DNA from: Candidatus Bathyarchaeota archaeon | GTDB taxonomy: Archaea > Thermoproteota > Bathyarchaeia > Bathyarchaeales > Bathycorpusculaceae | Direction of reading: 5' to 3' | NCBI GenBank assembly: GCA_963782525.1 | Contig: CAWAKC010000003.1 | Location: 64,001 to 128,000 of the forward strand | Length of the DNA stretch: 64,000 bases | Shown here: positions 1 through 64,000 of the stretch, one piece after another | How positions within the stretch are numbered: position 1 is the first letter of the stretch | How the letters are laid out: each line of letters opens with the position of its first letter | Translations under genes and position numbers: made by a program | The notes under the pieces: model-generated | The model's database searches: none | Told to the model about the DNA's origin: nothing | The model's input: only the letters and a program-made list of their open reading frames with translations

Positions 1-4
1 GTCC

Positions 5-307
5 ATGGTGAAAGCATTAAGAGGCATGTCGGTTGAAATCCAAGAAGCTGTGGAGTTCACCAAGAAGTATAGCGAAATAAGAATGAATGAAGTTAAGTTC
101 TGGCTTAGCGCAGGCACTGAAATTGACTATACTCTGTCTATTTATTATGATTTTCATGCAGCAGCATGGGGTATGCTTCTTGAGGAAATGGATGCAAAAA
201 ATGGGTCCCCTAAAGTCGTGGGCGAAATTGCCTGCATGGAACCTATGACCTTTCGCTTTATTGAGCAAGAGAGTATTCTTAAAACTGAACCCTTTTCTAT
301 CCCTTAA
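5..307 (+). CDS. hypothetical protein (possibly 5'-truncated by window edge)
   Basis: 100-aa ORF, no recognised motif. Confidence 0.5.
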   Translation: MVKALRGMSVEIQEAVEFTKKYSEIRMNEVKFWLSAGTEIDYTLSIYYDFHAAAWGMLLEEMDAKNGSPKVVGEIACMEPMTFRFIEQESILKTEPFSIP

Positions 308-639
308 TTATTTCTGGTCGACTTTAACCACAAGGCGTAATAAGATTTAGCATATCGACTATCTATAGCCCTTTTCCAGACCTCAAGGCCTGCCCTAGTC
401 TTAAGAATTTAATAATTTAAAAATTGCTAGAGACTTGTTGTATTTCTGAACGACTTCATCAAATTTCTTTTGTGACAGAAATATTCCTCAGAGTTTTTGT
501 CTACGCTTTGCTAATAAACTGTAGTGACTGTTAATTTAGCATTCGTTATTCTTTTTTGGTTTAAGGAACAACTTAAAACCATCCATCATTCACGTAACGA
601 ATAAAAATAGTGGGCAGGCTCTTCGACAAGTAACTCTAA

Positions 640-813
640 CTATTCAAGTTCTTCACTTGAAACAAGAAACACTGGATACTCTTGTGAACCAGCTGCTTTG
701 TTACCGGTGTTTGTGTGACCTTTCATACATCTCATTCCGTATCTTGTTTTAGTTTCATTTTCCCAAACCTTTTCAGTTGATCCACCACATATTGGGCACC
801 TAAAATCTTTCAT
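640..813 (-). CDS. small zinc-finger protein (57 aa, not in ORF track)
   Basis: Hand translation MKDFRCPICGGSTEKVW...RCMKGH...EELE*; CxxC...CxxxH pattern. Confidence 0.6.
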   Translation of the reverse strand: MKDFRCPICGGSTEKVWENETKTRYGMRCMKGHTNTGNKAAGSQEYPVFLVSSEELE

Positions 814-1094
814 ATATTTTCACCAAAACCGAAATTTTTAAGGATAAACAAATAGTCGCTGTTTTTCTCCAAGTTCTTCCGCTCAGTATAAACGTATTGT
901 TGGCTTGTTTCTTTAAGCCTTCCTGTCGTTTTTTCTCTCTTCTTTGTGGGACTTAGAATGTTTTTGAAGTTAATCAAAGATAGAAATCCGGCGTTTGTGC
1001 GTCGCAATTCCGGTATGGGTTCTCTTAACTCTATTAATTTTAATTGTTTTGAGCTCTATGACTTTAAAGTAAAATTTTTACCTATGCCAACTGC

Positions 1095-1739
1095 CTACCA
1101 TTCGTCTCTTTTGCTTATTTCTTCCTGTTTTTGATCTTGTTCTATTTCACGATAAATATTTTTTGCGGAAGATGTAACAACCGTTAGATCTGTACCTGCA
1201 ACACTTTTCACAGTTGGAATTTTCACCAATCTTTCTTCTCTAGTTTTTTGTACATATTGAACAGCCATTTCTTTAGAGGTGAAATTTAGCTTTTCACCAG
1301 AAGACCACATCTCATACATTTCCACCCTAAACAAGTATTCCTCTGCACCAATTCCCTTCATATCCACGATTAAAAGAAACTCAAAAGTGTCATTTAGTAG
1401 AGTACTTTGAGGTATGCTAATTGTTGTTGAATTGAGCAGGTGCTCTTGAAAATATAGATCTAAGTTAACTTTTGAAAAAGATGCTTTTGAAGGCAATAGG
1501 CTAAAGTCAACTTTAAAGGCTAACTCGTCTTCTTTGGTTGTCTCGGAGACGCTGTTGATCACTATTTCTTTTGTTGACTTAATTGGCTCTTTATTTCTGT
1601 TAATGTTGAATTGAAAAGAGAGGTCTTCAAGCGTTGATTGCTTTTTCTGCTTAACATTAACTGATATTATCTCTCTTTTTTGCTGATTCTTAGATAATCT
1701 AACCATTCTCAAATCAACTAATTCATTTCTACGAGACAA
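1095..1739 (-). CDS. hypothetical protein, beta-rich
   Basis: 214-aa ORF; start uncertain. Confidence 0.65.
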   Translation of the reverse strand: MSRRNELVDLRMVRLSKNQQKREIISVNVKQKKQSTLEDLSFQFNINRNKEPIKSTKEIVINSVSETTKEDELAFKVDFSLLPSKASFSKVNLDLYFQEHLLNSTTISIPQSTLLNDTFEFLLIVDMKGIGAEEYLFRVEMYEMWSSGEKLNFTSKEMAVQYVQKTREERLVKIPTVKSVAGTDLTVVTSSAKNIYREIEQDQKQEEISKRDEW

Positions 1740-1973
1740 TATATTAGGCGATGTTTAATGGTGTATCTTCTGTCCAGTCTTGTAGATCAGTTTTGCCTGT
1801 TCCAGTAAAGTTATCGTCGCTTTTTCTTGTTTGTCCGGTCGGTTACCGTATTTTTAAGTAAATGCTTATTTTGTCCTTGTCTCAACATGTGATCAAAAGT
1901 TCAATCTGTAATTAAAGGTTAAATCCAACTCAACAATAATAAAGCGTTGAAAAAGTCACGGTGAAATGAAATT

Positions 1974-2291
1974 ATGGACTTAGCGGTCGAGCTTAAAAAA
2001 CTTCAGGGCAAGCGTTTGACGACTATTTACCAAAACAAACCTTTTGAAATTACCCAAGTTTCAAATGACCAAATAACTCTCAAAACGTCCAAAGAATCAC
2101 GTCACCCTATAACCATGAAAGAAATAAGACTTGCCTGGAACCATTTAGAAAAATGTAAAAAATTAACTCGTTCAGAAGTGCGCGCTTTGGGAGATTCTGA
2201 AATTAACCCTACTTATGTAATGGCTATTCTTGCGAGCCTGTCCGGAGTTACTCACAGTCTTGGGCCACTCATATTAAGGCTCCCTGAATAA
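1974..2291 (+). CDS. hypothetical protein
   Basis: 105-aa ORF with GGTGA SD-like motif upstream. Confidence 0.65.
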   Translation: MDLAVELKKLQGKRLTTIYQNKPFEITQVSNDQITLKTSKESRHPITMKEIRLAWNHLEKCKKLTRSEVRALGDSEINPTYVMAILASLSGVTHSLGPLILRLPE

Positions 2292-2548
2292 CATGCTTGT
2301 GACTGTTTCTTAAATCCAGCACAGCAGCGCCCAACGGGTTCTTTGGCTGGATGGAAATCTGCTTTGGATTTAGAAACAGCCAACCCTACAACAACCAGAA
2401 CGTAGGCCCACAAGTGTTACCCACCCTAAGTTCAGTTTCGGCACCCAACCAAGGCAGCTAAGGTTACGGATACGGCTAGTGGTCCTGCATGAAAAGATAA
2501 TAATCCTTTAAAATTCATTCCAAGGAACCTTTTCGTAATCCTTTTGGC

Positions 2549-2773
2549 TTGTTTATTCTTTTCTGTTTTCGAGCGACCGTCGAGTTCCAAGAATACAAAA
2601 CAGAGGTCACAGTTATGGTCCTATTGGGCCACAAAACAACAGCTTACCTATGGCTCTGCGTTCAATTAGCCCGTATCTGCTTCCGCGGAGCACCAAAAAA
2701 ATACATCAGTCTCTGGGTTACAAATCGGGAAGAAGAATCAAAAGCAGTCGAAGGCGGATTTGAATACGTTTAG
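2549..2773 (+). pseudogene. tyrosine integrase C-terminal remnant
   Basis: VMVLLGHK and terminal EGGFEYV resemble the 3017-3355 remnant; catalytic Tyr and N-terminus missing. Confidence 0.6.
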
Positions 2774-2955
2774 AATAGCAACAGATGGAGCAAGCCTTTA
2801 CCGACGAGCAGACACAACAGCAACAACCATAATCGGGCACGACTAAAAACCGAAAACCAAAATAATATCGCCCTCGGATAACAAATTCTGGCAAGCGACT
2901 AAAAGCCGATATAATCATCGACACTGGTCGCTAGACCACAAGAAAGCATGTATGT

Positions 2956-2988
2956 GCGGTCGTAGTCTAGTTTGGTCTTAGACTTCAG
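2956..2988 (+). repeat. 5' tRNA-Gly fragment, candidate att site
   Basis: GCGGTCGTAGTCTAGTTTGGTCT (2956-2978) is identical to 26573-26595; similarity continues to ...AGACTTCAG; no T-arm or 3' half follows. Confidence 0.8.
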
Positions 2989-3016
2989 TGTCGATGTCAC
3001 CACTGGCATTTCTTGT

Positions 3017-3355
3017 TTATCTGCGTTCATACGAGAATATCCTCTTTTTGTATATTTTTACTCCCGGTTCCCAATCAGTGTCGTAAGAATAGCCATCATT
3101 AGTCAGCTTCAATGCTTCCTCAAGTGTCCTTGCAACAGCAGATACCCAATTCTCCTGACCTGTAGCGGCGGCAGCTTTAACTAAGTCAACGTACAATTGC
3201 GCGCTTGACCAGCTTTTATGTCCCAAAACAACCATAACAACCGCCAAGCTTTTTGTTGCAATGTAAATATCAGTGCCTTTCTTGTACCGCAAAGTATGGA
3301 AGTGAATCTTGCGCAACCGCGTATTTCCAGTGCGTATTATAATTCGTTTACGCAT
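3017..3355 (-). pseudogene. tyrosine integrase C-terminal remnant
   Basis: HFHTLR...LGHK...QLY catalytic motifs; N-terminal half lost, abutting a GNAT fragment. Confidence 0.8.
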
Positions 3356-3730
3356 GCGCGATATTTCGGGTGAACAACTAAGCGGCTAATCAAGCTGATT
3401 TGAGCGTTAACTTCAAACATATTCATCTTTGGTAGAGCTAAGCGACGTCCAAAACAGGATGGCGAAGGATAACAATAAACGATCACTCCGCAGAGCTCAT
3501 TGCCACGCATTAACCTAAAGAAGTGCCTAGCGACTGATGTGTTATGTCCGCGGTAGTGGAAAGTGGCGAGTTTTAGCCAATCTTCCCGGGTGCCGACTTC
3601 AACTCTCATTTCTTTAATTAGGCTGCATTCGCTGGCTTTTGCGGATAGATATTTTATGTCGATTTCTTCTCCAAACCGCTTAATCACAAACACAGAAGGC
3701 GAAAGATCCTCAACTAGGTCGCTATGAGTA
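3337..3730 (-). pseudogene. fragment of ABC-ATPase/GNAT fusion, paralog of 10589-12040
   Basis: FHYRGH...CGVIVY...RLVVHPKYR; DNA 3661-3729 nearly identical to about 11369-11437. Confidence 0.85.
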
Positions 3731-3790
3731 CTGTGTTCTTAATGTGTCTTAGCTTTTTTCTGGTTTTAAGTTTAAATTTTTGTAAATTTG

Positions 3791-3818
3791 AGATGTGCTT
3801 AATACATTAAGCGAATCC
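3791..3818. repeat. 28-bp dyad site A (dif/Xer-like or operator)
   Basis: AGATGTGCTTAA-TACA-TTAAGCGAATCC. Confidence 0.6.
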
Positions 3819-3856
3819 CCTTTTTGCCTTGGAAAATAACTATTGCGGGCTCGCTG

Positions 3857-3884
3857 GGAGTCGTTTAAACTATTAGGCGAATCC
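3857..3884. repeat. 28-bp dyad site B
   Basis: GGAGTCGTTTAA-ACTA-TTAGGCGAATCC. Confidence 0.65.
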
Positions 3885-3990
3885 TGAATAAATTTGGGGC
3901 AAACCTGGGCAAACCTTCTCCCAATAGGTGAACCTGACTGGACTTAACCCCGAATAGGCATGGTCCATATACTGCAGCATGCGCTTAACT

Positions 3991-4434
3991 TTAGCTAAAG
4001 ATAAGATGTAGTGGATAATAGGCGATGCCAAGTCCGAGGGTTATTATCCAGATTGTTAGGATTTCCCACATCAACTTTTTCCGCGGCGCGCAGAACCGCG
4101 TTTCGCTAGATTCTCCCAACGCCCACTTGCCAACTAGCCAAATGCCAAGAGAAATTGTTACCAAACCTATGACGCCGTGAACAACTCCTAAAAGTGCAAC
4201 AACATTGAAGTCTTCCAACATTTCCGCTACTACCCGAACAAAAGAAGGCCCCATGTGAGCAATCGTTAGCAAGGTAGCAATCATGACGACAACCATCATG
4301 GTGTTGCCATGCCAAACAAACTTCTTTCGCCTTTGAAGAAAAATGCTTAGAATTATTAACAAACTTAAGACGGCAACTAAAATGATCAGATTTGCCTGCG
4401 ACATCCATTCATGAACCTCATTATAAGTTACCAT
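3991..4434 (-). CDS. DUF420-like 4-TM membrane protein with His residues
   Basis: Four hydrophobic segments; WHGNTM, AHMG and VHGV His; adjacent to oxidase cassette. Confidence 0.55.
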   Translation of the reverse strand: MVTYNEVHEWMSQANLIILVAVLSLLIILSIFLQRRKKFVWHGNTMMVVVMIATLLTIAHMGPSFVRVVAEMLEDFNVVALLGVVHGVIGLVTISLGIWLVGKWALGESSETRFCAPRKKLMWEILTIWIITLGLGIAYYPLHLIFS

Positions 4435-4801
4435 CCTTCAATCCTCGTCTTTGACTAATTAGTTTAAAAAACAATAAAACAGTTACTATCTAACCTGTTT
4501 TACACGTCATTTAAAAAAAAACTATACTTTGTCAAAGCCCACTACCAGCCCATTATGTTTAGCAATATGTTCTCAAAATTCTTTTTCTAGTCTCTTGTTT
4601 ATTCGCAGAATTCTACGATTAACCTGGAACCGCTGGACTAAGTTGTCTCAAGACTAAAGCCCAAATCTTACTGCCGTTAAAATGAAATCCCCGTTGTAGC
4701 TTTGGCCGTTGTTTTCCTTCAGTTTTCCTTGGATAGAAAAGCTGACAATAATTTTAAATAAGAATTCAGCTAAGCACATTTCTATAACTCTGGAATTCAA
4801 T

Positions 4802-6703
4802 ATGGACTTTGAAGTATTTTTTCTGCTCGCGGCCAGTTTGTTGCTCTTATTAGACATTGCTCTCTTGTCAACCATGAAATTAACTGCTAAACTAAAAAGA
4901 CAGTACATCCTTTTCGCCGCTTTTTCCATATTTGCCTTAATAATAACATCTTACGCGATGCTTCTGCAAGCTTTCATTGGCAACGATTTTTCTCTTGTTG
5001 GGGTGTACTCTTCCAGCTCCTCCAGTGCTTCTTTGTTTTCAAAAATTTACTCCAGTTGGGCTGGAGCTGGGGGCTCGATGCTTTTCTTAACAGTTCTGCT
5101 AAGCATATTTTACTTTATATTAAGAATTATAGCTTTCAAAAAACCCAACAAATTCAACACAATCACCTGTCAGATCTTCGGTGTGGTCCTCTTTGTTTTC
5201 ATAATTGTGTGTTTGCTAAGAAACCCATTCGAACGTTTTCCCACGGTTCCAGCGGAAGGAATTGGTCTCAACCCACAGTTGCAAAGTGTATGGATGGCGA
5301 TTCACCCACCAATAGTATTTTCAGCTTATGCCTTCGCGGTTTTGACCTTTGCGTTGACGATAGCAAGTATCAAGACAGATAGAGAACTTGATGACTCAAA
5401 ACTATTCAAAGCTTCAACCTACGCAGCTTGGTTACTTCTCACAATTGGGATAGCTCTTGGTGGACTTTGGGCTTACGAAGTCTTAGGGTGGGGTGGATAC
5501 TGGGCTTGGGATCCAGTTGAAACAGCTTCTCTGTTGCCTTGGCTTTTTCTAGTGGCGTATTTCGTAGTGAAAAATATTTCCAATGACAAGAAGAGCTTAA
5601 CACGAGAATTAATGATTATGATAACATTTGCCAGCCTAGTTTTCTTGAGTGCCCTAACCCGTGGAGGATTGACTCAATCAGTCCATTCTTATGCAGTATC
5701 GGCAATTGGTCCCATAATGCTTACATTTGCGGTGGGGATGGTTGTTTATTTCTTCTATGTGGCAAAAAACAAAAGAAAGCCTCTCTTCCAACTGGAAGTT
5801 AATAGGGCTTCTTTGTCGTCTCGTTCTTACTATCTGGGTTTCTGGGCGCTGATTCTCATAGCCGTCGTCTGCCTAGTGGGGCTGGCTTTTCCAGGTTTTG
5901 CCTATAGCTATTGGACCTACCCGTTTGTCGTTTTATTCGTCGTGGCTTTGATCGGTTACAGCTTCAAAGAGAAGACGCATTACGTTCGTCAACTCCTAAT
6001 AGTGGCTATTTCGTTAGTCGCGGGAGTAGCTATCTCGCTGATTGGATTTGCATCTGTAAATATCCTTGTCACATTTACAGTTCCTCTTTTACTGACTGCG
6101 TTTTTTTGCCTTATTTATAAACTGGCTAGAACTATTCGTCGGAGATCTCTACTTGGACAAAGCATATTCGCGTTAGCTGTAATTGTTTTACTCTTGGGTG
6201 TTTTTATGAGTGCGGGAGCAAAAACAGTAGTCACCTTAAACGACGTGAAAATTAATACGCCCCAAAAAGCTATGCAATTCGATATCGTGGTTACGGGTAT
6301 ACATATTGAAAACAGTACGATGCAGGTTTACAATTCACAAGCCAATTCTGTTATCCCGGAATATTCGATTATTAAAGCCGATGTCACAATGCGAGATTCT
6401 GATAGAATCTATCAAGGAAGCCTTTCTGCTTCCTTGTACCCAAACTATGGGTTGGTGATTAAGCCTTTAATTATTACGACAGAGACTGGTGATCTTTATG
6501 TCCATATAGAGTTCACGGACTCGCTTTACAATACTTTAATGCAAGCATCAAGCGGCAACAGTGTTGCGCCCAATGAAGTGGCAATTTCGGTTCAAAACAG
6601 TCCGCTGATCTACTTAGTCTGGGCAGGTGTTGTGCTCATGGCAATCGCCATATTAATTCAGTTCGCGAGCGATCTTTCTTCACAAAAAGAGTGGCGCTAC
6701 TAA
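4802..6703 (+). CDS. ccmF: cytochrome c biogenesis heme lyase CcmF
   Basis: GLNPQLQ..MAIHPP, WWD motif WGGYWAWDPVETASL, LTRGG..SVHSYA; start probably ATG 4802 (ORF open from 4709). Confidence 0.9.
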   Translation: MDFEVFFLLAASLLLLLDIALLSTMKLTAKLKRQYILFAAFSIFALIITSYAMLLQAFIGNDFSLVGVYSSSSSSASLFSKIYSSWAGAGGSMLFLTVLLSIFYFILRIIAFKKPNKFNTITCQIFGVVLFVFIIVCLLRNPFERFPTVPAEGIGLNPQLQSVWMAIHPPIVFSAYAFAVLTFALTIASIKTDRELDDSKLFKASTYAAWLLLTIGIALGGLWAYEVLGWGGYWAWDPVETASLLPWLFLVAYFVVKNISNDKKSLTRELMIMITFASLVFLSALTRGGLTQSVHSYAVSAIGPIMLTFAVGMVVYFFYVAKNKRKPLFQLEVNRASLSSRSYYLGFWALILIAVVCLVGLAFPGFAYSYWTYPFVVLFVVALIGYSFKEKTHYVRQLLIVAISLVAGVAISLIGFASVNILVTFTVPLLLTAFFCLIYKLARTIRRRSLLGQSIFALAVIVLLLGVFMSAGAKTVVTLNDVKINTPQKAMQFDIVVTGIHIENSTMQVYNSQANSVIPEYSIIKADVTMRDSDRIYQGSLSASLYPNYGLVIKPLIITTETGDLYVHIEFTDSLYNTLMQASSGNSVAPNEVAISVQNSPLIYLVWAGVVLMAIAILIQFASDLSSQKEWRY

Positions 6704-6912
6704 GAATGTTGTTGGTTATCGAAGCTTATGTTCTGAATATACCTCAGTGTAATTAATGCAACAACGCTAACAAATTATTAGCTAATTTCACCGAGCATAC
6801 ATTATTGAGTTACAAAGTAAGCGCTTAATTAGATATGCTGTTGCTAACTTGTTCTAGCATAGTTTTAAAAAGCGATCGCAACAAAAGTACATTCGGAAAT
6901 TAGGGGTTTTTC

Positions 6913-8355
6913 ATGGCTGAGGCAGAGGCAACAAAAGCAGTAGTTACTAATGGGTTAGAGCCTGCTGATCTTAAGAGTGCGGACTCGGTGGCTAAGTATT
7001 GGCTTTATTCTGCTGTCCTTTGGTTCCCCATTTTTGCAACATTTGGAATGATAATGGCAATAAAGTTTTTTGTTCCAACGTTTCTTGTCGATTCTGCCTT
7101 CGATACATTTGGTAGAATCAGACCCGCCCACGTCAATGGACTGCTTTTCGGTTTCTTATCTTCAGGCCTAATAGGCGCAATGTACTACGTGGCTCCGAGA
7201 TTATCCCACGTTTCTCTATACAAGCCAATTCTCGGAAAAATTTCTGCAGTGTTGTGGAATGTCGGAGTATTGGCGGGAGTTCTCTTGATCATGAGTGGAG
7301 ACACACAAGCCCGAGAATACGCGGAATTTCCCTGGATAATAGATGTAGTGATTATGATTACATTGATCATCATTGGCATTACAATAATTGGCACAATCAT
7401 AAAAAGAAAAGAACGCAAACTCTACGTTAGCTTGTGGTTCTTTGCAGCCATATTTCTCTGGTTTCCCATAGTGTACTTTATCGGAAACGTGATGTGGCGA
7501 CCTCCATCTGGAGCGCTTTTCGGCTTGACCGATGCCATAGTCAACTGGTTTTACGGACACAACGTTTTGGGACTCTGGTTCACTCCATTCGGATTAGCCC
7601 TATGGTACTATTTCATACCTAAACTCTCAAAACGAGCTCTTTACAGCGTAACTCTATCTTTGATTAGCTTCTTTGCTCTGGCATTCTTTTACACCGGTGT
7701 AGGAGGGCATCACCTGCTACAGTCTTCAATTCCGGAATGGTTAAAAACTATAGCCGTTGCAACGAGCGGTCTGATGATGATTTCTGTTTTGACGTTTGCT
7801 ACGAACATTGGAATGACCCTTCGAGGCGCTTGGCACTCTGTTTGGAGTAATGTACCCTTACGGTTCATTGTTTTCGGCTTCATCAACTACATACTTGTTT
7901 CAATTCAGGGAACTTTCCAAGCGTTTCGTGATATGAACTTGTACTTGCATTACTCACAATGGCCTGTGATGCATTCGCATTTAGCGTTGTATGGTTCTTT
8001 TGCAATTACGATAATGGGGATGATGTATTTTTTGGTGCCTCGCCTCTCAGGAAGAAAACTCTGGAACAAAAAACTAATGGATGTCAGTTGGTGGCTAACC
8101 TTATTGGGTTTTATAATATTCATGGCCGGAATGATGCTAGCCGGATTAGTTGCAAACGCTAGCTGGTACACCCATCAGACTATCGTTCAAGCTTTACCAA
8201 CATTGACACCTTACTTAATTGTCAGAGCCATTGGTGGCGGCATAGTTGTTGTTTCCGCTTTCCTTTTCGCGATTGATATCATTATGACTATTTTTTCAAA
8301 ACCTTTGTCATCTCTTGAAAATGCAGAAACAATTGGAGGTGTGCGGAAAGAATGA
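6913..8355 (+). CDS. ccoN: cbb3-type (C-family) heme-copper oxidase subunit I
   Basis: FGRIRPAHVN, REYAE, WFYGHN, FYTGVGGHH (Tyr six residues before the His pair), HYSQWPVMHSH. Confidence 0.88.
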   Translation: MAEAEATKAVVTNGLEPADLKSADSVAKYWLYSAVLWFPIFATFGMIMAIKFFVPTFLVDSAFDTFGRIRPAHVNGLLFGFLSSGLIGAMYYVAPRLSHVSLYKPILGKISAVLWNVGVLAGVLLIMSGDTQAREYAEFPWIIDVVIMITLIIIGITIIGTIIKRKERKLYVSLWFFAAIFLWFPIVYFIGNVMWRPPSGALFGLTDAIVNWFYGHNVLGLWFTPFGLALWYYFIPKLSKRALYSVTLSLISFFALAFFYTGVGGHHLLQSSIPEWLKTIAVATSGLMMISVLTFATNIGMTLRGAWHSVWSNVPLRFIVFGFINYILVSIQGTFQAFRDMNLYLHYSQWPVMHSHLALYGSFAITIMGMMYFLVPRLSGRKLWNKKLMDVSWWLTLLGFIIFMAGMMLAGLVANASWYTHQTIVQALPTLTPYLIVRAIGGGIVVVSAFLFAIDIIMTIFSKPLSSLENAETIGGVRKE

Positions 8356-9965
8356 GTGATGCTGAAAAGAAGTTTGAGGAAGAATTGGAGAGGCTAGAAC
8401 GAACTGCGGAGAAGAAAGTCAGAATAATAAAGAAGAAAACTCAATTTAAGAATTTGTTTCCGCTTGTTGCAGGTGGAGTAGCTGTCTTTCTTCTCATGGT
8501 TAGTATGGTTGTAGTTGCTCCCTACATGTTTCTTTTAGACATTCCTCCAAGCGATACCGCTCACGTGTATACAACGCAGGAAGCAGAAGGAAGAAACTTA
8601 TTCATGAGTTTGGGATGTTTCTACTGCCATTCTCAACAAGTCAGAGCTAGCGATTGGGGAATCGGCAATGTCTCTCAAGAAGGAGATTACGTGTACGATA
8701 GCCCAGCCGCGTTGGGTACAGAGAGGACGGGTCCAGATCTTGCTCAAATCGGTGGAATGCGCCCAACCCTGTGGCAGCAAATGCACGATAGGGACCCACG
8801 CAGTGTAAGCCCAGGTTCTTTAATGCCGAATTTCGGATTCTTAAGTGATGAGCAGATAGATGCTCTAGTAGCTTATATTCAAAATCTAGGTCAAGAAAAC
8901 CTCCAAGTTGAAGCTTCAATCACTAATGGTTCTTCTTTTCACCCTGCCGTACCAGACGAGTATGTGAACGCGACTAACCAGTTTACGCCAATGTTGATGA
9001 CTGCGTTGGCACAATATGACGTTGAAAATGACGCTTACAATGGAAATGCTACGTTTGGTGACCAATGGGGAGTCCTTTTTGATGCTGCTAAAGCTGATTA
9101 TACACAGTTTTGCCTGTCTTGCCATGGATGTTCAGGAAATGCAGAAGGCCCATATGCTCGGCATGTAGCGACTCAGCCTGCAAATCTGCATGAACGCATA
9201 GCTACATTTCCAGGTGACAGTTATGACATCTGGCGAGTGAGCGGCGGGGTACCTGGAACAGCCATGCCTGAATGGAGCCTTACACTTAATGCTACTGAAA
9301 TTAGGCTTTTAGCAGCTTATGAGTTGAGCTTTGTTTTTGGTTCCGCTAGAACAATTTCTGGCGATATCTCTGATGCTGAAGGAGACAACTTTGCTCAAAC
9401 AGTTCTTAACGTGCCGCCCATAGGTGGAACGATGCAGGATTACCAGTCGGGTAAAAGTCTATACACCTTGTACTGTGCACAATGCCACGGGAACGATGGG
9501 CAGGGAGATGGACCTGCCTCAAGTAAGGTTCAAGGTGGCTACATTGTCCCTGAACCCGCCAACTTTACCGAATCCGGAAACGACTTCATGTACTATGGAC
9601 GCTACGTTTGGAAAGTACAACAAGGCGTCGAAACAACAAATATGCCACCCTGGAAATATGCAATGACGGATAACGAAATTTACCAATTAGTCTTCTATGT
9701 GCAAAGCTTCTCAAAAGCCAGTGACTACAATACGAAATGGGCACCGCAGTATACTGATCAATATGCAAGGGACCTCAAAGGTGGCCCTGTCCAGTCTGGG
9801 TTGTTCACAAATCTTGAAACAAATCCAGTAGGAGCCTTAGTTGCTTTCATAGCTGTTCTTCTTTGGGATCGTAATTTTGAAAAACTACGAAATCTTTACC
9901 AAAATGCAAGGATTCAAATGCCAACCAAAGCTTTGAAATTATGGAGGTTAATCCCCTGGACATAG
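8352..9965 (+). CDS. ccoO: CcoO subunit fused to two extra cytochrome c domains (triheme)
   Basis: GCFYCHSQQVR, GTERTGPDL and PGSLMP (CcoO); CLSCH..AMP and CAQCH..NMP domains. Confidence 0.85.
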   Translation: MSDAEKKFEEELERLERTAEKKVRIIKKKTQFKNLFPLVAGGVAVFLLMVSMVVVAPYMFLLDIPPSDTAHVYTTQEAEGRNLFMSLGCFYCHSQQVRASDWGIGNVSQEGDYVYDSPAALGTERTGPDLAQIGGMRPTLWQQMHDRDPRSVSPGSLMPNFGFLSDEQIDALVAYIQNLGQENLQVEASITNGSSFHPAVPDEYVNATNQFTPMLMTALAQYDVENDAYNGNATFGDQWGVLFDAAKADYTQFCLSCHGCSGNAEGPYARHVATQPANLHERIATFPGDSYDIWRVSGGVPGTAMPEWSLTLNATEIRLLAAYELSFVFGSARTISGDISDAEGDNFAQTVLNVPPIGGTMQDYQSGKSLYTLYCAQCHGNDGQGDGPASSKVQGGYIVPEPANFTESGNDFMYYGRYVWKVQQGVETTNMPPWKYAMTDNEIYQLVFYVQSFSKASDYNTKWAPQYTDQYARDLKGGPVQSGLFTNLETNPVGALVAFIAVLLWDRNFEKLRNLYQNARIQMPTKALKLWRLIPWT

Positions 9966-9967
9966 AT

Positions 9968-10108
9968 ATGTTGATCTATATTATCGGTGCATTAGGAATC
10001 ACATTCATAACTGCTGGTTTTGTTGTCTGGAGTTTTGTAACCAAAGCGTTTGAAGGTAATGAAAATTTGAGGTTTAAGCCGCTTGAGGAGGATGAAACCG
10101 AGCAATGA
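9968..10108 (+). CDS. CcoS/FixS-like cbb3 maturation peptide (46 aa, not in ORF track)
   Basis: MLIYIIGALGITFITAGFVVWSFVTKAFEGNENLRFKPLEEDETEQ*; single TM, Trp, acidic tail; stop overlaps next ATG. Confidence 0.65.
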   Translation: MLIYIIGALGITFITAGFVVWSFVTKAFEGNENLRFKPLEEDETEQ

Positions 10109-10398
10109 GCTGGGACCATTTAGCTGCGACTGCCCGAATTGTTTTTGTGAATCCCACATATGCCTACTTAGCGCTGGTATTTGTTGGAGCAGCAGTGCTT
10201 GTCATTTACTTGATTGTTAGAAGTTCGGACGAGTTTTCGGTGAAAGACACTGAAGCGAACTCTGAAGACTTCGCTGGTGAAATACGTGACTCAAAGGGAC
10301 CTGTAACCATGTGGCTTTGGGCAGTTTACATTGCTTTAGCAGTATGGGCAATAGCTTATTTAATTCAGCACTGGGGAGAATTCGCTAGTTTTCCATAA
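10105..10398 (+). CDS. stand-alone CcoP N-terminal membrane domain-like protein
   Basis: EDFAGEIRDSKGPVTMWLWAVY..VWAIAY resembles the CcoP N-terminal (GIxEyDNPLPxWW) motif; no CxxCH. Confidence 0.65.
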   Translation: MSWDHLAATARIVFVNPTYAYLALVFVGAAVLVIYLIVRSSDEFSVKDTEANSEDFAGEIRDSKGPVTMWLWAVYIALAVWAIAYLIQHWGEFASFP

Positions 10399-10498
10399 AA
10401 AACCTTCATTAGGCATCGCCTAGACTTGAGGCATTGTTCTTCGCAAAATTTCTATTTTAAAAATATTAATAGTTTTCTTATATGTAGCACGCTATAGG

Positions 10499-10526
10499 GG
10501 ATTCGCTTAATATATTAGGCGAATCC
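10499..10526. repeat. 28-bp dyad site C
   Basis: GGATTCGCTTAA-TATA-TTAGGCGAATCC, 11 of 12 arm positions complementary. Confidence 0.7.
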
Positions 10527-10588
10527 TTATTTTTTCTTGGAAAATATTGGTGGGGGGCTCGCTAGGATGTGGACTTGCGGCTGCAACA

Positions 10589-12040
10589 TTAAAATTCAAC
10601 TAACCTTCCTTCCAGAAGAGGTATTACTTTTGTTTGAAGTAGTAGCGCAACAGTTTTAATTAATTTGGCTAATTTTTCAGAGTCAGCAGCTTCAATGTAT
10701 TTAACATAATCCGCTGTTATTCCATAAGGCATATGTCTACTAGACGTTACTTCTTTTTTCAGGCGTGGCTGCGGATTCTTAAGCAAAACCTCGCGAACAC
10801 TACAGAGTTGCTTAGTATCCAAAGTATCCAGTTTAAGTTTAACGTAATGTTGGCTTCCCAGCAGCTGAACATCAAACCCCAGAGAAGATAATGTCTGTGA
10901 GATCTTAACAACAGATTTCACCTCTGTCTGTTGAATAATGCGGACCATACCTGCTTTCTCTGCAAAAGGCGAATACTTAGCCATAACCGCAATCAACTCA
11001 ACAAAATCCGTACCAACCAAAGGAAGTGACTCACGAATTAACTTCGCACCTAAACCAACAGTTCGGTATTTTGGATGAATAACTACACGGTTAATAGTGC
11101 TTAGTTGCTGGTTGATTTCTTGCATTGACATTCGAGGAAGAACCATACGTCTCCCAAAACACGCGGGCGGTGGATAAGTATATACTATAACTCCACATAG
11201 CTCCATCCCACGAGTTAGTCGGAAGATTTTCCGGACAACTGATGTTTTATGGCCGCGATAATGGAACCTGCAGAGTTTTTCCCAGTCTTGCCTGTTGCCC
11301 TCTTCAACTTTCATCTCTCGGATAAGGCTGCATTCATCCACGTGACTATTTGGGAAATATTCGATCTGAATTTCTTCCCCAAACCGCTTAACCACAAACA
11401 CAGAAGGCGAAAGATCCTCAATTAGGTCGCTGTGAGTTGTGGCGACAATTGCCGCTCTTCCTTGGGACCGTGTGATTTTCTGCAGGTTAAACGCAATTAT
11501 CTTTGCTGTGTCTCGGTCTAAGCAGGCTGCGAATTCATCCATAAGCCACCATTGCTTTTGGCTCTCGATGAGTTTGGCGATTCGGTAACGGTATTTCTGG
11601 CCATCACTGAGTTGACTGTAGGTGCGCAGGAAAAGAAAAGCATCATTCAACCCCACCTTACTTAGCAGCTCTATGCCTTGCTCAACAGTAGCGCCAACGG
11701 TTTCAATCAGTGGTTTTTCTGGGTCCACCTGGACCTCGCTTAGGTCGATTGCTTCTTCCCCCAAGTCTGCTCGAATGGCTCTTATCAAGACGCTTTTTCC
11801 GCTGCCACTATCGCCGGTGATGTAGACGATGTCTTTGGGTCCGATCTTTAGTTCAGCGTCTAAAACCTTGAATTTCCGGGTCTCATCGATGCCTAACCCG
11901 AAGGCTTCGGCGACAACTATGCTTCTAGGTGTTATCTTTGTGTTGGTTTCATAGCTGATGTTGAAGGTAAACTTGCCCGTGGTCTTATCGTATGTTCTTC
12001 TGCAGGCTCTTATTCTAAATCCTCGGCGTTTTCGTCTCAT
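10589..12040 (-). CDS. ABC-type ATPase fused to GNAT acetyltransferase (COG2401-like)
   Basis: GDSGSGKS, LSDGQ, LMDE, TTH, then RVVIHPKYRTVGLG acetyl-CoA motif; possible +1 frameshift in last codons (alternate frame reads VYLFW). Confidence 0.85.
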   Translation of the reverse strand: MRRKRRGFRIRACRRTYDKTTGKFTFNISYETNTKITPRSIVVAEAFGLGIDETRKFKVLDAELKIGPKDIVYITGDSGSGKSVLIRAIRADLGEEAIDLSEVQVDPEKPLIETVGATVEQGIELLSKVGLNDAFLFLRTYSQLSDGQKYRYRIAKLIESQKQWWLMDEFAACLDRDTAKIIAFNLQKITRSQGRAAIVATTHSDLIEDLSPSVFVVKRFGEEIQIEYFPNSHVDECSLIREMKVEEGNRQDWEKLCRFHYRGHKTSVVRKIFRLTRGMELCGVIVYTYPPPACFGRRMVLPRMSMQEINQQLSTINRVVIHPKYRTVGLGAKLIRESLPLVGTDFVELIAVMAKYSPFAEKAGMVRIIQQTEVKSVVKISQTLSSLGFDVQLLGSQHYVKLKLDTLDTKQLCSVREVLLKNPQPRLKKEVTSSRHMPYGITADYVKYIEAADSEKLAKLIKTVALLLQTKVIPLLEGRLVEF

Positions 12041-12980
12041 CTTGGCACCATCGTTACAAATTGTTCAGGAACAAGCTCGCAGGTTGCAAAGGCTGCTAGA
12101 GCAGTAGCCCAAAAGACGTCGTCGTGAGTGCCTTGGGGGTGGCTAAAAGCTAAGCCGCCATCCTTTCGCAGTGCGAAGCGTTCAACGTTAAATTCATTGC
12201 AGATGTCTATGCGGTAGGGTTTATCCCAACTTAGTAGTGGATAGAAGAAGCGTTTGTCTTACATTCTTTTTTTGAGAATACTTGCCATCTCGCTTTTTTT
12301 TGGTGAACTAAAGATTACCCCTTCAGCGTTATCGATTCCGGCGTTTTCCATATCTGCAATGAAGCTTGGACCTTCCCTGGTTATGTCCACTCGAATCTTG
12401 TTGAAGCCGCCCCAGCGATCCTGCAAGGCTTTGATGTAACCCAGAACGTAGGCGTCATAGGTTGGGTGCGGGAAAATCTTTAGATGCCTAAGCAACAGCT
12501 TTTGATCGACTCTCCCACCACACTTAGGACATAGAAATCCCGTGTTTGCGCAGGATCCAACCCAGCATAGAATTCACCTTCAAACTCCTCTTCAGGGTCA
12601 AACTCCGCTAAATCCTCGCCGCAGTTCTTGGTTGTCCCAATACATGAGGAGATTAGGCTTTGGGATAGCCAGACGTCTTCATCCTCAGCCCACTCTGCCT
12701 CCATTTCACGTCTCCATCTGGAGGGATCGTCACGCATTTGTTTTTTGATCTTCTCAAGAATAATCGTTTTCAGTGGACCGTTGGGTTCTTGGGCACGTTC
12801 CCAGGTTATGTGGTGGCGTGCAAAGTCATCGAAGTCCTTGTTGTTGCAAATCCGATAGAACAAGCTATCCGTGTTCCAGGGTGTGCTTGTGCAGATAAAC
12901 TTCCCGTTAGTGGTGCCTAAGGTGAAGAGTGCAGCGTCGTAGAGATCCTCGGCGTTTGGGATGAAGTTGAATTTCGTCAG
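12037..12980 (-). pseudogene. phage terminase large subunit, frameshifted and 5'-truncated
   Basis: Three frames: TSTPW..LFY and REMEAEW (ATPase end), AGLD and RVD (nuclease), HPQGTHDDVFWATALA; stop overlaps ATG of the ATPase/GNAT gene. Confidence 0.8.
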
Positions 12981-13086
12981 CGTAGACACAGTACAAATGA
13001 TTATTAGAAACTGAAAGAAAGTGTGGCACATATTATAAGAACACATTAATTGGGCGAAATATCACAGTTATTTGAGGTAAAATGAA

Positions 13087-13290
13087 ATGCCGATAGTTCA
13101 AGTTTCTGTTTGGGAAGGAATGACTCCTGAGAATAAGAAAAAAACAGTTGAAGGGATAACTAAAGTTTTTGAAGAAATGGGGGTTCCTAAGGACGCAGTT
13201 CATATTGTCATCTATGAAGCGCCAAAAAATAATTGGGCAACGGGTGGACAACTGCATTCAGAAAGACACGCCCAAACACCCTCGCTGTAA
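13087..13290 (+). CDS. 4-oxalocrotonate tautomerase family protein
   Basis: N-terminal MP, 67 aa, NWATGG. Confidence 0.9.
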   Translation: MPIVQVSVWEGMTPENKKKTVEGITKVFEEMGVPKDAVHIVIYEAPKNNWATGGQLHSERHAQTPSL

Positions 13291-13400
13291 TCCGCATAAT
13301 TAGCGCGCGGCCAAATTCAAAAAGTATAACTAAACTTCAGGAAACCTTCAATAGTTCTTAGATGCCTTCATCATCGAAAAAGAGGTCCTTGGAATCTTTT

Positions 13401-14972
13401 TTATTTGCCAGAATTCTCAGGATCCTTAGAGACTTCAGCTTGCTCACTGTTGATTCCTCGCCATCTAATTCTGTAGCCCAGCATCTTCAACACATTGGCT
13501 GAGTCATCGATGCCTTCTTCCTCGATGATTTTTGCTGCTTCCTTAAGGGGCATTTTCCCCGATTGACTAATGGCTACTCTGATTCTATCGCCGATTTGCA
13601 GAAGCTTTTCATTGCTAACCAAAATATCCGCCAAAGCAACATAGCCGAAAGGCGGACTAACAGCTAAGAAGGCTCTTGCCGCTTCGGCAGAAACGCCAAT
13701 CCTAGCCGCGAATTCCCTAAAAGCAACCACTGGTTCAGTAAATCTAATAGACAAACCCTCCAGAAGCTTAATCTCCTTAGATTTGACATCTTCAAACTTC
13801 GTTTCCAGATACCGCAGAATCGGAGCCAAAGAAATTTTGTCGCGGTAATAAATCAAGTCAAGCTGCGGACGTTTTTCCAAGGCAGAGAGTTTTTCACATG
13901 CCAAAGCTTCATTGACCAAAAGCAGCATCTTCACTTCCACCTGCTTTAACTTCTCTATCTTTCGCAGCAAGTACTCTTCTGTCCAGAACCCAACAATCTC
14001 CAAGTAAATTTTGATGCTGGCTTTTTCAAGAGAGAAATCAGGAATGATCACTTGTTTTCCGGCAGTTACAGGTTCAGGTTCTCTTTTTAGCACCCAGCCA
14101 GTGGTTAAGGCTTGAAACTTTGAGGCAAAATCCTCTTCGATAGAGCTATCATAAGACAGAGTCGGCAAATATGGTTTCGTTAGCAGAGGTGCGTGTTTTT
14201 GGTTTTCAAGTTTGAAGTCGCAGATTTCGTTTGTAAACCTCCAAAGAACCTTCGCCCTAACAGTCCATTCAGGGTTAGCTATGATGATGGGCAGCAGCTT
14301 GGCTATGCCCACGCCATACCTTCGAGTCAACTTAAACAGGCTACCTGGACCATCTATTTTCACCCACAACCCATTATCTTGGTAAACTTCATAGATCAAC
14401 CCAAACTTCTTTATTGCATGGAAGAGGTCTTGCCAATTGCCAGACGCCGTGAAACTAAGCTCTGTGGCATCAAAAAGCAACGTTTGAGTTAAACCCAAAT
14501 TATACTCACCCAACAAGTCCGATGCTGAAGGCGCAAAAAACTTTTCAAGAATTAACTCGCCATCCAAATCCGAGTAAAAATCCTCCTCAACAGCCTCTAC
14601 CTCAAGAGCCATCTTAGAAGCTACGATCTCCAGGATTTTTCGTCGGTTCTCAGAAGTGGTAGGCAAGCCAAATTGTTCGGTGGCTTGAAATATCTTTCTT
14701 CTCAAATCAACCGGGTCAACTTTGCATTGGCAAACAAAGGTGCTTTTTCGGTCAAGCAACAAAGATAAAGCCCTGACAAAGCGGTACTCGTAGCCTTTGT
14801 CTTCCAGCTCAGCGACCAAAGATTTTAGAACTTTCTTCTTTTCTCCAATATGTGACTTGTATGCTTCAATGAGAATATTCGTAGCTTCCTCGTTGCTGCT
14901 GGAAGATTTGGCGTAGCGTGGCTGAATCTCGCCTTTCCTCTTCCACACTGAAAGCAAGTTGCTTGGAAGCAC
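13401..14972 (-). CDS. bax1: Bax1 / DUF790 endonuclease
   Basis: MLPSNLL start, YNLGLTQTLLF, YDSSIE, IPDF...EIVGFWTEEYL; coupled to XPB. Confidence 0.88.
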   Translation of the reverse strand: MLPSNLLSVWKRKGEIQPRYAKSSSSNEEATNILIEAYKSHIGEKKKVLKSLVAELEDKGYEYRFVRALSLLLDRKSTFVCQCKVDPVDLRRKIFQATEQFGLPTTSENRRKILEIVASKMALEVEAVEEDFYSDLDGELILEKFFAPSASDLLGEYNLGLTQTLLFDATELSFTASGNWQDLFHAIKKFGLIYEVYQDNGLWVKIDGPGSLFKLTRRYGVGIAKLLPIIIANPEWTVRAKVLWRFTNEICDFKLENQKHAPLLTKPYLPTLSYDSSIEEDFASKFQALTTGWVLKREPEPVTAGKQVIIPDFSLEKASIKIYLEIVGFWTEEYLLRKIEKLKQVEVKMLLLVNEALACEKLSALEKRPQLDLIYYRDKISLAPILRYLETKFEDVKSKEIKLLEGLSIRFTEPVVAFREFAARIGVSAEAARAFLAVSPPFGYVALADILVSNEKLLQIGDRIRVAISQSGKMPLKEAAKIIEEEGIDDSANVLKMLGYRIRWRGINSEQAEVSKDPENSGK

Positions 14973-16319
14973 TTATGCTGCGCCTCGTATTTTTTGGTGG
15001 CGCCTACGACTTGTATCCACTTCCATGGTTTCTTTGGAAATTATCTCAATTAGTCGAGCTAATTTGCCTTCTTTTTTCCTGAGCAAGCGTCCGAGTCTTT
15101 GGACATATTCTCTGTTGCTGCCTGTTCCACCCAAAACTAAACCTACTGAAGCATCGGGCACATCCACCCCCTCGTCGAGAACCTGAGACGTAACAACCAC
15201 AGGGTATTTGCCGCTCCCAAAGTTTGATAGTATTTCTCGGCGTTCCTCTCTTGAAGTTTGATACGTTATTGCAGGAATTAGGAAACGCAGACTAATTCTG
15301 TAGACCAGGTCGTTGTAGAGAGTGAAAATCAGGATTTTCTCATTTTTGTAAGTGTCAAGTTGTTGGGATAGCACTTTTAGTTTTGCTTCTGAGTTGACTG
15401 CAGCTCTTATGGCTTTGTTTCTTGCGAGTAGTGCTTCACGTGCTTTTGGGTCTCTTCCTGTAGTCATTATGAACTTTTGGAAGTCAGCGGCCCTTCTTAA
15501 AGTAATTTTTCGCTGCTGAAGAAAGCTTCTAAAAATGTTCATTTGAGATTTGTATATTTGCTGTTCTTGGGGTGTTAATTCAACTGATATTTTCTCGTAT
15601 GTGTATGGCGAAAGATGCCCAGCAATTTCTTCGACGCCAACGGAATAGACTGGGTCGCCGACGAGTTGTGAAAGCAAAGAGTGTCTTTGATCGCTTCTTT
15701 CGTAAGTTGCTGTTAAGCCCATGCGGTATGGTGCAGTGTACATTTCAGCTATCTGTATGTAGCCTGTGGAGGCTAGATGATGAACTTCGTCAAAGATTAT
15801 TAGCATGAACTTGTTGCCTAGCTGTTCTGCGTGTATGTAGGCTGAATCATAAGTTGTAACAGTTACCATGCGCAGAGTGTTTTCACCTCCGCCTACGACA
15901 CCCGCTTCCAAGTTGAGGCATTCTTTGATGCGTTTTTTCCATTGATCAATTAGGTCCAAAGTGGGAACCACAATCAACGTCTGAACCTTCAACTGTTGAA
16001 TTGCTTTTAGGGCGATGAAAGTTTTTCCAGCTGCAGTAGGCAATACTAGAACTCCCCTGTTGCGTGCTTTGCACCAATTGTTCAAAGCCTCGTTCTGGTA
16101 ATCTCTTAGCTCAACATTACTTTTTTGTTGTTCAAGTGGCGGCAACATCGGAACATCATCTTGAACTTGAAGTTTGCTTTCAGCCAAGTATTCTAAAACG
16201 TCTCGGTAATGGTATGCCTTGATTCTGTAGCAGCCCACTCTTGGGTCCCATTTTCCGTATGGAGATCCCGCTTCGCCCTTCAAGAGAAGGGTGCCTTTGT
16301 CAAACCACAAACGAAGCAT
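14973..16319 (-). CDS. xpb: XPB/Rad25-type SF2 helicase
   Basis: LRDYQ, PTAAGKT, DEVHH, LTAT, QRLGR. Confidence 0.9.
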   Translation of the reverse strand: MLRLWFDKGTLLLKGEAGSPYGKWDPRVGCYRIKAYHYRDVLEYLAESKLQVQDDVPMLPPLEQQKSNVELRDYQNEALNNWCKARNRGVLVLPTAAGKTFIALKAIQQLKVQTLIVVPTLDLIDQWKKRIKECLNLEAGVVGGGENTLRMVTVTTYDSAYIHAEQLGNKFMLIIFDEVHHLASTGYIQIAEMYTAPYRMGLTATYERSDQRHSLLSQLVGDPVYSVGVEEIAGHLSPYTYEKISVELTPQEQQIYKSQMNIFRSFLQQRKITLRRAADFQKFIMTTGRDPKAREALLARNKAIRAAVNSEAKLKVLSQQLDTYKNEKILIFTLYNDLVYRISLRFLIPAITYQTSREERREILSNFGSGKYPVVVTSQVLDEGVDVPDASVGLVLGGTGSNREYVQRLGRLLRKKEGKLARLIEIISKETMEVDTSRRRHQKIRGAA

Positions 16320-16469
16320 AACACTGATTCAATTCCAAACCAATTAAACTTGTCTTAAAAAGAGTCAGCACAAAAACACTTTTCGTATAAGACTATCCTT
16401 TCTTTCTTACTGCTCGCAAAACTAAATAAAATGATTCGAGCACATAAAAACTAAAGTTTGTACGTGATC

Positions 16470-16988
16470 TTATTTGTTAAAGAATTTGGTGAGCACAAGG
16501 TCTAGGTGTTTTAGGTAGTCTTCTTCTGGTTCTCGGTAGGTTTGAACAACCAATAAAGATCTGTCCAAGATTTCAGCTTTTGAAACTTTCGCTTTTTTGA
16601 TGCAGGCTTCTATATCTTGCAGGTCTCTATCGTTTAATCTGCCGATTTTGGTCACTATAATATCGAGTGGCTGAAGGGCTCTGAGCGATATGTGGCTGAA
16701 CTCTTTGATTTTGATGCTTTTTTCCAAGTAATCCTTCGGTAGCGTCTGACAAAAAACGCATCCGTCGGTCCATCGATCAACTCTATAGCCGGGTGGGTTG
16801 TTTTTTAGTGCTTGTTCAAATTCTACCCTCTCGCTGCCTGGAATTGTAAAGTCAATATCGATGGTTGAGGTTTTTAGGTCAAGAAGAGTCATTGCTGTGC
16901 CGCCTGCAGCAACGAGCGTGATTTTTTTAGTTAGGTCCACGTCCAGAACGCTGAGAAAGTCTAAGAGTGCAGTTTTGTCACAGGGCAT
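16470..16988 (-). CDS. nucleotidyltransferase (DUF6036/AbiEii-like)
   Basis: AGGTAM...STIDID, KIGRLNDRDLQD. Confidence 0.8.
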   Translation of the reverse strand: MPCDKTALLDFLSVLDVDLTKKITLVAAGGTAMTLLDLKTSTIDIDFTIPGSERVEFEQALKNNPPGYRVDRWTDGCVFCQTLPKDYLEKSIKIKEFSHISLRALQPLDIIVTKIGRLNDRDLQDIEACIKKAKVSKAEILDRSLLVVQTYREPEEDYLKHLDLVLTKFFNK

Positions 16989-18030
16989 TGTAGAGTTCCA
17001 GCTTTTGTTTTATGCTTACTTCATCTGCAGGAAGCTCTTGTAAATTTGCCGCTTTTAAAATTTTCATCGCAGCATTAACTTCTGGCTTCGGATTTGTTTG
17101 CCATAGGATTTTCAGTATTCCTGATAATCTTGGAGCTGTCTGGTACTTCTGGCTTAGGAATGCGAGCAGGTTACTGTTGAATCTGTTTTTAGCAAGGATA
17201 ACTGCTACTGCGTTAATTCCTCGTGCCTCTTCCCTGAGAAGCAACATGGTCGTTATGTATTCAACACAGAATTTTTTACCCTGAGTGAAGCTGGCGCCAA
17301 ATTCGCTGTATCCGAACCTGTTGAGGTTAAAAGTTAAGTCAGAATCGGAGATGTTTAGAGGTTTTGTCTCTGCGTCGATGGTTCGAATTTGGCTCTTTTT
17401 GGCGATCTCTTTAATTTGGCTCCAGAAGGCTTGGGGGTTGTAGAGGGTAATTTGTTGGCTTAAAGCTTCTCTCACTGGATTAACCTCATCGGAGGTTAAA
17501 AGATCGACGAAATCGAGCTTATCAAGTGTGAGGCTGCTGATTTTTAAGTTATATTTTCTCTCGAGGTTTAACATCTTTTCAGATAATTCAATTGTCTCTT
17601 TGAGGTAATCAGGTGTTTCCTTGAGCAGAAAAAGCAGTTCAACTCGGTTAAGCTTAACATTTTTTAACGGATTAATCGCAGTAACAGATTTTATCGAGCA
17701 TTTGTCAGTTATGATTTCGTCCATATCCGCCAAAAGCGAGAGCAAGTTTTTTTTCTTGGACAGAAAATCTATTTTTTTCTCAATTTCCATTTCTGCCAAG
17801 TTGTCAATCAGAAGGTAATTGTTAAAGTTCAGTTTAACGCTCGATGACCTTCCTATAGGCTCCAGATCGAGTAAGCCTTCGTTTTTCAGTTCTTGCAATT
17901 TCTGGTAGATATTTGCATAATAAGCTGATCCATACGTATCTTTGATTCGTTTGGTGAGTTGGTTTATTGACAAAGAATCGCCTATGCTTGAGGAGATTGT
18001 GTTTAGTATTCGGATTGTGGCTTTATCCAT
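16978..18030 (-). CDS. wHTH-containing partner/regulator of the nucleotidyltransferase
   Basis: N-terminal SINQLTK..YANIYQKLQELKNEGLL wHTH; 11-nt overlap with downstream gene. Confidence 0.65.
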   Translation of the reverse strand: MDKATIRILNTISSSIGDSLSINQLTKRIKDTYGSAYYANIYQKLQELKNEGLLDLEPIGRSSSVKLNFNNYLLIDNLAEMEIEKKIDFLSKKKNLLSLLADMDEIITDKCSIKSVTAINPLKNVKLNRVELLFLLKETPDYLKETIELSEKMLNLERKYNLKISSLTLDKLDFVDLLTSDEVNPVREALSQQITLYNPQAFWSQIKEIAKKSQIRTIDAETKPLNISDSDLTFNLNRFGYSEFGASFTQGKKFCVEYITTMLLLREEARGINAVAVILAKNRFNSNLLAFLSQKYQTAPRLSGILKILWQTNPKPEVNAAMKILKAANLQELPADEVSIKQKLELYNAL

Positions 18031-18052
18031 TTCCTGAATCTTTGCCTTTTCT

Positions 18053-18096
18053 TAGTTATATGATTTAACTATAACATTATAGTGAATTACTATAAT
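18053..18096. promoter_or_regulatory. tandem inverted repeats, probable autoregulatory operator
   Basis: TAGTTA-N7-TAACTA and ATTATAGT-N5-ACTATAAT, 23-66 bp upstream of 18030. Confidence 0.5.
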
Positions 18097-18456
18097 AAAT
18101 ACTTGATGCAACCACGAAAGAGGCATTCTCAATGTAAACAACAAGAAGCACGCAGCAAAGCGATATGTAAGGCAGGGATGATTAACTCAATTCACGTTAA
18201 CAATACATAAGTGAAATAGCATAATTAACGTGCCGAGAAATAGTTCCGTGCTTAATTTCCTTAAAAGAAGTAACTGATACAATAAGGGGTAGTTTGATTG
18301 TTTTCTTGAATCAGCGGTGTCCATAATATTTGTTGTAGGATGTTATCTCGGGAGATTCTGTTTTTTCTAGCAAATCAGTAATATATTTACTTGCGGATTC
18401 TGAAGTGTCGATGTGTTGCCTCAAAGTTTTAAACAAAGAGGTAATGTATTATTTTA

Positions 18457-18526
18457 TGCGAGTAAGGCCTATCCGAGGCAATGATGCCCGCAGTTGTGGG
18501 CTGGGAGTACTAGGATAGGGGTCGCA
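18457..18526 (+). ncRNA. candidate structured small RNA
   Basis: Nested stems TGCGA/TCGCA, CCTATCC/GGATAGG, GCCCGCA/TGTGGGC; TTTTAAA about 30 nt upstream; T-tract downstream. Confidence 0.35.
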
Positions 18527-18634
18527 ACTTTATTTTCGCCACAAATACCTGGATGTAAATGTTCCAAAAAAGATGAAAGAAAACTTCATAAGCAATAAAT
18601 TTTAATTAGAATTAGTAAATTGTGAGGAAAAAAC

Positions 18635-18843
18635 ATGCCCGAGCAGAAAGACGAATTTGCGTGTTTATTATCTATGCCTGACTTGGGAAAGTTTGTTGGA
18701 AAATGGATTGTTATAGTAAAATAACACCCGTTGTCCGTTCTGGAAATGTTGGCAAAGAAGTGTTTGCTAAAGCAAAACAAAAATACCCTCACAGCAAACT
18801 GTTGCTTCTAAAAGTACCATCCGATAATGTCATGCTTCTCTAG
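18635..18843 (+). pseudogene. DUF5678-like protein, frameshifted
   Basis: ...KFVGKWIVIVK* then other frame VVRSGNVGKEVFAKAKQKYP...LKVP. Confidence 0.6.
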
Positions 18844-18860
18844 AAAGGTGCACCTCTTAA

Positions 18861-19073
18861 TTGCCCGCTAAAGAAACCATTCATCCACCAGTAAAATGCA
18901 GATACTTGGATTATCGACTACCAAATTCCCGTGTTATTTTTCTTCCAGTCATCCATGTTGAATTAACTTCAGAAACCCAAGAATTTACCGCTATTGGTTT
19001 ACTGGATTCGGGCGCTAAAAAAAGGATAAAAATACTATTTCCTTTTGCCTTTTTCTTTAGCTACTTTTCTTAA
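18861..19073 (+). pseudogene. retropepsin-like aspartyl protease, truncated
   Basis: PVIHVEL...GLLDSGA then breaks into unrelated A-rich sequence. Confidence 0.6.
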
Positions 19074-19625
19074 TTGCTTTTTTACAGCAGTATGCATTTT
19101 GGCTTCAGAAACCTCTTTTCCGCTCTGTTTAGACAGAGCTTCAGCTAAAGCGTTTCTAATTGCCGTTGTCATGGCCGCGCTAATAGCTTCGGTGGCAACT
19201 CTCTCGACAATACGACCGCCTGGGGTCGGACAATCATTACCACATGAGCTACAGATTTCGACTGGGCAATCATTACCACATGAGCTACAGATTTCGACTG
19301 GGCAATCATTACCACATGAGCTACAGATTTCGACTGGACAATCTTCAGCTATAACTCGCTCGCCAAATGCAGAATTCAACCATTTTTTGTATTCGGGCAT
19401 CGTTTTTTCAACGACGTCATGTATTGTTGATTGCAGTTTTGCATAGATTTCGGGGTTCAATTTTTCAATAGCCGGACTCTTTGCCAAGAGTACACGTAGA
19501 CGTTCATTTTGAACTTTAGTGAGTTTTTTGGTTGGAACATAGGCAGTTATTTTTTTCTTAGGAGCTGTTTTAGTTGGGTTTTTCAAGGGGTCTTTAGTCG
19601 ATGATTTATTTGTTGGCAAAAACAA
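19035..19625 (-). CDS. basic protein with Cys-rich tandem repeat (DCPVEICSSCGN)x3
   Basis: 196-aa ORF, Lys-rich termini, 10 Cys in central repeat. Confidence 0.7.
   Translation of the reverse strand: MFLPTNKSSTKDPLKNPTKTAPKKKITAYVPTKKLTKVQNERLRVLLAKSPAIEKLNPEIYAKLQSTIHDVVEKTMPEYKKWLNSAFGERVIAEDCPVEICSSCGNDCPVEICSSCGNDCPVEICSSCGNDCPTPGGRIVERVATEAISAAMTTAIRNALAEALSKQSGKEVSEAKMHTAVKKQLRKVAKEKGKRK
19231..19343. repeat. 36-bp tandem repeat, 3 copies plus partial
   Basis: CAATCATTACCACATGAGCTACAGATTTCGACTGG(G/A) at 19231, 19267, 19303. Confidence 0.95.
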
Positions 19626-20150
19626 TCACTACGTTGTTTCTATGAAGTATCAATTATTTATATTTACTGTAAAGTTAATTTGAGGTTGGACTGAGCTTTC
19701 ATCGTTTTCGTGTCCACAAAATTGACAAGGCCACAAAACAATATCGCTCCTACATTAGCTCGTCAAACATGCTGTCAGATTCTTCTGTTAACTGGTCTTC
19801 CCAGCATTCCCAACACATATCCTCAAAGTCTTCTCTATCTTGCTTGCCGATTGCTTTTCCACAAACCTTGCATTTTCTCACATTTTTTTCTTCAGTCACT
19901 CAAGTTTCTCTCCAATTACATTCTAATATCGCAGACGCAGCATCGCTTTGTTTTTTTTAATATGCGAGGGCTAAGCTAAGGGATTTTTAGTTTTGAGAAA
20001 AAATTGGGTTAGATGGAATATGGCCTTAAAGGTGACTAACTACGTGACAAGCTCCAAGTGTTTCTCCTATTTCTTATTTTTTTGTTGGTAAGGTTTTTAT
20101 GTGTATTTACGCTTATTAATTACAGTAAATATGTGCAGAATGTGATGTGC

Positions 20151-20372
20151 ATGAGTAACGTAACCGTACGTGTTCCTGAAGAGTTAAAAGGGCGCATGAA
20201 ACGCTGCAAAAACGTCAACTGGAGCGAAGTTGCAAGAATGGCTTTTGAAGATGCCGCAAGAAAAGAAGAGATACAGTGCGCTACAGAGGCAATTAAGAAA
20301 CTTCGATTGGAAAGCAAAGCTGAATGGAATGGCGCTAAGGAGATACGCAGATGGCGAGATGCCGAGAAATAG
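20151..20372 (+). CDS. vapB: VapB-like RHH antitoxin
   Basis: MSNVTVRVPEELKGRMK..VNWSEVAR; overlaps PIN gene. Confidence 0.85.
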   Translation: MSNVTVRVPEELKGRMKRCKNVNWSEVARMAFEDAARKEEIQCATEAIKKLRLESKAEWNGAKEIRRWRDAEK

Positions 20373-20773
20373 TTCTTGATTCATCAGTAGTTGTCAAATG
20401 GTTTAGTACAGAAACAAAATCAGTCGAAGCACTAAAACTCTTAGATTCCCACATACAAGGAACAGTAGAATTAACAATCTCGGAAATTCTAATTTGCGAG
20501 ATAGGAAATGCCTTAAGATATAAACCAGATTACGACATCCAGAAATGGAAAACCGCCCTCACTCAACTATACAACCTTCACATGAACCTAACTCACCTAA
20601 CTGAAGATCTCGCATCTAGGACAGGTAAGATAGCTTACGAAGGGAAAGTAACATTTTACGATGCCTTGCCTGTTGCCATTGCTGAAAACAGAAAAACCGT
20701 ATGCATAACAGCAGATGAAGAAACACAGTATAAAAAACTTAAACCAAAAGATTTTCCTATCGAACTCTTATAA
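20351..20773 (+). CDS. vapC: VapC PIN-domain toxin
   Basis: VLDSSVVVKW, EIGNAL, TFYDA, ITAD. Confidence 0.88.
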   Translation: MARCREIVLDSSVVVKWFSTETKSVEALKLLDSHIQGTVELTISEILICEIGNALRYKPDYDIQKWKTALTQLYNLHMNLTHLTEDLASRTGKIAYEGKVTFYDALPVAIAENRKTVCITADEETQYKKLKPKDFPIELL

Positions 20774-20983
20774 GCGGCAGAAGTGGGAAATCGATTTTGA
20801 GATAATGGCAAAAAATGCTAAAAGTACGACCCCCTGCTCAATTTGCGGGGCGGAAAGTTGCATACAGAAAAACATGCCCAAACACCTCACTAAAATATGC
20901 ATAATTAGTGACTAAATGCTCGACTCAAAATACTCCCGTAACAAAACAGCAAACGCTCCTTTAAAAATAGCTTTCGGTTAAAG

Positions 20984-22213
20984 TTATTTTGCATTGTTCA
21001 TGGAAAAAGCTTTTTCTGCGACTGCCCTGCCCAGTTGTCGTGCCTTCTGACGATCATTATCTGCAGGGTTACCGTATATTGAAAGCGGTTCTCCCACCAT
21101 TTCAAATCCCAAGGTAGCCAGTTCGGAAGCTGTTTTCCTTGTTGCTTCTCCACTCCACCCAAAACTTCCGAATACCGCGGCACATCTGTTGGAAAATTTT
21201 TTTGTTCTGAGCAAGTTTATAAAATCTGTGACTTTGGGAAAGATCTCGTGTTCATATGTGGGTGTTCCAACAATCAGTGCGGGTGATTCAACAAGAGCTG
21301 TTAAGGCGTCAACAGAATGGACTTCTGATAGATTGAAGCTGCTCATTGCACCTCCAGCTTCTGCGATACCATCGGCTATGGCAGGTAGGCATTTGGCGGT
21401 CATCCCATACATAGAGCCGTAAACGACGACAACTTTTTTCTTGTAAGTGCCCTTGCTCCAAGCGGCCCATTGGCTTAATGTTTCTTTTACGCTTTGGTTG
21501 TAAACTGGACCGTGACTTGGCGCTAAGACATCGATTTGTAGATTCATTTTTTCGAATTTCTCGATTGCTTTTTGAACCCATTCTCTTTGTCCGTTAAAGA
21601 CCGAGGCAAAATATTTTTGAGAGCATTCACAAATGTTCTGTTTCTCCATATCGATATCGGATTCCATTATGGTTCCCTGTGGTAGTTTTTTGAATGCTCC
21701 AAAGGCGTCACAACAAAACAGAATCCTATCTTCTGGTAGGTGGGTGGTCATGGTTTCAGGCCAGTGAAGCCAGGGAGTTTGAATAAAATGCAACGTTTTG
21801 GTTCCCAAAGAAAGCGTCATATCGTCACCTTTAATAACGATTGCTTGTGGGTCGGTTGCGTAGAATTTTTTAAATATACTTTGAGCGATTGGGGTATAGA
21901 CTATTTTGATGTTGGGTGCTTTTTGCAGCAAAGCTGGAATTGCACTAGTATGGTCGGGTTCCATATGATTGATGATTAAGTAGTCTATTTTAGAGATGTC
22001 AATTATTTGGCTGATTTTTTCGAAGTGCTCTTGGGCTTTTTTTTCGTGAACGCTATCTATGAGAGCGGTTTTCTCTGAGCCTTTAACTAGGTATGAGTTG
22101 TATGAAACTCCTTCTGGTATACTCCAGAGTCCCTCGAATAGTGGGGTTTCGGTATCGTTGACTCCCACCCAGAAGATGCCTGAGGATAATTGGAGAGGTT
22201 GATTATTGTACAT
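20984..22213 (-). CDS. fprA: flavodiiron protein (FprA, O2/NO reductase)
   Basis: SYNSYL, NHMEPDH, LHWPET, CDAFG, PSHG plus flavodoxin domain SMYGMT...GSFGWSG. Confidence 0.92.
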   Translation of the reverse strand: MYNNQPLQLSSGIFWVGVNDTETPLFEGLWSIPEGVSYNSYLVKGSEKTALIDSVHEKKAQEHFEKISQIIDISKIDYLIINHMEPDHTSAIPALLQKAPNIKIVYTPIAQSIFKKFYATDPQAIVIKGDDMTLSLGTKTLHFIQTPWLHWPETMTTHLPEDRILFCCDAFGAFKKLPQGTIMESDIDMEKQNICECSQKYFASVFNGQREWVQKAIEKFEKMNLQIDVLAPSHGPVYNQSVKETLSQWAAWSKGTYKKKVVVVYGSMYGMTAKCLPAIADGIAEAGGAMSSFNLSEVHSVDALTALVESPALIVGTPTYEHEIFPKVTDFINLLRTKKFSNRCAAVFGSFGWSGEATRKTASELATLGFEMVGEPLSIYGNPADNDRQKARQLGRAVAEKAFSMNNAK

Positions 22214-22382
22214 AGAATTACCTTCAATAATAAATCATGCTAAAGCATACTTGGCATTTAACTTTTATGTTAAGATGGATCTTTAAGTTAGATTTGTTTT
22301 AATAAAAAAGGTTGTCAGCTAACTTGAGTTAGTTAGCTTAATGTTATTTGAATCAATGTGGTCTTCTTTTGAGATTGGATTG

Positions 22383-22802
22383 TTAGATGAACATTGAAAC
22401 GTCTGCGCCGGCAGCAATGTCAAGGAAGGTTGCAGCGCCAACCATGCTGTCAACTTCAGGAACAAGGTCTTCTCTTTTGATTCCAAACATTTCCATCGTT
22501 GGTGTGCATGCGTAGATTGTACATTTGCCGGATTGCTTTATGCGTTTGAGCATATCGTATGGCGAAGGATATTTCATGCGTTCTAGATTCTTTCGCATGG
22601 TTTCTTCTAGATGTTTGTAGTCTCCAGGCAGCACTGCTTTTTCCATAGCGCCTTTTGCTAGACTTTGTAGCCCCCAAAATGTAAAGTATAAGTGTGCTTC
22701 CCAGCCCATGGCTACAGATGTGGATGCCAAAATGAAAGCGCAGTAGAGTTTGTCGATTGTTCCGCTTTGAACGACTAATGCTAATTTTTTGGTTTGACTC
22801 AT
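22383..22802 (-). CDS. DsrE/DsrF/DrsH-like sulfur-relay protein
   Basis: FTFWGL, IYACTPTM, VGAATFL; likely start MSQTKK at 22802. Confidence 0.85.
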   Translation of the reverse strand: MSQTKKLALVVQSGTIDKLYCAFILASTSVAMGWEAHLYFTFWGLQSLAKGAMEKAVLPGDYKHLEETMRKNLERMKYPSPYDMLKRIKQSGKCTIYACTPTMEMFGIKREDLVPEVDSMVGAATFLDIAAGADVSMFI

Positions 22803-22954
22803 TTTTTTATCACCTTCTTTTCCTGTGGTGCACAATTTTGGCAGCAAAAACTAACTTTTTTTCCGTCTACTTCGGTGGTGTAAGCCGCAAGTTGGCAAGG
22901 TTCTTCCGAGATTTCAGCGTCGCAACATTTGCATTTGGTAGTTTCTTTTTTCAT
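22799..22954 (-). CDS. TRASH/YHS-like metal-binding small protein
   Basis: MKKETTKCKCC...VDGKKVSFCCQNC. Confidence 0.7.
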   Translation of the reverse strand: MKKETTKCKCCDAEISEEPCQLAAYTTEVDGKKVSFCCQNCAPQEKKVIKK

Positions 22955-23336
22955 TATTTCACCTCTTTGCTTTTCTGTTTTTTTTGGTAGTCTTCGATGG
23001 CGGCGTGGAGTGCATCGGCTGCTAAGTTTGAGCAGTGCATTTTTACTGGGGGAGGCCTCCAAGTGAGTCGGCTACGCTTGCGCGAGAAATTTTCATGGCT
23101 TCATCGATTGTTTTTCCTTTTGCAAGTTCTGTTGTCATGCTGCTTGTTGCAATGGCTGCTCCGCAGCCGTAGGTTTTGAATTTAACGTCTTCAATGCGGT
23201 TGTCTTTAACTTTTATGTACATCGTCATTAGGTCTCCGCAGGTGGGGTTTCCAACTGAACCCACTCCGTCGGCATCTGGGATTTCTCCCATGTTTTGAGG
23301 TTTCTTAAAATGTTGCATCACTTTTTCAGAATACAT
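22954..23336 (-). pseudogene. iscU: Fe-S scaffold IscU/NifU with single-base frameshift
   Basis: MYSEKVMQHF, GNPTCGD, GCGAAIA; C-terminal PVKMHCSNLA lies in another frame after the G5 run at 23048-23052. Confidence 0.85.
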
Positions 23337-23337
23337 A

Positions 23338-24525
23338 CTATTTCAGCTCCTTAGGAGTTAGAGGAGACATATCTCTTAGTCTCTTAACAATATCAGGCAT
23401 TATACTCGTTATTTTATCTACGTCTTCTTGAGTGTTTTCTTTTCCCAAAGTTGCCATCAAGGAACCATGTGCATCCTCAGGTTGTAAGCCTAAAGCAAGT
23501 AAAACATGTGATGGCTGAAGTGTTTTGGCGGCACAAGCTGATCCCGATGATGCAAAAACACCCATAATATCTAAGCTTAAAAGTATTGATTCACCTTCGA
23601 TGAAGCTGTATCTAACTGAAACGTTGTTGGGTAGCCTTTGGGTTGGATGCCCGTTTAAGTATGAATACGGTATTGGTTCGATGAGACCTTTAATCAGGTT
23701 GTTTCGCAACAAAGTTAGTCTTTGGCTTTCGTTTGCCATTTCATTTTTGGCGATTTCGGCAGCTTTAGCAAACCCAACTATGCCCGGTATGTTTTCGGTC
23801 CCAGAACGTAATCCTCGTTCTTGGCCGCCCCCTTGATTTACAGGTTCTATTGTGGTGCCGGGTTTGATGTAGAGTGCTCCTACGCCTTTTGGTCCATAGA
23901 TGTCGTTGCTTGACATTGTGAGCAGGTCAATATTTTCAGTTTGGACATCAATTGGGACTTGACCACAAGCTGTGGTAGCGTCAACGTGAAGAAAAGCTTT
24001 TTTTGCATGCACAATTTTGCTGATTTCTTTAATCGGTTCAATGGTTCCTATTTCGGGGTTTGCGTAAACTATTGAAACAAGGGTAGTTTGATCATTTAAC
24101 TCAGCTTCTAGCTTTTCTAAATCTAAAACCCCAAATTTGTCAACGGGCAGGAAAATGACTTGAAATCCATTTCGAATCATTAACTTACAAGGGTTGACAA
24201 CTGACATGTGCTCTACGCTTGATGTTATAATTTTGTTTCCGCGGCTTTTGTTTCGGCCTGCGGTGCCTCTAATGGCTAAATTGTTGCTTTCCGTGGCGCC
24301 TGAAGTGAAAACTATGGCTTCTGGGGTTTCTGCGTTGATTAATTTCGCGACAATTTCTCTGCTATTTTGCAATGTCTGTTTGGCTTCCTGCCCTAAAGTA
24401 TGCACTGAAGAAGGATTTCCAAATCGTGAATTAAAGAAGGGCAACATCGCATCAGTTACACGTGGGTCAACTGGTTTTCCGGCTGAATAATCCATGTAAA
24501 TTCTTTTTTGGCTATCGTTTTCCAA
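23338..24525 (-). CDS. iscS: cysteine desulfurase IscS/NifS
   Basis: FGNPSS, SGATESNN, HVDA, RSGTEN, SSGSAC; PLP-Lys region reads SSNDIYGPKG rather than SxHK. Confidence 0.88.
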   Translation of the reverse strand: MENDSQKRIYMDYSAGKPVDPRVTDAMLPFFNSRFGNPSSVHTLGQEAKQTLQNSREIVAKLINAETPEAIVFTSGATESNNLAIRGTAGRNKSRGNKIITSSVEHMSVVNPCKLMIRNGFQVIFLPVDKFGVLDLEKLEAELNDQTTLVSIVYANPEIGTIEPIKEISKIVHAKKAFLHVDATTACGQVPIDVQTENIDLLTMSSNDIYGPKGVGALYIKPGTTIEPVNQGGGQERGLRSGTENIPGIVGFAKAAEIAKNEMANESQRLTLLRNNLIKGLIEPIPYSYLNGHPTQRLPNNVSVRYSFIEGESILLSLDIMGVFASSGSACAAKTLQPSHVLLALGLQPEDAHGSLMATLGKENTQEDVDKITSIMPDIVKRLRDMSPLTPKELK

Positions 24526-24545
24526 AATTTGGTCCCTTCGTTGGG

Positions 24546-24776
24546 CTATTTCAACTTTTTAATTATTATTCGAGTTACGCCTTCTTCTTGTTTGCTTTCC
24601 ATGACTTGGTCGCCTAAGTTTTTAGCTAGGTTTTCGATATCAGATTTTGCTGCCGGATCATCTGCAGTGACTTCCAGAGTTTCTCCAACTTTCATTTCGT
24701 CCAACTGCAATCTAGTGTTAAAGACCGGTTCGGGACAGAACAAACCTAAGCAATCTAGCGATTTATCAGCTTTTAT
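24546..24776 (-). CDS. tusA: TusA/SirA sulfur carrier (apparent ATA start)
   Basis: (I)KADKSLDCLGLFCPEP, ADDPAAKSDI; GTGAGGT SD precedes ATA at 24776. Confidence 0.82.
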   Translation of the reverse strand: MKADKSLDCLGLFCPEPVFNTRLQLDEMKVGETLEVTADDPAAKSDIENLAKNLGDQVMESKQEEGVTRIIIKKLK

Positions 24777-25101
24777 AAAAATAACCTCACATAGATTGAG
24801 AAAAAAGGTAACAATAAATGTTTTGCAAAAAGTACCAAAATAATCTGCGTAAAAGCTTTACCAAAAAAGAATGATGGGTTAACTTGAGAATTTTTGGGCT
24901 GCACAACAACCATAGGCGCCCTAACAAAAGGCATACTATCAATACACTGCAGAGAAGAAAACTCACCGTAAATAGCTCAAGATACAAACCTTCCAAACTT
25001 CCTTGTCTGAGATTTGTCAAGGTTTCTTGAACAACAAAAGTTGTTGGGTTGGGGTTCTTGGAGTCCAAACGAAAAGACAGAAAAAATAGAGCAGATGCTC
25101 A

Positions 25102-25932
25102 CTACTTTGCTATAACCCAAACCTCATCTATCCAGTAAAATGGATAGTCATAGGTTGCGCCTCTGCACCAAAACTCTGTAGTTACGTTTTGATTTACTGG
25201 GAAGTTATGGGCTAGGCGGATCCACTTGTTTTGAGGCAACGGTAGAGCCCGAGGTTTCTTAATAACTCCGCCAACAGTTACTTTGATCGCATCGTCATTT
25301 GCGTTTCCATCGTGGTAGAGGTGATAAATTATGCGTGCTTTGGTTTTGGCTCCAGTGTTGAGTGTTTTGGTAAGGGTTCCAGGACCATAGTTGCTGCCAT
25401 AGGAAGTAAAAGACATCTGAACCGCGGCAGGTGAGGAATAGAAATGCGTGTTAACTATGGGATTTGCTCCGCCAAATCCTCCAACATATGCCCAGCCGCA
25501 GACATCATTTGTAAAATCAGCATGCTCCAAAACAGTCCAGGAAGGGTCACTGTGGTCAAAGTGGTGAACGATAACACTTAGGGTTTGGTTTGCGTAGGCT
25601 ACCGAATACCCTGCATCGGTGTAGGCATCGATTCTAAAACTCAGCGTCTCGTCATATTCTCCTGCAGTCAAAGTTGGCTTAGCCCGAACGGGTGTAAATA
25701 CAAAGAACCCGCTCGCCCCCGGCGCCAAGGATCCAAGGTTTGTATATTCCACTGAATAGTCTGCAGGAGCCGATGCGATAGAGGCTTTAAAGTAAAGTGT
25801 ACTCGACGGATGAGTGTTGGTTATCCCCAAGAGTATGTTTAAGGTAAAAGATGTTGGCAGGTCGCAGACGTCATTGTAAATATCGGGTTCGGCAACGTCG
25901 GCTTTGAAGCTAATTATAGGATTTGTAACCAT
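25102..25932 (-). CDS. hypothetical beta-rich protein, possibly virion structural or carbohydrate-binding
   Basis: 276 aa, Thr/Ser/aromatic-rich, ends WIDEVWV; lies in provirus relic. Confidence 0.55.
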   Translation of the reverse strand: MVTNPIISFKADVAEPDIYNDVCDLPTSFTLNILLGITNTHPSSTLYFKASIASAPADYSVEYTNLGSLAPGASGFFVFTPVRAKPTLTAGEYDETLSFRIDAYTDAGYSVAYANQTLSVIVHHFDHSDPSWTVLEHADFTNDVCGWAYVGGFGGANPIVNTHFYSSPAAVQMSFTSYGSNYGPGTLTKTLNTGAKTKARIIYHLYHDGNANDDAIKVTVGGVIKKPRALPLPQNKWIRLAHNFPVNQNVTTEFWCRGATYDYPFYWIDEVWVIAK

Positions 25933-26572
25933 TACTCAAAACCTTCTAGAGTTTTAAATCCAACTTTTCCCCAAGCGACAAGATCATCCTTGCACCGGAG
26001 CTTCAAGGACCCCTTCTTAGTACTGATCAAAAACAACCGCAACTTACTGTAGCTTAAACAAAATGGGCAAGTTGTACTATTGAAAGGATCAATGCCTTTT
26101 TCGGTAACAGTTGCAAACTTATGGGATAGCCTTTAACTTGATTTCTTGACTGTCAGTTTTAAAGAACACAGACTGCTGCAAATCATTCTCAGCTCTCTCC
26201 TGGTTATGCCAATGCTTTTTCTGCAGGCTTGACGTAACATGAATTTTACCGAAAATAGGAATGTTCATGGGTTTAGGCAACTCAAGAAACCTCCTTGGGA
26301 GATTCAACATTGCCCAAAGCACGCTGCGTAATTTCCTCTAACTCATGGAAATCAGCGTTATAGTGCAAGGCAAGTTTGACGAGAAAAAGACGCATCGTAT
26401 TTGCTGCGGCTTCTAGCTCGTTTTGATTCAATTAAGAAGTCTCCGCGTTATTTACTAAAAAAAGAAAAAGGGGGATAGGGCAAAAAGGCGAATTTGCTTT
26501 TGGAAATCCAAATAAAGACGCTTGCGGATTACCCATCGACCGAGACCTGAAACAGTCCCAGTCTAGTATCGG

Positions 26573-26678
26573 GCGGTCGTAGTCTAGTTTGGTCTAGGAC
26601 ATCAAGTCCACTAGTACTCTTTGGACGTGCAAGCCTGCCACGCTGACGACCCGGGTTCAAATCTCGGCGACCGCACCA
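26573..26678 (+). tRNA. tRNA-Gly(GCC) with 28-nt non-canonical intron at about 29/30 (26605-26632)
   Basis: Acceptor GCGGTCG/CGACCGC-A-CCA, T-loop GTTCAAAT; removing the intron gives stem TCAGC/GCTGA and loop CT-GCC-AC. Confidence 0.93.
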
Positions 26679-27123
26679 CAACCGCACCTATTAATAACAC
26701 TCAGAAAAACTAAACGCTCTACAGATTAGCTGCAAGAGTTTTTTCAAAATTGAAAGAATTCTCTATCTTCTGCGATTAGTCATAATTAAGACCGATTGTT
26801 TGCATGCTATTTGAGCTCATAAAACCATAGTTATCGCAGAAAGAAAAAAAAGTACATGTCACAGGAATGGAAGCGCCAACATTGCTTCACACAACACTCA
26901 CACATTTCAACATAGCATCCATGTTGACTGTGTGGTCAACCCCTCTTCCCACACTCAAATCGCAAGAGGAAAACGACCCAAAACAAAAACGGGATCTCTT
27001 GCCAAAGCATCCCCTACAGTGTGCAATTTTTAGCGCCCACACCCACACACAAAAAGAGAAATACTTGGGTGTGTAACTCGGTAAGCGCACCATAGCCCAT
27101 CCTAAAACCCGTTTTGATGTTTC

Positions 27124-27384
27124 CTATGCATCAAAATCTAGTCTAAGAAGTCTGTGTTGGCATTTAGAATCTTTGCAGCCGTACAGGAGTAGGTTGGGGT
27201 TGTTGTGGTTGGTTGTTAAGACTTCGGTTTTTGATTTGCAGTTTTCGCAGCGTTCTGCTCTGACTTGATCGTTTGCCACATGCCCTTTGACTAACAGTAT
27301 GCTCCACGATTTTTCTTTAAAAGAATTAAACAATGACCAAGAGCCTTCTAGAAAATAGTGGGATTGCAATCCCAGCTTTCCCAA
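27124..27384 (-). CDS. small Cys-rich hypothetical protein (start uncertain)
   Basis: CENC...CKDSKC. Confidence 0.45.
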   Translation of the reverse strand: MGKLGLQSHYFLEGSWSLFNSFKEKSWSILLVKGHVANDQVRAERCENCKSKTEVLTTNHNNPNLLLYGCKDSKCQHRLLRLDFDA

Positions 27385-27848
27385 TATAAAAGTACTGTGG
27401 GTCCTTAAATTTGTTTGTGATTGTAAACAAACTACAACTTCAATGCGGTCAATCGATGCAGCAACTTATCGATTGTTGTTTTAAATATTAAAATGCAAAT
27501 ATGCTTTTTGTATGCGGCAGTTCAATTTTAAACCTGCGTAAAATTGGTCCCGTCTCCAAAAGTTTCAACGCGTCTCATGATATCGGTTATACTGCCCAGT
27601 TTGTAACGGTGCATTAATCTATATTAACATGTCATCTCTCGTAGTGACACATAAAAATTCCTATACAGGTACTTCTTTTTCTTTACTTAAAAGAAACTGC
27701 CTGGCCAGGTGCAGACAAAAATTTCCAGAGCAACCTCAATATCATGCATAGTATGGCGCGATTTTGTTTTTGGGTATTAATTTCTGATTCATAGGTTGCT
27801 TTCATAAGTGAGTTATATGCCTTCAACCATTTTGGATGGTCAATATGA

Positions 27849-28046
27849 TTGGGAGGATATGTGTGTATGAAACAAATTGCGGAAAAAGAAAGAAAAGAAA
27901 TTGAAGCCAAGTTAGCGAATGTTTTCGATGAAGAAATCAACGGTTTGTCAACCGAATTGCGTGAAATACTGCTAGATGACATGGTAACAGCATTCGAAAA
28001 TAGATTAAATGTGTTAAACAACGCCATCCGAAAAACCCCTAATTGA
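27849..28046 (+). CDS. small helical hypothetical protein
   Basis: Likely start MKQIAE after GGAGG. Confidence 0.6.
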   Translation: MGGYVCMKQIAEKERKEIEAKLANVFDEEINGLSTELREILLDDMVTAFENRLNVLNNAIRKTPN

Positions 28047-28132
28047 CAGCTGCTATGGACAAAAACACTGATTACTAATACATAAATGATTTATAACCAA
28101 ACGGAGCATTAAACAAAAAAAGAGGAATATAA

Positions 28133-28426
28133 TTGCGTCGATCAAAACTCGAAATGTACATTGACATCCTGACGGTCTTGGCTCATAAAGGACCATTAAA
28201 GTTAACGCATGTCATGTATAAGGCAAACGTTAACTGCAGCGTTCTCAAAGAATACTTAGAGTTCCTCATGAAGCAAGGTTTAGTTGAAGAACGCATCGTG
28301 GGTAAAGCTCGAACAGTTTTCGCAGTGACACCACGCGGGATAACAGTTTTAAAGTACTTCAAGGAACTGAAGCAAGTTTTACCCATAGTAGAGGAAGCAA
28401 GGAACCAAACTCCCATTCCCTACTAA
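28133..28426 (+). CDS. winged-helix transcription regulator
   Basis: RRSKLEMYIDIL...THVMYKANVN...TPRG archaeal wHTH pattern. Confidence 0.85.
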   Translation: MRRSKLEMYIDILTVLAHKGPLKLTHVMYKANVNCSVLKEYLEFLMKQGLVEERIVGKARTVFAVTPRGITVLKYFKELKQVLPIVEEARNQTPIPY

Positions 28427-28602
28427 AATCTCCAGTTTTAGAACTTTAATCGTTTAATTTTAGTTTTATCTTTTTTAGCGCCATGTTTGTTTTTGTTTTA
28501 CTTATTTCAAATAAGTACTGCAGTGTCGCAAGACATAATAAATAGCATAGACTTATTCTATCAAATTGTAAATATGAAAAACATACAACTCGGGGAAGAC
28601 TA

Positions 28603-28995
28603 ATGATAAGAAACGATTTATCAAGTAAAAAACCGCTAAACATTCTAGAAAAAATTGAAGAAAGCCTCGAGAAACTAAATGATAAGATCGAAGTCATGAT
28701 TGTGCTTCAAAAGAACGGAAACGCAAACGACAATAACCCTAAAGCGCTCTTACCCTTACCCGATGCTTCTCTTGACGTTATGACTTTGTTATCCATGCCT
28801 GATCACTTACGCAAGACAGCCATGACGATCTGTAGGTGCAGCCGAGCTACAGCTGAAGAAATTGCAGATCAAACCAAACGGGCCCGAGCCGTGGAAAGTG
28901 CATACCTTAACCAACTTGTAATTATGGGTTACTTAAAGAAGGAACGAAAAGGTAGGAAAGCCTACTTCTTCATAGACAAAGAAGTACAGAGTTGA
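28603..28995 (+). CDS. coiled-coil plus wHTH protein
   Basis: ATAEEIA..TKRARAVESAYLNQLV.MGYL..RKGRK; overlaps MinD-like gene. Confidence 0.8.
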   Translation: MIRNDLSSKKPLNILEKIEESLEKLNDKIEVMIVLQKNGNANDNNPKALLPLPDASLDVMTLLSMPDHLRKTAMTICRCSRATAEEIADQTKRARAVESAYLNQLVIMGYLKKERKGRKAYFFIDKEVQS

Positions 28996-29780
28996 ATGCC
29001 ATGAGCAAAATAATTGCAGTACATTCATACAAAGGCGGTACAGGAAAAACCCTTTTCTCAGTTAATCTAGCGGCAACATTCGCCAAAGCTGGAAAAAAAG
29101 TATGCGTATTCGACCTCGACTTTCGCGCCCCAAGCTTATTTGCCATCCTTAAAACTCCAAACGCAGATTTCTGGCTCAACGACTACCTAAACAACACCTG
29201 TGAAATCAACAAGACCCTCATAAACTTAAGCAGCCGAATCCCTGGAGACGGAAAATTCTACGCATGCCTTGCCAACCCCTCAACGGAAGCTATCCGCGAC
29301 ATGTCATCAAAAGACCGCAAATGGGAAATGCGTGCTTTAGGTCGATTGTTGGCCCTGCGGGAAACTTTGATTAAAGACCAAAAATTCGACTATCTCTTCT
29401 TCGACACAAGCCCAGGACTCCAATACTCATCCATCAACGCCATCGTGGCTGCGGATTTCGTGGTTGTGGCAACAACTGGCGACCGGTCAGACGTAGACGG
29501 AACAAAACGTATGCTAATTGAACTCTACAACCTTTTCGAAAAGAAGACAGGTTTGGTTCTAAACAAAGTGCTCGATCCTTCAATAACAGCAAAGAAAGCT
29601 GAAATGCAGGCCAAAATCAAAACTGAGTACCAAGTGCCGATGCTAGGTATGGTGCCGTGTTTCTGTGAAATCTTGCGAGCGGAAGGAAACCTGATTTTCG
29701 TGCAGGATAAACCTGACCATCCTTTCACTAAGATACTTGCTGAGATGTCTAAGAAAATAGAAAACAACGAAGTAGAATAA
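28992..29780 (+). CDS. MinD/ParA-family ATPase
   Basis: Deviant Walker A KGGTGKT, DLDFRAP, DTSPG. Confidence 0.88.
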   Translation: MNAMSKIIAVHSYKGGTGKTLFSVNLAATFAKAGKKVCVFDLDFRAPSLFAILKTPNADFWLNDYLNNTCEINKTLINLSSRIPGDGKFYACLANPSTEAIRDMSSKDRKWEMRALGRLLALRETLIKDQKFDYLFFDTSPGLQYSSINAIVAADFVVVATTGDRSDVDGTKRMLIELYNLFEKKTGLVLNKVLDPSITAKKAEMQAKIKTEYQVPMLGMVPCFCEILRAEGNLIFVQDKPDHPFTKILAEMSKKIENNEVE

Positions 29781-29824
29781 CCACCTTCTTTTTCTTTAAC
29801 AAAAAAGCTTAAACAATACTGCGC

Positions 29825-30514
29825 ATGCTAGAATTTCCTGATTGGAGATGTGTTTGTTTGGATAGGTCAGCTGTTATCTTGGCTAGTGATTCATCCGCGA
29901 AGTTCAGCGGTGATAAGGGACTTTTGGATTTACATGGAAAACCCTTAATCAACCATGTGATTGATGCTGTGAAAGGTCTTGTCGATGAAATCATCGTTGT
30001 TACTGGTTCGCAGCAATGCGCTGACCTGTATGAAAAAGTGGTTTCTTCAGATGTCAAGTTTGTAGTTGACGATTACGAATCCAAGGGACTTTTAGCCGGA
30101 GTTATTGCAGGTTTTGAAGCGTCCCAAAGCGAATACTCAGCGCTTTTGCCCTTTGACAGTCCCTTTGTTTCCCAAGAAGTTATGTCATTGCTCTTTGACT
30201 GCGCCATTGGAAAAGCCGCAGTTATTCCAAGGTCAACCGACATGGTATGTGAACCCCTACACGCTGTTTACCATACCAAACAAGCGTTGCAAGCAGCTAA
30301 AGAGGCGTTGGCTAATAACGAAGTTGACCTGCAACCGATGGTGGATAAACTGCGGGGCGTACGTTACATGTCTATAATGGTGATTGAGCAGTTGGATCCG
30401 GACTTGAAAACGTTCTTCAGAGTAAAAACTACCTTTGATTTGAAAAAAGCAGAAGTCATGGGTAAGACAAGGAAAACTTATAAAACAAAAGGTAACGTCA
30501 AACAAAAAAGGTAA
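29825..30514 (+). CDS. mobA: molybdenum cofactor guanylyltransferase-like protein
   Basis: AVILA..S.KF.GDKGL, DSPF, EPLHAVY; Gly-rich loop degenerate. Confidence 0.75.
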   Translation: MLEFPDWRCVCLDRSAVILASDSSAKFSGDKGLLDLHGKPLINHVIDAVKGLVDEIIVVTGSQQCADLYEKVVSSDVKFVVDDYESKGLLAGVIAGFEASQSEYSALLPFDSPFVSQEVMSLLFDCAIGKAAVIPRSTDMVCEPLHAVYHTKQALQAAKEALANNEVDLQPMVDKLRGVRYMSIMVIEQLDPDLKTFFRVKTTFDLKKAEVMGKTRKTYKTKGNVKQKR

Positions 30515-30570
30515 AAACATTTTTTTAAGCATTGAAATTTAAATAACTTTTTCTTTTTCGTTTCTGAATG

Positions 30571-31377
30571 TTAGCGTTCTATCTTTAATGAAGTCATTGT
30601 TAGTGAACCGGCAACTGGTTTATCGTTGAAGAAAGTTATTTCTTCGTCTTCTTCTTTCAGTGCCAATGCATACAGCAGAGGCAGATAATGTTCAGGTGTT
30701 GGGATTGCTAAATCGAATGCCCTGCCTTGAGATCTGTAATCAATCAACTGCTGATGGTTATTGTTTACGATGAATTTTTTCATTCGGTTACTTGCTTCTA
30801 TTGCCCAGTCATAGCCAAAACCTGAGTCCAAGTTGTCCCAAGCAAGCAGGCCCAAGTTATGAACCATGTTTCCGCTTCCAACAATCAAAACATCTTTGCG
30901 AAGTGTCGACAACTCTTTTGATAAATCATAATGGAACTGGGCTGGTTTAGAATATTCCAAACTCATCTGCACTACTGGGACATCAGCCTCTGGAAAAATT
31001 CGTTTTAGAACAACCCAGCAGCCATGGTCAAGTCCCCAATCATAATCCAAGCTGACCTTTGTTTTAGTTACTAAATCCACAACTTCTTTAGCTAAAATTG
31101 GGTTGCCAGATGGGGGGTACTGTACCTGATACAATTGCGGAGGAAAACCGTAGAAATCATGAATAGTTTTGGGTTTATCCATTGCAGTGACGAAGGTGCC
31201 TTTGGTTTCCCAATGTGCAGAAACACATAGAACTGCTTTGGGTTTGGGAATTTTCTTTCTAATTTCTCTGAATCCCTCTACGAACTCGTTTTCTTCAATG
31301 CCGTTCATGGGGTTTCCGTGTCCCAAAAAGAGAACAGGCATTCGTTTTGCAGACTGGATGTCTTCTCTGCTTTTCAT
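30571..31377 (-). CDS. ygiD: 4,5-DOPA extradiol dioxygenase family (YgiD/LigB)
   Basis: GHGNPM, SAHW, IHDFYGFP, GLDHG, GSGNMVHNL, PTPEHYLPL. Confidence 0.9.
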   Translation of the reverse strand: MKSREDIQSAKRMPVLFLGHGNPMNGIEENEFVEGFREIRKKIPKPKAVLCVSAHWETKGTFVTAMDKPKTIHDFYGFPPQLYQVQYPPSGNPILAKEVVDLVTKTKVSLDYDWGLDHGCWVVLKRIFPEADVPVVQMSLEYSKPAQFHYDLSKELSTLRKDVLIVGSGNMVHNLGLLAWDNLDSGFGYDWAIEASNRMKKFIVNNNHQQLIDYRSQGRAFDLAIPTPEHYLPLLYALALKEEDEEITFFNDKPVAGSLTMTSLKIER

Positions 31378-31535
31378 GAGTTTCGCCTCATTAAATTCTA
31401 TTTGAGAGATGGGATAAACCTTTTCTACTCAACTATTGATCTGCTTTTTGTATTTGCTTTCTTGCGCTCTCTTGCTGTTGTAGTGAGGCAGCAACCACAA
31501 ACGGTTATGTTATCAAACGCAAAACTATCTCTAGA

Positions 31536-32549
31536 TTGCTAATGTCGGATATAATTACTGTGAAGAATCTTGTTGAAATCTATTCTGACGGCACTAAAGC
31601 TGTGGACGATATCACTTTCAACGTGGCAGATGGCGAATTCTTTGGTTTTTTAGGTCCTAACGGCGCAGGGAAAAGTACCACCATCAAAATCCTGACCTCT
31701 CTACTCAGGAAAACTTCCGGAGAAGTTACAGTGGCAGGTTTTAACTTGGACAAAGATGCTGCTGCAATCCGTAAAATAATCGGTGTACAAAGTCAGGAAA
31801 CAACGGTTGACGGTGATCTTACAGGCAGAGAAAACATTGACTTGCAGGGTCATTTTCACCAGATGAAAACCAGCGACATAAAAGCAAGGGTTAATGAGCT
31901 TATAAAATTAGTTGGGCTCGAAGAGGCTGCCGATCGACGTGCCAGAAACTATTCTGGAGGCATGAAAAAACGGCTTGACCTTGCCACGGCTCTCGTTCAT
32001 AAGCCTAAGCTTCTGTTCTTAGATGAACCGACTACTGGTTTGGATCCTCAATCGCGCTCTGCAATTTGGAGTTATTTGGAAAAACTAAACAAAGAAGAAG
32101 GTATAACAATTTTTTTGACAACCCAGTATTTAGAAGAAGCCGACAAGCTTTGCAAACGCCTTTCAATAATTGATTATGGAAAAATCGTTGCAAGTGGCTC
32201 TCCTGCTGAGTTGAAACGTGAAATCGGCGCGGATTCTATCAGGGTTTCCCTTGATGACTGTAAAAAGGACGGTGCTCAAGCCAAGGAGATTATCAAGAGC
32301 ATGACTGGCGTTACTCAAATAATTGATTCAGAGGAATGTCTGACAGTTTTCGCTAAGAATGCAGGTCCCTTAATCGCTGATATTGTTCGGGCGTTAGACA
32401 GCAGCGATATTAGACTTGCCTCAGTTACTTTTTCTTCGCCTTCTCTTGATGATGTCTTCATAAAGCACACTGGCAGACGCATAAGAGCTGAAGAATTAGT
32501 CAAGGCTCCTAGCTCAGCTTTTGGCGGAAGATTCGGTGGAAGGAGATAA
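31536..32549 (+). CDS. ABC-2 exporter ATP-binding subunit (DrrA-like)
   Basis: GPNGAGKST, YSGGM, LDEPTTGLD. Confidence 0.92.
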   Translation: MLMSDIITVKNLVEIYSDGTKAVDDITFNVADGEFFGFLGPNGAGKSTTIKILTSLLRKTSGEVTVAGFNLDKDAAAIRKIIGVQSQETTVDGDLTGRENIDLQGHFHQMKTSDIKARVNELIKLVGLEEAADRRARNYSGGMKKRLDLATALVHKPKLLFLDEPTTGLDPQSRSAIWSYLEKLNKEEGITIFLTTQYLEEADKLCKRLSIIDYGKIVASGSPAELKREIGADSIRVSLDDCKKDGAQAKEIIKSMTGVTQIIDSEECLTVFAKNAGPLIADIVRALDSSDIRLASVTFSSPSLDDVFIKHTGRRIRAEELVKAPSSAFGGRFGGRR

Positions 32550-32553
32550 GAAA

Positions 32554-33327
32554 ATGACCCTACTATCTGACACACGATACATATTCATACGGTACATGAA
32601 AAAACTCGTTCGAACCCCCATTCTACTGTTCTTTTCACTCTTTCAACCCCTGCTGTTCTTGCTGCTTTTTACTCAGTTGCTAGGCAGACTTGGAAATTTC
32701 CCAGGAATACTACCCGTTGGCGTTAGTTATCTAGAGTTTGCTGCTGCAGGAATATTAATGCAGAACGCTTTTGGAAGCGCATTACAGTCGGGAAACTCTA
32801 TTGTCGCCGACATAGACTCGGGATTTTTGCAGAAAATGCTCGTTACACCTGTGAGTCGTCCTGCGATTTTGCTGGGACGATTGAGTAGTGACGCTTTTAG
32901 AGTAATTATTCAGACCGCTATAATTCTTGGGTTAGCCTATGCTTTAGGTGCCTACGTTGTAACCGGCGTTGTTGGAATTGTAGGTATCTTCTTTACGCTT
33001 GCGTTCTTTGGGCTTGCATGGTCAGGAATTTCCTTGGCACTAGGCATGAAGACAAGAAGTTCCGAGACAGTTTTCGCAATTGGCGGCGTTATCACTTTTC
33101 CATTGCTCTTCTTAAGTCCAGCACTGTTCCCGATAAGTTTCCTGCCCGACTGGGTTAAAACCGTATCAATGTTTAACCCCGTAAGTTACGCAGTTGACGC
33201 CAGCCGAGCCTTTATGATTACTGGTTACGACTGGGCCACGATACTTCCCGCTTGGGGTGTAATCGGGTTAGTTGCCCTAATAACCATGAGCGCCACGTTA
33301 TACCAGTTTAGAAAAGTAGTCAGCTAA
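32554..33327 (+). CDS. ABC-2 exporter permease
   Basis: 6-TM protein, NPVSYAVDA motif. Confidence 0.9.
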   Translation: MTLLSDTRYIFIRYMKKLVRTPILLFFSLFQPLLFLLLFTQLLGRLGNFPGILPVGVSYLEFAAAGILMQNAFGSALQSGNSIVADIDSGFLQKMLVTPVSRPAILLGRLSSDAFRVIIQTAIILGLAYALGAYVVTGVVGIVGIFFTLAFFGLAWSGISLALGMKTRSSETVFAIGGVITFPLLFLSPALFPISFLPDWVKTVSMFNPVSYAVDASRAFMITGYDWATILPAWGVIGLVALITMSATLYQFRKVVS

Positions 33328-33337
33328 AAAGCTGACT

Positions 33338-33548
33338 CTACTTAACAGGGTAAACATGCGCATCAACATCAGCAGGTTCAGATAGCCGCTTAATTCTGAC
33401 TTCAATTAACTCAGGCGCCGCAGCGTCAAGCCCTTTTAAGGTTTTAGAGAACCCCATCATTATGTTGCCTATGGTTTCCTGCACAAAATTGTTTAAAGGA
33501 AGTTTGTTTCCATCGATGTACATTTCTGCTTCAAAACTTTTTTTCATT
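33338..33548 (-). CDS. small conserved protein resembling archaeal MobB C-terminal extension
   Basis: IDGNKLPLNNFVQ...TLKG. Confidence 0.55.
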
Positions 33549-33808
33549 ATTCGGTGGCTTTCTTCCAAAAAATTCACCATCTAAACCTCTATTTATGCGC
33601 TGATAAAAGAATTTTGCTTAATTCTTAGTTGTAGACGGCTCAGAAGGGTTTTGCATCCTCTATAGCTTATGATCACTCGTTTAATCTATATACTTTGATG
33701 CTGGATTATGGGGAAAAACGTCTGTTTTATGTAACAACTAATATACTTGAACGCTAATTAGCTCCAAACTGAGCAAAATCTACTACTCTGACAAAAAGGA
33801 GCGGCGCC

Positions 33809-35503
33809 GTGCTTAGTAAACTCTGGAACACATTAAATGCACTGTCCTCAAAAAAACCCTTAAAGTACACCCTCTATCTCTCTGCAATCATCATCTTTTT
33901 TGCGATAATTCTTATACCCCCAATTATCGGTATTCTTCTGAAGGCTGGAACAGTACAAAATGTTCTTAACGACCCAGCATTAACGAATTTGGCTTTAGTT
34001 GCAGTCTCTAACTCTTTCATCATCGCTTTAATCGTTGCTGCCTTGGACCTTCTTGCTGGGGTTCCTTTGGCATGGTTGATTACCCGAGGCAAATCTCGAT
34101 GGCTAAGCGTCTTGGACACGTTTGCCGATATTCCTTTCGTCGTACCAACGGCGGCTTTAGGATATTCTATTCTGCTGTTTTGGAGTTCAAGCGGCGGAAT
34201 ATCCTCACTTTTCGGTTACTCGCTTGTTTCTCCCGGTTGGCTTTTGGTCCTGCTTTTGCATTTCACTTTCTCATTCCCAGTTGTTGTCCGAGTCATCGTT
34301 GGCGCTTTACTAGACTACAAGATGGAGTATGAACGTGCATCACGGACGCTGGGCGCACCGCCTTTAACGGCTTCCAGAACCGTTACTTTCCCAATCATAA
34401 AGCCCTCCCTAATAGCCGCTTTCTCTTTGGCTTTTGCACGTTCCCTTTCAGAGACCGGAGCAACCTTCATTGTGGCGGGAGCTTTCGTAAATGGCCCTGT
34501 CTTCATTCAAGGCTTAAAGAATCAGCTTGCAAGCGGAATCCCTGTACCCATTACTCAAGCCACATACGAGGGAGGAACCGTTTTTGCCAGCATTATCCTA
34601 ATAGTTGTTTCATTGGTTATATTCGGTTTGATTCGGGTTTTAGGCAAAAAGTTAACGTTGCCTTTTGGCAAGGGCTTACCGCTGATTGAGAAAAAACTCA
34701 GTTACAAGAAAACAGCTTGGACACGAAACGGCGTAGCTTTGGCGGTTTTCTTGATTATTGTGTTGATTCCATCGCTTTTTGTTGCGTTGCCAGCATTCCA
34801 AGCCATTGCTACGGGAAACACTCTTGTTCAGGCGTTTACTGGGCAGAGTATCTGGGGAAGCTTCTGGCAAAGTCTGTTGCTCTCATACGGTTTAGGCGCC
34901 ATAGTCACGTTGCTGGGCATTTTGACTGGTATTCCTATGGCTATTCTGATTGCCCGAAAAACCTTCGGCAAATATCCGTCCGTAATCCTTGATACCTTAA
35001 TTAACATTCCATTAATTGTGCCTTCCATAGCGTTAGGTATTTCCTTGAAGTTTTTCTGGCAAGGCGTCCCTGGTATTCCTGAATTTCTGCTGCTTGTATT
35101 CGCTCACTTATCGATTACTTATCCGTACTTCGTTAGGTCCATGTCGGCGGCGATGGAGAGAATAAACGTTGATTTGGAAGAAGCCGCCAAAACCTTAGGC
35201 GCCAAACCCTTCACTGTCTTCAAAACAATCGTGCTGCCGATCACGAAGTACTCGATTCTTTCAGGTGCAATCATCGTATTCACAAGAAGTGTAAGCGAAA
35301 CGGGGGCGACGTTAGCCGTAACTTCTAAGCTTGTAACTGCGCCTGTTCTGCTGGTTAACTGGGTGAATTCGATTCGAGGTATTACAGATTCAATCGCTGG
35401 AGTCAACTCATTAACCGTGGGTTTAGCCTGCGGCTTTTTGATACTGTTCAGCTTCATCATCCTGCTAGTTTTAAGGCTATTAACTAGAAAAGGAAAGGTT
35501 TAG
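33809..35503 (+). CDS. ABC importer permease, duplicated domain (FbpB/ThiP/ModB-like)
   Basis: Two EAA loops (ERASRTLGA, EEAAKTLGA), two RSxSETGAT motifs. Confidence 0.88.
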   Translation: MLSKLWNTLNALSSKKPLKYTLYLSAIIIFFAIILIPPIIGILLKAGTVQNVLNDPALTNLALVAVSNSFIIALIVAALDLLAGVPLAWLITRGKSRWLSVLDTFADIPFVVPTAALGYSILLFWSSSGGISSLFGYSLVSPGWLLVLLLHFTFSFPVVVRVIVGALLDYKMEYERASRTLGAPPLTASRTVTFPIIKPSLIAAFSLAFARSLSETGATFIVAGAFVNGPVFIQGLKNQLASGIPVPITQATYEGGTVFASIILIVVSLVIFGLIRVLGKKLTLPFGKGLPLIEKKLSYKKTAWTRNGVALAVFLIIVLIPSLFVALPAFQAIATGNTLVQAFTGQSIWGSFWQSLLLSYGLGAIVTLLGILTGIPMAILIARKTFGKYPSVILDTLINIPLIVPSIALGISLKFFWQGVPGIPEFLLLVFAHLSITYPYFVRSMSAAMERINVDLEEAAKTLGAKPFTVFKTIVLPITKYSILSGAIIVFTRSVSETGATLAVTSKLVTAPVLLVNWVNSIRGITDSIAGVNSLTVGLACGFLILFSFIILLVLRLLTRKGKV

Positions 35504-35554
35504 AATGGCAAATCATAAAAACTCCAAGAACGCTTCAAAGAGAGAGAGCCAATA

Positions 35555-36655
35555 ATGCCCGATGTCCGAGTCGTAAACGTCACAAAAAAATACGGCAAAC
35601 TCTACGCCTTAGACAACGTCAGCTTAACCATACACGACCAAGAATACTTCTCTTTACTTGGACCAAGCGGCTGCGGCAAAACAACACTTCTTCGGGTAAT
35701 CGCCGGGCTAATTGAGCCTGATAGCGGTGAAATCTACATCGGCGACCGACGTGTCGATAAGTTACCACCTGAAGACCGCGACATCGGCTTTGTCTTCCAA
35801 ACCTTCGCCCTCTTTCCACACATGACCGCTTGGAGCAATGTGCTTTATGGTCCGAAAGTTAAGAATTATAACGCTAAACAGGCGGAAACGATTGGGCACG
35901 AAGTTCTCGAACTTGTAAAGCTCAACGAACGTTTGAATGCTTATCCGAGCGAGCTTAGCGGCGGAATGATGCAGAGGATTGCAGTTGCCCGAGCGTTGGC
36001 TGCAGGCGCCAAAACCCTGCTCTTAGATGAACCCCTTGGACAACTGGACGCGAAAGTCCGCAACGAGATACGCTATGAAATACGTCGAATGGCGAAGGAC
36101 CTTAAATTAACAGCAATCCACGTCACCCATGACCAAGCAGAAGCCATGTCCATCTCAGACCGCATTGCCGTCATGAAGAAAGGCAAGATTGTTCAGGTTG
36201 GATCATCGCAGGAACTCTACATGCACCCCAACAGCTTATTTGTAGCTCATTTTATCGGAGAATCCAACTTTTTAGAAGGCTATATCACTAAGGCAAACGG
36301 TGAATCAGAAATTGAGTTGCGAGAGGGCCTAAAGATTAAAGCTTTAAACCAGTTGAACATCAAGCAGGGCGAACGAGTAGTTTTAGCTATAAGACCTGAA
36401 ACATGCGAAATGAAGAAAGGGCACATTGTGGCTGAGAATAGTTTGTTTGGAAAAGTTGAAAAGGCGACATTTGAGGGAATTGTTGTTCGATATGAGATTA
36501 GGTTGGATAACGGTGACCGCTTTGTTATTAATAGGCCGTCGTTAACTGAGGAGTGGGGCAAGATCGGTGAAGACGTGACGATAACTTATCCATTGGATAA
36601 AGCACATTTGTTCCCGTATCCAGAAGCAGGTTTAACTGAGGAAATCAGAGTCTGA
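35555..36655 (+). CDS. ABC importer ATP-binding subunit (PotA/FbpC-like, TOBE domain)
   Basis: GPSGCGKT, LSGG, LLDEP, VTHDQ. Confidence 0.92.
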   Translation: MPDVRVVNVTKKYGKLYALDNVSLTIHDQEYFSLLGPSGCGKTTLLRVIAGLIEPDSGEIYIGDRRVDKLPPEDRDIGFVFQTFALFPHMTAWSNVLYGPKVKNYNAKQAETIGHEVLELVKLNERLNAYPSELSGGMMQRIAVARALAAGAKTLLLDEPLGQLDAKVRNEIRYEIRRMAKDLKLTAIHVTHDQAEAMSISDRIAVMKKGKIVQVGSSQELYMHPNSLFVAHFIGESNFLEGYITKANGESEIELREGLKIKALNQLNIKQGERVVLAIRPETCEMKKGHIVAENSLFGKVEKATFEGIVVRYEIRLDNGDRFVINRPSLTEEWGKIGEDVTITYPLDKAHLFPYPEAGLTEEIRV

Positions 36656-37184
36656 TTTCCCACTAACTGCTTCTTTCTTCGTATTTTAACAGCTTGCTAA
36701 CCGCTAATCAAACTTATTAGCTGTTAGGACTTATGAAGAGTTTGCGCTTCTGTTAATTGTAATATGCAGTAGGAGGGCTTTTCAGTTTGATTCTTTACTT
36801 GGAAAGACGTTAGCATGGAACAGCAGAAACTGAGTTGCATTGTTTTCCATCCTCGATTACTGCCCAAAAAAGCATGAAATTTTGCATATTTTTGTTCTTA
36901 AAATTTAAAAGCAAGTGTAGTATTTTTACTTGAACTAGCTCGGGGTAGTATGGGAGAAACAAGAGCGAATGGAGAGGGTATACTAGGAGGCTCCTTTGGA
37001 AGAGGAGCCTGCTGCACTGAAGACGACTATCTGTCAACGACGCAAAATTTTGGCTATTTGAACAGTTTTAATGCAAATAAACTTAAATATGTTCATGCCA
37101 AAGCTTTTGGATATAAAATCTGCAAATTAAGCATAATCCTCGAGGAAGCTTTAATGACTAAAACCATAAACGGAGAACCAAATT

Positions 37185-37532
37185 ATGGCTTTTGAATTTA
37201 TTACTGAGGCTCTCATCGCATTAGCATTAATTTTTGTTTCAACATACGTAATCTATGCATTAGGCAAACGGTCCGCGCCTAAAACCACGATAAGCGAAAA
37301 CGAACAAGCAGCCTACGCTTGTGGAGAAAAAGTAGCTTTTCGCGGCGTAAAAATCAATGTATCATTATACAAGTACCTGATTTACTTCGTAATCTTTGAC
37401 TCATCCGTTTTAGTTCTTGCATTCGGTTCTTTCTCAATCGCTGGAACAACTAATCCCCTCCTTTTGATCCTCTACCTCGGCATAATCCTCGCAGCGGGCT
37501 TAGTTCTCGTCGAAGGAGGAAAAGAACAATGA
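37185..37532 (+). CDS. NuoA-like membrane subunit
   Basis: 3 TM, YACGE, YFVIFD. Confidence 0.82.
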   Translation: MAFEFITEALIALALIFVSTYVIYALGKRSAPKTTISENEQAAYACGEKVAFRGVKINVSLYKYLIYFVIFDSSVLVLAFGSFSIAGTTNPLLLILYLGIILAAGLVLVEGGKEQ

Positions 37533-38065
37533 CCGACACCAAAACATGGGCACGAGTAAAATCGCCATGGGTCCTGCACTTTAACTCAGGAGCCTGCAAC
37601 GGCTGCGACATCGAAATCGTTGCATTGCTAACCCCAAAATACGATGTAGAACGATTCGGCGTAAAACTTGAGCCTTCACCCCGCCACGCTGATGTCCTGC
37701 TAGTAACAGGATGTGTAACACAACAATGTGCAGAACGACTAAAACGGGTCTACGACCAGATGCCGCAACCTAAATTCGTTGTCGCCATCGGTGCATGTGC
37801 ATGCAGCGGTGGGGTCTTTGAAGGAAACTATAACGTTTTAGGCGGCGTAGACAAAGTAATCCCAGTAACAGCGTACATACCTGGATGCCCACCACGTCCC
37901 GAAGCAATCTTAGATGGTGTGGTGAAGCTTCTAAATGCGTTAAATCCGCCTAAACCCAAAAAGCAGCCTAAACAAGCAAAAACGCCTGAGGTTGCTAAAC
38001 CTGAAGTCGGTGTACAAACGGCTCAGCCAATAGTTGAGGAGGTAAAACCAGTTGTCAAACAATAA
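37529..38065 (+). CDS. group 4 hydrogenase small subunit (NuoB-like)
   Basis: CNGCDIE, SPRHAD, GACACSGG, GCPPRP. Confidence 0.92.
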   Translation: MTDTKTWARVKSPWVLHFNSGACNGCDIEIVALLTPKYDVERFGVKLEPSPRHADVLLVTGCVTQQCAERLKRVYDQMPQPKFVVAIGACACSGGVFEGNYNVLGGVDKVIPVTAYIPGCPPRPEAILDGVVKLLNALNPPKPKKQPKQAKTPEVAKPEVGVQTAQPIVEEVKPVVKQ

Positions 38066-39629
38066 AATAGATATTTTAAAAATAGTAGAATCCAAATTTG
38101 GCGATAAAGTCCAAATTCAACCAGGGCACCTTAGCACTGGCTCAATAATAATTAACAATGGGTTACATCGTGATGTCTTACAAGCGATGATAGAGGCCGA
38201 CGGAAGAACCGGCATCACAGCCATAACAGGTTTAGACCTTGGCGCAACCATAGGCGTATATTACCATGTGCACACCTCCAATGCTTTTGTAACGATCAAA
38301 GCTGAAGTGCCTAAAGAAAACCCAAAAATCCAAACCGTAATTGACATTCATCCAGGCGCAGTCTTCCATGAACTCGAAGTCGCCGACCTTTTAGGCGTCG
38401 TTTTCGAAGGGCATCCAATCTCAGGACACTTTGTCCTCTCAGAAAACTGGCCAGTAGGAGTATACCCGCTCAGGAAAGATGTCAATGCCAGCCAAGTAAA
38501 ACTAGTTCCGACACCGCCATCAGAAGAAATCAAGCTGCCTGAGAACGAAAGACTTGTAAAAATTATCATCGGTCCACAGCATCCAGCGTTGTTGGAGCCA
38601 GAAAAATTCGCTGTTACAGTCGACGGAGAAATAGTAACTAAAGTTGAACCACGCATCGGCTATGTGCACCGCGGTATCGAGAAAGCAACGGAATCACGTA
38701 CCTACCTCCAAGATGTTTACCTGGTTGAAAGAATCTGCGGCATCTGCAACAGTATCCATGCGGCAGCCTTCGTTGAATGTGTCGAAAAAATAGCGAAAAC
38801 AGAAATTCCAGAAAGAGCCAAGTACCTCCGCGTAGTCGCTTTAGAACTCAACAGGTTGCACAGTCACCTCTTGACTCTGGGTCATGCAGGATTAGAAATC
38901 GGCTATGAAACATTGTTCCAGTATTTCTGGAGAGACCGAGAACCAATCATGGATTTAATCGAGTTAACCAGTGGCAACCGCGTTTACTCCTCACTGATGA
39001 CTGTAGGCGGCGTGCGACGTGACATAAAAGAGGCTGATATTCCCAAAATTAAATCTACCCTCAAAACTCTTCGTGGACAGTTGCCATTCTACCGACAAGT
39101 TTACCAAAATGAGCCATCGCTAAAGCTGCGTATGGTAAATGTAGGCGTGCTGAAAAGAGAAGATGCCCTCAAACTTTCAGTGGTTGGTCCAGTAGCACGA
39201 GGTTCAGGCGTTGACATCGACGTACGCAAAGACGAACCATACGAAGCCTACGGCGAAATTCCCTTCAAAGAAATAGTCTACAAAGAAGGCGATACATGGG
39301 CAAGAATGAACGTTCGCCTGGATGAAGTAGAAGAAAGCATCAACATCATCGAATACGCAGTCGACCACTTGCCAGCAGGACCCTTCAGAATTAACACGCC
39401 CCGCTCTGTACCTGTAGGTGAAGCGGTAAACCGTGTTGAAGCTCCAAGAGGCGAACTCTTCTACTACGTCAGAAGTAACGGAACAGATATGCCTGACCGC
39501 GTAAAAGTTCGCACCCCAACATTCGCTAACATCCCCGCATTCCTCAAGACAGCGATAGGTGAAAGCATTGCCGACGTACCAGCCAACTTTGTTAGCTTAG
39601 ACCCCTGCTTCTCATGCACAGACCGGTGA
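38052..39629 (+). CDS. group 4 [NiFe]-hydrogenase large subunit, NuoC-NuoD fusion
   Basis: NuoC part (E..DLLG..F.GHP, YPLRKD), GPQHP, L1 ERICGIC, L2 DPCFSCTDR at C-terminus. Confidence 0.92.
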   Translation: MSNNKIDILKIVESKFGDKVQIQPGHLSTGSIIINNGLHRDVLQAMIEADGRTGITAITGLDLGATIGVYYHVHTSNAFVTIKAEVPKENPKIQTVIDIHPGAVFHELEVADLLGVVFEGHPISGHFVLSENWPVGVYPLRKDVNASQVKLVPTPPSEEIKLPENERLVKIIIGPQHPALLEPEKFAVTVDGEIVTKVEPRIGYVHRGIEKATESRTYLQDVYLVERICGICNSIHAAAFVECVEKIAKTEIPERAKYLRVVALELNRLHSHLLTLGHAGLEIGYETLFQYFWRDREPIMDLIELTSGNRVYSSLMTVGGVRRDIKEADIPKIKSTLKTLRGQLPFYRQVYQNEPSLKLRMVNVGVLKREDALKLSVVGPVARGSGVDIDVRKDEPYEAYGEIPFKEIVYKEGDTWARMNVRLDEVEESINIIEYAVDHLPAGPFRINTPRSVPVGEAVNRVEAPRGELFYYVRSNGTDMPDRVKVRTPTFANIPAFLKTAIGESIADVPANFVSLDPCFSCTDR

Positions 39630-39636
39630 CCCCGCA

Positions 39637-40644
39637 ATGATTGACTATTTCCTATTAATCTTCCGCATACTGGTTTTCCCAGGCTTCACATTCCTCCTAC
39701 TGTTGACTTTGTTCTGCGATTGGATGGAGCGGAAAATCGAAGCACGCATACAAAACCGTGTTGGCCCCATGGTTGCTGGACCAGGCGGCATTCTTCAGCC
39801 CCTTGCAGACTTCATAAAACTGTTAACTAAAGAAGATATTGAACCCAGAGATGCTAAAAAAACCATTTTTAAGTTTGCTCCTCTTGTAGCTTTTACAATT
39901 ATGGTTTTTGCTTTCTGTTTTATCCCGGTTGACGGCTCAAACGTATTTTCGTCTTCTGGTTTTAGTGGTGATTTAATCGTTATTTTGGCGTTTGCAACAA
40001 TTTCAAACTTTTTGTTGTTCCTTGCCGGTTGGGCATCATGCAACCCATACGGCACAATCGGTTCCGCAAGAGTTTTAACCCAATTCTTAGGCTACGACAT
40101 ACCACTCTTCCTAATTGCTTTAACACCCGCATTCATCGCCGGAGGTGCCGGTGCTCTGCAAATTGCAAATATAGCTTCGCTTCAAGCAGGTACCTTCCTT
40201 CCATTCATCCTTATGGCGCCATGGGCGTTTGTCTTATTCGTAATAACCATGCAGGCAGAACTTGAAAAAGACCCCTTCGACGTTCCACATTCCGAAAGCG
40301 AACTCGTCGGCGGATTAGAAACTGAGTTCACAGGTGCCAAACTTGCTTTCCTACATTTGACCCGTGATGTCCAGGTGGTTTTCGGTTCAGCGTTAGTGGT
40401 GGAGTTGTTCCTTGGCGGACCATACGGTCCTGTAATCTTTGGTCCATCCTGGATCTGGTACACCATATGGTTTGTGCTCAAACTGCTCGTAGTCGTACTC
40501 ATATCTGAGTACATTACAACTGTGTTTGCCCGTTTCCGTATCGACCAAGTCCTCTCTGGTAACTGGAGAATTCTATTGCCCGCTGCGTTGCTATCATTGA
40601 TGCTTACCGTCGCATTAGTAACATGGGTTTATCCGTTGGTGTAA
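39637..40644 (+). CDS. NuoH-like membrane subunit
   Basis: ERKIEARIQNRVGP, QPLADFIKLLTKE, PFD...ESELVGG. Confidence 0.92.
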   Translation: MIDYFLLIFRILVFPGFTFLLLLTLFCDWMERKIEARIQNRVGPMVAGPGGILQPLADFIKLLTKEDIEPRDAKKTIFKFAPLVAFTIMVFAFCFIPVDGSNVFSSSGFSGDLIVILAFATISNFLLFLAGWASCNPYGTIGSARVLTQFLGYDIPLFLIALTPAFIAGGAGALQIANIASLQAGTFLPFILMAPWAFVLFVITMQAELEKDPFDVPHSESELVGGLETEFTGAKLAFLHLTRDVQVVFGSALVVELFLGGPYGPVIFGPSWIWYTIWFVLKLLVVVLISEYITTVFARFRIDQVLSGNWRILLPAALLSLMLTVALVTWVYPLV

Positions 40645-40648
40645 ACAG

Positions 40649-41101
40649 ATGACTGAAAAGAAAAAATCACGCATATCTCCAATATTCAGACGGGCAGCAT
40701 CACACATATTCACAAAGCCAGCAACAACAAAGTACCCCTTCGTAAAACCGGTACTTCCAGAAGATGACCGCGGCAAAACAGTTTATACGATTGAATCTTG
40801 CAACGTTATCGACATCGGAACGGGCTCAGGCGGCTTAACTTTAGATGTAAGGTCCATAGTTGGGTCCAACTGTAGGGTGTGCGTTCGAGATTGCCCTGCT
40901 GCAGCGATTGAAATAGTTGAAGTGGAAGGTAAAAGACGCCCCCAAATTAGGTTTGATAAATGTATTTTCTGTCATCAATGCGTGGAAAGCTGTCCCAGAG
41001 GTGCAATCAAAAGTTCAGTTTTCTATGAGTTAGCTACAACTGACAAATGTGCATTAATTCAAAAACCCTATTCAAACGCTAAGGAGTCCACACCGAAATG
41101 A
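40649..41101 (+). CDS. NuoI-like 2x[4Fe-4S] subunit
   Basis: TTKYP, C-X23-CRVCVRDCP, CIFCHQCVESCP. Confidence 0.88.
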   Translation: MTEKKKSRISPIFRRAASHIFTKPATTKYPFVKPVLPEDDRGKTVYTIESCNVIDIGTGSGGLTLDVRSIVGSNCRVCVRDCPAAAIEIVEVEGKRRPQIRFDKCIFCHQCVESCPRGAIKSSVFYELATTDKCALIQKPYSNAKESTPK

Positions 41102-41562
41102 TTTTTGAAATCCTCGCAGTAGGCCTAATAATCTCAGCCATATTAGCCCTGTTCCTTGACGAAGTAATATATGCCGTAGCTGCGTTAGCTGCGACTTTCC
41201 TTTTTACCTCATTAATCTACGTGGAAAACGGCGCAATCTTTGCCGCTGTCTTCCAATTTGCAGTGGGCGTTGGCACGTTATCTATCTTGTTCCTGTCAGG
41301 CGAAATGTTGGGTGATAAACCAAAAAAGAAAACTTCCCCTCAACGCACCGGCGCGTTGATTGGAATCGGCGCCGTTCTATCGTTACCCGCGATTTTCCTT
41401 AATGTTTCTGGTTCAACGGGAACAACTTCTAACCTTGATTTTGGTGATGCCCTCTGGAATGTTCGCGGTTTGGACGTTTTGTTGCAGGCGATTGTTATTT
41501 TGACAGTGGCGCTTGGAATCGCCATTGTCTTGCATGAGAAGAAGAAAAAGGTTGATCCATGA
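41098..41562 (+). CDS. NuoJ-like membrane subunit
   Basis: Hydrophobic, operon position, LWNVRGLD. Confidence 0.78.
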   Translation: MIFEILAVGLIISAILALFLDEVIYAVAALAATFLFTSLIYVENGAIFAAVFQFAVGVGTLSILFLSGEMLGDKPKKKTSPQRTGALIGIGAVLSLPAIFLNVSGSTGTTSNLDFGDALWNVRGLDVLLQAIVILTVALGIAIVLHEKKKKVDP

Positions 41563-41882
41563 TGGATTTTGTCATTTTATCTCTAGTTATGCTGGCAATT
41601 GGAATCTATGGCTTGCTCACCAATCGTCAACTCATAAAAGTCTTCATATCCGTCGAGTTAATTGCAACCGCAGCGACGTTGAACTTCGTGATGCTTACGT
41701 CCTCGATGGGTGTTGGCTTAGGGCAAGCGTTCCTTATCTTAGCGTTCTCAACTGACACCGCAGTCAGCGGCGTAATCTTAGCGTTGCTCGTCATCGTATC
41801 CAAAAAATACGGCACAAGCGACATGGGCAAAATAATACAGATGCTAAAAGACAAAGGCGAAAGCGAGGATGAAATGCAATGA
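41559..41882 (+). CDS. NuoK-like membrane subunit
   Basis: GIYGLL..R.LIKVFISVEL. Confidence 0.85.
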   Translation: MMDFVILSLVMLAIGIYGLLTNRQLIKVFISVELIATAATLNFVMLTSSMGVGLGQAFLILAFSTDTAVSGVILALLVIVSKKYGTSDMGKIIQMLKDKGESEDEMQ

Positions 41883-43789
41883 TTCTTGAAGAATTCTCAG
41901 CATGGTTTGTTTGGGTTATCCCACTCTTTGCAAGCTTATTCGTACCGGTCATCGGCAAGTACAGTGACAAAGCCCGAAACTACTTTGTCGTTGCAATTGC
42001 AGCCGTTACGGCAGTTTTAGCGATTTCGTTAGTGCCAAGTATATGGTCTGGCACAGGCGCCGCCACAGAGTTTTCCGTATCATGGATTCCCGGACTTAAC
42101 GCTGGCGTCTACATTGACCCCCTCAGCGTCCTATTCACGTGCCTCGTCGCATTTTTCGCTTTAATCATCGCCGTCTACTCAATCGGCTACATGAAAGGCG
42201 AAGAAGGCTTAACTCGGTACTACTACCTCATCTTGCTCTTCATCGGCTCCATGATTGGCTTAGTAATCGCTGACAACATGCTGCAGATGTTCATCTTCTG
42301 GGAAATGGTAGGCTTATGCTCTTACGCTTTGATTTCATTCTGGTACAAAAAACCTGAATCAATCAAAGCAGGTGTCAAAGTTTTCATAATGACCCGCATT
42401 GGCGACATCGCTCTGCTTGCCGCCATAGGTATCCTCTACTTGATGTTCAATACCTTCAGTTTCCATGGAGTAATAAACGGTATTCAGGCAGGCGGCTTTA
42501 ACGTCGACTTAATGGTTGTTGTTGCTTTCCTTGTTTTAGGTGGAGCAATCGCAAAGTCTGCTCAACTTCCATTGTTCACTTGGCTCTACAGCGCAATGGA
42601 AGCTCCAACTTCAGTCAGCGCCCTTTTACACGCTGCCACTATGGTCAAAGCAGGTATTTACTTGCTGGCAAGGTTCATACTCATATTCTCGGTTGCACCC
42701 GTGCTGATCACTGCGTTGGGTACACAATTCTGGTTTGCAACAGTATCTTGGGTAGGTGTTTTAACTGCCGTAGTCGGCGCAACACTTGCCCTAACCACAA
42801 CAGACATCAAAGGAGTACTCGCCTATTCAACAGTAAGTCAAATCGGCTTCATGATGGCTGGATTAGGTGCAGCTGTAGACGGTGCTGCCTCAATCGGCTG
42901 GTTTGCTAGTTTATTCCACATGGTAAGCCACGCATTTTTCGAAGGCCTCGGATTTCTCTTGGCAGGCGGCATCATACACGCCATCGGCACTCGCGACATG
43001 CGTTTGATGGGCGGTTTAAGAAAAACTATGCCCATATCCTTCATTCTAATGGCCATAATGATTATAACCACCAGCGGTTTGCCGCCATTCGCAGCGTTCT
43101 TTAGCAAAGGCTTAATCATTACCAGCGTAACCGACACAGGCAACCTTATTCAGATAATCTTGCTTTACGCAACTGCAGCCATAACCTTCGCATACGTTGT
43201 ACGTATGTTTAGTTTGGCGTTTATGGGTAAAGAATCTGAGCACCTGCAAAAACAGCATGTTCACGAAGCACCCAAAGTCATGCTTATCCCCGCAGCAATC
43301 CTTGCAGGTTTATGCATCGTTTGGGGCTTATCAGAGCCACTGGTGGCAAGTTTCATGCATGTAAACTTAGCTGAAGGCTTACTAGGGGCCTTCACGAACA
43401 TAGAGTTCCCCATCTTCATCGTATTGCTCATACCCACCGGATTACTCGCTTACTACACCTATTACAAAGGCTACCAGGGAATCCGAAACTTTGCAGGAAG
43501 CAACAACCCCCTCATGGCAACACTCAAACACGCTTACTTCTTCGACGACTTTTATGGTGCTGTCTCCAAAGGCTTTGAGCGCTTAGCAGGCGGACTTACA
43601 CGAGTCGAGAACGCATTGTTCGGAAGATACCCTGACACATTAGGCACCGATGTGAGTGAAGCCGCAGAACCCGGACACGCAACAGCCCTCAAGCAAGGGC
43701 CCTCAGATTCATTTAGAAACTATGTTGCCGCAGCAGTGCTCGGCTTCATACTAATCGTTGTGCTGATAATATTGACTGTAGGAGTGTAA
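41879..43789 (+). CDS. NuoL/MrpA-like antiporter subunit
   Basis: FWEMVGLCSY.LI, KSAQLPLFTWL..AMEAPTSVSALLHAATMVKAG. Confidence 0.92.
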   Translation: MILEEFSAWFVWVIPLFASLFVPVIGKYSDKARNYFVVAIAAVTAVLAISLVPSIWSGTGAATEFSVSWIPGLNAGVYIDPLSVLFTCLVAFFALIIAVYSIGYMKGEEGLTRYYYLILLFIGSMIGLVIADNMLQMFIFWEMVGLCSYALISFWYKKPESIKAGVKVFIMTRIGDIALLAAIGILYLMFNTFSFHGVINGIQAGGFNVDLMVVVAFLVLGGAIAKSAQLPLFTWLYSAMEAPTSVSALLHAATMVKAGIYLLARFILIFSVAPVLITALGTQFWFATVSWVGVLTAVVGATLALTTTDIKGVLAYSTVSQIGFMMAGLGAAVDGAASIGWFASLFHMVSHAFFEGLGFLLAGGIIHAIGTRDMRLMGGLRKTMPISFILMAIMIITTSGLPPFAAFFSKGLIITSVTDTGNLIQIILLYATAAITFAYVVRMFSLAFMGKESEHLQKQHVHEAPKVMLIPAAILAGLCIVWGLSEPLVASFMHVNLAEGLLGAFTNIEFPIFIVLLIPTGLLAYYTYYKGYQGIRNFAGSNNPLMATLKHAYFFDDFYGAVSKGFERLAGGLTRVENALFGRYPDTLGTDVSEAAEPGHATALKQGPSDSFRNYVAAAVLGFILIVVLIILTVGV

Positions 43790-43793
43790 CAAA

Positions 43794-45389
43794 ATGACGC
43801 TACCAATTCTTTTAGCAGTATTTGCAATTCCATCCATAAGCATACCTTTCGTTTACTTAGCAGGAAAGAAATCGCCTAAAGCAGCAGCAATGTTCGTTGC
43901 TTTAATCGCGTTAGTCAACATCCTCTTGGTATTGTCCACAATTCCAACGATTCTTGACAGCGCAAAACACGTTTACACAGAATCCTACACATGGATTCCA
44001 TCATTAAGCAACACCAATTTCTCACTTTTTCTCGATGGCATCAGCGCGTCAGTCGCCCTAATCAGCTTAGTTCTAATCTTCGCAGCTGCCCTATTCTCAG
44101 TCAACTACATGGCTGGAAAAAAGAACCTCCCAGCATACTACGCGCTCCTTTGCATGCTCTCCGTCGGTTTAGTCGGAGTCTTCCTAACCAGCAACCTCCT
44201 CCTATTCTACTTCTGCTGGGAACTCATGCTTGTCCCTGCATACTTCATAGTTGGTGAATGGGGATATCGAAACTCGTACAAATCTGCGTTTAAACTCTTC
44301 CTTTTTACCCACGCAGGCGCTGTCTTCGTGCTGCTGGGTATAGGAGCAATCTACTACTTAACGGGCACCACAGACATGTTTGCTGCACAAGCCGCCTTAG
44401 TCTCAGCTGCTCCAGACGTGATCAAATGGATCCTCATTGCATTAACCGCTGGGTTTGCAGTGAAAATGGCTGTTTTTCCAGTCCACATGTGGCTACCCGA
44501 CGCCCACTCAGAAGCACCTGCACCAATGTCCGCACTCTTAAGCGGAGTCATTATAAGCGCAGGGGCTTACGCCATCTTACGCTTATCCTTCGGAATTGTT
44601 TTCCCAGCAGTCGGATCAGCGTTCGGAACAAGCTTCCTTTACACATTATCAATAATCGGAGTAATCACAGCGTTCTTCGGTTCGTTCCTTGCATTGGTTG
44701 CAACCGACATAAAGCGTTTAATCGCCTATTCGAGCATCGCTCACATGGGCTATATCATGTTTGGGCTCTCACTATTCCCTGTCGCATTAGCTGACAACAA
44801 CCCAGTGCTTCTTGCATCTGCCTCAGCCATCGCAATAGTTGGAACAGTATTGCACATCGTTACCCATGCTGCAAGCAAAGGTCTCTTCTTCCTTACGGCA
44901 GGAGGCATCATGCATCAAACCGAGGAGCGTGATATCCGCAAAATGGGTGGCTTAGCAAGTAAGATGCCGTTCTCAACTGTTTCAGGAACCATAGCGGCAC
45001 TGAGCATTGCTGGAGCACCACCACTGGCATGCTTTATCAGTGAATTCCTAATATTCGTCGGCGCCATTCAAATAATCAACTTAACTGGTGGCCTCAACAG
45101 TTTTTACATTATACCCACAGCACTTATGCTCATAGCAACGGTGTTCTCGCTCGCATATTCGCTAAGATTCATCTCTAAGGTGTTCCTTGGGGAACCCAAA
45201 GATGTGCATGGCATGGAAGAAGCTGAAGTTCTTGCAACTGAACCCGGTCATGAGAAACATAAAATCGTCGACATACCTAATTACATGAAGGTCTCGTTAG
45301 CAATCTTGGTTGTCCTGGTGGTTCTCATCGGAATCTACCCAACGTTCTTCATGAATCTAATTCAAACTGTGACCTTTGGAGGTGCTTAA
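43794..45389 (+). CDS. NuoM/MrpD-like antiporter subunit
   Basis: WELMLVP, KMAVFPVHMWLPDAHSEAP, KRLIAYSS. Confidence 0.92.
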   Translation: MTLPILLAVFAIPSISIPFVYLAGKKSPKAAAMFVALIALVNILLVLSTIPTILDSAKHVYTESYTWIPSLSNTNFSLFLDGISASVALISLVLIFAAALFSVNYMAGKKNLPAYYALLCMLSVGLVGVFLTSNLLLFYFCWELMLVPAYFIVGEWGYRNSYKSAFKLFLFTHAGAVFVLLGIGAIYYLTGTTDMFAAQAALVSAAPDVIKWILIALTAGFAVKMAVFPVHMWLPDAHSEAPAPMSALLSGVIISAGAYAILRLSFGIVFPAVGSAFGTSFLYTLSIIGVITAFFGSFLALVATDIKRLIAYSSIAHMGYIMFGLSLFPVALADNNPVLLASASAIAIVGTVLHIVTHAASKGLFFLTAGGIMHQTEERDIRKMGGLASKMPFSTVSGTIAALSIAGAPPLACFISEFLIFVGAIQIINLTGGLNSFYIIPTALMLIATVFSLAYSLRFISKVFLGEPKDVHGMEEAEVLATEPGHEKHKIVDIPNYMKVSLAILVVLVVLIGIYPTFFMNLIQTVTFGGA

Positions 45390-45392
45390 ACT

Positions 45393-46922
45393 ATGGTACA
45401 AATTATAGACGTTATACTGCCAATATTTACACTAGTAATGGCAGCTTTACTTACCATCCCTATCTTTAGGGTAATCAGGAAACATGAAAGCCACAAGACC
45501 GCACTTACACTTGGATGGGTTTTAGCTGTTTTCCTCCTTGCAGGCGCGACCGTAGCCAACCTTGCTTTTAGCTATTACAGCACCGCTAACCCGGCGCCAC
45601 AAAACTTAGCGTTGGATGGAAGCGTATCTACGGCGGTTTCAAGTTCCTTCCTAATCGACGCCATATCCATTTACATGGCCATAATCATAGTAGCCATCAG
45701 CTCAGTCGTGCTGGTTTACACGGTTTTCTTCGTTAACTCAAACGAACGTCCTTCAGACCGCTACCTCGCCATAATGTTCATCTTAACCGCCGCACTCTTG
45801 GGCGCAGTCCTCTCGGGCGACCTCCTAACATTCTTCATATTCTGGGAATCAGCAACCGCAGCCGCAGCGTTTTTGATGATGTACCGAAAGAACGCGTTCA
45901 GCCTCAATGCCACCCTAAAGTTTCTCGTCATGGTCATCATAGCCTCAGCATTCGTATTATTTGGAATGTCGATTATCTACGGATTAACAGGCAGTCTAAA
46001 TTATAGCACGATCAGGGAAGCCTTAAGCGCTACAACTTTGGTTGGCTCCGACAAGAACTTGCTAATAATCGCCTTCGTGTTCATTGCAGCTGGCTACGCT
46101 ATTGAAGCAGCAATCGTTCCCTTCCACTTCTGGTTACCTGACGCATACACAGCCGCCCCAGCACCATCTGCAGCCTTCCTCTCTGCATTGGTTGACCAAG
46201 GCAGCTACTATATCCTCATCAGAATCTTACTCTACATCATCATCCCAACAGGTCCAAACCAAGTCTTAGACTGGACATTCATGCTCGCAATCCTCGCAGC
46301 AGTAACCATGGTTGTTGGCAATGTCTTCGCTTTAATCCAAAACAACATCAAACGCTTAATAGCATACATCTGCGTCGCAGACGTCGGATACAATCTCGTC
46401 GCCATCACAAGCGTCTCCTCCTTGGGCTTGTCAGGTAACCTCTACTTCTTCCTAATCGGCGGAATAACCACCGCTTTAGCATTCATGACAATAGGCATCA
46501 TTAACACCTACGGCATAAGGACTCTTAGTGACTTTGCAGGATTCGGCAAGAAAGCCCCTTGGGCTAGTTTAGCCTTGGTGATTGCGGGCTTATCTTTCGC
46601 AGGTGTTCCTCCTCTTGGAGGATTCATAGGAAAATACCTTGTTTTCACCGCTGCATTGCAAGCAAACCTGGCTTGGCTCGCCGTCATCGGAGTCTTAACA
46701 AGCGTGCTACAAACAGCATACATATTCAGGCTCATGAACATCGGATACGGCAAGAAAGCCAAAGACGAAACACCAATCAAAGAAAACAAACGCCTACTAA
46801 TACCCGTATTCATCCTCGTCGCCGCACTCTTCATCTTAGGCTTATTCCCCGATCTCGTTCTGCAACTCCTAACGCCAGCATCTCACCAATTAACCGCTCT
46901 TATCCCCTCAATACACGGTTAG
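45393..46922 (+). CDS. NuoN/MrpD-like antiporter subunit
   Basis: VPFHFWLPDAY, NIKRLIAY, AGVPPLGGFIGK. Confidence 0.9.
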   Translation: MVQIIDVILPIFTLVMAALLTIPIFRVIRKHESHKTALTLGWVLAVFLLAGATVANLAFSYYSTANPAPQNLALDGSVSTAVSSSFLIDAISIYMAIIIVAISSVVLVYTVFFVNSNERPSDRYLAIMFILTAALLGAVLSGDLLTFFIFWESATAAAAFLMMYRKNAFSLNATLKFLVMVIIASAFVLFGMSIIYGLTGSLNYSTIREALSATTLVGSDKNLLIIAFVFIAAGYAIEAAIVPFHFWLPDAYTAAPAPSAAFLSALVDQGSYYILIRILLYIIIPTGPNQVLDWTFMLAILAAVTMVVGNVFALIQNNIKRLIAYICVADVGYNLVAITSVSSLGLSGNLYFFLIGGITTALAFMTIGIINTYGIRTLSDFAGFGKKAPWASLALVIAGLSFAGVPPLGGFIGKYLVFTAALQANLAWLAVIGVLTSVLQTAYIFRLMNIGYGKKAKDETPIKENKRLLIPVFILVAALFILGLFPDLVLQLLTPASHQLTALIPSIHG

Positions 46923-47074
46923 TATTTCGAGGAAAAGTAATCGCGCTCTTCTATGGAGCATCAAAAAATTTTTTTTATTTTTTTTTTAACTAAACTTTGT
47001 TTTCTAAGTAAACTTGTGTCTATCAATGACTATAAGAATTACACCGGCTAAAGCGAAAAGGAACTGCAGAAATA

Positions 47075-47398
47075 TCAGTTTACCCTAAAAAAATATCGGC
47101 GATGTAACAATGGGCGCGAGGGGGCATAAGACAAAACCACCGTTTCATCCGCACATGAAGATAAAACAAGAACCGCCCCCGTTAATGCTAAACCAAAACG
47201 TTTCCCTTTTATCGAAAACCCCGCCCCAACCCAACCCACGGCGAGGAAAAAAATCCCAAGGAACGCCATGAGCAAATATCCAACAAACGATTGCCCCGAA
47301 TACGAGTTAAACTCTGTAAGACCCATAAGGGCGAAAAGCAGCGTGGAGAGTGACGCGAGGGTAGTTGCGATGCCGCCTATTGCTCTTAACTTTGCCAT
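47075..47398 (-). CDS. membrane hypothetical protein (possibly frameshifted near 3' end)
   Basis: Three hydrophobic segments. Confidence 0.5.
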   Translation of the reverse strand: MAKLRAIGGIATTLASLSTLLFALMGLTEFNSYSGQSFVGYLLMAFLGIFFLAVGWVGAGFSIKGKRFGLALTGAVLVLSSCADETVVLSYAPSRPLLHRRYFFRVN

Positions 47399-47807
47399 GG
47401 TTACTTTATTTTAATAAAATTCGTTTTAAGCTTTTTCACTCTCTAAAAAACAACGGACACCTACTTATTTGATCCAATCAGGATTAGGCTTATAAATGCA
47501 AGTCAATAATCTTCTCAAATCTAACGGTATCTTATTAGAAAAATAATAAATGAAGAAAAACGGCTGAAATCCTGCAGAAAAGCCCGTTCTTATTCTTTCC
47601 AACAAGCCCAAAACGCTCATATAACTAAAAGAAGAAGACACTGACCTGCACACATCCACTGTCTTCTTCTACCCGTCAATAGGATAAGAAAAAATGGATT
47701 TCAGTGCATAACCTGCAGGGTGAGGTCCGAATCGGCGTCTTCAGATGCCATTGTTATGTTGAAAAATAGTGCTTAAGGAAGGAAAATGGGGATTTCAGAG
47801 GCAACAG

Positions 47808-49049
47808 TTATTTTCTTGTTTGACCGTCGCCCAAAATCACATATTTTGTTGTGGTGAGGTGCTGGGCGCTCATAGGTCCACGTGCATGAAGTTTTTGGGT
47901 GCTTATTCCGATTTCAGCGCCTAAGCCGAATTGGTTGCCGTCGGTGAAGCGTGTGGATGCGTTCCAGTAGACTGCTGCTGAATCGACTTCTTTTATGAAT
48001 TTCATGGCTTTGGCGAAGTCGCGGGTTAGGATGCTATCGCTGTGTTTGGTTCCATATTTGTTGATGTGCGTGATGGCTTCATCAAGGTTTTGGACCACTT
48101 TTACGCCTATGATTAAGTCGAGGTATTCGGTGCCCCAGTCTTTTTCGGTTGCAGCTTTTACGTCGGGGAGGATTTTGCGGGTTTCTTCGTCGCCACGGAC
48201 TTCCACGCCGTTCTTGCGTAACTCGGCAATAACAACAGGCAGGTATTGTTTGGCGATTTTGCTGTGAACTAGTAGTTTCTCGGCTGCGTTGCATGTTCCG
48301 GGGCGCTGACATTTAGCGTTTATTACGATGGGGGTTGCTTTGTCGAGGTCTGCGTCATCTTCAACGTAAACATGGCAGTTGCCCGTTCCAGTTTCAATGA
48401 CGGGAATCCGCGATTTCTCAACTACAGTCTTGATTAAGTCTGCACCGCCACGGGGTACCAGCACATCAATGTATTCTCGCATGCCCATCAATTCCTCTGC
48501 AACTTTTCGGTCTGGAGAATTCACCACTTGGATAGCGTCGACAGGTACCTTTGTTCCAGATAAGGCATCTCGCAACACTTCGCCGATGGCGACGTTGGAG
48601 TTTAACGCGTCTGAACCGCCTCTTAGAATCACGGCATTCCCCGATTTGATACAGATTCCTGCTGAATCCGAAGTGACGTTGGGACGTGATTCGTAGATTA
48701 CGCCGACTACTCCGAGGGGAACGCGGACTTGGCTGATTATTAAGCCGTTTGGGCGTGTCCAGCTGCTAAGGATGACGCCGATGGGGTCGGGAAGCGCTGA
48801 AACCTCGCGAAGTTCTTTAGCCATGTTTTCGATTTTCTTGTGGTCCAACGCTAAACGGTCAAGTAGTGCTGCTTTGACGCCTTTGGCTTTTGCAGCTTCA
48901 GCATCCGTTTTGTTAGCAGCCAAAATCTTCTCTGCGTTCGCTTCCAAGGCGTTTGCCATTCTGCAAAGCGCTACATTTTTGGCGTCCGATGAAAGCTTAC
49001 CCATTTCGAAAACGGCTGTTTTGGCTTTTAGGCATATTTCCTTTATCAT
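47808..49049 (-). CDS. proA: gamma-glutamyl phosphate reductase
   Basis: IYESRPNVT, GNCH, CNAAE, NASTRFTDG..FGLGAEIGISTQKLHARGPM. Confidence 0.96.
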   Translation of the reverse strand: MIKEICLKAKTAVFEMGKLSSDAKNVALCRMANALEANAEKILAANKTDAEAAKAKGVKAALLDRLALDHKKIENMAKELREVSALPDPIGVILSSWTRPNGLIISQVRVPLGVVGVIYESRPNVTSDSAGICIKSGNAVILRGGSDALNSNVAIGEVLRDALSGTKVPVDAIQVVNSPDRKVAEELMGMREYIDVLVPRGGADLIKTVVEKSRIPVIETGTGNCHVYVEDDADLDKATPIVINAKCQRPGTCNAAEKLLVHSKIAKQYLPVVIAELRKNGVEVRGDEETRKILPDVKAATEKDWGTEYLDLIIGVKVVQNLDEAITHINKYGTKHSDSILTRDFAKAMKFIKEVDSAAVYWNASTRFTDGNQFGLGAEIGISTQKLHARGPMSAQHLTTTKYVILGDGQTRK

Positions 49050-50158
49050 TTTTCTTCCTCAAGTAGGTGGATGTTTCGGTGCTCAATAACATCTTTAGAC
49101 TTATCGGCGCCGAGTTTTTTGTGTACTTCAGTTACTTGTAAGCCTTTTATTAGGTTTAACTCGCTGCTGCTGAAGTTGGGATTGCCCTTCGCAAACGCTG
49201 CGCCTTCTTCGTCAATGAGGCTTATTACTTCGCCAACACTAAAGTTGCCCACAACTCGTACTACCCCGACGGGGAGAAGGCTGGAGCCGTCAAGAATGGC
49301 TTTTTTTGCGCCCTCGTTAACATGAATTTGACCTTTCACCGCAGCACCATAAGCTATCCAACGTTTCACCGCGGGCATGCGACTTTGAGGCTTAAAATAG
49401 GTGCCAACATCTTTACCCGCAAGAATATCCAATATGACGTTTTCTCTTCGGCTATTTGCTATTACCACGGCTATGCCGCAGGAAGTGGCAATTTCAGCGG
49501 CTTTGATTTTGCTTTGAATGCCGCCTCTCCCCAACTTGCTCTTGCCATTCAGCGAGCTTTTGAGTTCGGTGGTGATTTCGTCGACGATTTTGATGAGTTC
49601 GGCTCCTGGTTGGGAGGGATCAGAAGTGTACAATCCCTCAACGTCAGAGAGGATGATGACTAAGTCGGCGCAGACTGCTCCAGCAACGAGCACTGAGAGG
49701 ATGTCGTTGTCGCTGAAATTTACTTTGTAGCCTTCAGTCCGCATTAATTCGTCCACTGAGACCACGTCGTTTTCGTTTATGATTGGGACGACACCGATTT
49801 TAAGCAGTAAAGCCAGGACGTCGCAGGTGTGAACGTATGATGCCCTGCTGGAGAGGTCCTCGGCAGTTAGGAGGATTTGAGCAACTTTCAAACCAAATTT
49901 TTTAAAAAGCTCCCGATACTTTGCCATCAAAACGCTCTGCCCCGTGGCTGCGGCTGCCTGCTGGAACGCTACATCTTTAGGTTTGGGAGGGATTTCAAGC
50001 TCTGCGATGCCAGCCGCAACTGCTCCTGAAGTTACAAGAACTATTTTGTCGCCTTGTTTGGTGGTTTTGGCTATTTGGCTAGCTAGGTTTTCCATTTCTT
50101 TTTCATCCAGCTTGCCATCGCGGGTTATGCCGTTGGTGCCAACTTTAACAACTATTAA
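49046..50158 (-). CDS. proB: glutamate 5-kinase with PUA domain; gene body separated from native start by integrated element
   Basis: LIVVKVGT in frame upstream of track ORF, VTSGA, NEND, DND.LS, GRGGIQSK; no ATG/GTG/TTG between in-frame TGA (50192-50194) and VKVG. Confidence 0.93.
   Translation of the reverse strand, partial: LIVVKVGTNGITRDGKLDEKEMENLASQIAKTTKQGDKIVLVTSGAVAAGIAELEIPPKPKDVAFQQAAAATGQSVLMAKYRELFKKFGLKVAQILLTAEDLSSRASYVHTCDVLALLLKIGVVPIINENDVVSVDELMRTEGYKVNFSDNDILSVLVAGAVCADLVIILSDVEGLYTSDPSQPGAELIKIVDEITTELKSSLNGKSKLGRGGIQSKIKAAEIATSCGIAVVIANSRRENVILDILAGKDVGTYFKPQSRMPAVKRWIAYGAAVKGQIHVNEGAKKAILDGSSLLPVGVVRVVGNFSVGEVISLIDEEGAAFAKGNPNFSSSELNLIKGLQVTEVHKKLGADKSKDVIEHRNIHLLEEEK
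50145..50158. repeat. att core, left copy
   Basis: TTAACAACTATTAA within proB codons LIVVK. Confidence 0.9.
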
Positions 50159-50216
50159 CCGACTATTACTTTTATTTGAGTTAATCTCTAATCAGCCTTC
50201 TTTTTACATTTTGATT

Positions 50217-50399
50217 TTATCTTACTGTTCCTGTTTTGGCTAAGAACTGTTTGATTAATTCTTCATCGTTCATTATGGGTTTAGAGTCGTGTTTTCTCAC
50301 TCGGCAAAGTAGGACCCGGAAGCCTTCGAGTTTGTCGCCTGTTTCTATGTATTTTTTGATAATTTGCCGTTCACTTGGAGTTAAGATATAGTCACGCAT
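50217..50399 (-). CDS. small putative DNA-binding protein
   Basis: MRDYILTPSERQII; GGTGA SD; reads toward proB. Confidence 0.7.
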   Translation of the reverse strand: MRDYILTPSERQIIKKYIETGDKLEGFRVLLCRVRKHDSKPIMNDEELIKQFLAKTGTVR

Positions 50400-50413
50400 T
50401 GTAAGTTTTCACC

Positions 50414-50522
50414 TGTGTATCATTGGTTGATATGGTTATTTAACCATTACTATTGTGTAACATTGGTTAATTTCAACCATAGTAACGCTTAAATAACACT
50501 TCTGTGTTACAATGATTGTAAC
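50414..50522. promoter_or_regulatory. divergent promoter region with three direct repeats
   Basis: TGTGTATCATTGGTT (50414), TGTGTAACATTGGTT (50454), TGTGTTACAATGATT (50503), plus TGGTT/AACCA dyads. Confidence 0.6.
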
Positions 50523-50538
50523 AAGGAATTGAAGCAAA

Positions 50539-50664
50539 ATGAGCGCACAAATAACCCAAACAAAAAAAGTCTGCCCTGAATGTGGCGGCAAACTCGAATA
50601 TAATATTGCTTATGGAACCGACGACTGCATTGAATGTGGTCACGTCGAAGGCAACAGCGACTAA
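50539..50664 (+). CDS. 41-aa zinc-ribbon peptide (not in ORF track)
   Basis: MSAQITQTKKVCPECGG...DCIECGH. Confidence 0.7.
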   Translation: MSAQITQTKKVCPECGGKLEYNIAYGTDDCIECGHVEGNSD

Positions 50665-50679
50665 GGAGCTGTGATTTAA

Positions 50680-50964
50680 TTGATAAAATACACTAAAGAA
50701 CAAATCAACACTATTCTAAACCTTGAAGGCTGGCTCAAAACCCAGATCGACGTCTTCAACCTCTACGCGGTCCTCACAATCGGCGTATCAAACAACTTTA
50801 AGGAATGGGAAGTTAAACAGAAAACCTACAGCGAAAAGCCACTATCCATAACTCTTGAGGACTTTGTCAACTGCACATCTAAAGCCGCTGTCAAAAAACA
50901 ATTCAAGAAGATCATGGCGAAAGCTGTTTCAGCGGCTATGTTTCCAGGAGACAAGGTTTTTTGA
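50680..50964 (+). CDS. hypothetical protein
   Basis: 94-aa ORF after GGAG. Confidence 0.6.
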   Translation: MIKYTKEQINTILNLEGWLKTQIDVFNLYAVLTIGVSNNFKEWEVKQKTYSEKPLSITLEDFVNCTSKAAVKKQFKKIMAKAVSAAMFPGDKVF

Positions 50965-51125
50965 CTTGTCTTTTCTGGGACCGCTGCCTTTCGCGGTCAA
51001 CTCATAGAAGCTTATGCAGTACTGATGGGTCAACCTGTAAAATTCACGTTGAAATCGAACGCCTCGAGAACATTGGCAAAAATAGAAATATAGTAATTCT
51101 CAACGTGTTTGGAGGTGAAAATTAA

Positions 51126-51278
51126 ATGAAAACATTTACATTCAACTTAAGCGCCAGAAAACTTCAAGCGTTAAATGAAAGAGCGGAGCTTATGGGAATA
51201 ACCCCAGAAAAGTTACTGTGCGATTTAATCAGCGAACATATCCAAAACACTGTTCTAGTGATTGCTGAAGACAGTTAA
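51126..51278 (+). CDS. ribbon-helix-helix (CopG-like) regulator, 50 aa (not in ORF track)
   Basis: GGAGGTGA SD; MKTFTFNLS..KLQALNERAELMGITPEKLL. Confidence 0.75.
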   Translation: MKTFTFNLSARKLQALNERAELMGITPEKLLCDLISEHIQNTVLVIAEDS

Positions 51279-51330
51279 GAAAAGACTTAACCCTCATTTT
51301 CTTTTTTTGTTAAAGTCACCGAATGTTTTA

Positions 51331-51390
51331 AGTGTGGATTGCGCTTGAGCGAGTTTTTACCCTCTTCTCAGCTCAAACGTAATTCACACT
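51331..51390 (+). other. 20-bp stem hairpin between convergent genes
   Basis: AGTGTGGATTGCGCTTGAGC / GCTCAAACGTAATTCACACT; 2 G-U pairs, 1 mismatch. Confidence 0.6.
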
Positions 51391-51449
51391 CCTGCCCATT
51401 TTAGAAACTTTAAAAGAAATTAAAATAAAAAAAATAAAAGAGTTGAAGT

Positions 51450-51755
51450 TTAGAAAGGCTTTGATATTCTGCCTAATCCATCGGTGGTGAAGGATTGGCT
51501 TTTTCCGGCTGAAAAAGGTATGCGTTCGGCAGGTTTTGCAGGTTCAGTCTTTGGCGTTGGCTCCGGTTCAATTTGTAATTGAATCATTTTGCCGCCGTAC
51601 AAAAACAGTTTGTCTGCGAATTGTATCGGCTTGAAATGCTCGACCCAATTGTCTAAGTCTAATTGATTTTTAAATATTAAAAAGTAATCAAAATGGTTTG
51701 GGTAGCCTACGCCTGACTTCAATGTTGGTTGTGTGATTGATTGTTTTTTGCTCAT
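51450..51755 (-). CDS. hypothetical protein
   Basis: 101 aa, GAGGTGA SD. Confidence 0.7.
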   Translation of the reverse strand: MSKKQSITQPTLKSGVGYPNHFDYFLIFKNQLDLDNWVEHFKPIQFADKLFLYGGKMIQLQIEPEPTPKTEPAKPAERIPFSAGKSQSFTTDGLGRISKPF

Positions 51756-51777
51756 TTTTTCACCTCTTTTTTCATGC

Positions 51778-52149
51778 CTATTTTTTGTTCTGGTCTATTT
51801 TCCAGGGGTTTTTTGCGTTATAATAATTATTCATTGGAACGTTAAACAAAGTATTGCCAATAGTGAGCTCTGGAAGAGGCTCTGGCATTGCAGTGTAGGT
51901 TGAATCTGTTGGTTTGATGATTTTTCCGCCTATCATGCCGGGCTTTTCCCCAAATACGGAATTGCCCAGGGTTAAGTGTTTGTTGTCGAGAGAATTTGGG
52001 ATTTCTTGACGTTGCGGTGCTTGGGTTTGTTGTCTGGTTTGAAGTCTTCCGAGGACAACATAGAGTTGTTCCAGAGAAAAATCGCTGTAAGAGTCGTTTT
52101 CCTTTGTGATTCCGTTGATTTCTCTTATTATTTTTTGCCGTTCGCTCAT
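51778..52149 (-). CDS. hypothetical protein
   Basis: 123 aa, internal LTLGNSVF/LTIGNTLF repeat. Confidence 0.65.
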   Translation of the reverse strand: MSERQKIIREINGITKENDSYSDFSLEQLYVVLGRLQTRQQTQAPQRQEIPNSLDNKHLTLGNSVFGEKPGMIGGKIIKPTDSTYTAMPEPLPELTIGNTLFNVPMNNYYNAKNPWKIDQNKK

Positions 52150-52213
52150 GTGGTTCGCTTCTAATTAATTTGGAGTTTATTCGAGGCTTTATGTCTAAAA
52201 ACGACATATTTTA

Positions 52214-52675
52214 TTATTCGTTTTCGCTTTGCTCGGCAAACGATCTATCTGTCCCTCTGAAAAGATAGGAGTCGAAGTGGGTATTTGTGCGACATCCGCC
52301 TTCCACGAAGCAGCGAACGCGGCAACCGTCCTCATATCCCATCGAAGAGTAAACTAAGTATTTTGAACCATGCAAACCGCACTTGTACTTTATTATTCTG
52401 CCCTGCTTGCCAAGGTCCAGCCGGCAAATTGCTAGTCCATGCCTAATCTTTTTTTGGCCATATTTCTGTAAGATACGTTGTTTATCGTCTTTGCTCCTTG
52501 AAAAATAGAAGCCTTGAATTATTTCTGTTAGTTCTGGGGCTGTTAGATAATTGCCTCTTCGACCTTGCCTTCTCTTTGGTTTTCCTGTTGAATTAAACTG
52601 GATTGTTGAGGCTTCAATTAGAAAAGGGTTGGTTGATGGTCGAAAGTTTAAGAGTTGGGTTTGGGTTTGCCTCAT
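52214..52675 (-). CDS. hypothetical basic protein with Cys/His cluster
   Basis: 153 aa. Confidence 0.6.
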   Translation of the reverse strand: MRQTQTQLLNFRPSTNPFLIEASTIQFNSTGKPKRRQGRRGNYLTAPELTEIIQGFYFSRSKDDKQRILQKYGQKKIRHGLAICRLDLGKQGRIIKYKCGLHGSKYLVYSSMGYEDGCRVRCFVEGGCRTNTHFDSYLFRGTDRSFAEQSENE

Positions 52676-52695
52676 ATGTCTCGAAAGGTTTGGTT

Positions 52696-53199
52696 TTAAC
52701 AGAGACTAAGCGGCCATCCATCATTTTTGTGCTTTAGTTTTTGTAGTTCGCTTTCACATCTCTTAAGATAATAGTATTCGTGCCTTGAAACGGCTATTTC
52801 GTGTTTGCTGATTATTTGTTTGTTTAAGATTTCAGCGTGTTCTTTGAGTTCTGTTAAAGCCATGTCTTCAAGGGCGGCGTCGCAGTAAGTTTTAGAAACT
52901 GCGTGTTGTTTCTCTAAGTGTTCTATGAAGTCGTCTGTGTTGTCGTATTCCCTGAAATGCTCAAATTCAATGGCTAGGTCAAGTGCGTCTGAGGCTGAGT
53001 GTTCGAGGCATCTTCTAACGCAACTGTATATAACTAGAACGTTATGTTTAGCGAGTGTTTGCTTGTAGGTTCCAACTTGCCGTAGATGTGAAAGAACGGT
53101 GTTAAAGCTGTGTTCGACTCGGTCAATTGAGACGCCTTTAGAAGTTACTGTTTGTTTCCTAATTTTTTTAATGTATGTTTTTTTAAAAGCCGATCTCAC
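52696..53199 (-). CDS. hypothetical protein
   Basis: 167 aa. Confidence 0.6.
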   Translation of the reverse strand: MRSAFKKTYIKKIRKQTVTSKGVSIDRVEHSFNTVLSHLRQVGTYKQTLAKHNVLVIYSCVRRCLEHSASDALDLAIEFEHFREYDNTDDFIEHLEKQHAVSKTYCDAALEDMALTELKEHAEILNKQIISKHEIAVSRHEYYYLKRCESELQKLKHKNDGWPLSLC

Positions 53200-53238
53200 G
53201 AAAACTTAGGTTTTATGGTGGTGTAAAAAAACAACCGC

Positions 53239-53514
53239 TCATTGCAAACCCGCTTCTTTAGCATGCTTGTTAATTAACGCGGCTAACTCTTCAGACCTGA
53301 CTAACTCTTCAATTTCAGCCATTTGTTTATCGTATCGTTGTTCAGGCGTCAAAAACCTATCTGCTATTTCTTCAAGTTTACTTAATTCAATTAGTTCCTT
53401 GAGTAAACAATCAAGGGCTTCTGATCTTTGCTTCTGTTCTTCAGCTTCTTTATCGGTTTGTGGCTGAATTTTCGCTTCAAGGCGAGCAACTTTGTTTTTT
53501 AAACTGCCACTCAT
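53239..53514 (-). CDS. hypothetical coiled-coil protein
   Basis: 91 aa, ATGA overlap with upstream gene. Confidence 0.7.
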   Translation of the reverse strand: MSGSLKNKVARLEAKIQPQTDKEAEEQKQRSEALDCLLKELIELSKLEEIADRFLTPEQRYDKQMAEIEELVRSEELAALINKHAKEAGLQ

Positions 53515-53768
53515 ATTTTACTCACCGTTTTCTCTAAGACTTCATGCCGCTGCTTAACCTGTTCAATATCTGCGTCGTTTAGGATTTTGCCGTATGCTTG
53601 AACTGCAGCGACAATTACTTTAGCCCATTTTTGCCGGTCAGAGTTAGAAGCTTTTTCCATATCGAATTTAGTCTTAGAAACGTCTATTACACCGCTTAAA
53701 CAGCGAAACAGCTTATCCCGTTGCTTCTTTGGTTCCAAGTTGCATGTATCTTGCGCCAATGTTATCAC
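53511..53768 (-). CDS. small helical protein
   Basis: 85 aa, RQKWAKVI...ILNDADIEQVKQR. Confidence 0.7.
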   Translation of the reverse strand: MITLAQDTCNLEPKKQRDKLFRCLSGVIDVSKTKFDMEKASNSDRQKWAKVIVAAVQAYGKILNDADIEQVKQRHEVLEKTVSKI

Positions 53769-53798
53769 ATCAAGTTTTTCGGTGATTACACCAAGTCT

Positions 53799-54110
53799 TT
53801 AGGTCTCGTCTTCTTTTGCTCTAACTTCTGCTATTTTTGCGCGAAGGTCTGTTAACTCCTTCTTAGTTAGCCGAGGAAATAATGTCAACGCTTTTTCATC
53901 TGAAGACCATTCAATTATCTGCCAAAACATTTCACGTGTTACAGCTAATTCTTGCTCGATTTTGGCTTCTTCCTCAGGAGTTAAGGTCTTCAGGTCTTCA
54001 TCCTCAGAGAGAAGATTACTTATCAATAAGTCTCGTAACTGTAGCCGTTCAAGTATTGGTAATTCGTTAAGTTTTTTCAATGTTATTTTTTCTTTATCTG
54101 ATTCGTCCAA
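53799..54110 (-). CDS. hypothetical acidic helical protein
   Basis: 103 aa. Confidence 0.65.
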   Translation of the reverse strand: MDESDKEKITLKKLNELPILERLQLRDLLISNLLSEDEDLKTLTPEEEAKIEQELAVTREMFWQIIEWSSDEKALTLFPRLTKKELTDLRAKIAEVRAKEDET

Positions 54111-54178
54111 GTTTTTTTACACCTTTCAATTTTTTAAATAAAAAAGAAAATTTGGTATAGTAACACAATAACACCTGT

Positions 54179-54295
54179 TTAAGCGCCTGTCTTTCTAATT
54201 ACCAGCCTACTGTTGCTGTAATTCTCGTTGAGCAGGTCTAAGAATCGTCTAGCAGAAGTTCCCCCAACTACTACCATAACATCGTTTCTTTCCAA
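54179..54295 (-). CDS. 38-aa peptide (not in ORF track)
   Basis: GGAGGTGA SD then TTG; MERNDVMVVVGGTSARRFLDLL... Confidence 0.5.
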   Translation of the reverse strand: MERNDVMVVVGGTSARRFLDLLNENYSNSRLVIRKTGA

Positions 54296-54321
54296 ACTCT
54301 CACCTCCCGTCCGCTCTCTCC

Positions 54322-56145
54322 TTAAATTAAACTAACTTTGTAATCCCCTGTTTTATCTCGTGACCGCGTTATGTATCCGGTATAACTCTCAAGTTTGCAG
54401 AGAACCCTTGAAGCTTTCATTTTTGCGCCTGAAAATACTTCGTTAGCAATTTCGGTTTGATAGGCTGAACCACCTTTTTCTCTTAGATAGCGTAACAGTT
54501 TAACAGCGATTATGCGATGCTCTTTTTCTTTGGGAAATATAGTCATCAACTCTAACTCCATGTCTTTTACTATTTGTTCCAGTCCAATCCATTGAGTGAT
54601 GTTCTGTTTTGTTATCATTGAGCCCTCAACACTGTTTTCCAGAGCTATGTTGATGTAGTTTTTGAATCGTCTCATTATTCCCCGGCTGAGTGCTGCGATT
54701 TCAGGGATAGCATCTTTTTCAAAAGGATTATTTAACGGAAATCGGGAGAAAAAGTAAGACGTCATTTCGTCAGGAGTGAATGGTTTTAAGTCTATAACTT
54801 TCATTTTACCTAAAAAATGATGTCCATAGAATAGTTCTGCTTGGAAGAAAATAATCAAATTACCTTTTTGATTGTATACTCCGTCGCAGCCGTTGGTGCA
54901 AAGGTTGTTTTCCCAGAACGCTTGAATACCGTTAAGGTCTTTAGTCATTTGGTTAATGGTTAATCGGCTGTAGTCGCACAGATCAAGAATGAAGCTTCCT
55001 GTAGTTTCTATCTCTTCCATTATCTGCTTATTTTTTATTAGATTAACTTTTGTGCTGCCAAGAGTTTTTTCCATTAAAGGACATAGGTTAATTATTTTAT
55101 GCCAGAGATCAAAGTTGTCTGTAACTGTTGAAGAATCATTTTTGCGTGTGAAGAGGTAGTAGTCTTTGATATCTGTTGCGCTGTCTAAGCCTATACGTTT
55201 GCGGATATATTCAGCGATGTCAAATATTGCGTTTGACTGTGTGTGTTGTTCTGCATCTTTCCAAAGAGTCTCAAAAAGTTCGTGTATATAGGATTCATCA
55301 TATTCATCAAGAAATGATGTATCTTTACTTATTTTTTCTGCTATGTCTGTTTTTGGCTTTCCAACCCATTTCCATGACTGGATTTTTATGCCGTTTTCGC
55401 GTAAGTAATTACTTAAGGCCTCTTTTAACGCTGTTTTTCCAACGCCTTGGAGACCTTTTACGCCTATTAGGTTTCCGTTAGTTTTGAGGAGTCTTTGTCT
55501 TAGATTTATTCCTTCTTTTGTCCAGAGATATTCCTCTTCTTCGTGTGATTCTGTGGTTAATCGACAGCTCCATTGATAGATTGCATCTCTTGTTTGATTT
55601 TTCCAGAAGGTAAGGGTTGCTTCATCTATTCTATTAACGGTTGGTTGGGGTGGTGTTATTGTGTTACTCGTTAGGGGAACGGTTTGAGGTTTACTTATCT
55701 GAATAGGAGTTGGTTGCACTGTTATTGTGTTACTGGGTGTTGATTCTTTCGAGTAATTGTTTATTATCTCGTCGTCGGTAACGTCTTTTCGGAATGGGTA
55801 GCTTGCTCTAAAATTCGCTATTATGCCCGCCCTTTCAGATTCTGGAATTGTTGTTTTGGTTGGTTGTCGCTCTGTATGTTTTTTTGAAAGGTTCGCCGTC
55901 ATTTCATCGTAGCTGTCATAGTTGTCATAGGTGTCATCGTCGTCTAATTCTTCTTCTTGATCTGGGTTTTGGGATTTATTGAAAGCTTCTACTGTTTCAT
56001 TTAGTCCCGGTGGGCTCGGTTCGCCTTCTTCTAAGCCGAGAATCTCTCGAATAGTCGCCACAAAAACCTCTGCCTCTGGATATCGACTATGAAAATAATC
56101 TATTGCTTCCTGAACTGTTTTAGGCTTCTGATTTACCTTTGACAT
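54322..56145 (-). CDS. P-loop AAA+-like ATPase with C-terminal wHTH (candidate replication initiator)
   Basis: GLQGVGKT, FILD, SRGIMRR sensor-like motif, C-terminal QTEIANEVF..KASRVL..LE; low-complexity N-terminus. Confidence 0.72.
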   Translation of the reverse strand: MSKVNQKPKTVQEAIDYFHSRYPEAEVFVATIREILGLEEGEPSPPGLNETVEAFNKSQNPDQEEELDDDDTYDNYDSYDEMTANLSKKHTERQPTKTTIPESERAGIIANFRASYPFRKDVTDDEIINNYSKESTPSNTITVQPTPIQISKPQTVPLTSNTITPPQPTVNRIDEATLTFWKNQTRDAIYQWSCRLTTESHEEEEYLWTKEGINLRQRLLKTNGNLIGVKGLQGVGKTALKEALSNYLRENGIKIQSWKWVGKPKTDIAEKISKDTSFLDEYDESYIHELFETLWKDAEQHTQSNAIFDIAEYIRKRIGLDSATDIKDYYLFTRKNDSSTVTDNFDLWHKIINLCPLMEKTLGSTKVNLIKNKQIMEEIETTGSFILDLCDYSRLTINQMTKDLNGIQAFWENNLCTNGCDGVYNQKGNLIIFFQAELFYGHHFLGKMKVIDLKPFTPDEMTSYFFSRFPLNNPFEKDAIPEIAALSRGIMRRFKNYINIALENSVEGSMITKQNITQWIGLEQIVKDMELELMTIFPKEKEHRIIAVKLLRYLREKGGSAYQTEIANEVFSGAKMKASRVLCKLESYTGYITRSRDKTGDYKVSLI

Positions 56146-56160
56146 TTTAAAAGCAGCCTA

Positions 56161-56385
56161 TTACTCTGTTGGGGTTGGGTTGGCGAAAACAATTTTGAGG
56201 TAGCGTTCGCTCCGGGTTTGAAAGATTATACGAGCATTGGTTTCTTCAAGTATGAATTTCTTGATTCGTTCAAACTCGGAGGCTGTAGTTTTTAGGATGC
56301 AGCCAGCGAAGTTTATGTTTTCGGCTGGGTCGATTGTGGGTTTAGAGTTTTTAAAATGGAATCCATATTCTTGTTCTTCAGTCAT
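56161..56385 (-). CDS. small hypothetical protein, first gene of leftward operon
   Basis: 74 aa. Confidence 0.65.
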   Translation of the reverse strand: MTEEQEYGFHFKNSKPTIDPAENINFAGCILKTTASEFERIKKFILEETNARIIFQTRSERYLKIVFANPTPTE

Positions 56386-56461
56386 TTCAATTCAATTCCT
56401 GAGCTTTTAGCTCAAACTATTTGGTCTAAAACTCTGCAACTAACCTACGCTTTGTTTTAGA

Positions 56462-56550
56462 GTATACCTCTCCAGACCGAGGTATACAATAGTATACTAC
56501 TCATAACCTTAATAAGTCTTTTTGCTTAGATTAAGTCTGGATGTGTATAC
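56462..56550. promoter_or_regulatory. operator array between divergent genes
   Basis: GTATACCTC-N8-GAGGTATAC; GTATAC at 56462, 56482, 56492, 56545. Confidence 0.6.
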
Positions 56551-56981
56551 TTGTGGTCGGTAAACTTGAGGTTGCGGCATTCATTGCAGAAAAGAAGAAA
56601 GCGACTTGGAGCGAATTAGTTAGGCAACTTGTTAATATTCCTTCAAAATTTGTTTGTCCTAGCTGCAAATCGTCGCGTATTGTTGAGGATCGGGAAGCTC
56701 AAGAATTTGTTTGTGTGGATTGCGGAATTGTTGTAAATTCTGGAAATCGAATAGCAAGACAAACTCTTCTTGATTATCTTAAGGCATTGATTAAAGAGGG
56801 GATCGTTGAAAAAGTGATTGATAAGGAAACGTTGAAACCTGTTTACCAAGTGACTGAAACGGGCCGCAAAAAGCTTAATGATTTACAAAATAAACAACGA
56901 GCAATTGAAATGATTCTTAAAACATCGGATCTTAGGCAAACATTAAAAGAAATTCTGAAAAACATGGAAAATAAAAGTTAG
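56541..56981 (+). CDS. wHTH regulator with inserted TFIIB-type zinc ribbon
   Basis: ATWSEL..[CPSCKSSRIVEDREAQEFVCVDCGIVV]..IARQTLLDYLKALIKEGIVEK...YQVTETG. Confidence 0.8.
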   Translation: MCILVVGKLEVAAFIAEKKKATWSELVRQLVNIPSKFVCPSCKSSRIVEDREAQEFVCVDCGIVVNSGNRIARQTLLDYLKALIKEGIVEKVIDKETLKPVYQVTETGRKKLNDLQNKQRAIEMILKTSDLRQTLKEILKNMENKS

Positions 56982-57013
56982 CTGTTTTTTAGTTTGGGTT
57001 TGTGTTTCATGGT

Positions 57014-58381
57014 TTAAGCCTGTTTTTTGTTGAGTATTTGTTTTGCTAAATCAAGCTCTTTCTGCAGTTTATCAGCTTCAGCCGTTAGGTATTGTTCAGA
57101 TTCCCGCGCTTGTTTGGCGAGCGGTGAATTGATGGCTTCAAGTTTTGGCGCTGTCTCTGCATGTAGGTCTCGAGTTCGACTGTAAACTCTTAGTTGTCTC
57201 TCAGCTATTCCTATTAATGGAGTCACAACTGTTCTTAAATCCAGTAATTCTTCTTTGAAGGCTTCAAGTTCTAAGCTTTTTTCCATTACATCTTTAACTA
57301 AAGCGTCGATTATTCGTTCTTTCACTTCAAAACGGTTCTGTAATTCAGTAAGTTTTTTAGAGTCTTCAGTGTTGGCGGTTTTTCCAGACATTTCTTCTTT
57401 AGAACTTTTCTCAATTTTCAAAAATTCCTCAGCACTCAAGTATAAAGCCCTCAGATCATCCGTTGGCATATTCAAGTAAGCCAAATTTTGAGCGCCTATA
57501 GAGTGACCCATCCAGAACTGTCTTAATTCTTGATCAATTTTCCCCATTAACCGAGAATTAAAAGCAGCCCTCAACGAATGAGGCCGCGCTGGGTTGAAGC
57601 CACCATTCTGTTTAATAAAACTCAAGTCCTTTGCCATTTCCGAAAAACTTTGCTGGACCGCACAATCGGTTATTCTTTCCTCACCACCTCTTAATCGTTC
57701 CTTAACAAACAAAGGACTTTCAGGGTTGAGGTCTTTTCTAGTCGCCAAATACAAGCGCAAATAATATACGGCGTCTCTACCAAAGAACGTTTTAAATTTT
57801 ATCTGAGTTTTCTTCCGTACAAGTTTTAGGTAAAGCGGCAAAGTTCCTTTTTCTAACTCTTCCTGGACGTCTCCATAATTCAATTCGATTATTTCATTGA
57901 TACCTAGCCCAGACTGGAATATGCAGAGGATTAAGGCTTTTTCGCGGTAACTTGGGGATTTATCGACAAACTCTTTTATTTGTTCTATATGCCATTCGTG
58001 TTTTTCATTGATTTTTTGACCAACCGGCGAGGGCATGTTCCCGATAAAATCCATAGAAACCATAATTTGCTTAAACTTTAAGAAATTCTGCATGGCTGCA
58101 AAGTAAACCCTAACTGAATTGTTAGAGTTCCCTTTTTGTTTTAGGAATTCAATGTATTCCTTTAATTCTGTTTCAGCGACGCGTTTACGTTCGCGGAGAG
58201 GCTTTTTGAATTCTTCAAAGATATTGTTTAAGAAATCGTTAAAGTTGTGGGTTTGTCCATATTTGCCTTGGTAATACTCTAAGAATAGTCTGAAGCCTGT
58301 TGCGTAGGCTTCGCGGGTTGGTTTGCTTTTGAATGATAGGTACTCTTCAACTTCTGCCTCGAATTTTGGTTTAATTACCAA
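57014..58381 (-). CDS. tyrosine integrase/recombinase
   Basis: N-terminal SAM-like domain, RKKT, PHSLR, WMGH, AY; first catalytic Arg position reads QSGLG; starts 59 bp from att. Confidence 0.9.
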   Translation of the reverse strand: MVIKPKFEAEVEEYLSFKSKPTREAYATGFRLFLEYYQGKYGQTHNFNDFLNNIFEEFKKPLRERKRVAETELKEYIEFLKQKGNSNNSVRVYFAAMQNFLKFKQIMVSMDFIGNMPSPVGQKINEKHEWHIEQIKEFVDKSPSYREKALILCIFQSGLGINEIIELNYGDVQEELEKGTLPLYLKLVRKKTQIKFKTFFGRDAVYYLRLYLATRKDLNPESPLFVKERLRGGEERITDCAVQQSFSEMAKDLSFIKQNGGFNPARPHSLRAAFNSRLMGKIDQELRQFWMGHSIGAQNLAYLNMPTDDLRALYLSAEEFLKIEKSSKEEMSGKTANTEDSKKLTELQNRFEVKERIIDALVKDVMEKSLELEAFKEELLDLRTVVTPLIGIAERQLRVYSRTRDLHAETAPKLEAINSPLAKQARESEQYLTAEADKLQKELDLAKQILNKKQA

Positions 58382-58435
58382 ACGTTAACCTCAGTTTAAT
58401 AGCGATTGCAACCTTAATAAAACTTGTTGTATTAC

Positions 58436-58465
58436 TTACTTAACAACTATTAATCTCGAAGGCAT
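58436..58465 (-). other. orphaned native 5' end of proB (MPSRLIVVK*)
   Basis: ATG CCT TCG AGA TTA ATA GTT GTT AAG TAA; joins proB body in frame at the att core. Confidence 0.88.
58440..58453. repeat. att core, right copy
   Basis: TTAACAACTATTAA identical to 50145-50158. Confidence 0.9.
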
Positions 58466-58629
58466 CACTCTATCACTTTTGGTTAGACTTATTTGAAATA
58501 GGGTTGGCTTGCTTAAAAATGCAACCAAACACGGAAACAAAAAATTTGTTTTCTATACTTAAAATTCATGTTTTTGATGTGTAACAGCTAATTTTTTTTG
58601 GAAAAATATATAAGGAATATGGACACCGC

Positions 58630-60855
58630 TTGTCAAATATGTTCATACCCTTACAAGCTTTAGCATCATTATCGGTTAATCCAGTTGTCTTTTGGATTGC
58701 ACCAATCGCCGGCGTCATAGCAGTTGTTGCTTCGCTTTTACTCATGTACCGAATAGGCAAAATGAGTCCAGGCGGACCAAAAACAGTTGAAGTCGGCAAC
58801 GCAATCAGGGAAGGCGCCTACGCTTTCCTAAAAAGACAATACAAAACAATCGCCATAATTACAGTAGTTATTTTTGCTCTACTGTGGGTCGCTTTGCCAA
58901 GCGGTCCTTACGGTGTAGGCACCGCAGCAGCTTTTTTGGTAGGCGCAGTTGCCTCCTTGGCTGCAGGCTACATTGCCATGGATAACGCGACAAAAGCAAA
59001 CGTTCGTACCGTGGCAGCAGCAAAAGACTATGGCGCTGAAAAAGCGTTAAAAACTGCATTTTACGGCGGTGCCACAATGGGCATGGCCGTTGTTGGTTTA
59101 TCCTTGTTGGGTGTAAGTTTTCTGTTCTTGCTTTACGGTGGTTTTAACGCCTTGTTCAATACAATGGATGTCACTACCGCAGCTCAACTCGGAAGAGACG
59201 CAGCAAGCGGAATCGTCGGCATGGGTTTTGGCGCCTCATTGATTGCGTTGTTTGCCCAGCTTGGAGGCGGAATTTACACTAAAGCCGCAGATGTCGGCGC
59301 AGACCTTGTAGGCAAAGTTGAAGCAGGCATCCCTGAAGATGACCCACGCAACCCCGCTGTCATAGCTGACAATGTTGGAGACAACGTAGGGGACTCAGCT
59401 GGAAGGGGTGCGGACTTATTTGAATCTGCGACTGGAGAGAACATCGGAGGCATGATTATCGGCGGCTTAATCAGCATCGCCACAGGAAACCTCATTTTCC
59501 TGATTTTCCCGCTAATCGCACGAGCCTTAGGAATCTTTGCAACATTAGTCGGCATGCCATTCGTAAAGCTCAACGCGTCAGAAGCCAAGCATCCAATGAA
59601 GGCACTAAGAAAAGGTCTTATGGTAACAACCATAGTTTCAGGCATTCTGTTCTTGTTTGCAACGATTTTCCTGTTAGGTGAAGGCTCATTCTCCATGACC
59701 TTCCTGTACCTGTACTTCTGCTTACTTGCAGGCTTAGCAGCATCAGTGGCAATCGACTATATTACTGATTACTACACTGGAAGCGACAGAAAACCAGTCG
59801 GCAGAATAGCTAAAGCCAGCGAAACAGGCGCCGCAACCAACATCATCACAGGCTTCGCAGTAGGGCTCGAAACAACAGCACTGCCAATAGTATCACTAGT
59901 CATCGCACTCATAGTATCGTACTTCTTTGGCACGCAATTTGCTATCTCCTGGAACGCTGACCCAGCCCACGTAGCTTCACAAATTACGCCTTTCATAGGT
60001 GGAATTTATGGAACCACACTTGCAACAATGGGTATGCTCGCAGTCATGGGAATGGTTTTAGCCTTAGACGGCTTTGGACCAATCGCAGACAACGCTGCAG
60101 GAATAGCTGAAATGTCAGGAGAAGGCGGCGCAGAAGAAACCATGGAAGCATTAGACGCGGTCGGCAACACAACAAAAGCCCTAACCAAAGGCTTTGCACT
60201 CGGCTCAGCTTTGCTCGCAGCGCAACTGCTATTCCAAACATACGCTTCAGAGGTTACCTTACGCACAGGCATACCCTTTGTCGTAGACATCTCTAATCCA
60301 GCAGTACTCATCGCAGGCTTCCTCGGTGCAATGCTACCATTTTTCTTCTCATCACAAGCAATTAGCGCAGTAGGAAAAGCGGCAGCAGAAATGGTTGCAG
60401 AAGTCAGACGACAATTCAGAGAAATCCCAGGCATCATGGAAGGAACCGGCAAACCTGACTACGGCAAAGCAGTAGACATCAGCACAAAATCCGCACTAAA
60501 AGGAATGGTGCTTCCGGGACTAATCTTGGTAATTTTTCCAATCGTAGTCGGTATCCTGTTAGGTCCTGAAGCAGTAGGCGCATTCGTAATCGGCGCAACG
60601 CTATCAGCAGTTCCATTGGCACTGTTCATGAACACTGGCGGAGGAGCATGGGACAACGCAAAGAAATTGATCGAATCAGGCAAATACGGCGGCAAAGGTA
60701 GCCCAGCACACGCAGCAGCAGTAGTCGGCGACACAGTCGGAGACCCACTTAAAGACACAGCAGGACCAAGCTTACACGTACTCATAAAACTGCTCAGTAC
60801 ACTATCAATCGTCTTCATCCCGCTGTTCTTAAACCTGCTACATCTAATCCACTAA
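58630..60855 (+). CDS. hppA: membrane H+-translocating pyrophosphatase, K+-independent type
   Basis: DVGADLVGKVE, EDDPRN, DNVGDNVGD, GNTTKA (Lys determinant), GDTVGDPLKD. Confidence 0.95.
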   Translation: MSNMFIPLQALASLSVNPVVFWIAPIAGVIAVVASLLLMYRIGKMSPGGPKTVEVGNAIREGAYAFLKRQYKTIAIITVVIFALLWVALPSGPYGVGTAAAFLVGAVASLAAGYIAMDNATKANVRTVAAAKDYGAEKALKTAFYGGATMGMAVVGLSLLGVSFLFLLYGGFNALFNTMDVTTAAQLGRDAASGIVGMGFGASLIALFAQLGGGIYTKAADVGADLVGKVEAGIPEDDPRNPAVIADNVGDNVGDSAGRGADLFESATGENIGGMIIGGLISIATGNLIFLIFPLIARALGIFATLVGMPFVKLNASEAKHPMKALRKGLMVTTIVSGILFLFATIFLLGEGSFSMTFLYLYFCLLAGLAASVAIDYITDYYTGSDRKPVGRIAKASETGAATNIITGFAVGLETTALPIVSLVIALIVSYFFGTQFAISWNADPAHVASQITPFIGGIYGTTLATMGMLAVMGMVLALDGFGPIADNAAGIAEMSGEGGAEETMEALDAVGNTTKALTKGFALGSALLAAQLLFQTYASEVTLRTGIPFVVDISNPAVLIAGFLGAMLPFFFSSQAISAVGKAAAEMVAEVRRQFREIPGIMEGTGKPDYGKAVDISTKSALKGMVLPGLILVIFPIVVGILLGPEAVGAFVIGATLSAVPLALFMNTGGGAWDNAKKLIESGKYGGKGSPAHAAAVVGDTVGDPLKDTAGPSLHVLIKLLSTLSIVFIPLFLNLLHLIH

Positions 60856-60950
60856 AAACCTAAAATTCGGGGAAGTTTTTTCTTCCCTCAACTAACTTTT
60901 TTAAATATCTTAAAATTTTTTAATCTCTTAAAAAGAGGGTATTTTACTGT

Positions 60951-61295
60951 TTATTCGTTTGCAGGCGGAGCAACCGGTGGGCTTTCAAGCATCTCGTCAA
61001 CGATTGATTCTTTTCGTATATACTGTGTCATCTCTTTGCCTAAATCTGTCAAGTAAAACAGTTCGTAGCGTTTTCGTCCATCTCTGGTAATCTTGATTTC
61101 TGCACGAAAAAGTTTAGCATCAGTCAACAACTCGCAGTTTCTTATATCAACGGATGGAACAGGAGTACCTAAGCTCATATCCAAATAACTGAGGTATTGG
61201 TCTTGGTTGTCTAAGGCCGCTAAAAGATATTTTTTAAAGACGCTTGTTTGTTCTTGAATGTATTTACAAATATATTCTTCAAATTTTTGAGTCAT
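60951..61295 (-). CDS. hypothetical wHTH-like protein
   Basis: FYLTDLGKE wing motif. Confidence 0.6.
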   Translation of the reverse strand: MTQKFEEYICKYIQEQTSVFKKYLLAALDNQDQYLSYLDMSLGTPVPSVDIRNCELLTDAKLFRAEIKITRDGRKRYELFYLTDLGKEMTQYIRKESIVDEMLESPPVAPPANE

Positions 61296-61457
61296 TAAAC
61301 TTCACCTAAAAATTAGTTACTCTAAATTTAGTAAGCGATAGGATTTAATTTTCCCTGCCGCTGGTTTGTTTGGTTAAACTGCCGTAGCTTAATGCTTCTT
61401 CCGCAGTATATTTTTACTCCGCCACACATTCAACTAACCTTACTGAGATGCACCCGC

Positions 61458-62552
61458 TTGAAGATTATCGAAAAAAACCTGCAGCAAGGCTTCGTTAAAG
61501 TAGTTCCTGATTCGCCTGATGACCTTTGGCACTTATACAACGTCATCTACAAGAACGATGAGGTTTACGCTTATAGTAGTCGAGCTATAAAAAGCGACAC
61601 TGAAACCTCGCGTCCCAAAAGCGCCGAGCGAGTTTCAGCGTTCATGGGGGTAAAGGTTGAATCTGTTGGTTGGGACAAGTTCTTGGGAAAACTGCGGGTT
61701 CACGGTTTGATTTGTCATGCTCCCGACATAATTCCCACAGGAGCCCATCATACTCTTAGCATAGCGCTCAATCAGCCAATGACAATAGTGAAGAAAGAAT
61801 GGCCCAAACATCTCTTAGACAGGTTAACGAAGGCAAGCGAAACCGAAAAACCCATCTTAATACTCTCCATCGACGACGAAGGATTCGCCATAGCCGAAAC
61901 CAAACAGTATGGCGTCGAAACCCGCGTTGACCAACGTATGCGGCTCCCTGGAAAAGTCGAAGCTGACAAACGGGTGGAAGCCACAAAAGCGTATTTCCGA
62001 CTTGCACTCACCAGTCTAAACAAACTCTGGTCTCAAAAACGCAGTCCTATAGTTATAATTGGTGCAGGCTACGTTAAAACGGACTTCGTAAAATATCTCA
62101 ACGAAGAATCCAAAGAAATGGCTAAGGCAGTCGTGGATGTTAAAAGCGTCAACAATGGCGGTACAGCAGGAATCGACGAAGCGCTGCGTTCGGGTGTTTT
62201 ATTGAAGGCTGCGCATCAACTGCGAGTTGTAGATGAAACGGAAACGATGGAGGAAGTCATGAAGCGCTTGGGCAAAGGCGAAGGTACCGTCATGTATGGT
62301 TTGGATGCGGTGGAGAATGCTGTTATGATGGGTGCAGTTGAGAAACTGGTGGTTGCAGATACTAAGCTCAGGGATGCAGATGAGGCGCAACGGCTTAAAC
62401 TCGAAGACCTTATGCATCAAGTTGAAAAACGCAATGCACCTATAACGGTGGTTAGTACAGAGCATGAAGCTGGGGCCAAACTCCTTTCACTAGGCGGAAT
62501 CGTTGCTTTGTTAAGATTCCCACTCTACAGGGATGCATTGAGTCAAAACTAA
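61458..62552 (+). CDS. pelA: mRNA surveillance protein Pelota
   Basis: DDLWHLYN, GAHHTL, LGGIVALLRF; probable TTG start 61458. Confidence 0.93.
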   Translation: MKIIEKNLQQGFVKVVPDSPDDLWHLYNVIYKNDEVYAYSSRAIKSDTETSRPKSAERVSAFMGVKVESVGWDKFLGKLRVHGLICHAPDIIPTGAHHTLSIALNQPMTIVKKEWPKHLLDRLTKASETEKPILILSIDDEGFAIAETKQYGVETRVDQRMRLPGKVEADKRVEATKAYFRLALTSLNKLWSQKRSPIVIIGAGYVKTDFVKYLNEESKEMAKAVVDVKSVNNGGTAGIDEALRSGVLLKAAHQLRVVDETETMEEVMKRLGKGEGTVMYGLDAVENAVMMGAVEKLVVADTKLRDADEAQRLKLEDLMHQVEKRNAPITVVSTEHEAGAKLLSLGGIVALLRFPLYRDALSQN

Positions 62553-62578
62553 GCGCACTCGTGAGTGTATCATAAAAT

Positions 62579-63445
62579 TCAATCGATTTTTCTTTTTGCT
62601 AAACTAGCTATGATAAAATTAAGAGGCTTAGATTGCCCTATCAGCCATTTGCTTTCAAAATAACTTTGCATCACTAACAAAAAGCTATGATTGTTTGACC
62701 ATAAGGTAGATGGGTCTGTCTGGTCTGCTGAGATTGAAAAAGTAGTAAAAGTCTCTTTCTGGTCAAAAATTGAAACAATGGCGTCTACGCTTGTTTGAGG
62801 CGGAAGAAATCTCACTTTGAAGCAAGGATTTTCACTTAGTTTTTTAATTATAATTGATGCTTCTTTTGATAGTTGATGGTCTTCCGTAACTATACGAATT
62901 TTTACTCCACGCTTCAATGCGTTTTCGTACCAATTTGCGAAAGCAATTGTAGCCAAAGAAAACCTGTTCTTTGAAGTAACTACATCCAGACTCTTTTCCG
63001 AATTGTCAAGTGTCATTCTTAACCTGTTAATTGTGATAGTTTTTCCAGGAATTATGATGAATCGATTTTCGTTTAAGGGGAATTCCTTGTTGCAATGTGT
63101 TTTAGATTGTTGCTCTAAGTCTTTCGCAATTGTTTTTCCCGTATTTTTTAGCTCTAAGAATCGTGTTTTTTTGTGTTCGATAAGCATGTCTACTGCTTCT
63201 TGTGGTGGGGTGGCTTTGTATTTTATAGGTGAGTTAATTTCTTTTTCGATTAAACCTTTAGTGCTTAGTGAATCTATTATTTTGTATAAATTTGGTCGTT
63301 GAATCTCTGTTTCTTTTGAGATGATTCCTATTTGAGATGGGCCAATTTTAATTAGAGTTAAATAGACTTTTGTTTCTGTGGTAGTCAATCCCATGTTTAA
63401 AAAGAACTGTTTTTCTTTTTCTGAAATTATGGGATCGTTAAGCAT
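62579..63445 (-). CDS. TrmB-family transcription regulator
   Basis: MGLTTTETKVYLTL...LY..IDSL..KGLI, RGVKIRIV, IFDQKE. Confidence 0.88.
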   Translation of the reverse strand: MLNDPIISEKEKQFFLNMGLTTTETKVYLTLIKIGPSQIGIISKETEIQRPNLYKIIDSLSTKGLIEKEINSPIKYKATPPQEAVDMLIEHKKTRFLELKNTGKTIAKDLEQQSKTHCNKEFPLNENRFIIIPGKTITINRLRMTLDNSEKSLDVVTSKNRFSLATIAFANWYENALKRGVKIRIVTEDHQLSKEASIIIKKLSENPCFKVRFLPPQTSVDAIVSIFDQKETFTTFSISADQTDPSTLWSNNHSFLLVMQSYFESKWLIGQSKPLNFIIASLAKRKID

Positions 63446-63650
63446 GGTTGTTTCTTCCTATAAGTTTATTTTTCTTTATCTTTAGAAACTGAATGTTTTT
63501 TATTTTATGAAAATATAAGATTTTGCCTATTCTAAGAAATGCAATTGTTAGACGGAAACAACAACTGCCGAATATGTATGTCTTATACATATCACTCGTT
63601 TAATAGCCATGTTTGAGTAAGGATACCATAAAATTTTAGGAGATAAGAAA

Positions 63651-64000
63651 ATGTCTTTAAAAAACCCAAATACTAAAAGAAAACAAGCGATAATCACAAT
63701 TGCTTTAATTGCACTTTTGACGACTTCTATTTTCATGGCGACAATATCAACCGCTTCAGCATATGACCGCCCAACCTATGCATTTATCAGCGCCGCACCA
63801 AGTCCAATCGGCCTTGGTCAAACAGCAGCAATCGTCATGTGGCTTGATACTTTGCCACCCGTTTATTCTAACGGGACTGAAACATACTGGTATAACTTCA
63901 TGTTGACCATTAAAACTCCAAGTGGAGAAACCGAGACCAAAGGGCCCTTCACCTCAGACGCAGTTGCCTCAGCATATTACCCCTACACTCCAACAGAATT
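63651..64000 (+). CDS. secreted protein, N-terminus only (runs off window; likely large beta-propeller/surface protein)
   Basis: GGAGA SD, signal peptide ending ASA, TYAFISAAPSPIGLGQ...GPFTSD; no stop before 64000. Confidence 0.75.
   Translation, partial: MSLKNPNTKRKQAIITIALIALLTTSIFMATISTASAYDRPTYAFISAAPSPIGLGQTAAIVMWLDTLPPVYSNGTETYWYNFMLTIKTPSGETETKGPFTSDAVASAYYPYTPTE

What the first reader, a model, noticed from the sequence alone, without database searches (positions are those of the whole stretch)
49046..58465. Integrated element splits proB from its start codon: candidate excision-controlled proline switch
Seen: TTAACAACTATTAA occurs at 50145-50158 and 58440-58453, 8295 bp apart, with an integrase 59 bp inside the right copy. 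On the minus strand, ATG 58465 encodes MPSRLIVVK and then stops. The proB body begins LIVVKVGT and has no canonical start upstream of that motif. Recombining the repeats gives MPSRLIVVKVGTNG..., a 374-aa glutamate 5-kinase reconnected to its own upstream region. Known: the N-terminal VVKxG Lys is required in amino-acid kinases, so the internal ATG at 50095 should give a dead enzyme. Bacterial elements such as skin in sigK and the comK prophage act as excision switches. Inference: this could be an archaeal equivalent that gates proline or osmolyte synthesis.
Basis: partly seen in the sequence, partly recalled or inferred. Interest (0 to 1): 0.9.

Follow-up and report, generated by a model that had tools for sequence, protein, structure and literature searches.

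The report
Mobile element splits archaeal proB gene
A small plasmid-like mobile element has inserted into the first codons of a proline-synthesis gene in a soil archaeon and cut the gene off from its start signal; the disruption is real and looks reversible, but nothing yet shows that the cell uses it as a switch.

Summary
The 14-mer occurs twice in the window and nowhere else in the 2.87-Mb genome. It brackets 8,281 bp of low-GC DNA (0.37-0.41 vs 0.46-0.50) that carries an intact tyrosine integrase, an Orc1/Cdc6-like ATPase and a TFIIB-ribbon/wHTH protein. The only proB copy is separated from its promoter, Shine-Dalgarno (SD) site and first four codons.

The empty site exists. 100 of 101 same-genus genomes with this locus have an uninterrupted start. 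Two soil-metagenome contigs join 50144 to 58440 exactly.

New here: a second species (G124) carries a different 1.6-kb, integrase-less insert at the same proB site. Integrases 66-73% identical sit at codon ~26 of another gene.

The "excision-controlled proline switch" is not supported. Occupancy is sporadic (2 of 102 genomes with this locus). The element looks like an autonomous integrative plasmid. Relatives use other targets in both orientations.

My reading is a recent, probably reversible insertion that knocks out or knocks down proB-proA. The live rival is that expression continues from element signals: G124's split proB still shows purifying selection (omega ~0.10).

The parts
50145..50158 (-). 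att core, copy next to the proB body (attL-type). On the minus strand it forms codons L-I-V-V-K(1st 2 nt) of proB.
   Evidence: Exact 14-mer. One of only two copies in the genome. Metagenome contigs join 50144 to 58440, with 14 nt fitting both sides.
58440..58453 (-). att core, copy next to the proB start stub (attR-type).
50159..58439 (.). Integrated element: 8,281 bp unique, 8,295 bp with one core. Plasmid-like; no virion genes recognised.
   Evidence: GC 0.37-0.41 against 0.46-0.50 in the flanks. Absent from G010 and 100 other genus genomes at this site. Modules are shared with elements in G084, G038, G103, G051 and G079.
49046..50158 (-). proB body (glutamate 5-kinase, AA_kinase + PUA). 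It lacks its own start codon; the first canonical start is ATG 50095.
   Evidence: PF00696 E=9.1e-38 and PF01472 E=3.9e-18. Aligns to E. coli G5K 2J5T from residue 7. Single copy in the genome. No canonical start upstream.
58436..58465 (-). proB 5' stub: ATG plus 8 codons (MPSRLIVVK), then TAA supplied by the element.
   Evidence: Same N-terminus as intact relatives.
58472..58519 (-). Native proB expression signals left behind: TTTTTAAG box (58512-58519) and SD-like GTGAT (58472-58476).
   Evidence: The box and GTGAT are conserved upstream of proB in the genus relatives shown. The 16S 3' end reads GGAUCACCUCCU. Promoter function is inferred.
57014..58381 (-). Tyrosine integrase, 455 aa, intact. 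It is not split by integration.
   Evidence: PF00589, phrog_1. Aligns to XerA 4A8E and XerD; HxxR, H and Y are kept, and Gly sits at the Arg-I position. 158 relatives at E<=1e-20.
58388..58437 (-). Integrase-proximal arm: AAGTAATA (58430-58437), TATA-like TTTTATTAAGG (58412-58422), SD-like GAGGT (58388-58392).
   Evidence: Read. The TAAGTAATA and TTATTAA motifs recur at the same place in L073, L074, L078, G064 and G065. Function is inferred.
50159..50216 (-). Arm next to the proB body: AAGTAATA (50164-50171), in-frame ATT (50183-50185), SD-like GAAGGCTGAT (50191-50200), stop TGA (50192-50194).
   Evidence: About 70 nt are homologous to the arm of the G124 insert.
54322..56145 (-). 607-aa P-loop ATPase with a C-terminal winged helix. 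Orc1/Cdc6-like; candidate replication initiator.
   Evidence: Model of residues 185-607 has pLDDT 89.3. Top Foldseek PDB hits are archaeal Orc1/Cdc6 2V1U and 2QBY, E about 1e-7, TM 0.38-0.46. The atlas lists AAA_16/ATPase_2/MarR clusters. 323 relatives at E<=1e-3.
56541..56981 (+). 146-aa TFIIB-type zinc ribbon plus wHTH protein; candidate regulator.
   Evidence: PF08271 E=9.5e-9. 71% identical homologue in the G084 element.
50217..50399 (-). 60-aa ORF, the last element gene, reading toward proB. No run of 4 or more T between its stop and proB.
   Evidence: Homologues in G084, G103, G051 and G079 with unrelated downstream DNA.
50680..54110 (.). Small element ORFs of unknown function: 50680-50964(+), 51450-51755(-), 51778-52149(-), 52214-52675(-), 52696-53199(-), 53239-53514(-), 53511-53768(-), 53799-54110(-). 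A further one lies at 56161-56385(-).
   Evidence: ORFs. No significant Pfam or PHROG family. Several are conserved in related elements.
47808..49049 (-). proA. Its ATG overlaps the proB stop (ATGA), so it is probably translationally coupled to proB.
   Evidence: PF00171. Coordinates. Coupling is inferred.

Best explanation
An autonomous, plasmid-like integrative element of a Bathyarchaeia-type archaeon recombined with the chromosome through a 14-bp core that forms codons 5-9 of proB. The element carries an unsplit tyrosine integrase, an Orc1/Cdc6-like ATPase, a TFIIB-ribbon/wHTH protein and about ten small ORFs.

Integration left the native promoter-like box, the SD site and a 9-codon stub (MPSRLIVVK-stop) at one end. 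It left the promoterless, startless proB-proA body at the other end.

Shown: the junctions, the precise empty site in relatives and in metagenomes, the single proB copy, and the lack of any ATG, GTG or TTG upstream of the catalytic-Lys motif.

Inferred: the insertion is recent and strain-level; it abolishes or strongly lowers glutamate 5-kinase, and proA by coupling; the cell then depends on imported proline or peptides; integrase-mediated excision would restore the gene exactly. So it is a reversible insertional knock-out or knock-down of the ordinary mobile-element kind, not a host-domesticated switch.
For: - Junction anatomy.
- GC drop across the element.
- Integrase intact, with HxxR/H/Y kept.
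- Orc1/Cdc6-like fold for the 607-aa protein.
- Uninterrupted start in 19 of 19 relatives read and in 100 of 101 genus genomes with the locus.
- Metagenome contigs in X2 and X3 skip exactly 8295 nt.
- All 120 listed ProB clusters are full length, 372-402 aa.
- Own genome: one proB, proC present, no ornithine cyclodeaminase.
- proB is dispensable in part of the order. G019, G023 and G024 (95-99% complete) lack proB, proC and OCD with these queries.
- G000 vs G010 proB: dN 0.0012, dS 0.048, so there has been no time for decay.
- Integrases 66-73% identical (L073, L074) also cut a coding region near its 5' end and supply no start.
- A 96%-identical integrase sits on an 8,257-bp contig, about the element's size. 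This hints at a free or polymorphic form.
Against: - No expression or protein data, so loss of function is inferred.
- The frame from the element into proB is open. It is preceded by an SD-like GAAGGCTGAT and an in-frame ATT.
- No oligo-T terminator separates the upstream 60-aa ORF from proB, so read-through mRNA is likely.
- In G124 the split proB has no deviation at 122 otherwise invariant columns. Its terminal branch has omega about 0.10 (dN 0.0192, dS 0.1975), although its insert has no integrase. That fits continued function as well as recency.
- No alternative proline route was found in the own genome. A null allele would therefore mean auxotrophy.
Confidence: 0.6

Rival explanations
1. 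The element keeps proB working. Transcripts reading out of the 60-aa ORF run into proB. Translation starts at a non-canonical codon in the element arm (in-frame ATT 50183-50185 behind SD-like GAAGGCTGAT, or ATA inside the core). The product keeps the catalytic Lys behind a short foreign N-terminal extension. Integration is then nearly neutral.
For: - Open frame LEINSNKSNSR|LIVVK.
- The SD-like motif matches 8 of 10 positions of the anti-SD complement, 5 nt from ATT.
- The two codons before the core encode Ser-Arg, as in the host, but with different codons.
- No run of 4 or more T between the 60-aa ORF and proB.
- About 70 nt of this arm are conserved in the otherwise unrelated G124 insert, again in an open frame (...NSKGSKAR|LIVVK).
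- G124's proB is under purifying selection with no integrase nearby.
Against: - No ATG, GTG or TTG in either genome.
- The ATT is TTT in G124.
- The arm conservation is equally explained by the AAGTAATA motif that flanks the core on both sides and recurs next to related integrases.
- L073 and L074 show no surrogate start for their target gene.
- An 11-codon open stretch is not unusual by chance (my estimate).
Confidence: 0.25
2. The element is kept in proB as a regulated on/off device. After integration the integrase lies 58 nt downstream of the 9-codon stub on the same strand. proB promoter activity (proline or osmotic demand) could therefore drive integrase, excision and restoration of proB.
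For: - Exact restoration is possible.
- Both states exist in nature, and there is an element-sized contig with a 96%-identical integrase.
- The same site is used twice in the genus.
- The geometry places int behind the proB promoter-like box.
Against: - Only 2 of the 102 genomes in which this locus was found are occupied. Nothing resembles the lineage-wide conservation of skin-type elements.
- The element has a full plasmid-like gene set and its own promoter-like and SD motifs for int.
- L073 and L074 sit in the opposite orientation, so promoter capture is not a family design.
- G124's insert has no integrase.
- No condition-dependent data exist.
Confidence: 0.1
3. Assembly artefact: a chimeric join of a plasmid contig into the chromosome at a short shared repeat.
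For: The genome is a 12-contig assembly. The only sequencing runs found hold small shares of the region, and no contig was seen to cross attL or attR.
Against: - The two junctions are exactly reciprocal at a 14-mer found nowhere else in the genome.
- The integrase sits in the canonical att-proximal position.
- An independent genome (G124) has an insert at the same nucleotide positions.
- The contig is 463,547 bp long.
Confidence: 0.02

Closest known systems
Cryptic integrated elements of Thaumarchaeota and other archaea (Krupovic et al. 2019, PMC6563490; passages read)
   Same: Small integrase-bearing elements without virion genes. Short att sites (a 13-bp example is given). Protein-coding genes are used as targets. 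Empty sites in sister species are used to define the borders.
   Different: In that survey all 14 protein-gene integrations were in 3'-distal regions, and one supplied a new stop codon. Here the target is codons 5-9, and the gene loses its start codon and promoter. The host here is Bathyarchaeia-like, judged from named relatives. Their Table S2 could not be opened.
pNOB8-type (unsplit) versus SSV-type (self-splitting) archaeal integrases (review PMC8371274, passages and section 19; PMC7253208, abstract in the listing)
   Same: Tyrosine recombinase. The integrase gene stays whole after integration, and att lies just outside it, as in the pNOB8 type.
   Different: It is not the SSV type, because the integrase ORF is not interrupted. 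It has a long C-terminal tail (residues ~335-455) that is swapped as a module: 86% identical in G084 on a different catalytic domain. Gly sits at the aligned Arg-I position.
Bacterial phage regulatory switches / active lysogeny (comK prophage of Listeria, PMC7397523, and phiSa3 in hlb, PMC6597384, abstracts in the listing; skin-sigK recalled)
   Same: A site-specific element interrupts a chromosomal gene, and exact excision would restore it.
   Different: Those elements are conserved at their site across strains, and their excision is tied to a host programme. Here occupancy is 2 of the 102 genus genomes in which the locus was found, and no regulation is known. phiSa3/hlb-type negative conversion by an ordinary mobile element is the nearer analogue.
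Glutamate 5-kinase ProB of E. coli (PDB 2J5T)
   Same: AA_kinase + PUA architecture. LVVKLGT aligns with LIVVKVGT.
   Different: The window's gene has no start codon upstream of that motif. The annotated 349-aa form begins 21 residues after it.

Membership tests
Tyrosine recombinase / phage integrase (PF00589) | HMM match above the curated cut-off | tested here: met
   37.7 bits against 27.1. phrog_1 E=1.8e-14.
Tyrosine recombinase / phage integrase (PF00589) | Catalytic R...HxxR...H/W...Y set | tested here: inconclusive
   PHSLR (H268, R271), H293 and Y302 are invariant in 32 relatives. The residue aligned with Arg-I of XerA/XerD is Gly (SGLGINE). R146, R189, R236 and R266 are invariant and one of them could substitute.
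SSV-type (type I) archaeal integrase | attP inside the integrase ORF, so integration splits the integrase gene | tested here: not met
   The integrase ORF is whole (455 aa). The core lies 58 nt upstream of its start.
pNOB8-type (type II) archaeal integrative element | Integrase gene intact after integration; short direct att repeats at the borders | tested here: met
   Sequence kinship to pNOB8 itself was not tested.
Excision-controlled regulatory switch (skin / comK-prophage kind) | The element interrupts a host gene, and exact excision restores an intact ORF | tested here: met
   In silico only: junctions, the natural intact allele P0121, and empty-site contigs.
Excision-controlled regulatory switch (skin / comK-prophage kind) | The element is conserved at that site across the lineage | tested here: not met
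   100 of 101 other genus genomes with the locus are uninterrupted. Only G124 is occupied, by a different insert.
Excision-controlled regulatory switch (skin / comK-prophage kind) | Excision is induced when the gene product is needed | not testable with these tools
   No RNA holder was listed and only small-share DNA runs were found.
Glutamate 5-kinase (ProB) | AA_kinase domain plus PUA domain, with the N-terminal VVKxG(T/S) motif | tested here: met
   The motif is encoded, but no canonical start precedes it.
Orc1/Cdc6-type initiator (607-aa protein) | AAA+ module with Walker A, followed by a C-terminal winged helix; fold nearest to Orc1/Cdc6 | tested here: inconclusive
   GxGK is invariant. 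Top PDB fold hits are Orc1/Cdc6, but TM is only 0.38-0.46 and identity 10-14%. Pfam gives only a sub-threshold AAA_18 hit. Origin binding was not tested.

The most novel reading that the evidence does not exclude
A promoter-capture excision switch in an archaeon. Integration into codons 5-9 of proB places the element's integrase directly behind the proB promoter and a 9-codon leader. Demand for proline, signalled by proB promoter activity, would then raise integrase expression, excise the element and restore proB-proA. The element persists meanwhile as an Orc1/Cdc6-driven plasmid and can re-enter. Recurrent use of the site (G000, G124) and the 5'-proximal hits of sister integrases would make this clade the first archaeal counterpart of bacterial active lysogeny.
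Probability: 0.08. Interest if true: 0.85.

Novelty: new variant of a known kind. Interest (0 to 1): 0.5.

Why it matters
Archaeal integrative elements are known to enter tRNA genes, intergenic DNA and the 3' ends of protein genes, usually without harming the target (passages). In this case an element removes a biosynthetic gene's start codon and promoter. The same site is hit twice in one genus, and sister integrases hit the 5' part of another gene.

If the allele is null, mobile elements create reversible amino-acid auxotrophy in Bathyarchaeia populations. That bears on their peptide-scavenging ecology and on metabolic inference from MAGs, because the gene is annotated as a 349-aa 'ProB'. 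If the allele still works, it is a natural case of element-supplied, non-canonical translation initiation in an archaeon. Either outcome can be tested with one read-mapping or proteomics experiment.

In searches, and in the passages and section of two papers read, I found no report of an archaeal element that splits a gene from its start. That is not a full literature survey.

Tried and rejected
Sequencing runs. No RNA holder was listed. Only three small-share DNA runs from one study were found. Laid on the region, they showed the empty site but no contig crossing attL or attR, and the element interior had almost no cover. I draw nothing about expression or habitat from this.

Viral contigs. 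Both arm+core stretches, a degenerate attL pattern and the integrase protein all found nothing.

Small element ORFs. Pfam and PHROGs gave no significant family for the small element ORFs or the two G124 insert ORFs. A Ycf1 hit and an IBR hit are sub-threshold and I discard them.

A conserved outward-reading design. The DNA downstream of the 60-aa ORF differs in G084, G103, G051 and G079. The ORF is therefore not always terminal, and no shared surrogate start exists.

proB as the target of the whole integrase clade: rejected. G064 and G065 sit just past a PHP_C gene. L078 is intergenic, about 140 nt from tRNA-Thr. L073 and L074 sit in a 258-aa gene.

Alternative proline route. No OCD was found in the own genome. 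Ornithine aminotransferase was not searched for.

Dating the G124 insertion. It can only be bounded by dN/dS; there is no closer sister than G004.

Paper search for the role of the G5K Lys. Searches gave nothing usable, so that point is recalled knowledge (E. coli K10, recalled from Marco-Marin et al. 2007).

Items I could not see. Supplementary Table S2 of PMC6563490 was not seen and may list targets that bear on the 3'-only statement.

Full report
OBSERVATION. The 14-mer TTAACAACTATTAA occurs at 50145-50158 and 58440-58453. None of 100 shuffles gave two matches. These are the only two copies in the whole 2,867,851-bp assembly. On the minus strand the right copy is preceded by ATG CCT TCG AGA and followed by a stop, giving MPSRLIVVK-stop. 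The left copy runs straight into LIVVKVGTNGITRDGK.... That reading frame is a 370-residue AA_kinase + PUA protein. It aligns with E. coli glutamate 5-kinase from residue 7, LVVKLGT. Upstream of the left copy the frame is open for only 11 codons after a TGA and holds no ATG, GTG or TTG. The first canonical start is ATG 50095, which is the 349-aa form held in public annotation. Every coordinate in the finding is correct.

IT IS AN INTEGRATED ELEMENT.
- The 8,281 bp between the repeats have GC 0.37-0.41, against 0.46-0.50 on both sides.
- They carry a 455-aa tyrosine integrase starting 58 nt from the right core (PF00589; phrog_1).
- They carry a 146-aa TFIIB-zinc-ribbon/wHTH protein and about ten small ORFs with no family.
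- They carry a 607-aa P-loop protein. Its residues 185-607 fold with pLDDT 89.3. The best PDB matches are archaeal Orc1/Cdc6 (2V1U, 2QBY; E about 1e-7, TM 0.38-0.46), in line with the atlas leads. It is a plausible replication initiator, not a proven one.
- No virion gene was recognised.
- The integrase is not split, so this is the pNOB8-like rather than the SSV-like mode.
- The host is archaeal: a full-length archaeal SSU model match, and named relatives of ProB and the integrase are Candidatus Bathyarchaeota/Bathyarchaeia.

THE EMPTY SITE IS REAL.
- In 19 of 19 relatives whose proB locus I read, an in-frame ATG (GTG in one) lies 3-6 codons before the Leu of the L(I/V/A)(V/I)(V/L)K motif. In most of the same-genus relatives read it sits behind the same TTTTTAAG box and GTGAT motif that lie to the right of the element in the window.
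- G010 has a 374-aa ProB, 99.7% identical over the aligned body.
- I used G010's natural start region as a DNA query over all 120 genomes of the genus. 102 matched, and only G000 is split into two pieces that overlap by the 14-nt core (query 1-106 and 93-292).
- 94 of the 101 others align across the ATG and the core. Of the other 7, six have diverged but intact N-termini and one (G124) is occupied.
- Logan contigs from two soil-metagenome runs of one study join 50144 to 58440, skipping exactly 8295 nt, with 14 nt fitting both sides. They show 0 differences on the proB side and 3-6 on the other side. One of these runs also holds a 196-nt piece of the integrase.
- The top 120 ProB clusters in the large protein collection are all full length.

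NEW FINDINGS.
(a) G124, another species of the genus (a 68%-complete MAG), has an insert at the same place. The native promoter-like box, ATG CCT TCA AGA and the first 7 nt of the core are followed by about 1.6 kb of low-GC DNA with two ORFs and no integrase. Then comes ...TCGG + CTAATAGTTGTAAAGG and the proB body. About 70 nt of the arm next to the body are homologous to the window's arm. A pattern for this junction finds only G000 and G124 among 120 genomes.
(b) The integrase belongs to a large clade: 158 proteins at E<=1e-20 among the candidates scored. A 96%-identical copy lies on an 8,257-bp contig, about the size of the element. I could not fetch that contig.
(c) The nearest integrases with context use various targets. 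L073 (73%) and L074 (66%) abut codon ~26 of a conserved 258-aa gene of unknown function, read divergently, at a core of the same TTAA-N6-(T/A)TAA shape, and supply no start. G064 and G065 (54% and 48%) sit just past a PHP_C gene. L078 (64%) is intergenic near tRNA-Thr.
(d) The motif (T)AAGTAATA follows the core in most of these. In the window it flanks the core on both element sides, so it is probably an integrase-binding feature.
(e) Mosaic relatives of the element occur in G084, G038, G103, G051 and G079, elsewhere in their genomes.

WHAT IT DOES TO proB. The genome has one proB, a proC and no ornithine cyclodeaminase. The native promoter-like box and SD now lead into a 9-codon stub and then toward the integrase. 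The body is preceded by the element's 60-aa ORF on the same strand, with no run of 4 or more T in between. Read-through mRNA is therefore plausible, but there is no canonical start before the Lys motif. The 349-aa product would lack the first strand and the K-x-G-T loop. By recalled knowledge of amino-acid kinases it should be inactive. proA's ATG overlaps the proB stop, so it probably falls with proB. My main reading is a knock-out or strong knock-down, tolerated because these organisms can live on imported amino acids. Three order-level relatives at 95-99% completeness lack proB, proC and OCD altogether, and same-genus G016 shows proC but no proB with these queries. G000 and G010 differ at dS 0.048 in proB, so the insertion is too young for any decay to show.

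THE LIVE RIVAL. An SD-like GAAGGCTGAT lies 5 nt before an in-frame ATT. It matches 8 of 10 positions of the complement of the 16S tail. The two codons before the core encode Ser-Arg, as in the host, but with different codons. In G124 the split proB has no change at 122 columns that are invariant in the other 19 sequences. Its terminal branch has dN 0.0192 and dS 0.1975 (omega about 0.10), against 0.0082 and 0.1795 for sister G004. By my own mixture arithmetic on those values, at most about 5% of that branch can have been neutral. So either that insertion is also recent or the gene still works when split. Against the rival: the ATT is TTT in G124, neither genome has a canonical start, and the arm conservation has the integrase-site explanation.

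THE SWITCH IDEA. Exact restoration is possible. The site is used recurrently. Integration also puts the integrase behind the proB promoter-like box, which could couple excision to demand. Against it: occupancy is 2 of the 102 genomes with the locus, the element looks autonomous, the integrase has its own TATA-like and SD-like motifs, L073 and L074 are in the opposite orientation, and G124 has no integrase. I rate it at about 0.1. It remains the most interesting reading.

COMPARISON AND NOVELTY. In passages of Krupovic et al. [quoted passage not shown] The 2021 review lists a few coding targets, none tested. Bacterial gene-interrupting prophages are well known (listing). Supplements were not seen.

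VERDICT. Interest 0.5.

Noticed in passing
L087 (G124:C37) 5146-6800: A second occupied proB site in another species: a ~1.6-kb, low-GC, integrase-less insert between ATG-CCT-TCA-AGA-TTAATAG and CTAATAGTTGTAAAGG. It holds two unannotated ORFs (198 aa with Cys-rich ribbons, 175 aa with a signal-like N-terminus). It may be a remnant or a non-autonomous element; which one is unresolved.
   Followed up: partly
L073 1-260; L074 1-340; own-genome homologue L079 1423-2199: Integrases 73% and 66% identical to the window's abut codon ~26 of a conserved 258-aa protein with no Pfam family (MKQFLLTPQAGK... in G000). The core has the form TTAATTGCAG(T/A)TAA, and the element supplies no start codon.
   Followed up: partly
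window 57014-58381 (integrase residues ~156-163): The residue that aligns with catalytic Arg-I of XerA/XerD is Gly (SGLGINE), and the consensus of 32 relatives reads SGLGVNE. Other arginines (R146, R189, R236, R266) are invariant. The clade may have a non-canonical active-site layout.
   Followed up: partly
L055 (G084:C13) 8184-9533: The G084 element's integrase shares an 86%-identical C-terminal tail of ~97 residues with the window's integrase, on a catalytic domain only about 28-42% identical. The tail seems to be exchanged as a module. The 146-aa TFIIB-ribbon protein next to it is 71% identical.
   Followed up: no
L051 (G102:C7) 11932-12882: The gene reading into the 60%-identical integrase of G102 has a sub-threshold match to only the first half of a CAP12/Pycsar TIR domain (E=0.0024, profile positions 2-58 of 119). 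This may be another interrupted coding target. Weak lead.
   Followed up: no
window 18456-18527 (+): Rfam DUF3800-X RNA, 67.1 bits against a gathering score of 38.2.
   Followed up: no
window 26573-26675 (+): Rfam tRNA match spanning 103 nt (41.9 bits) that ARAGORN did not call. It is probably an intron-containing archaeal tRNA.
   Followed up: no
P0001 (protein id; contig not fetched): A 96%-identical integrase lies on an 8,257-bp contig of another assembly. The length is close to the 8,295-bp element, so it may be the free or graph-isolated form.
   Followed up: no
G010:C13:45276-45567 and G010:C14:8767-9058: The proB start region occurs twice, 100% identical, on two contigs of G010. One copy is near a contig end. 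This is probably overlapping contigs rather than a true duplication.
   Followed up: no
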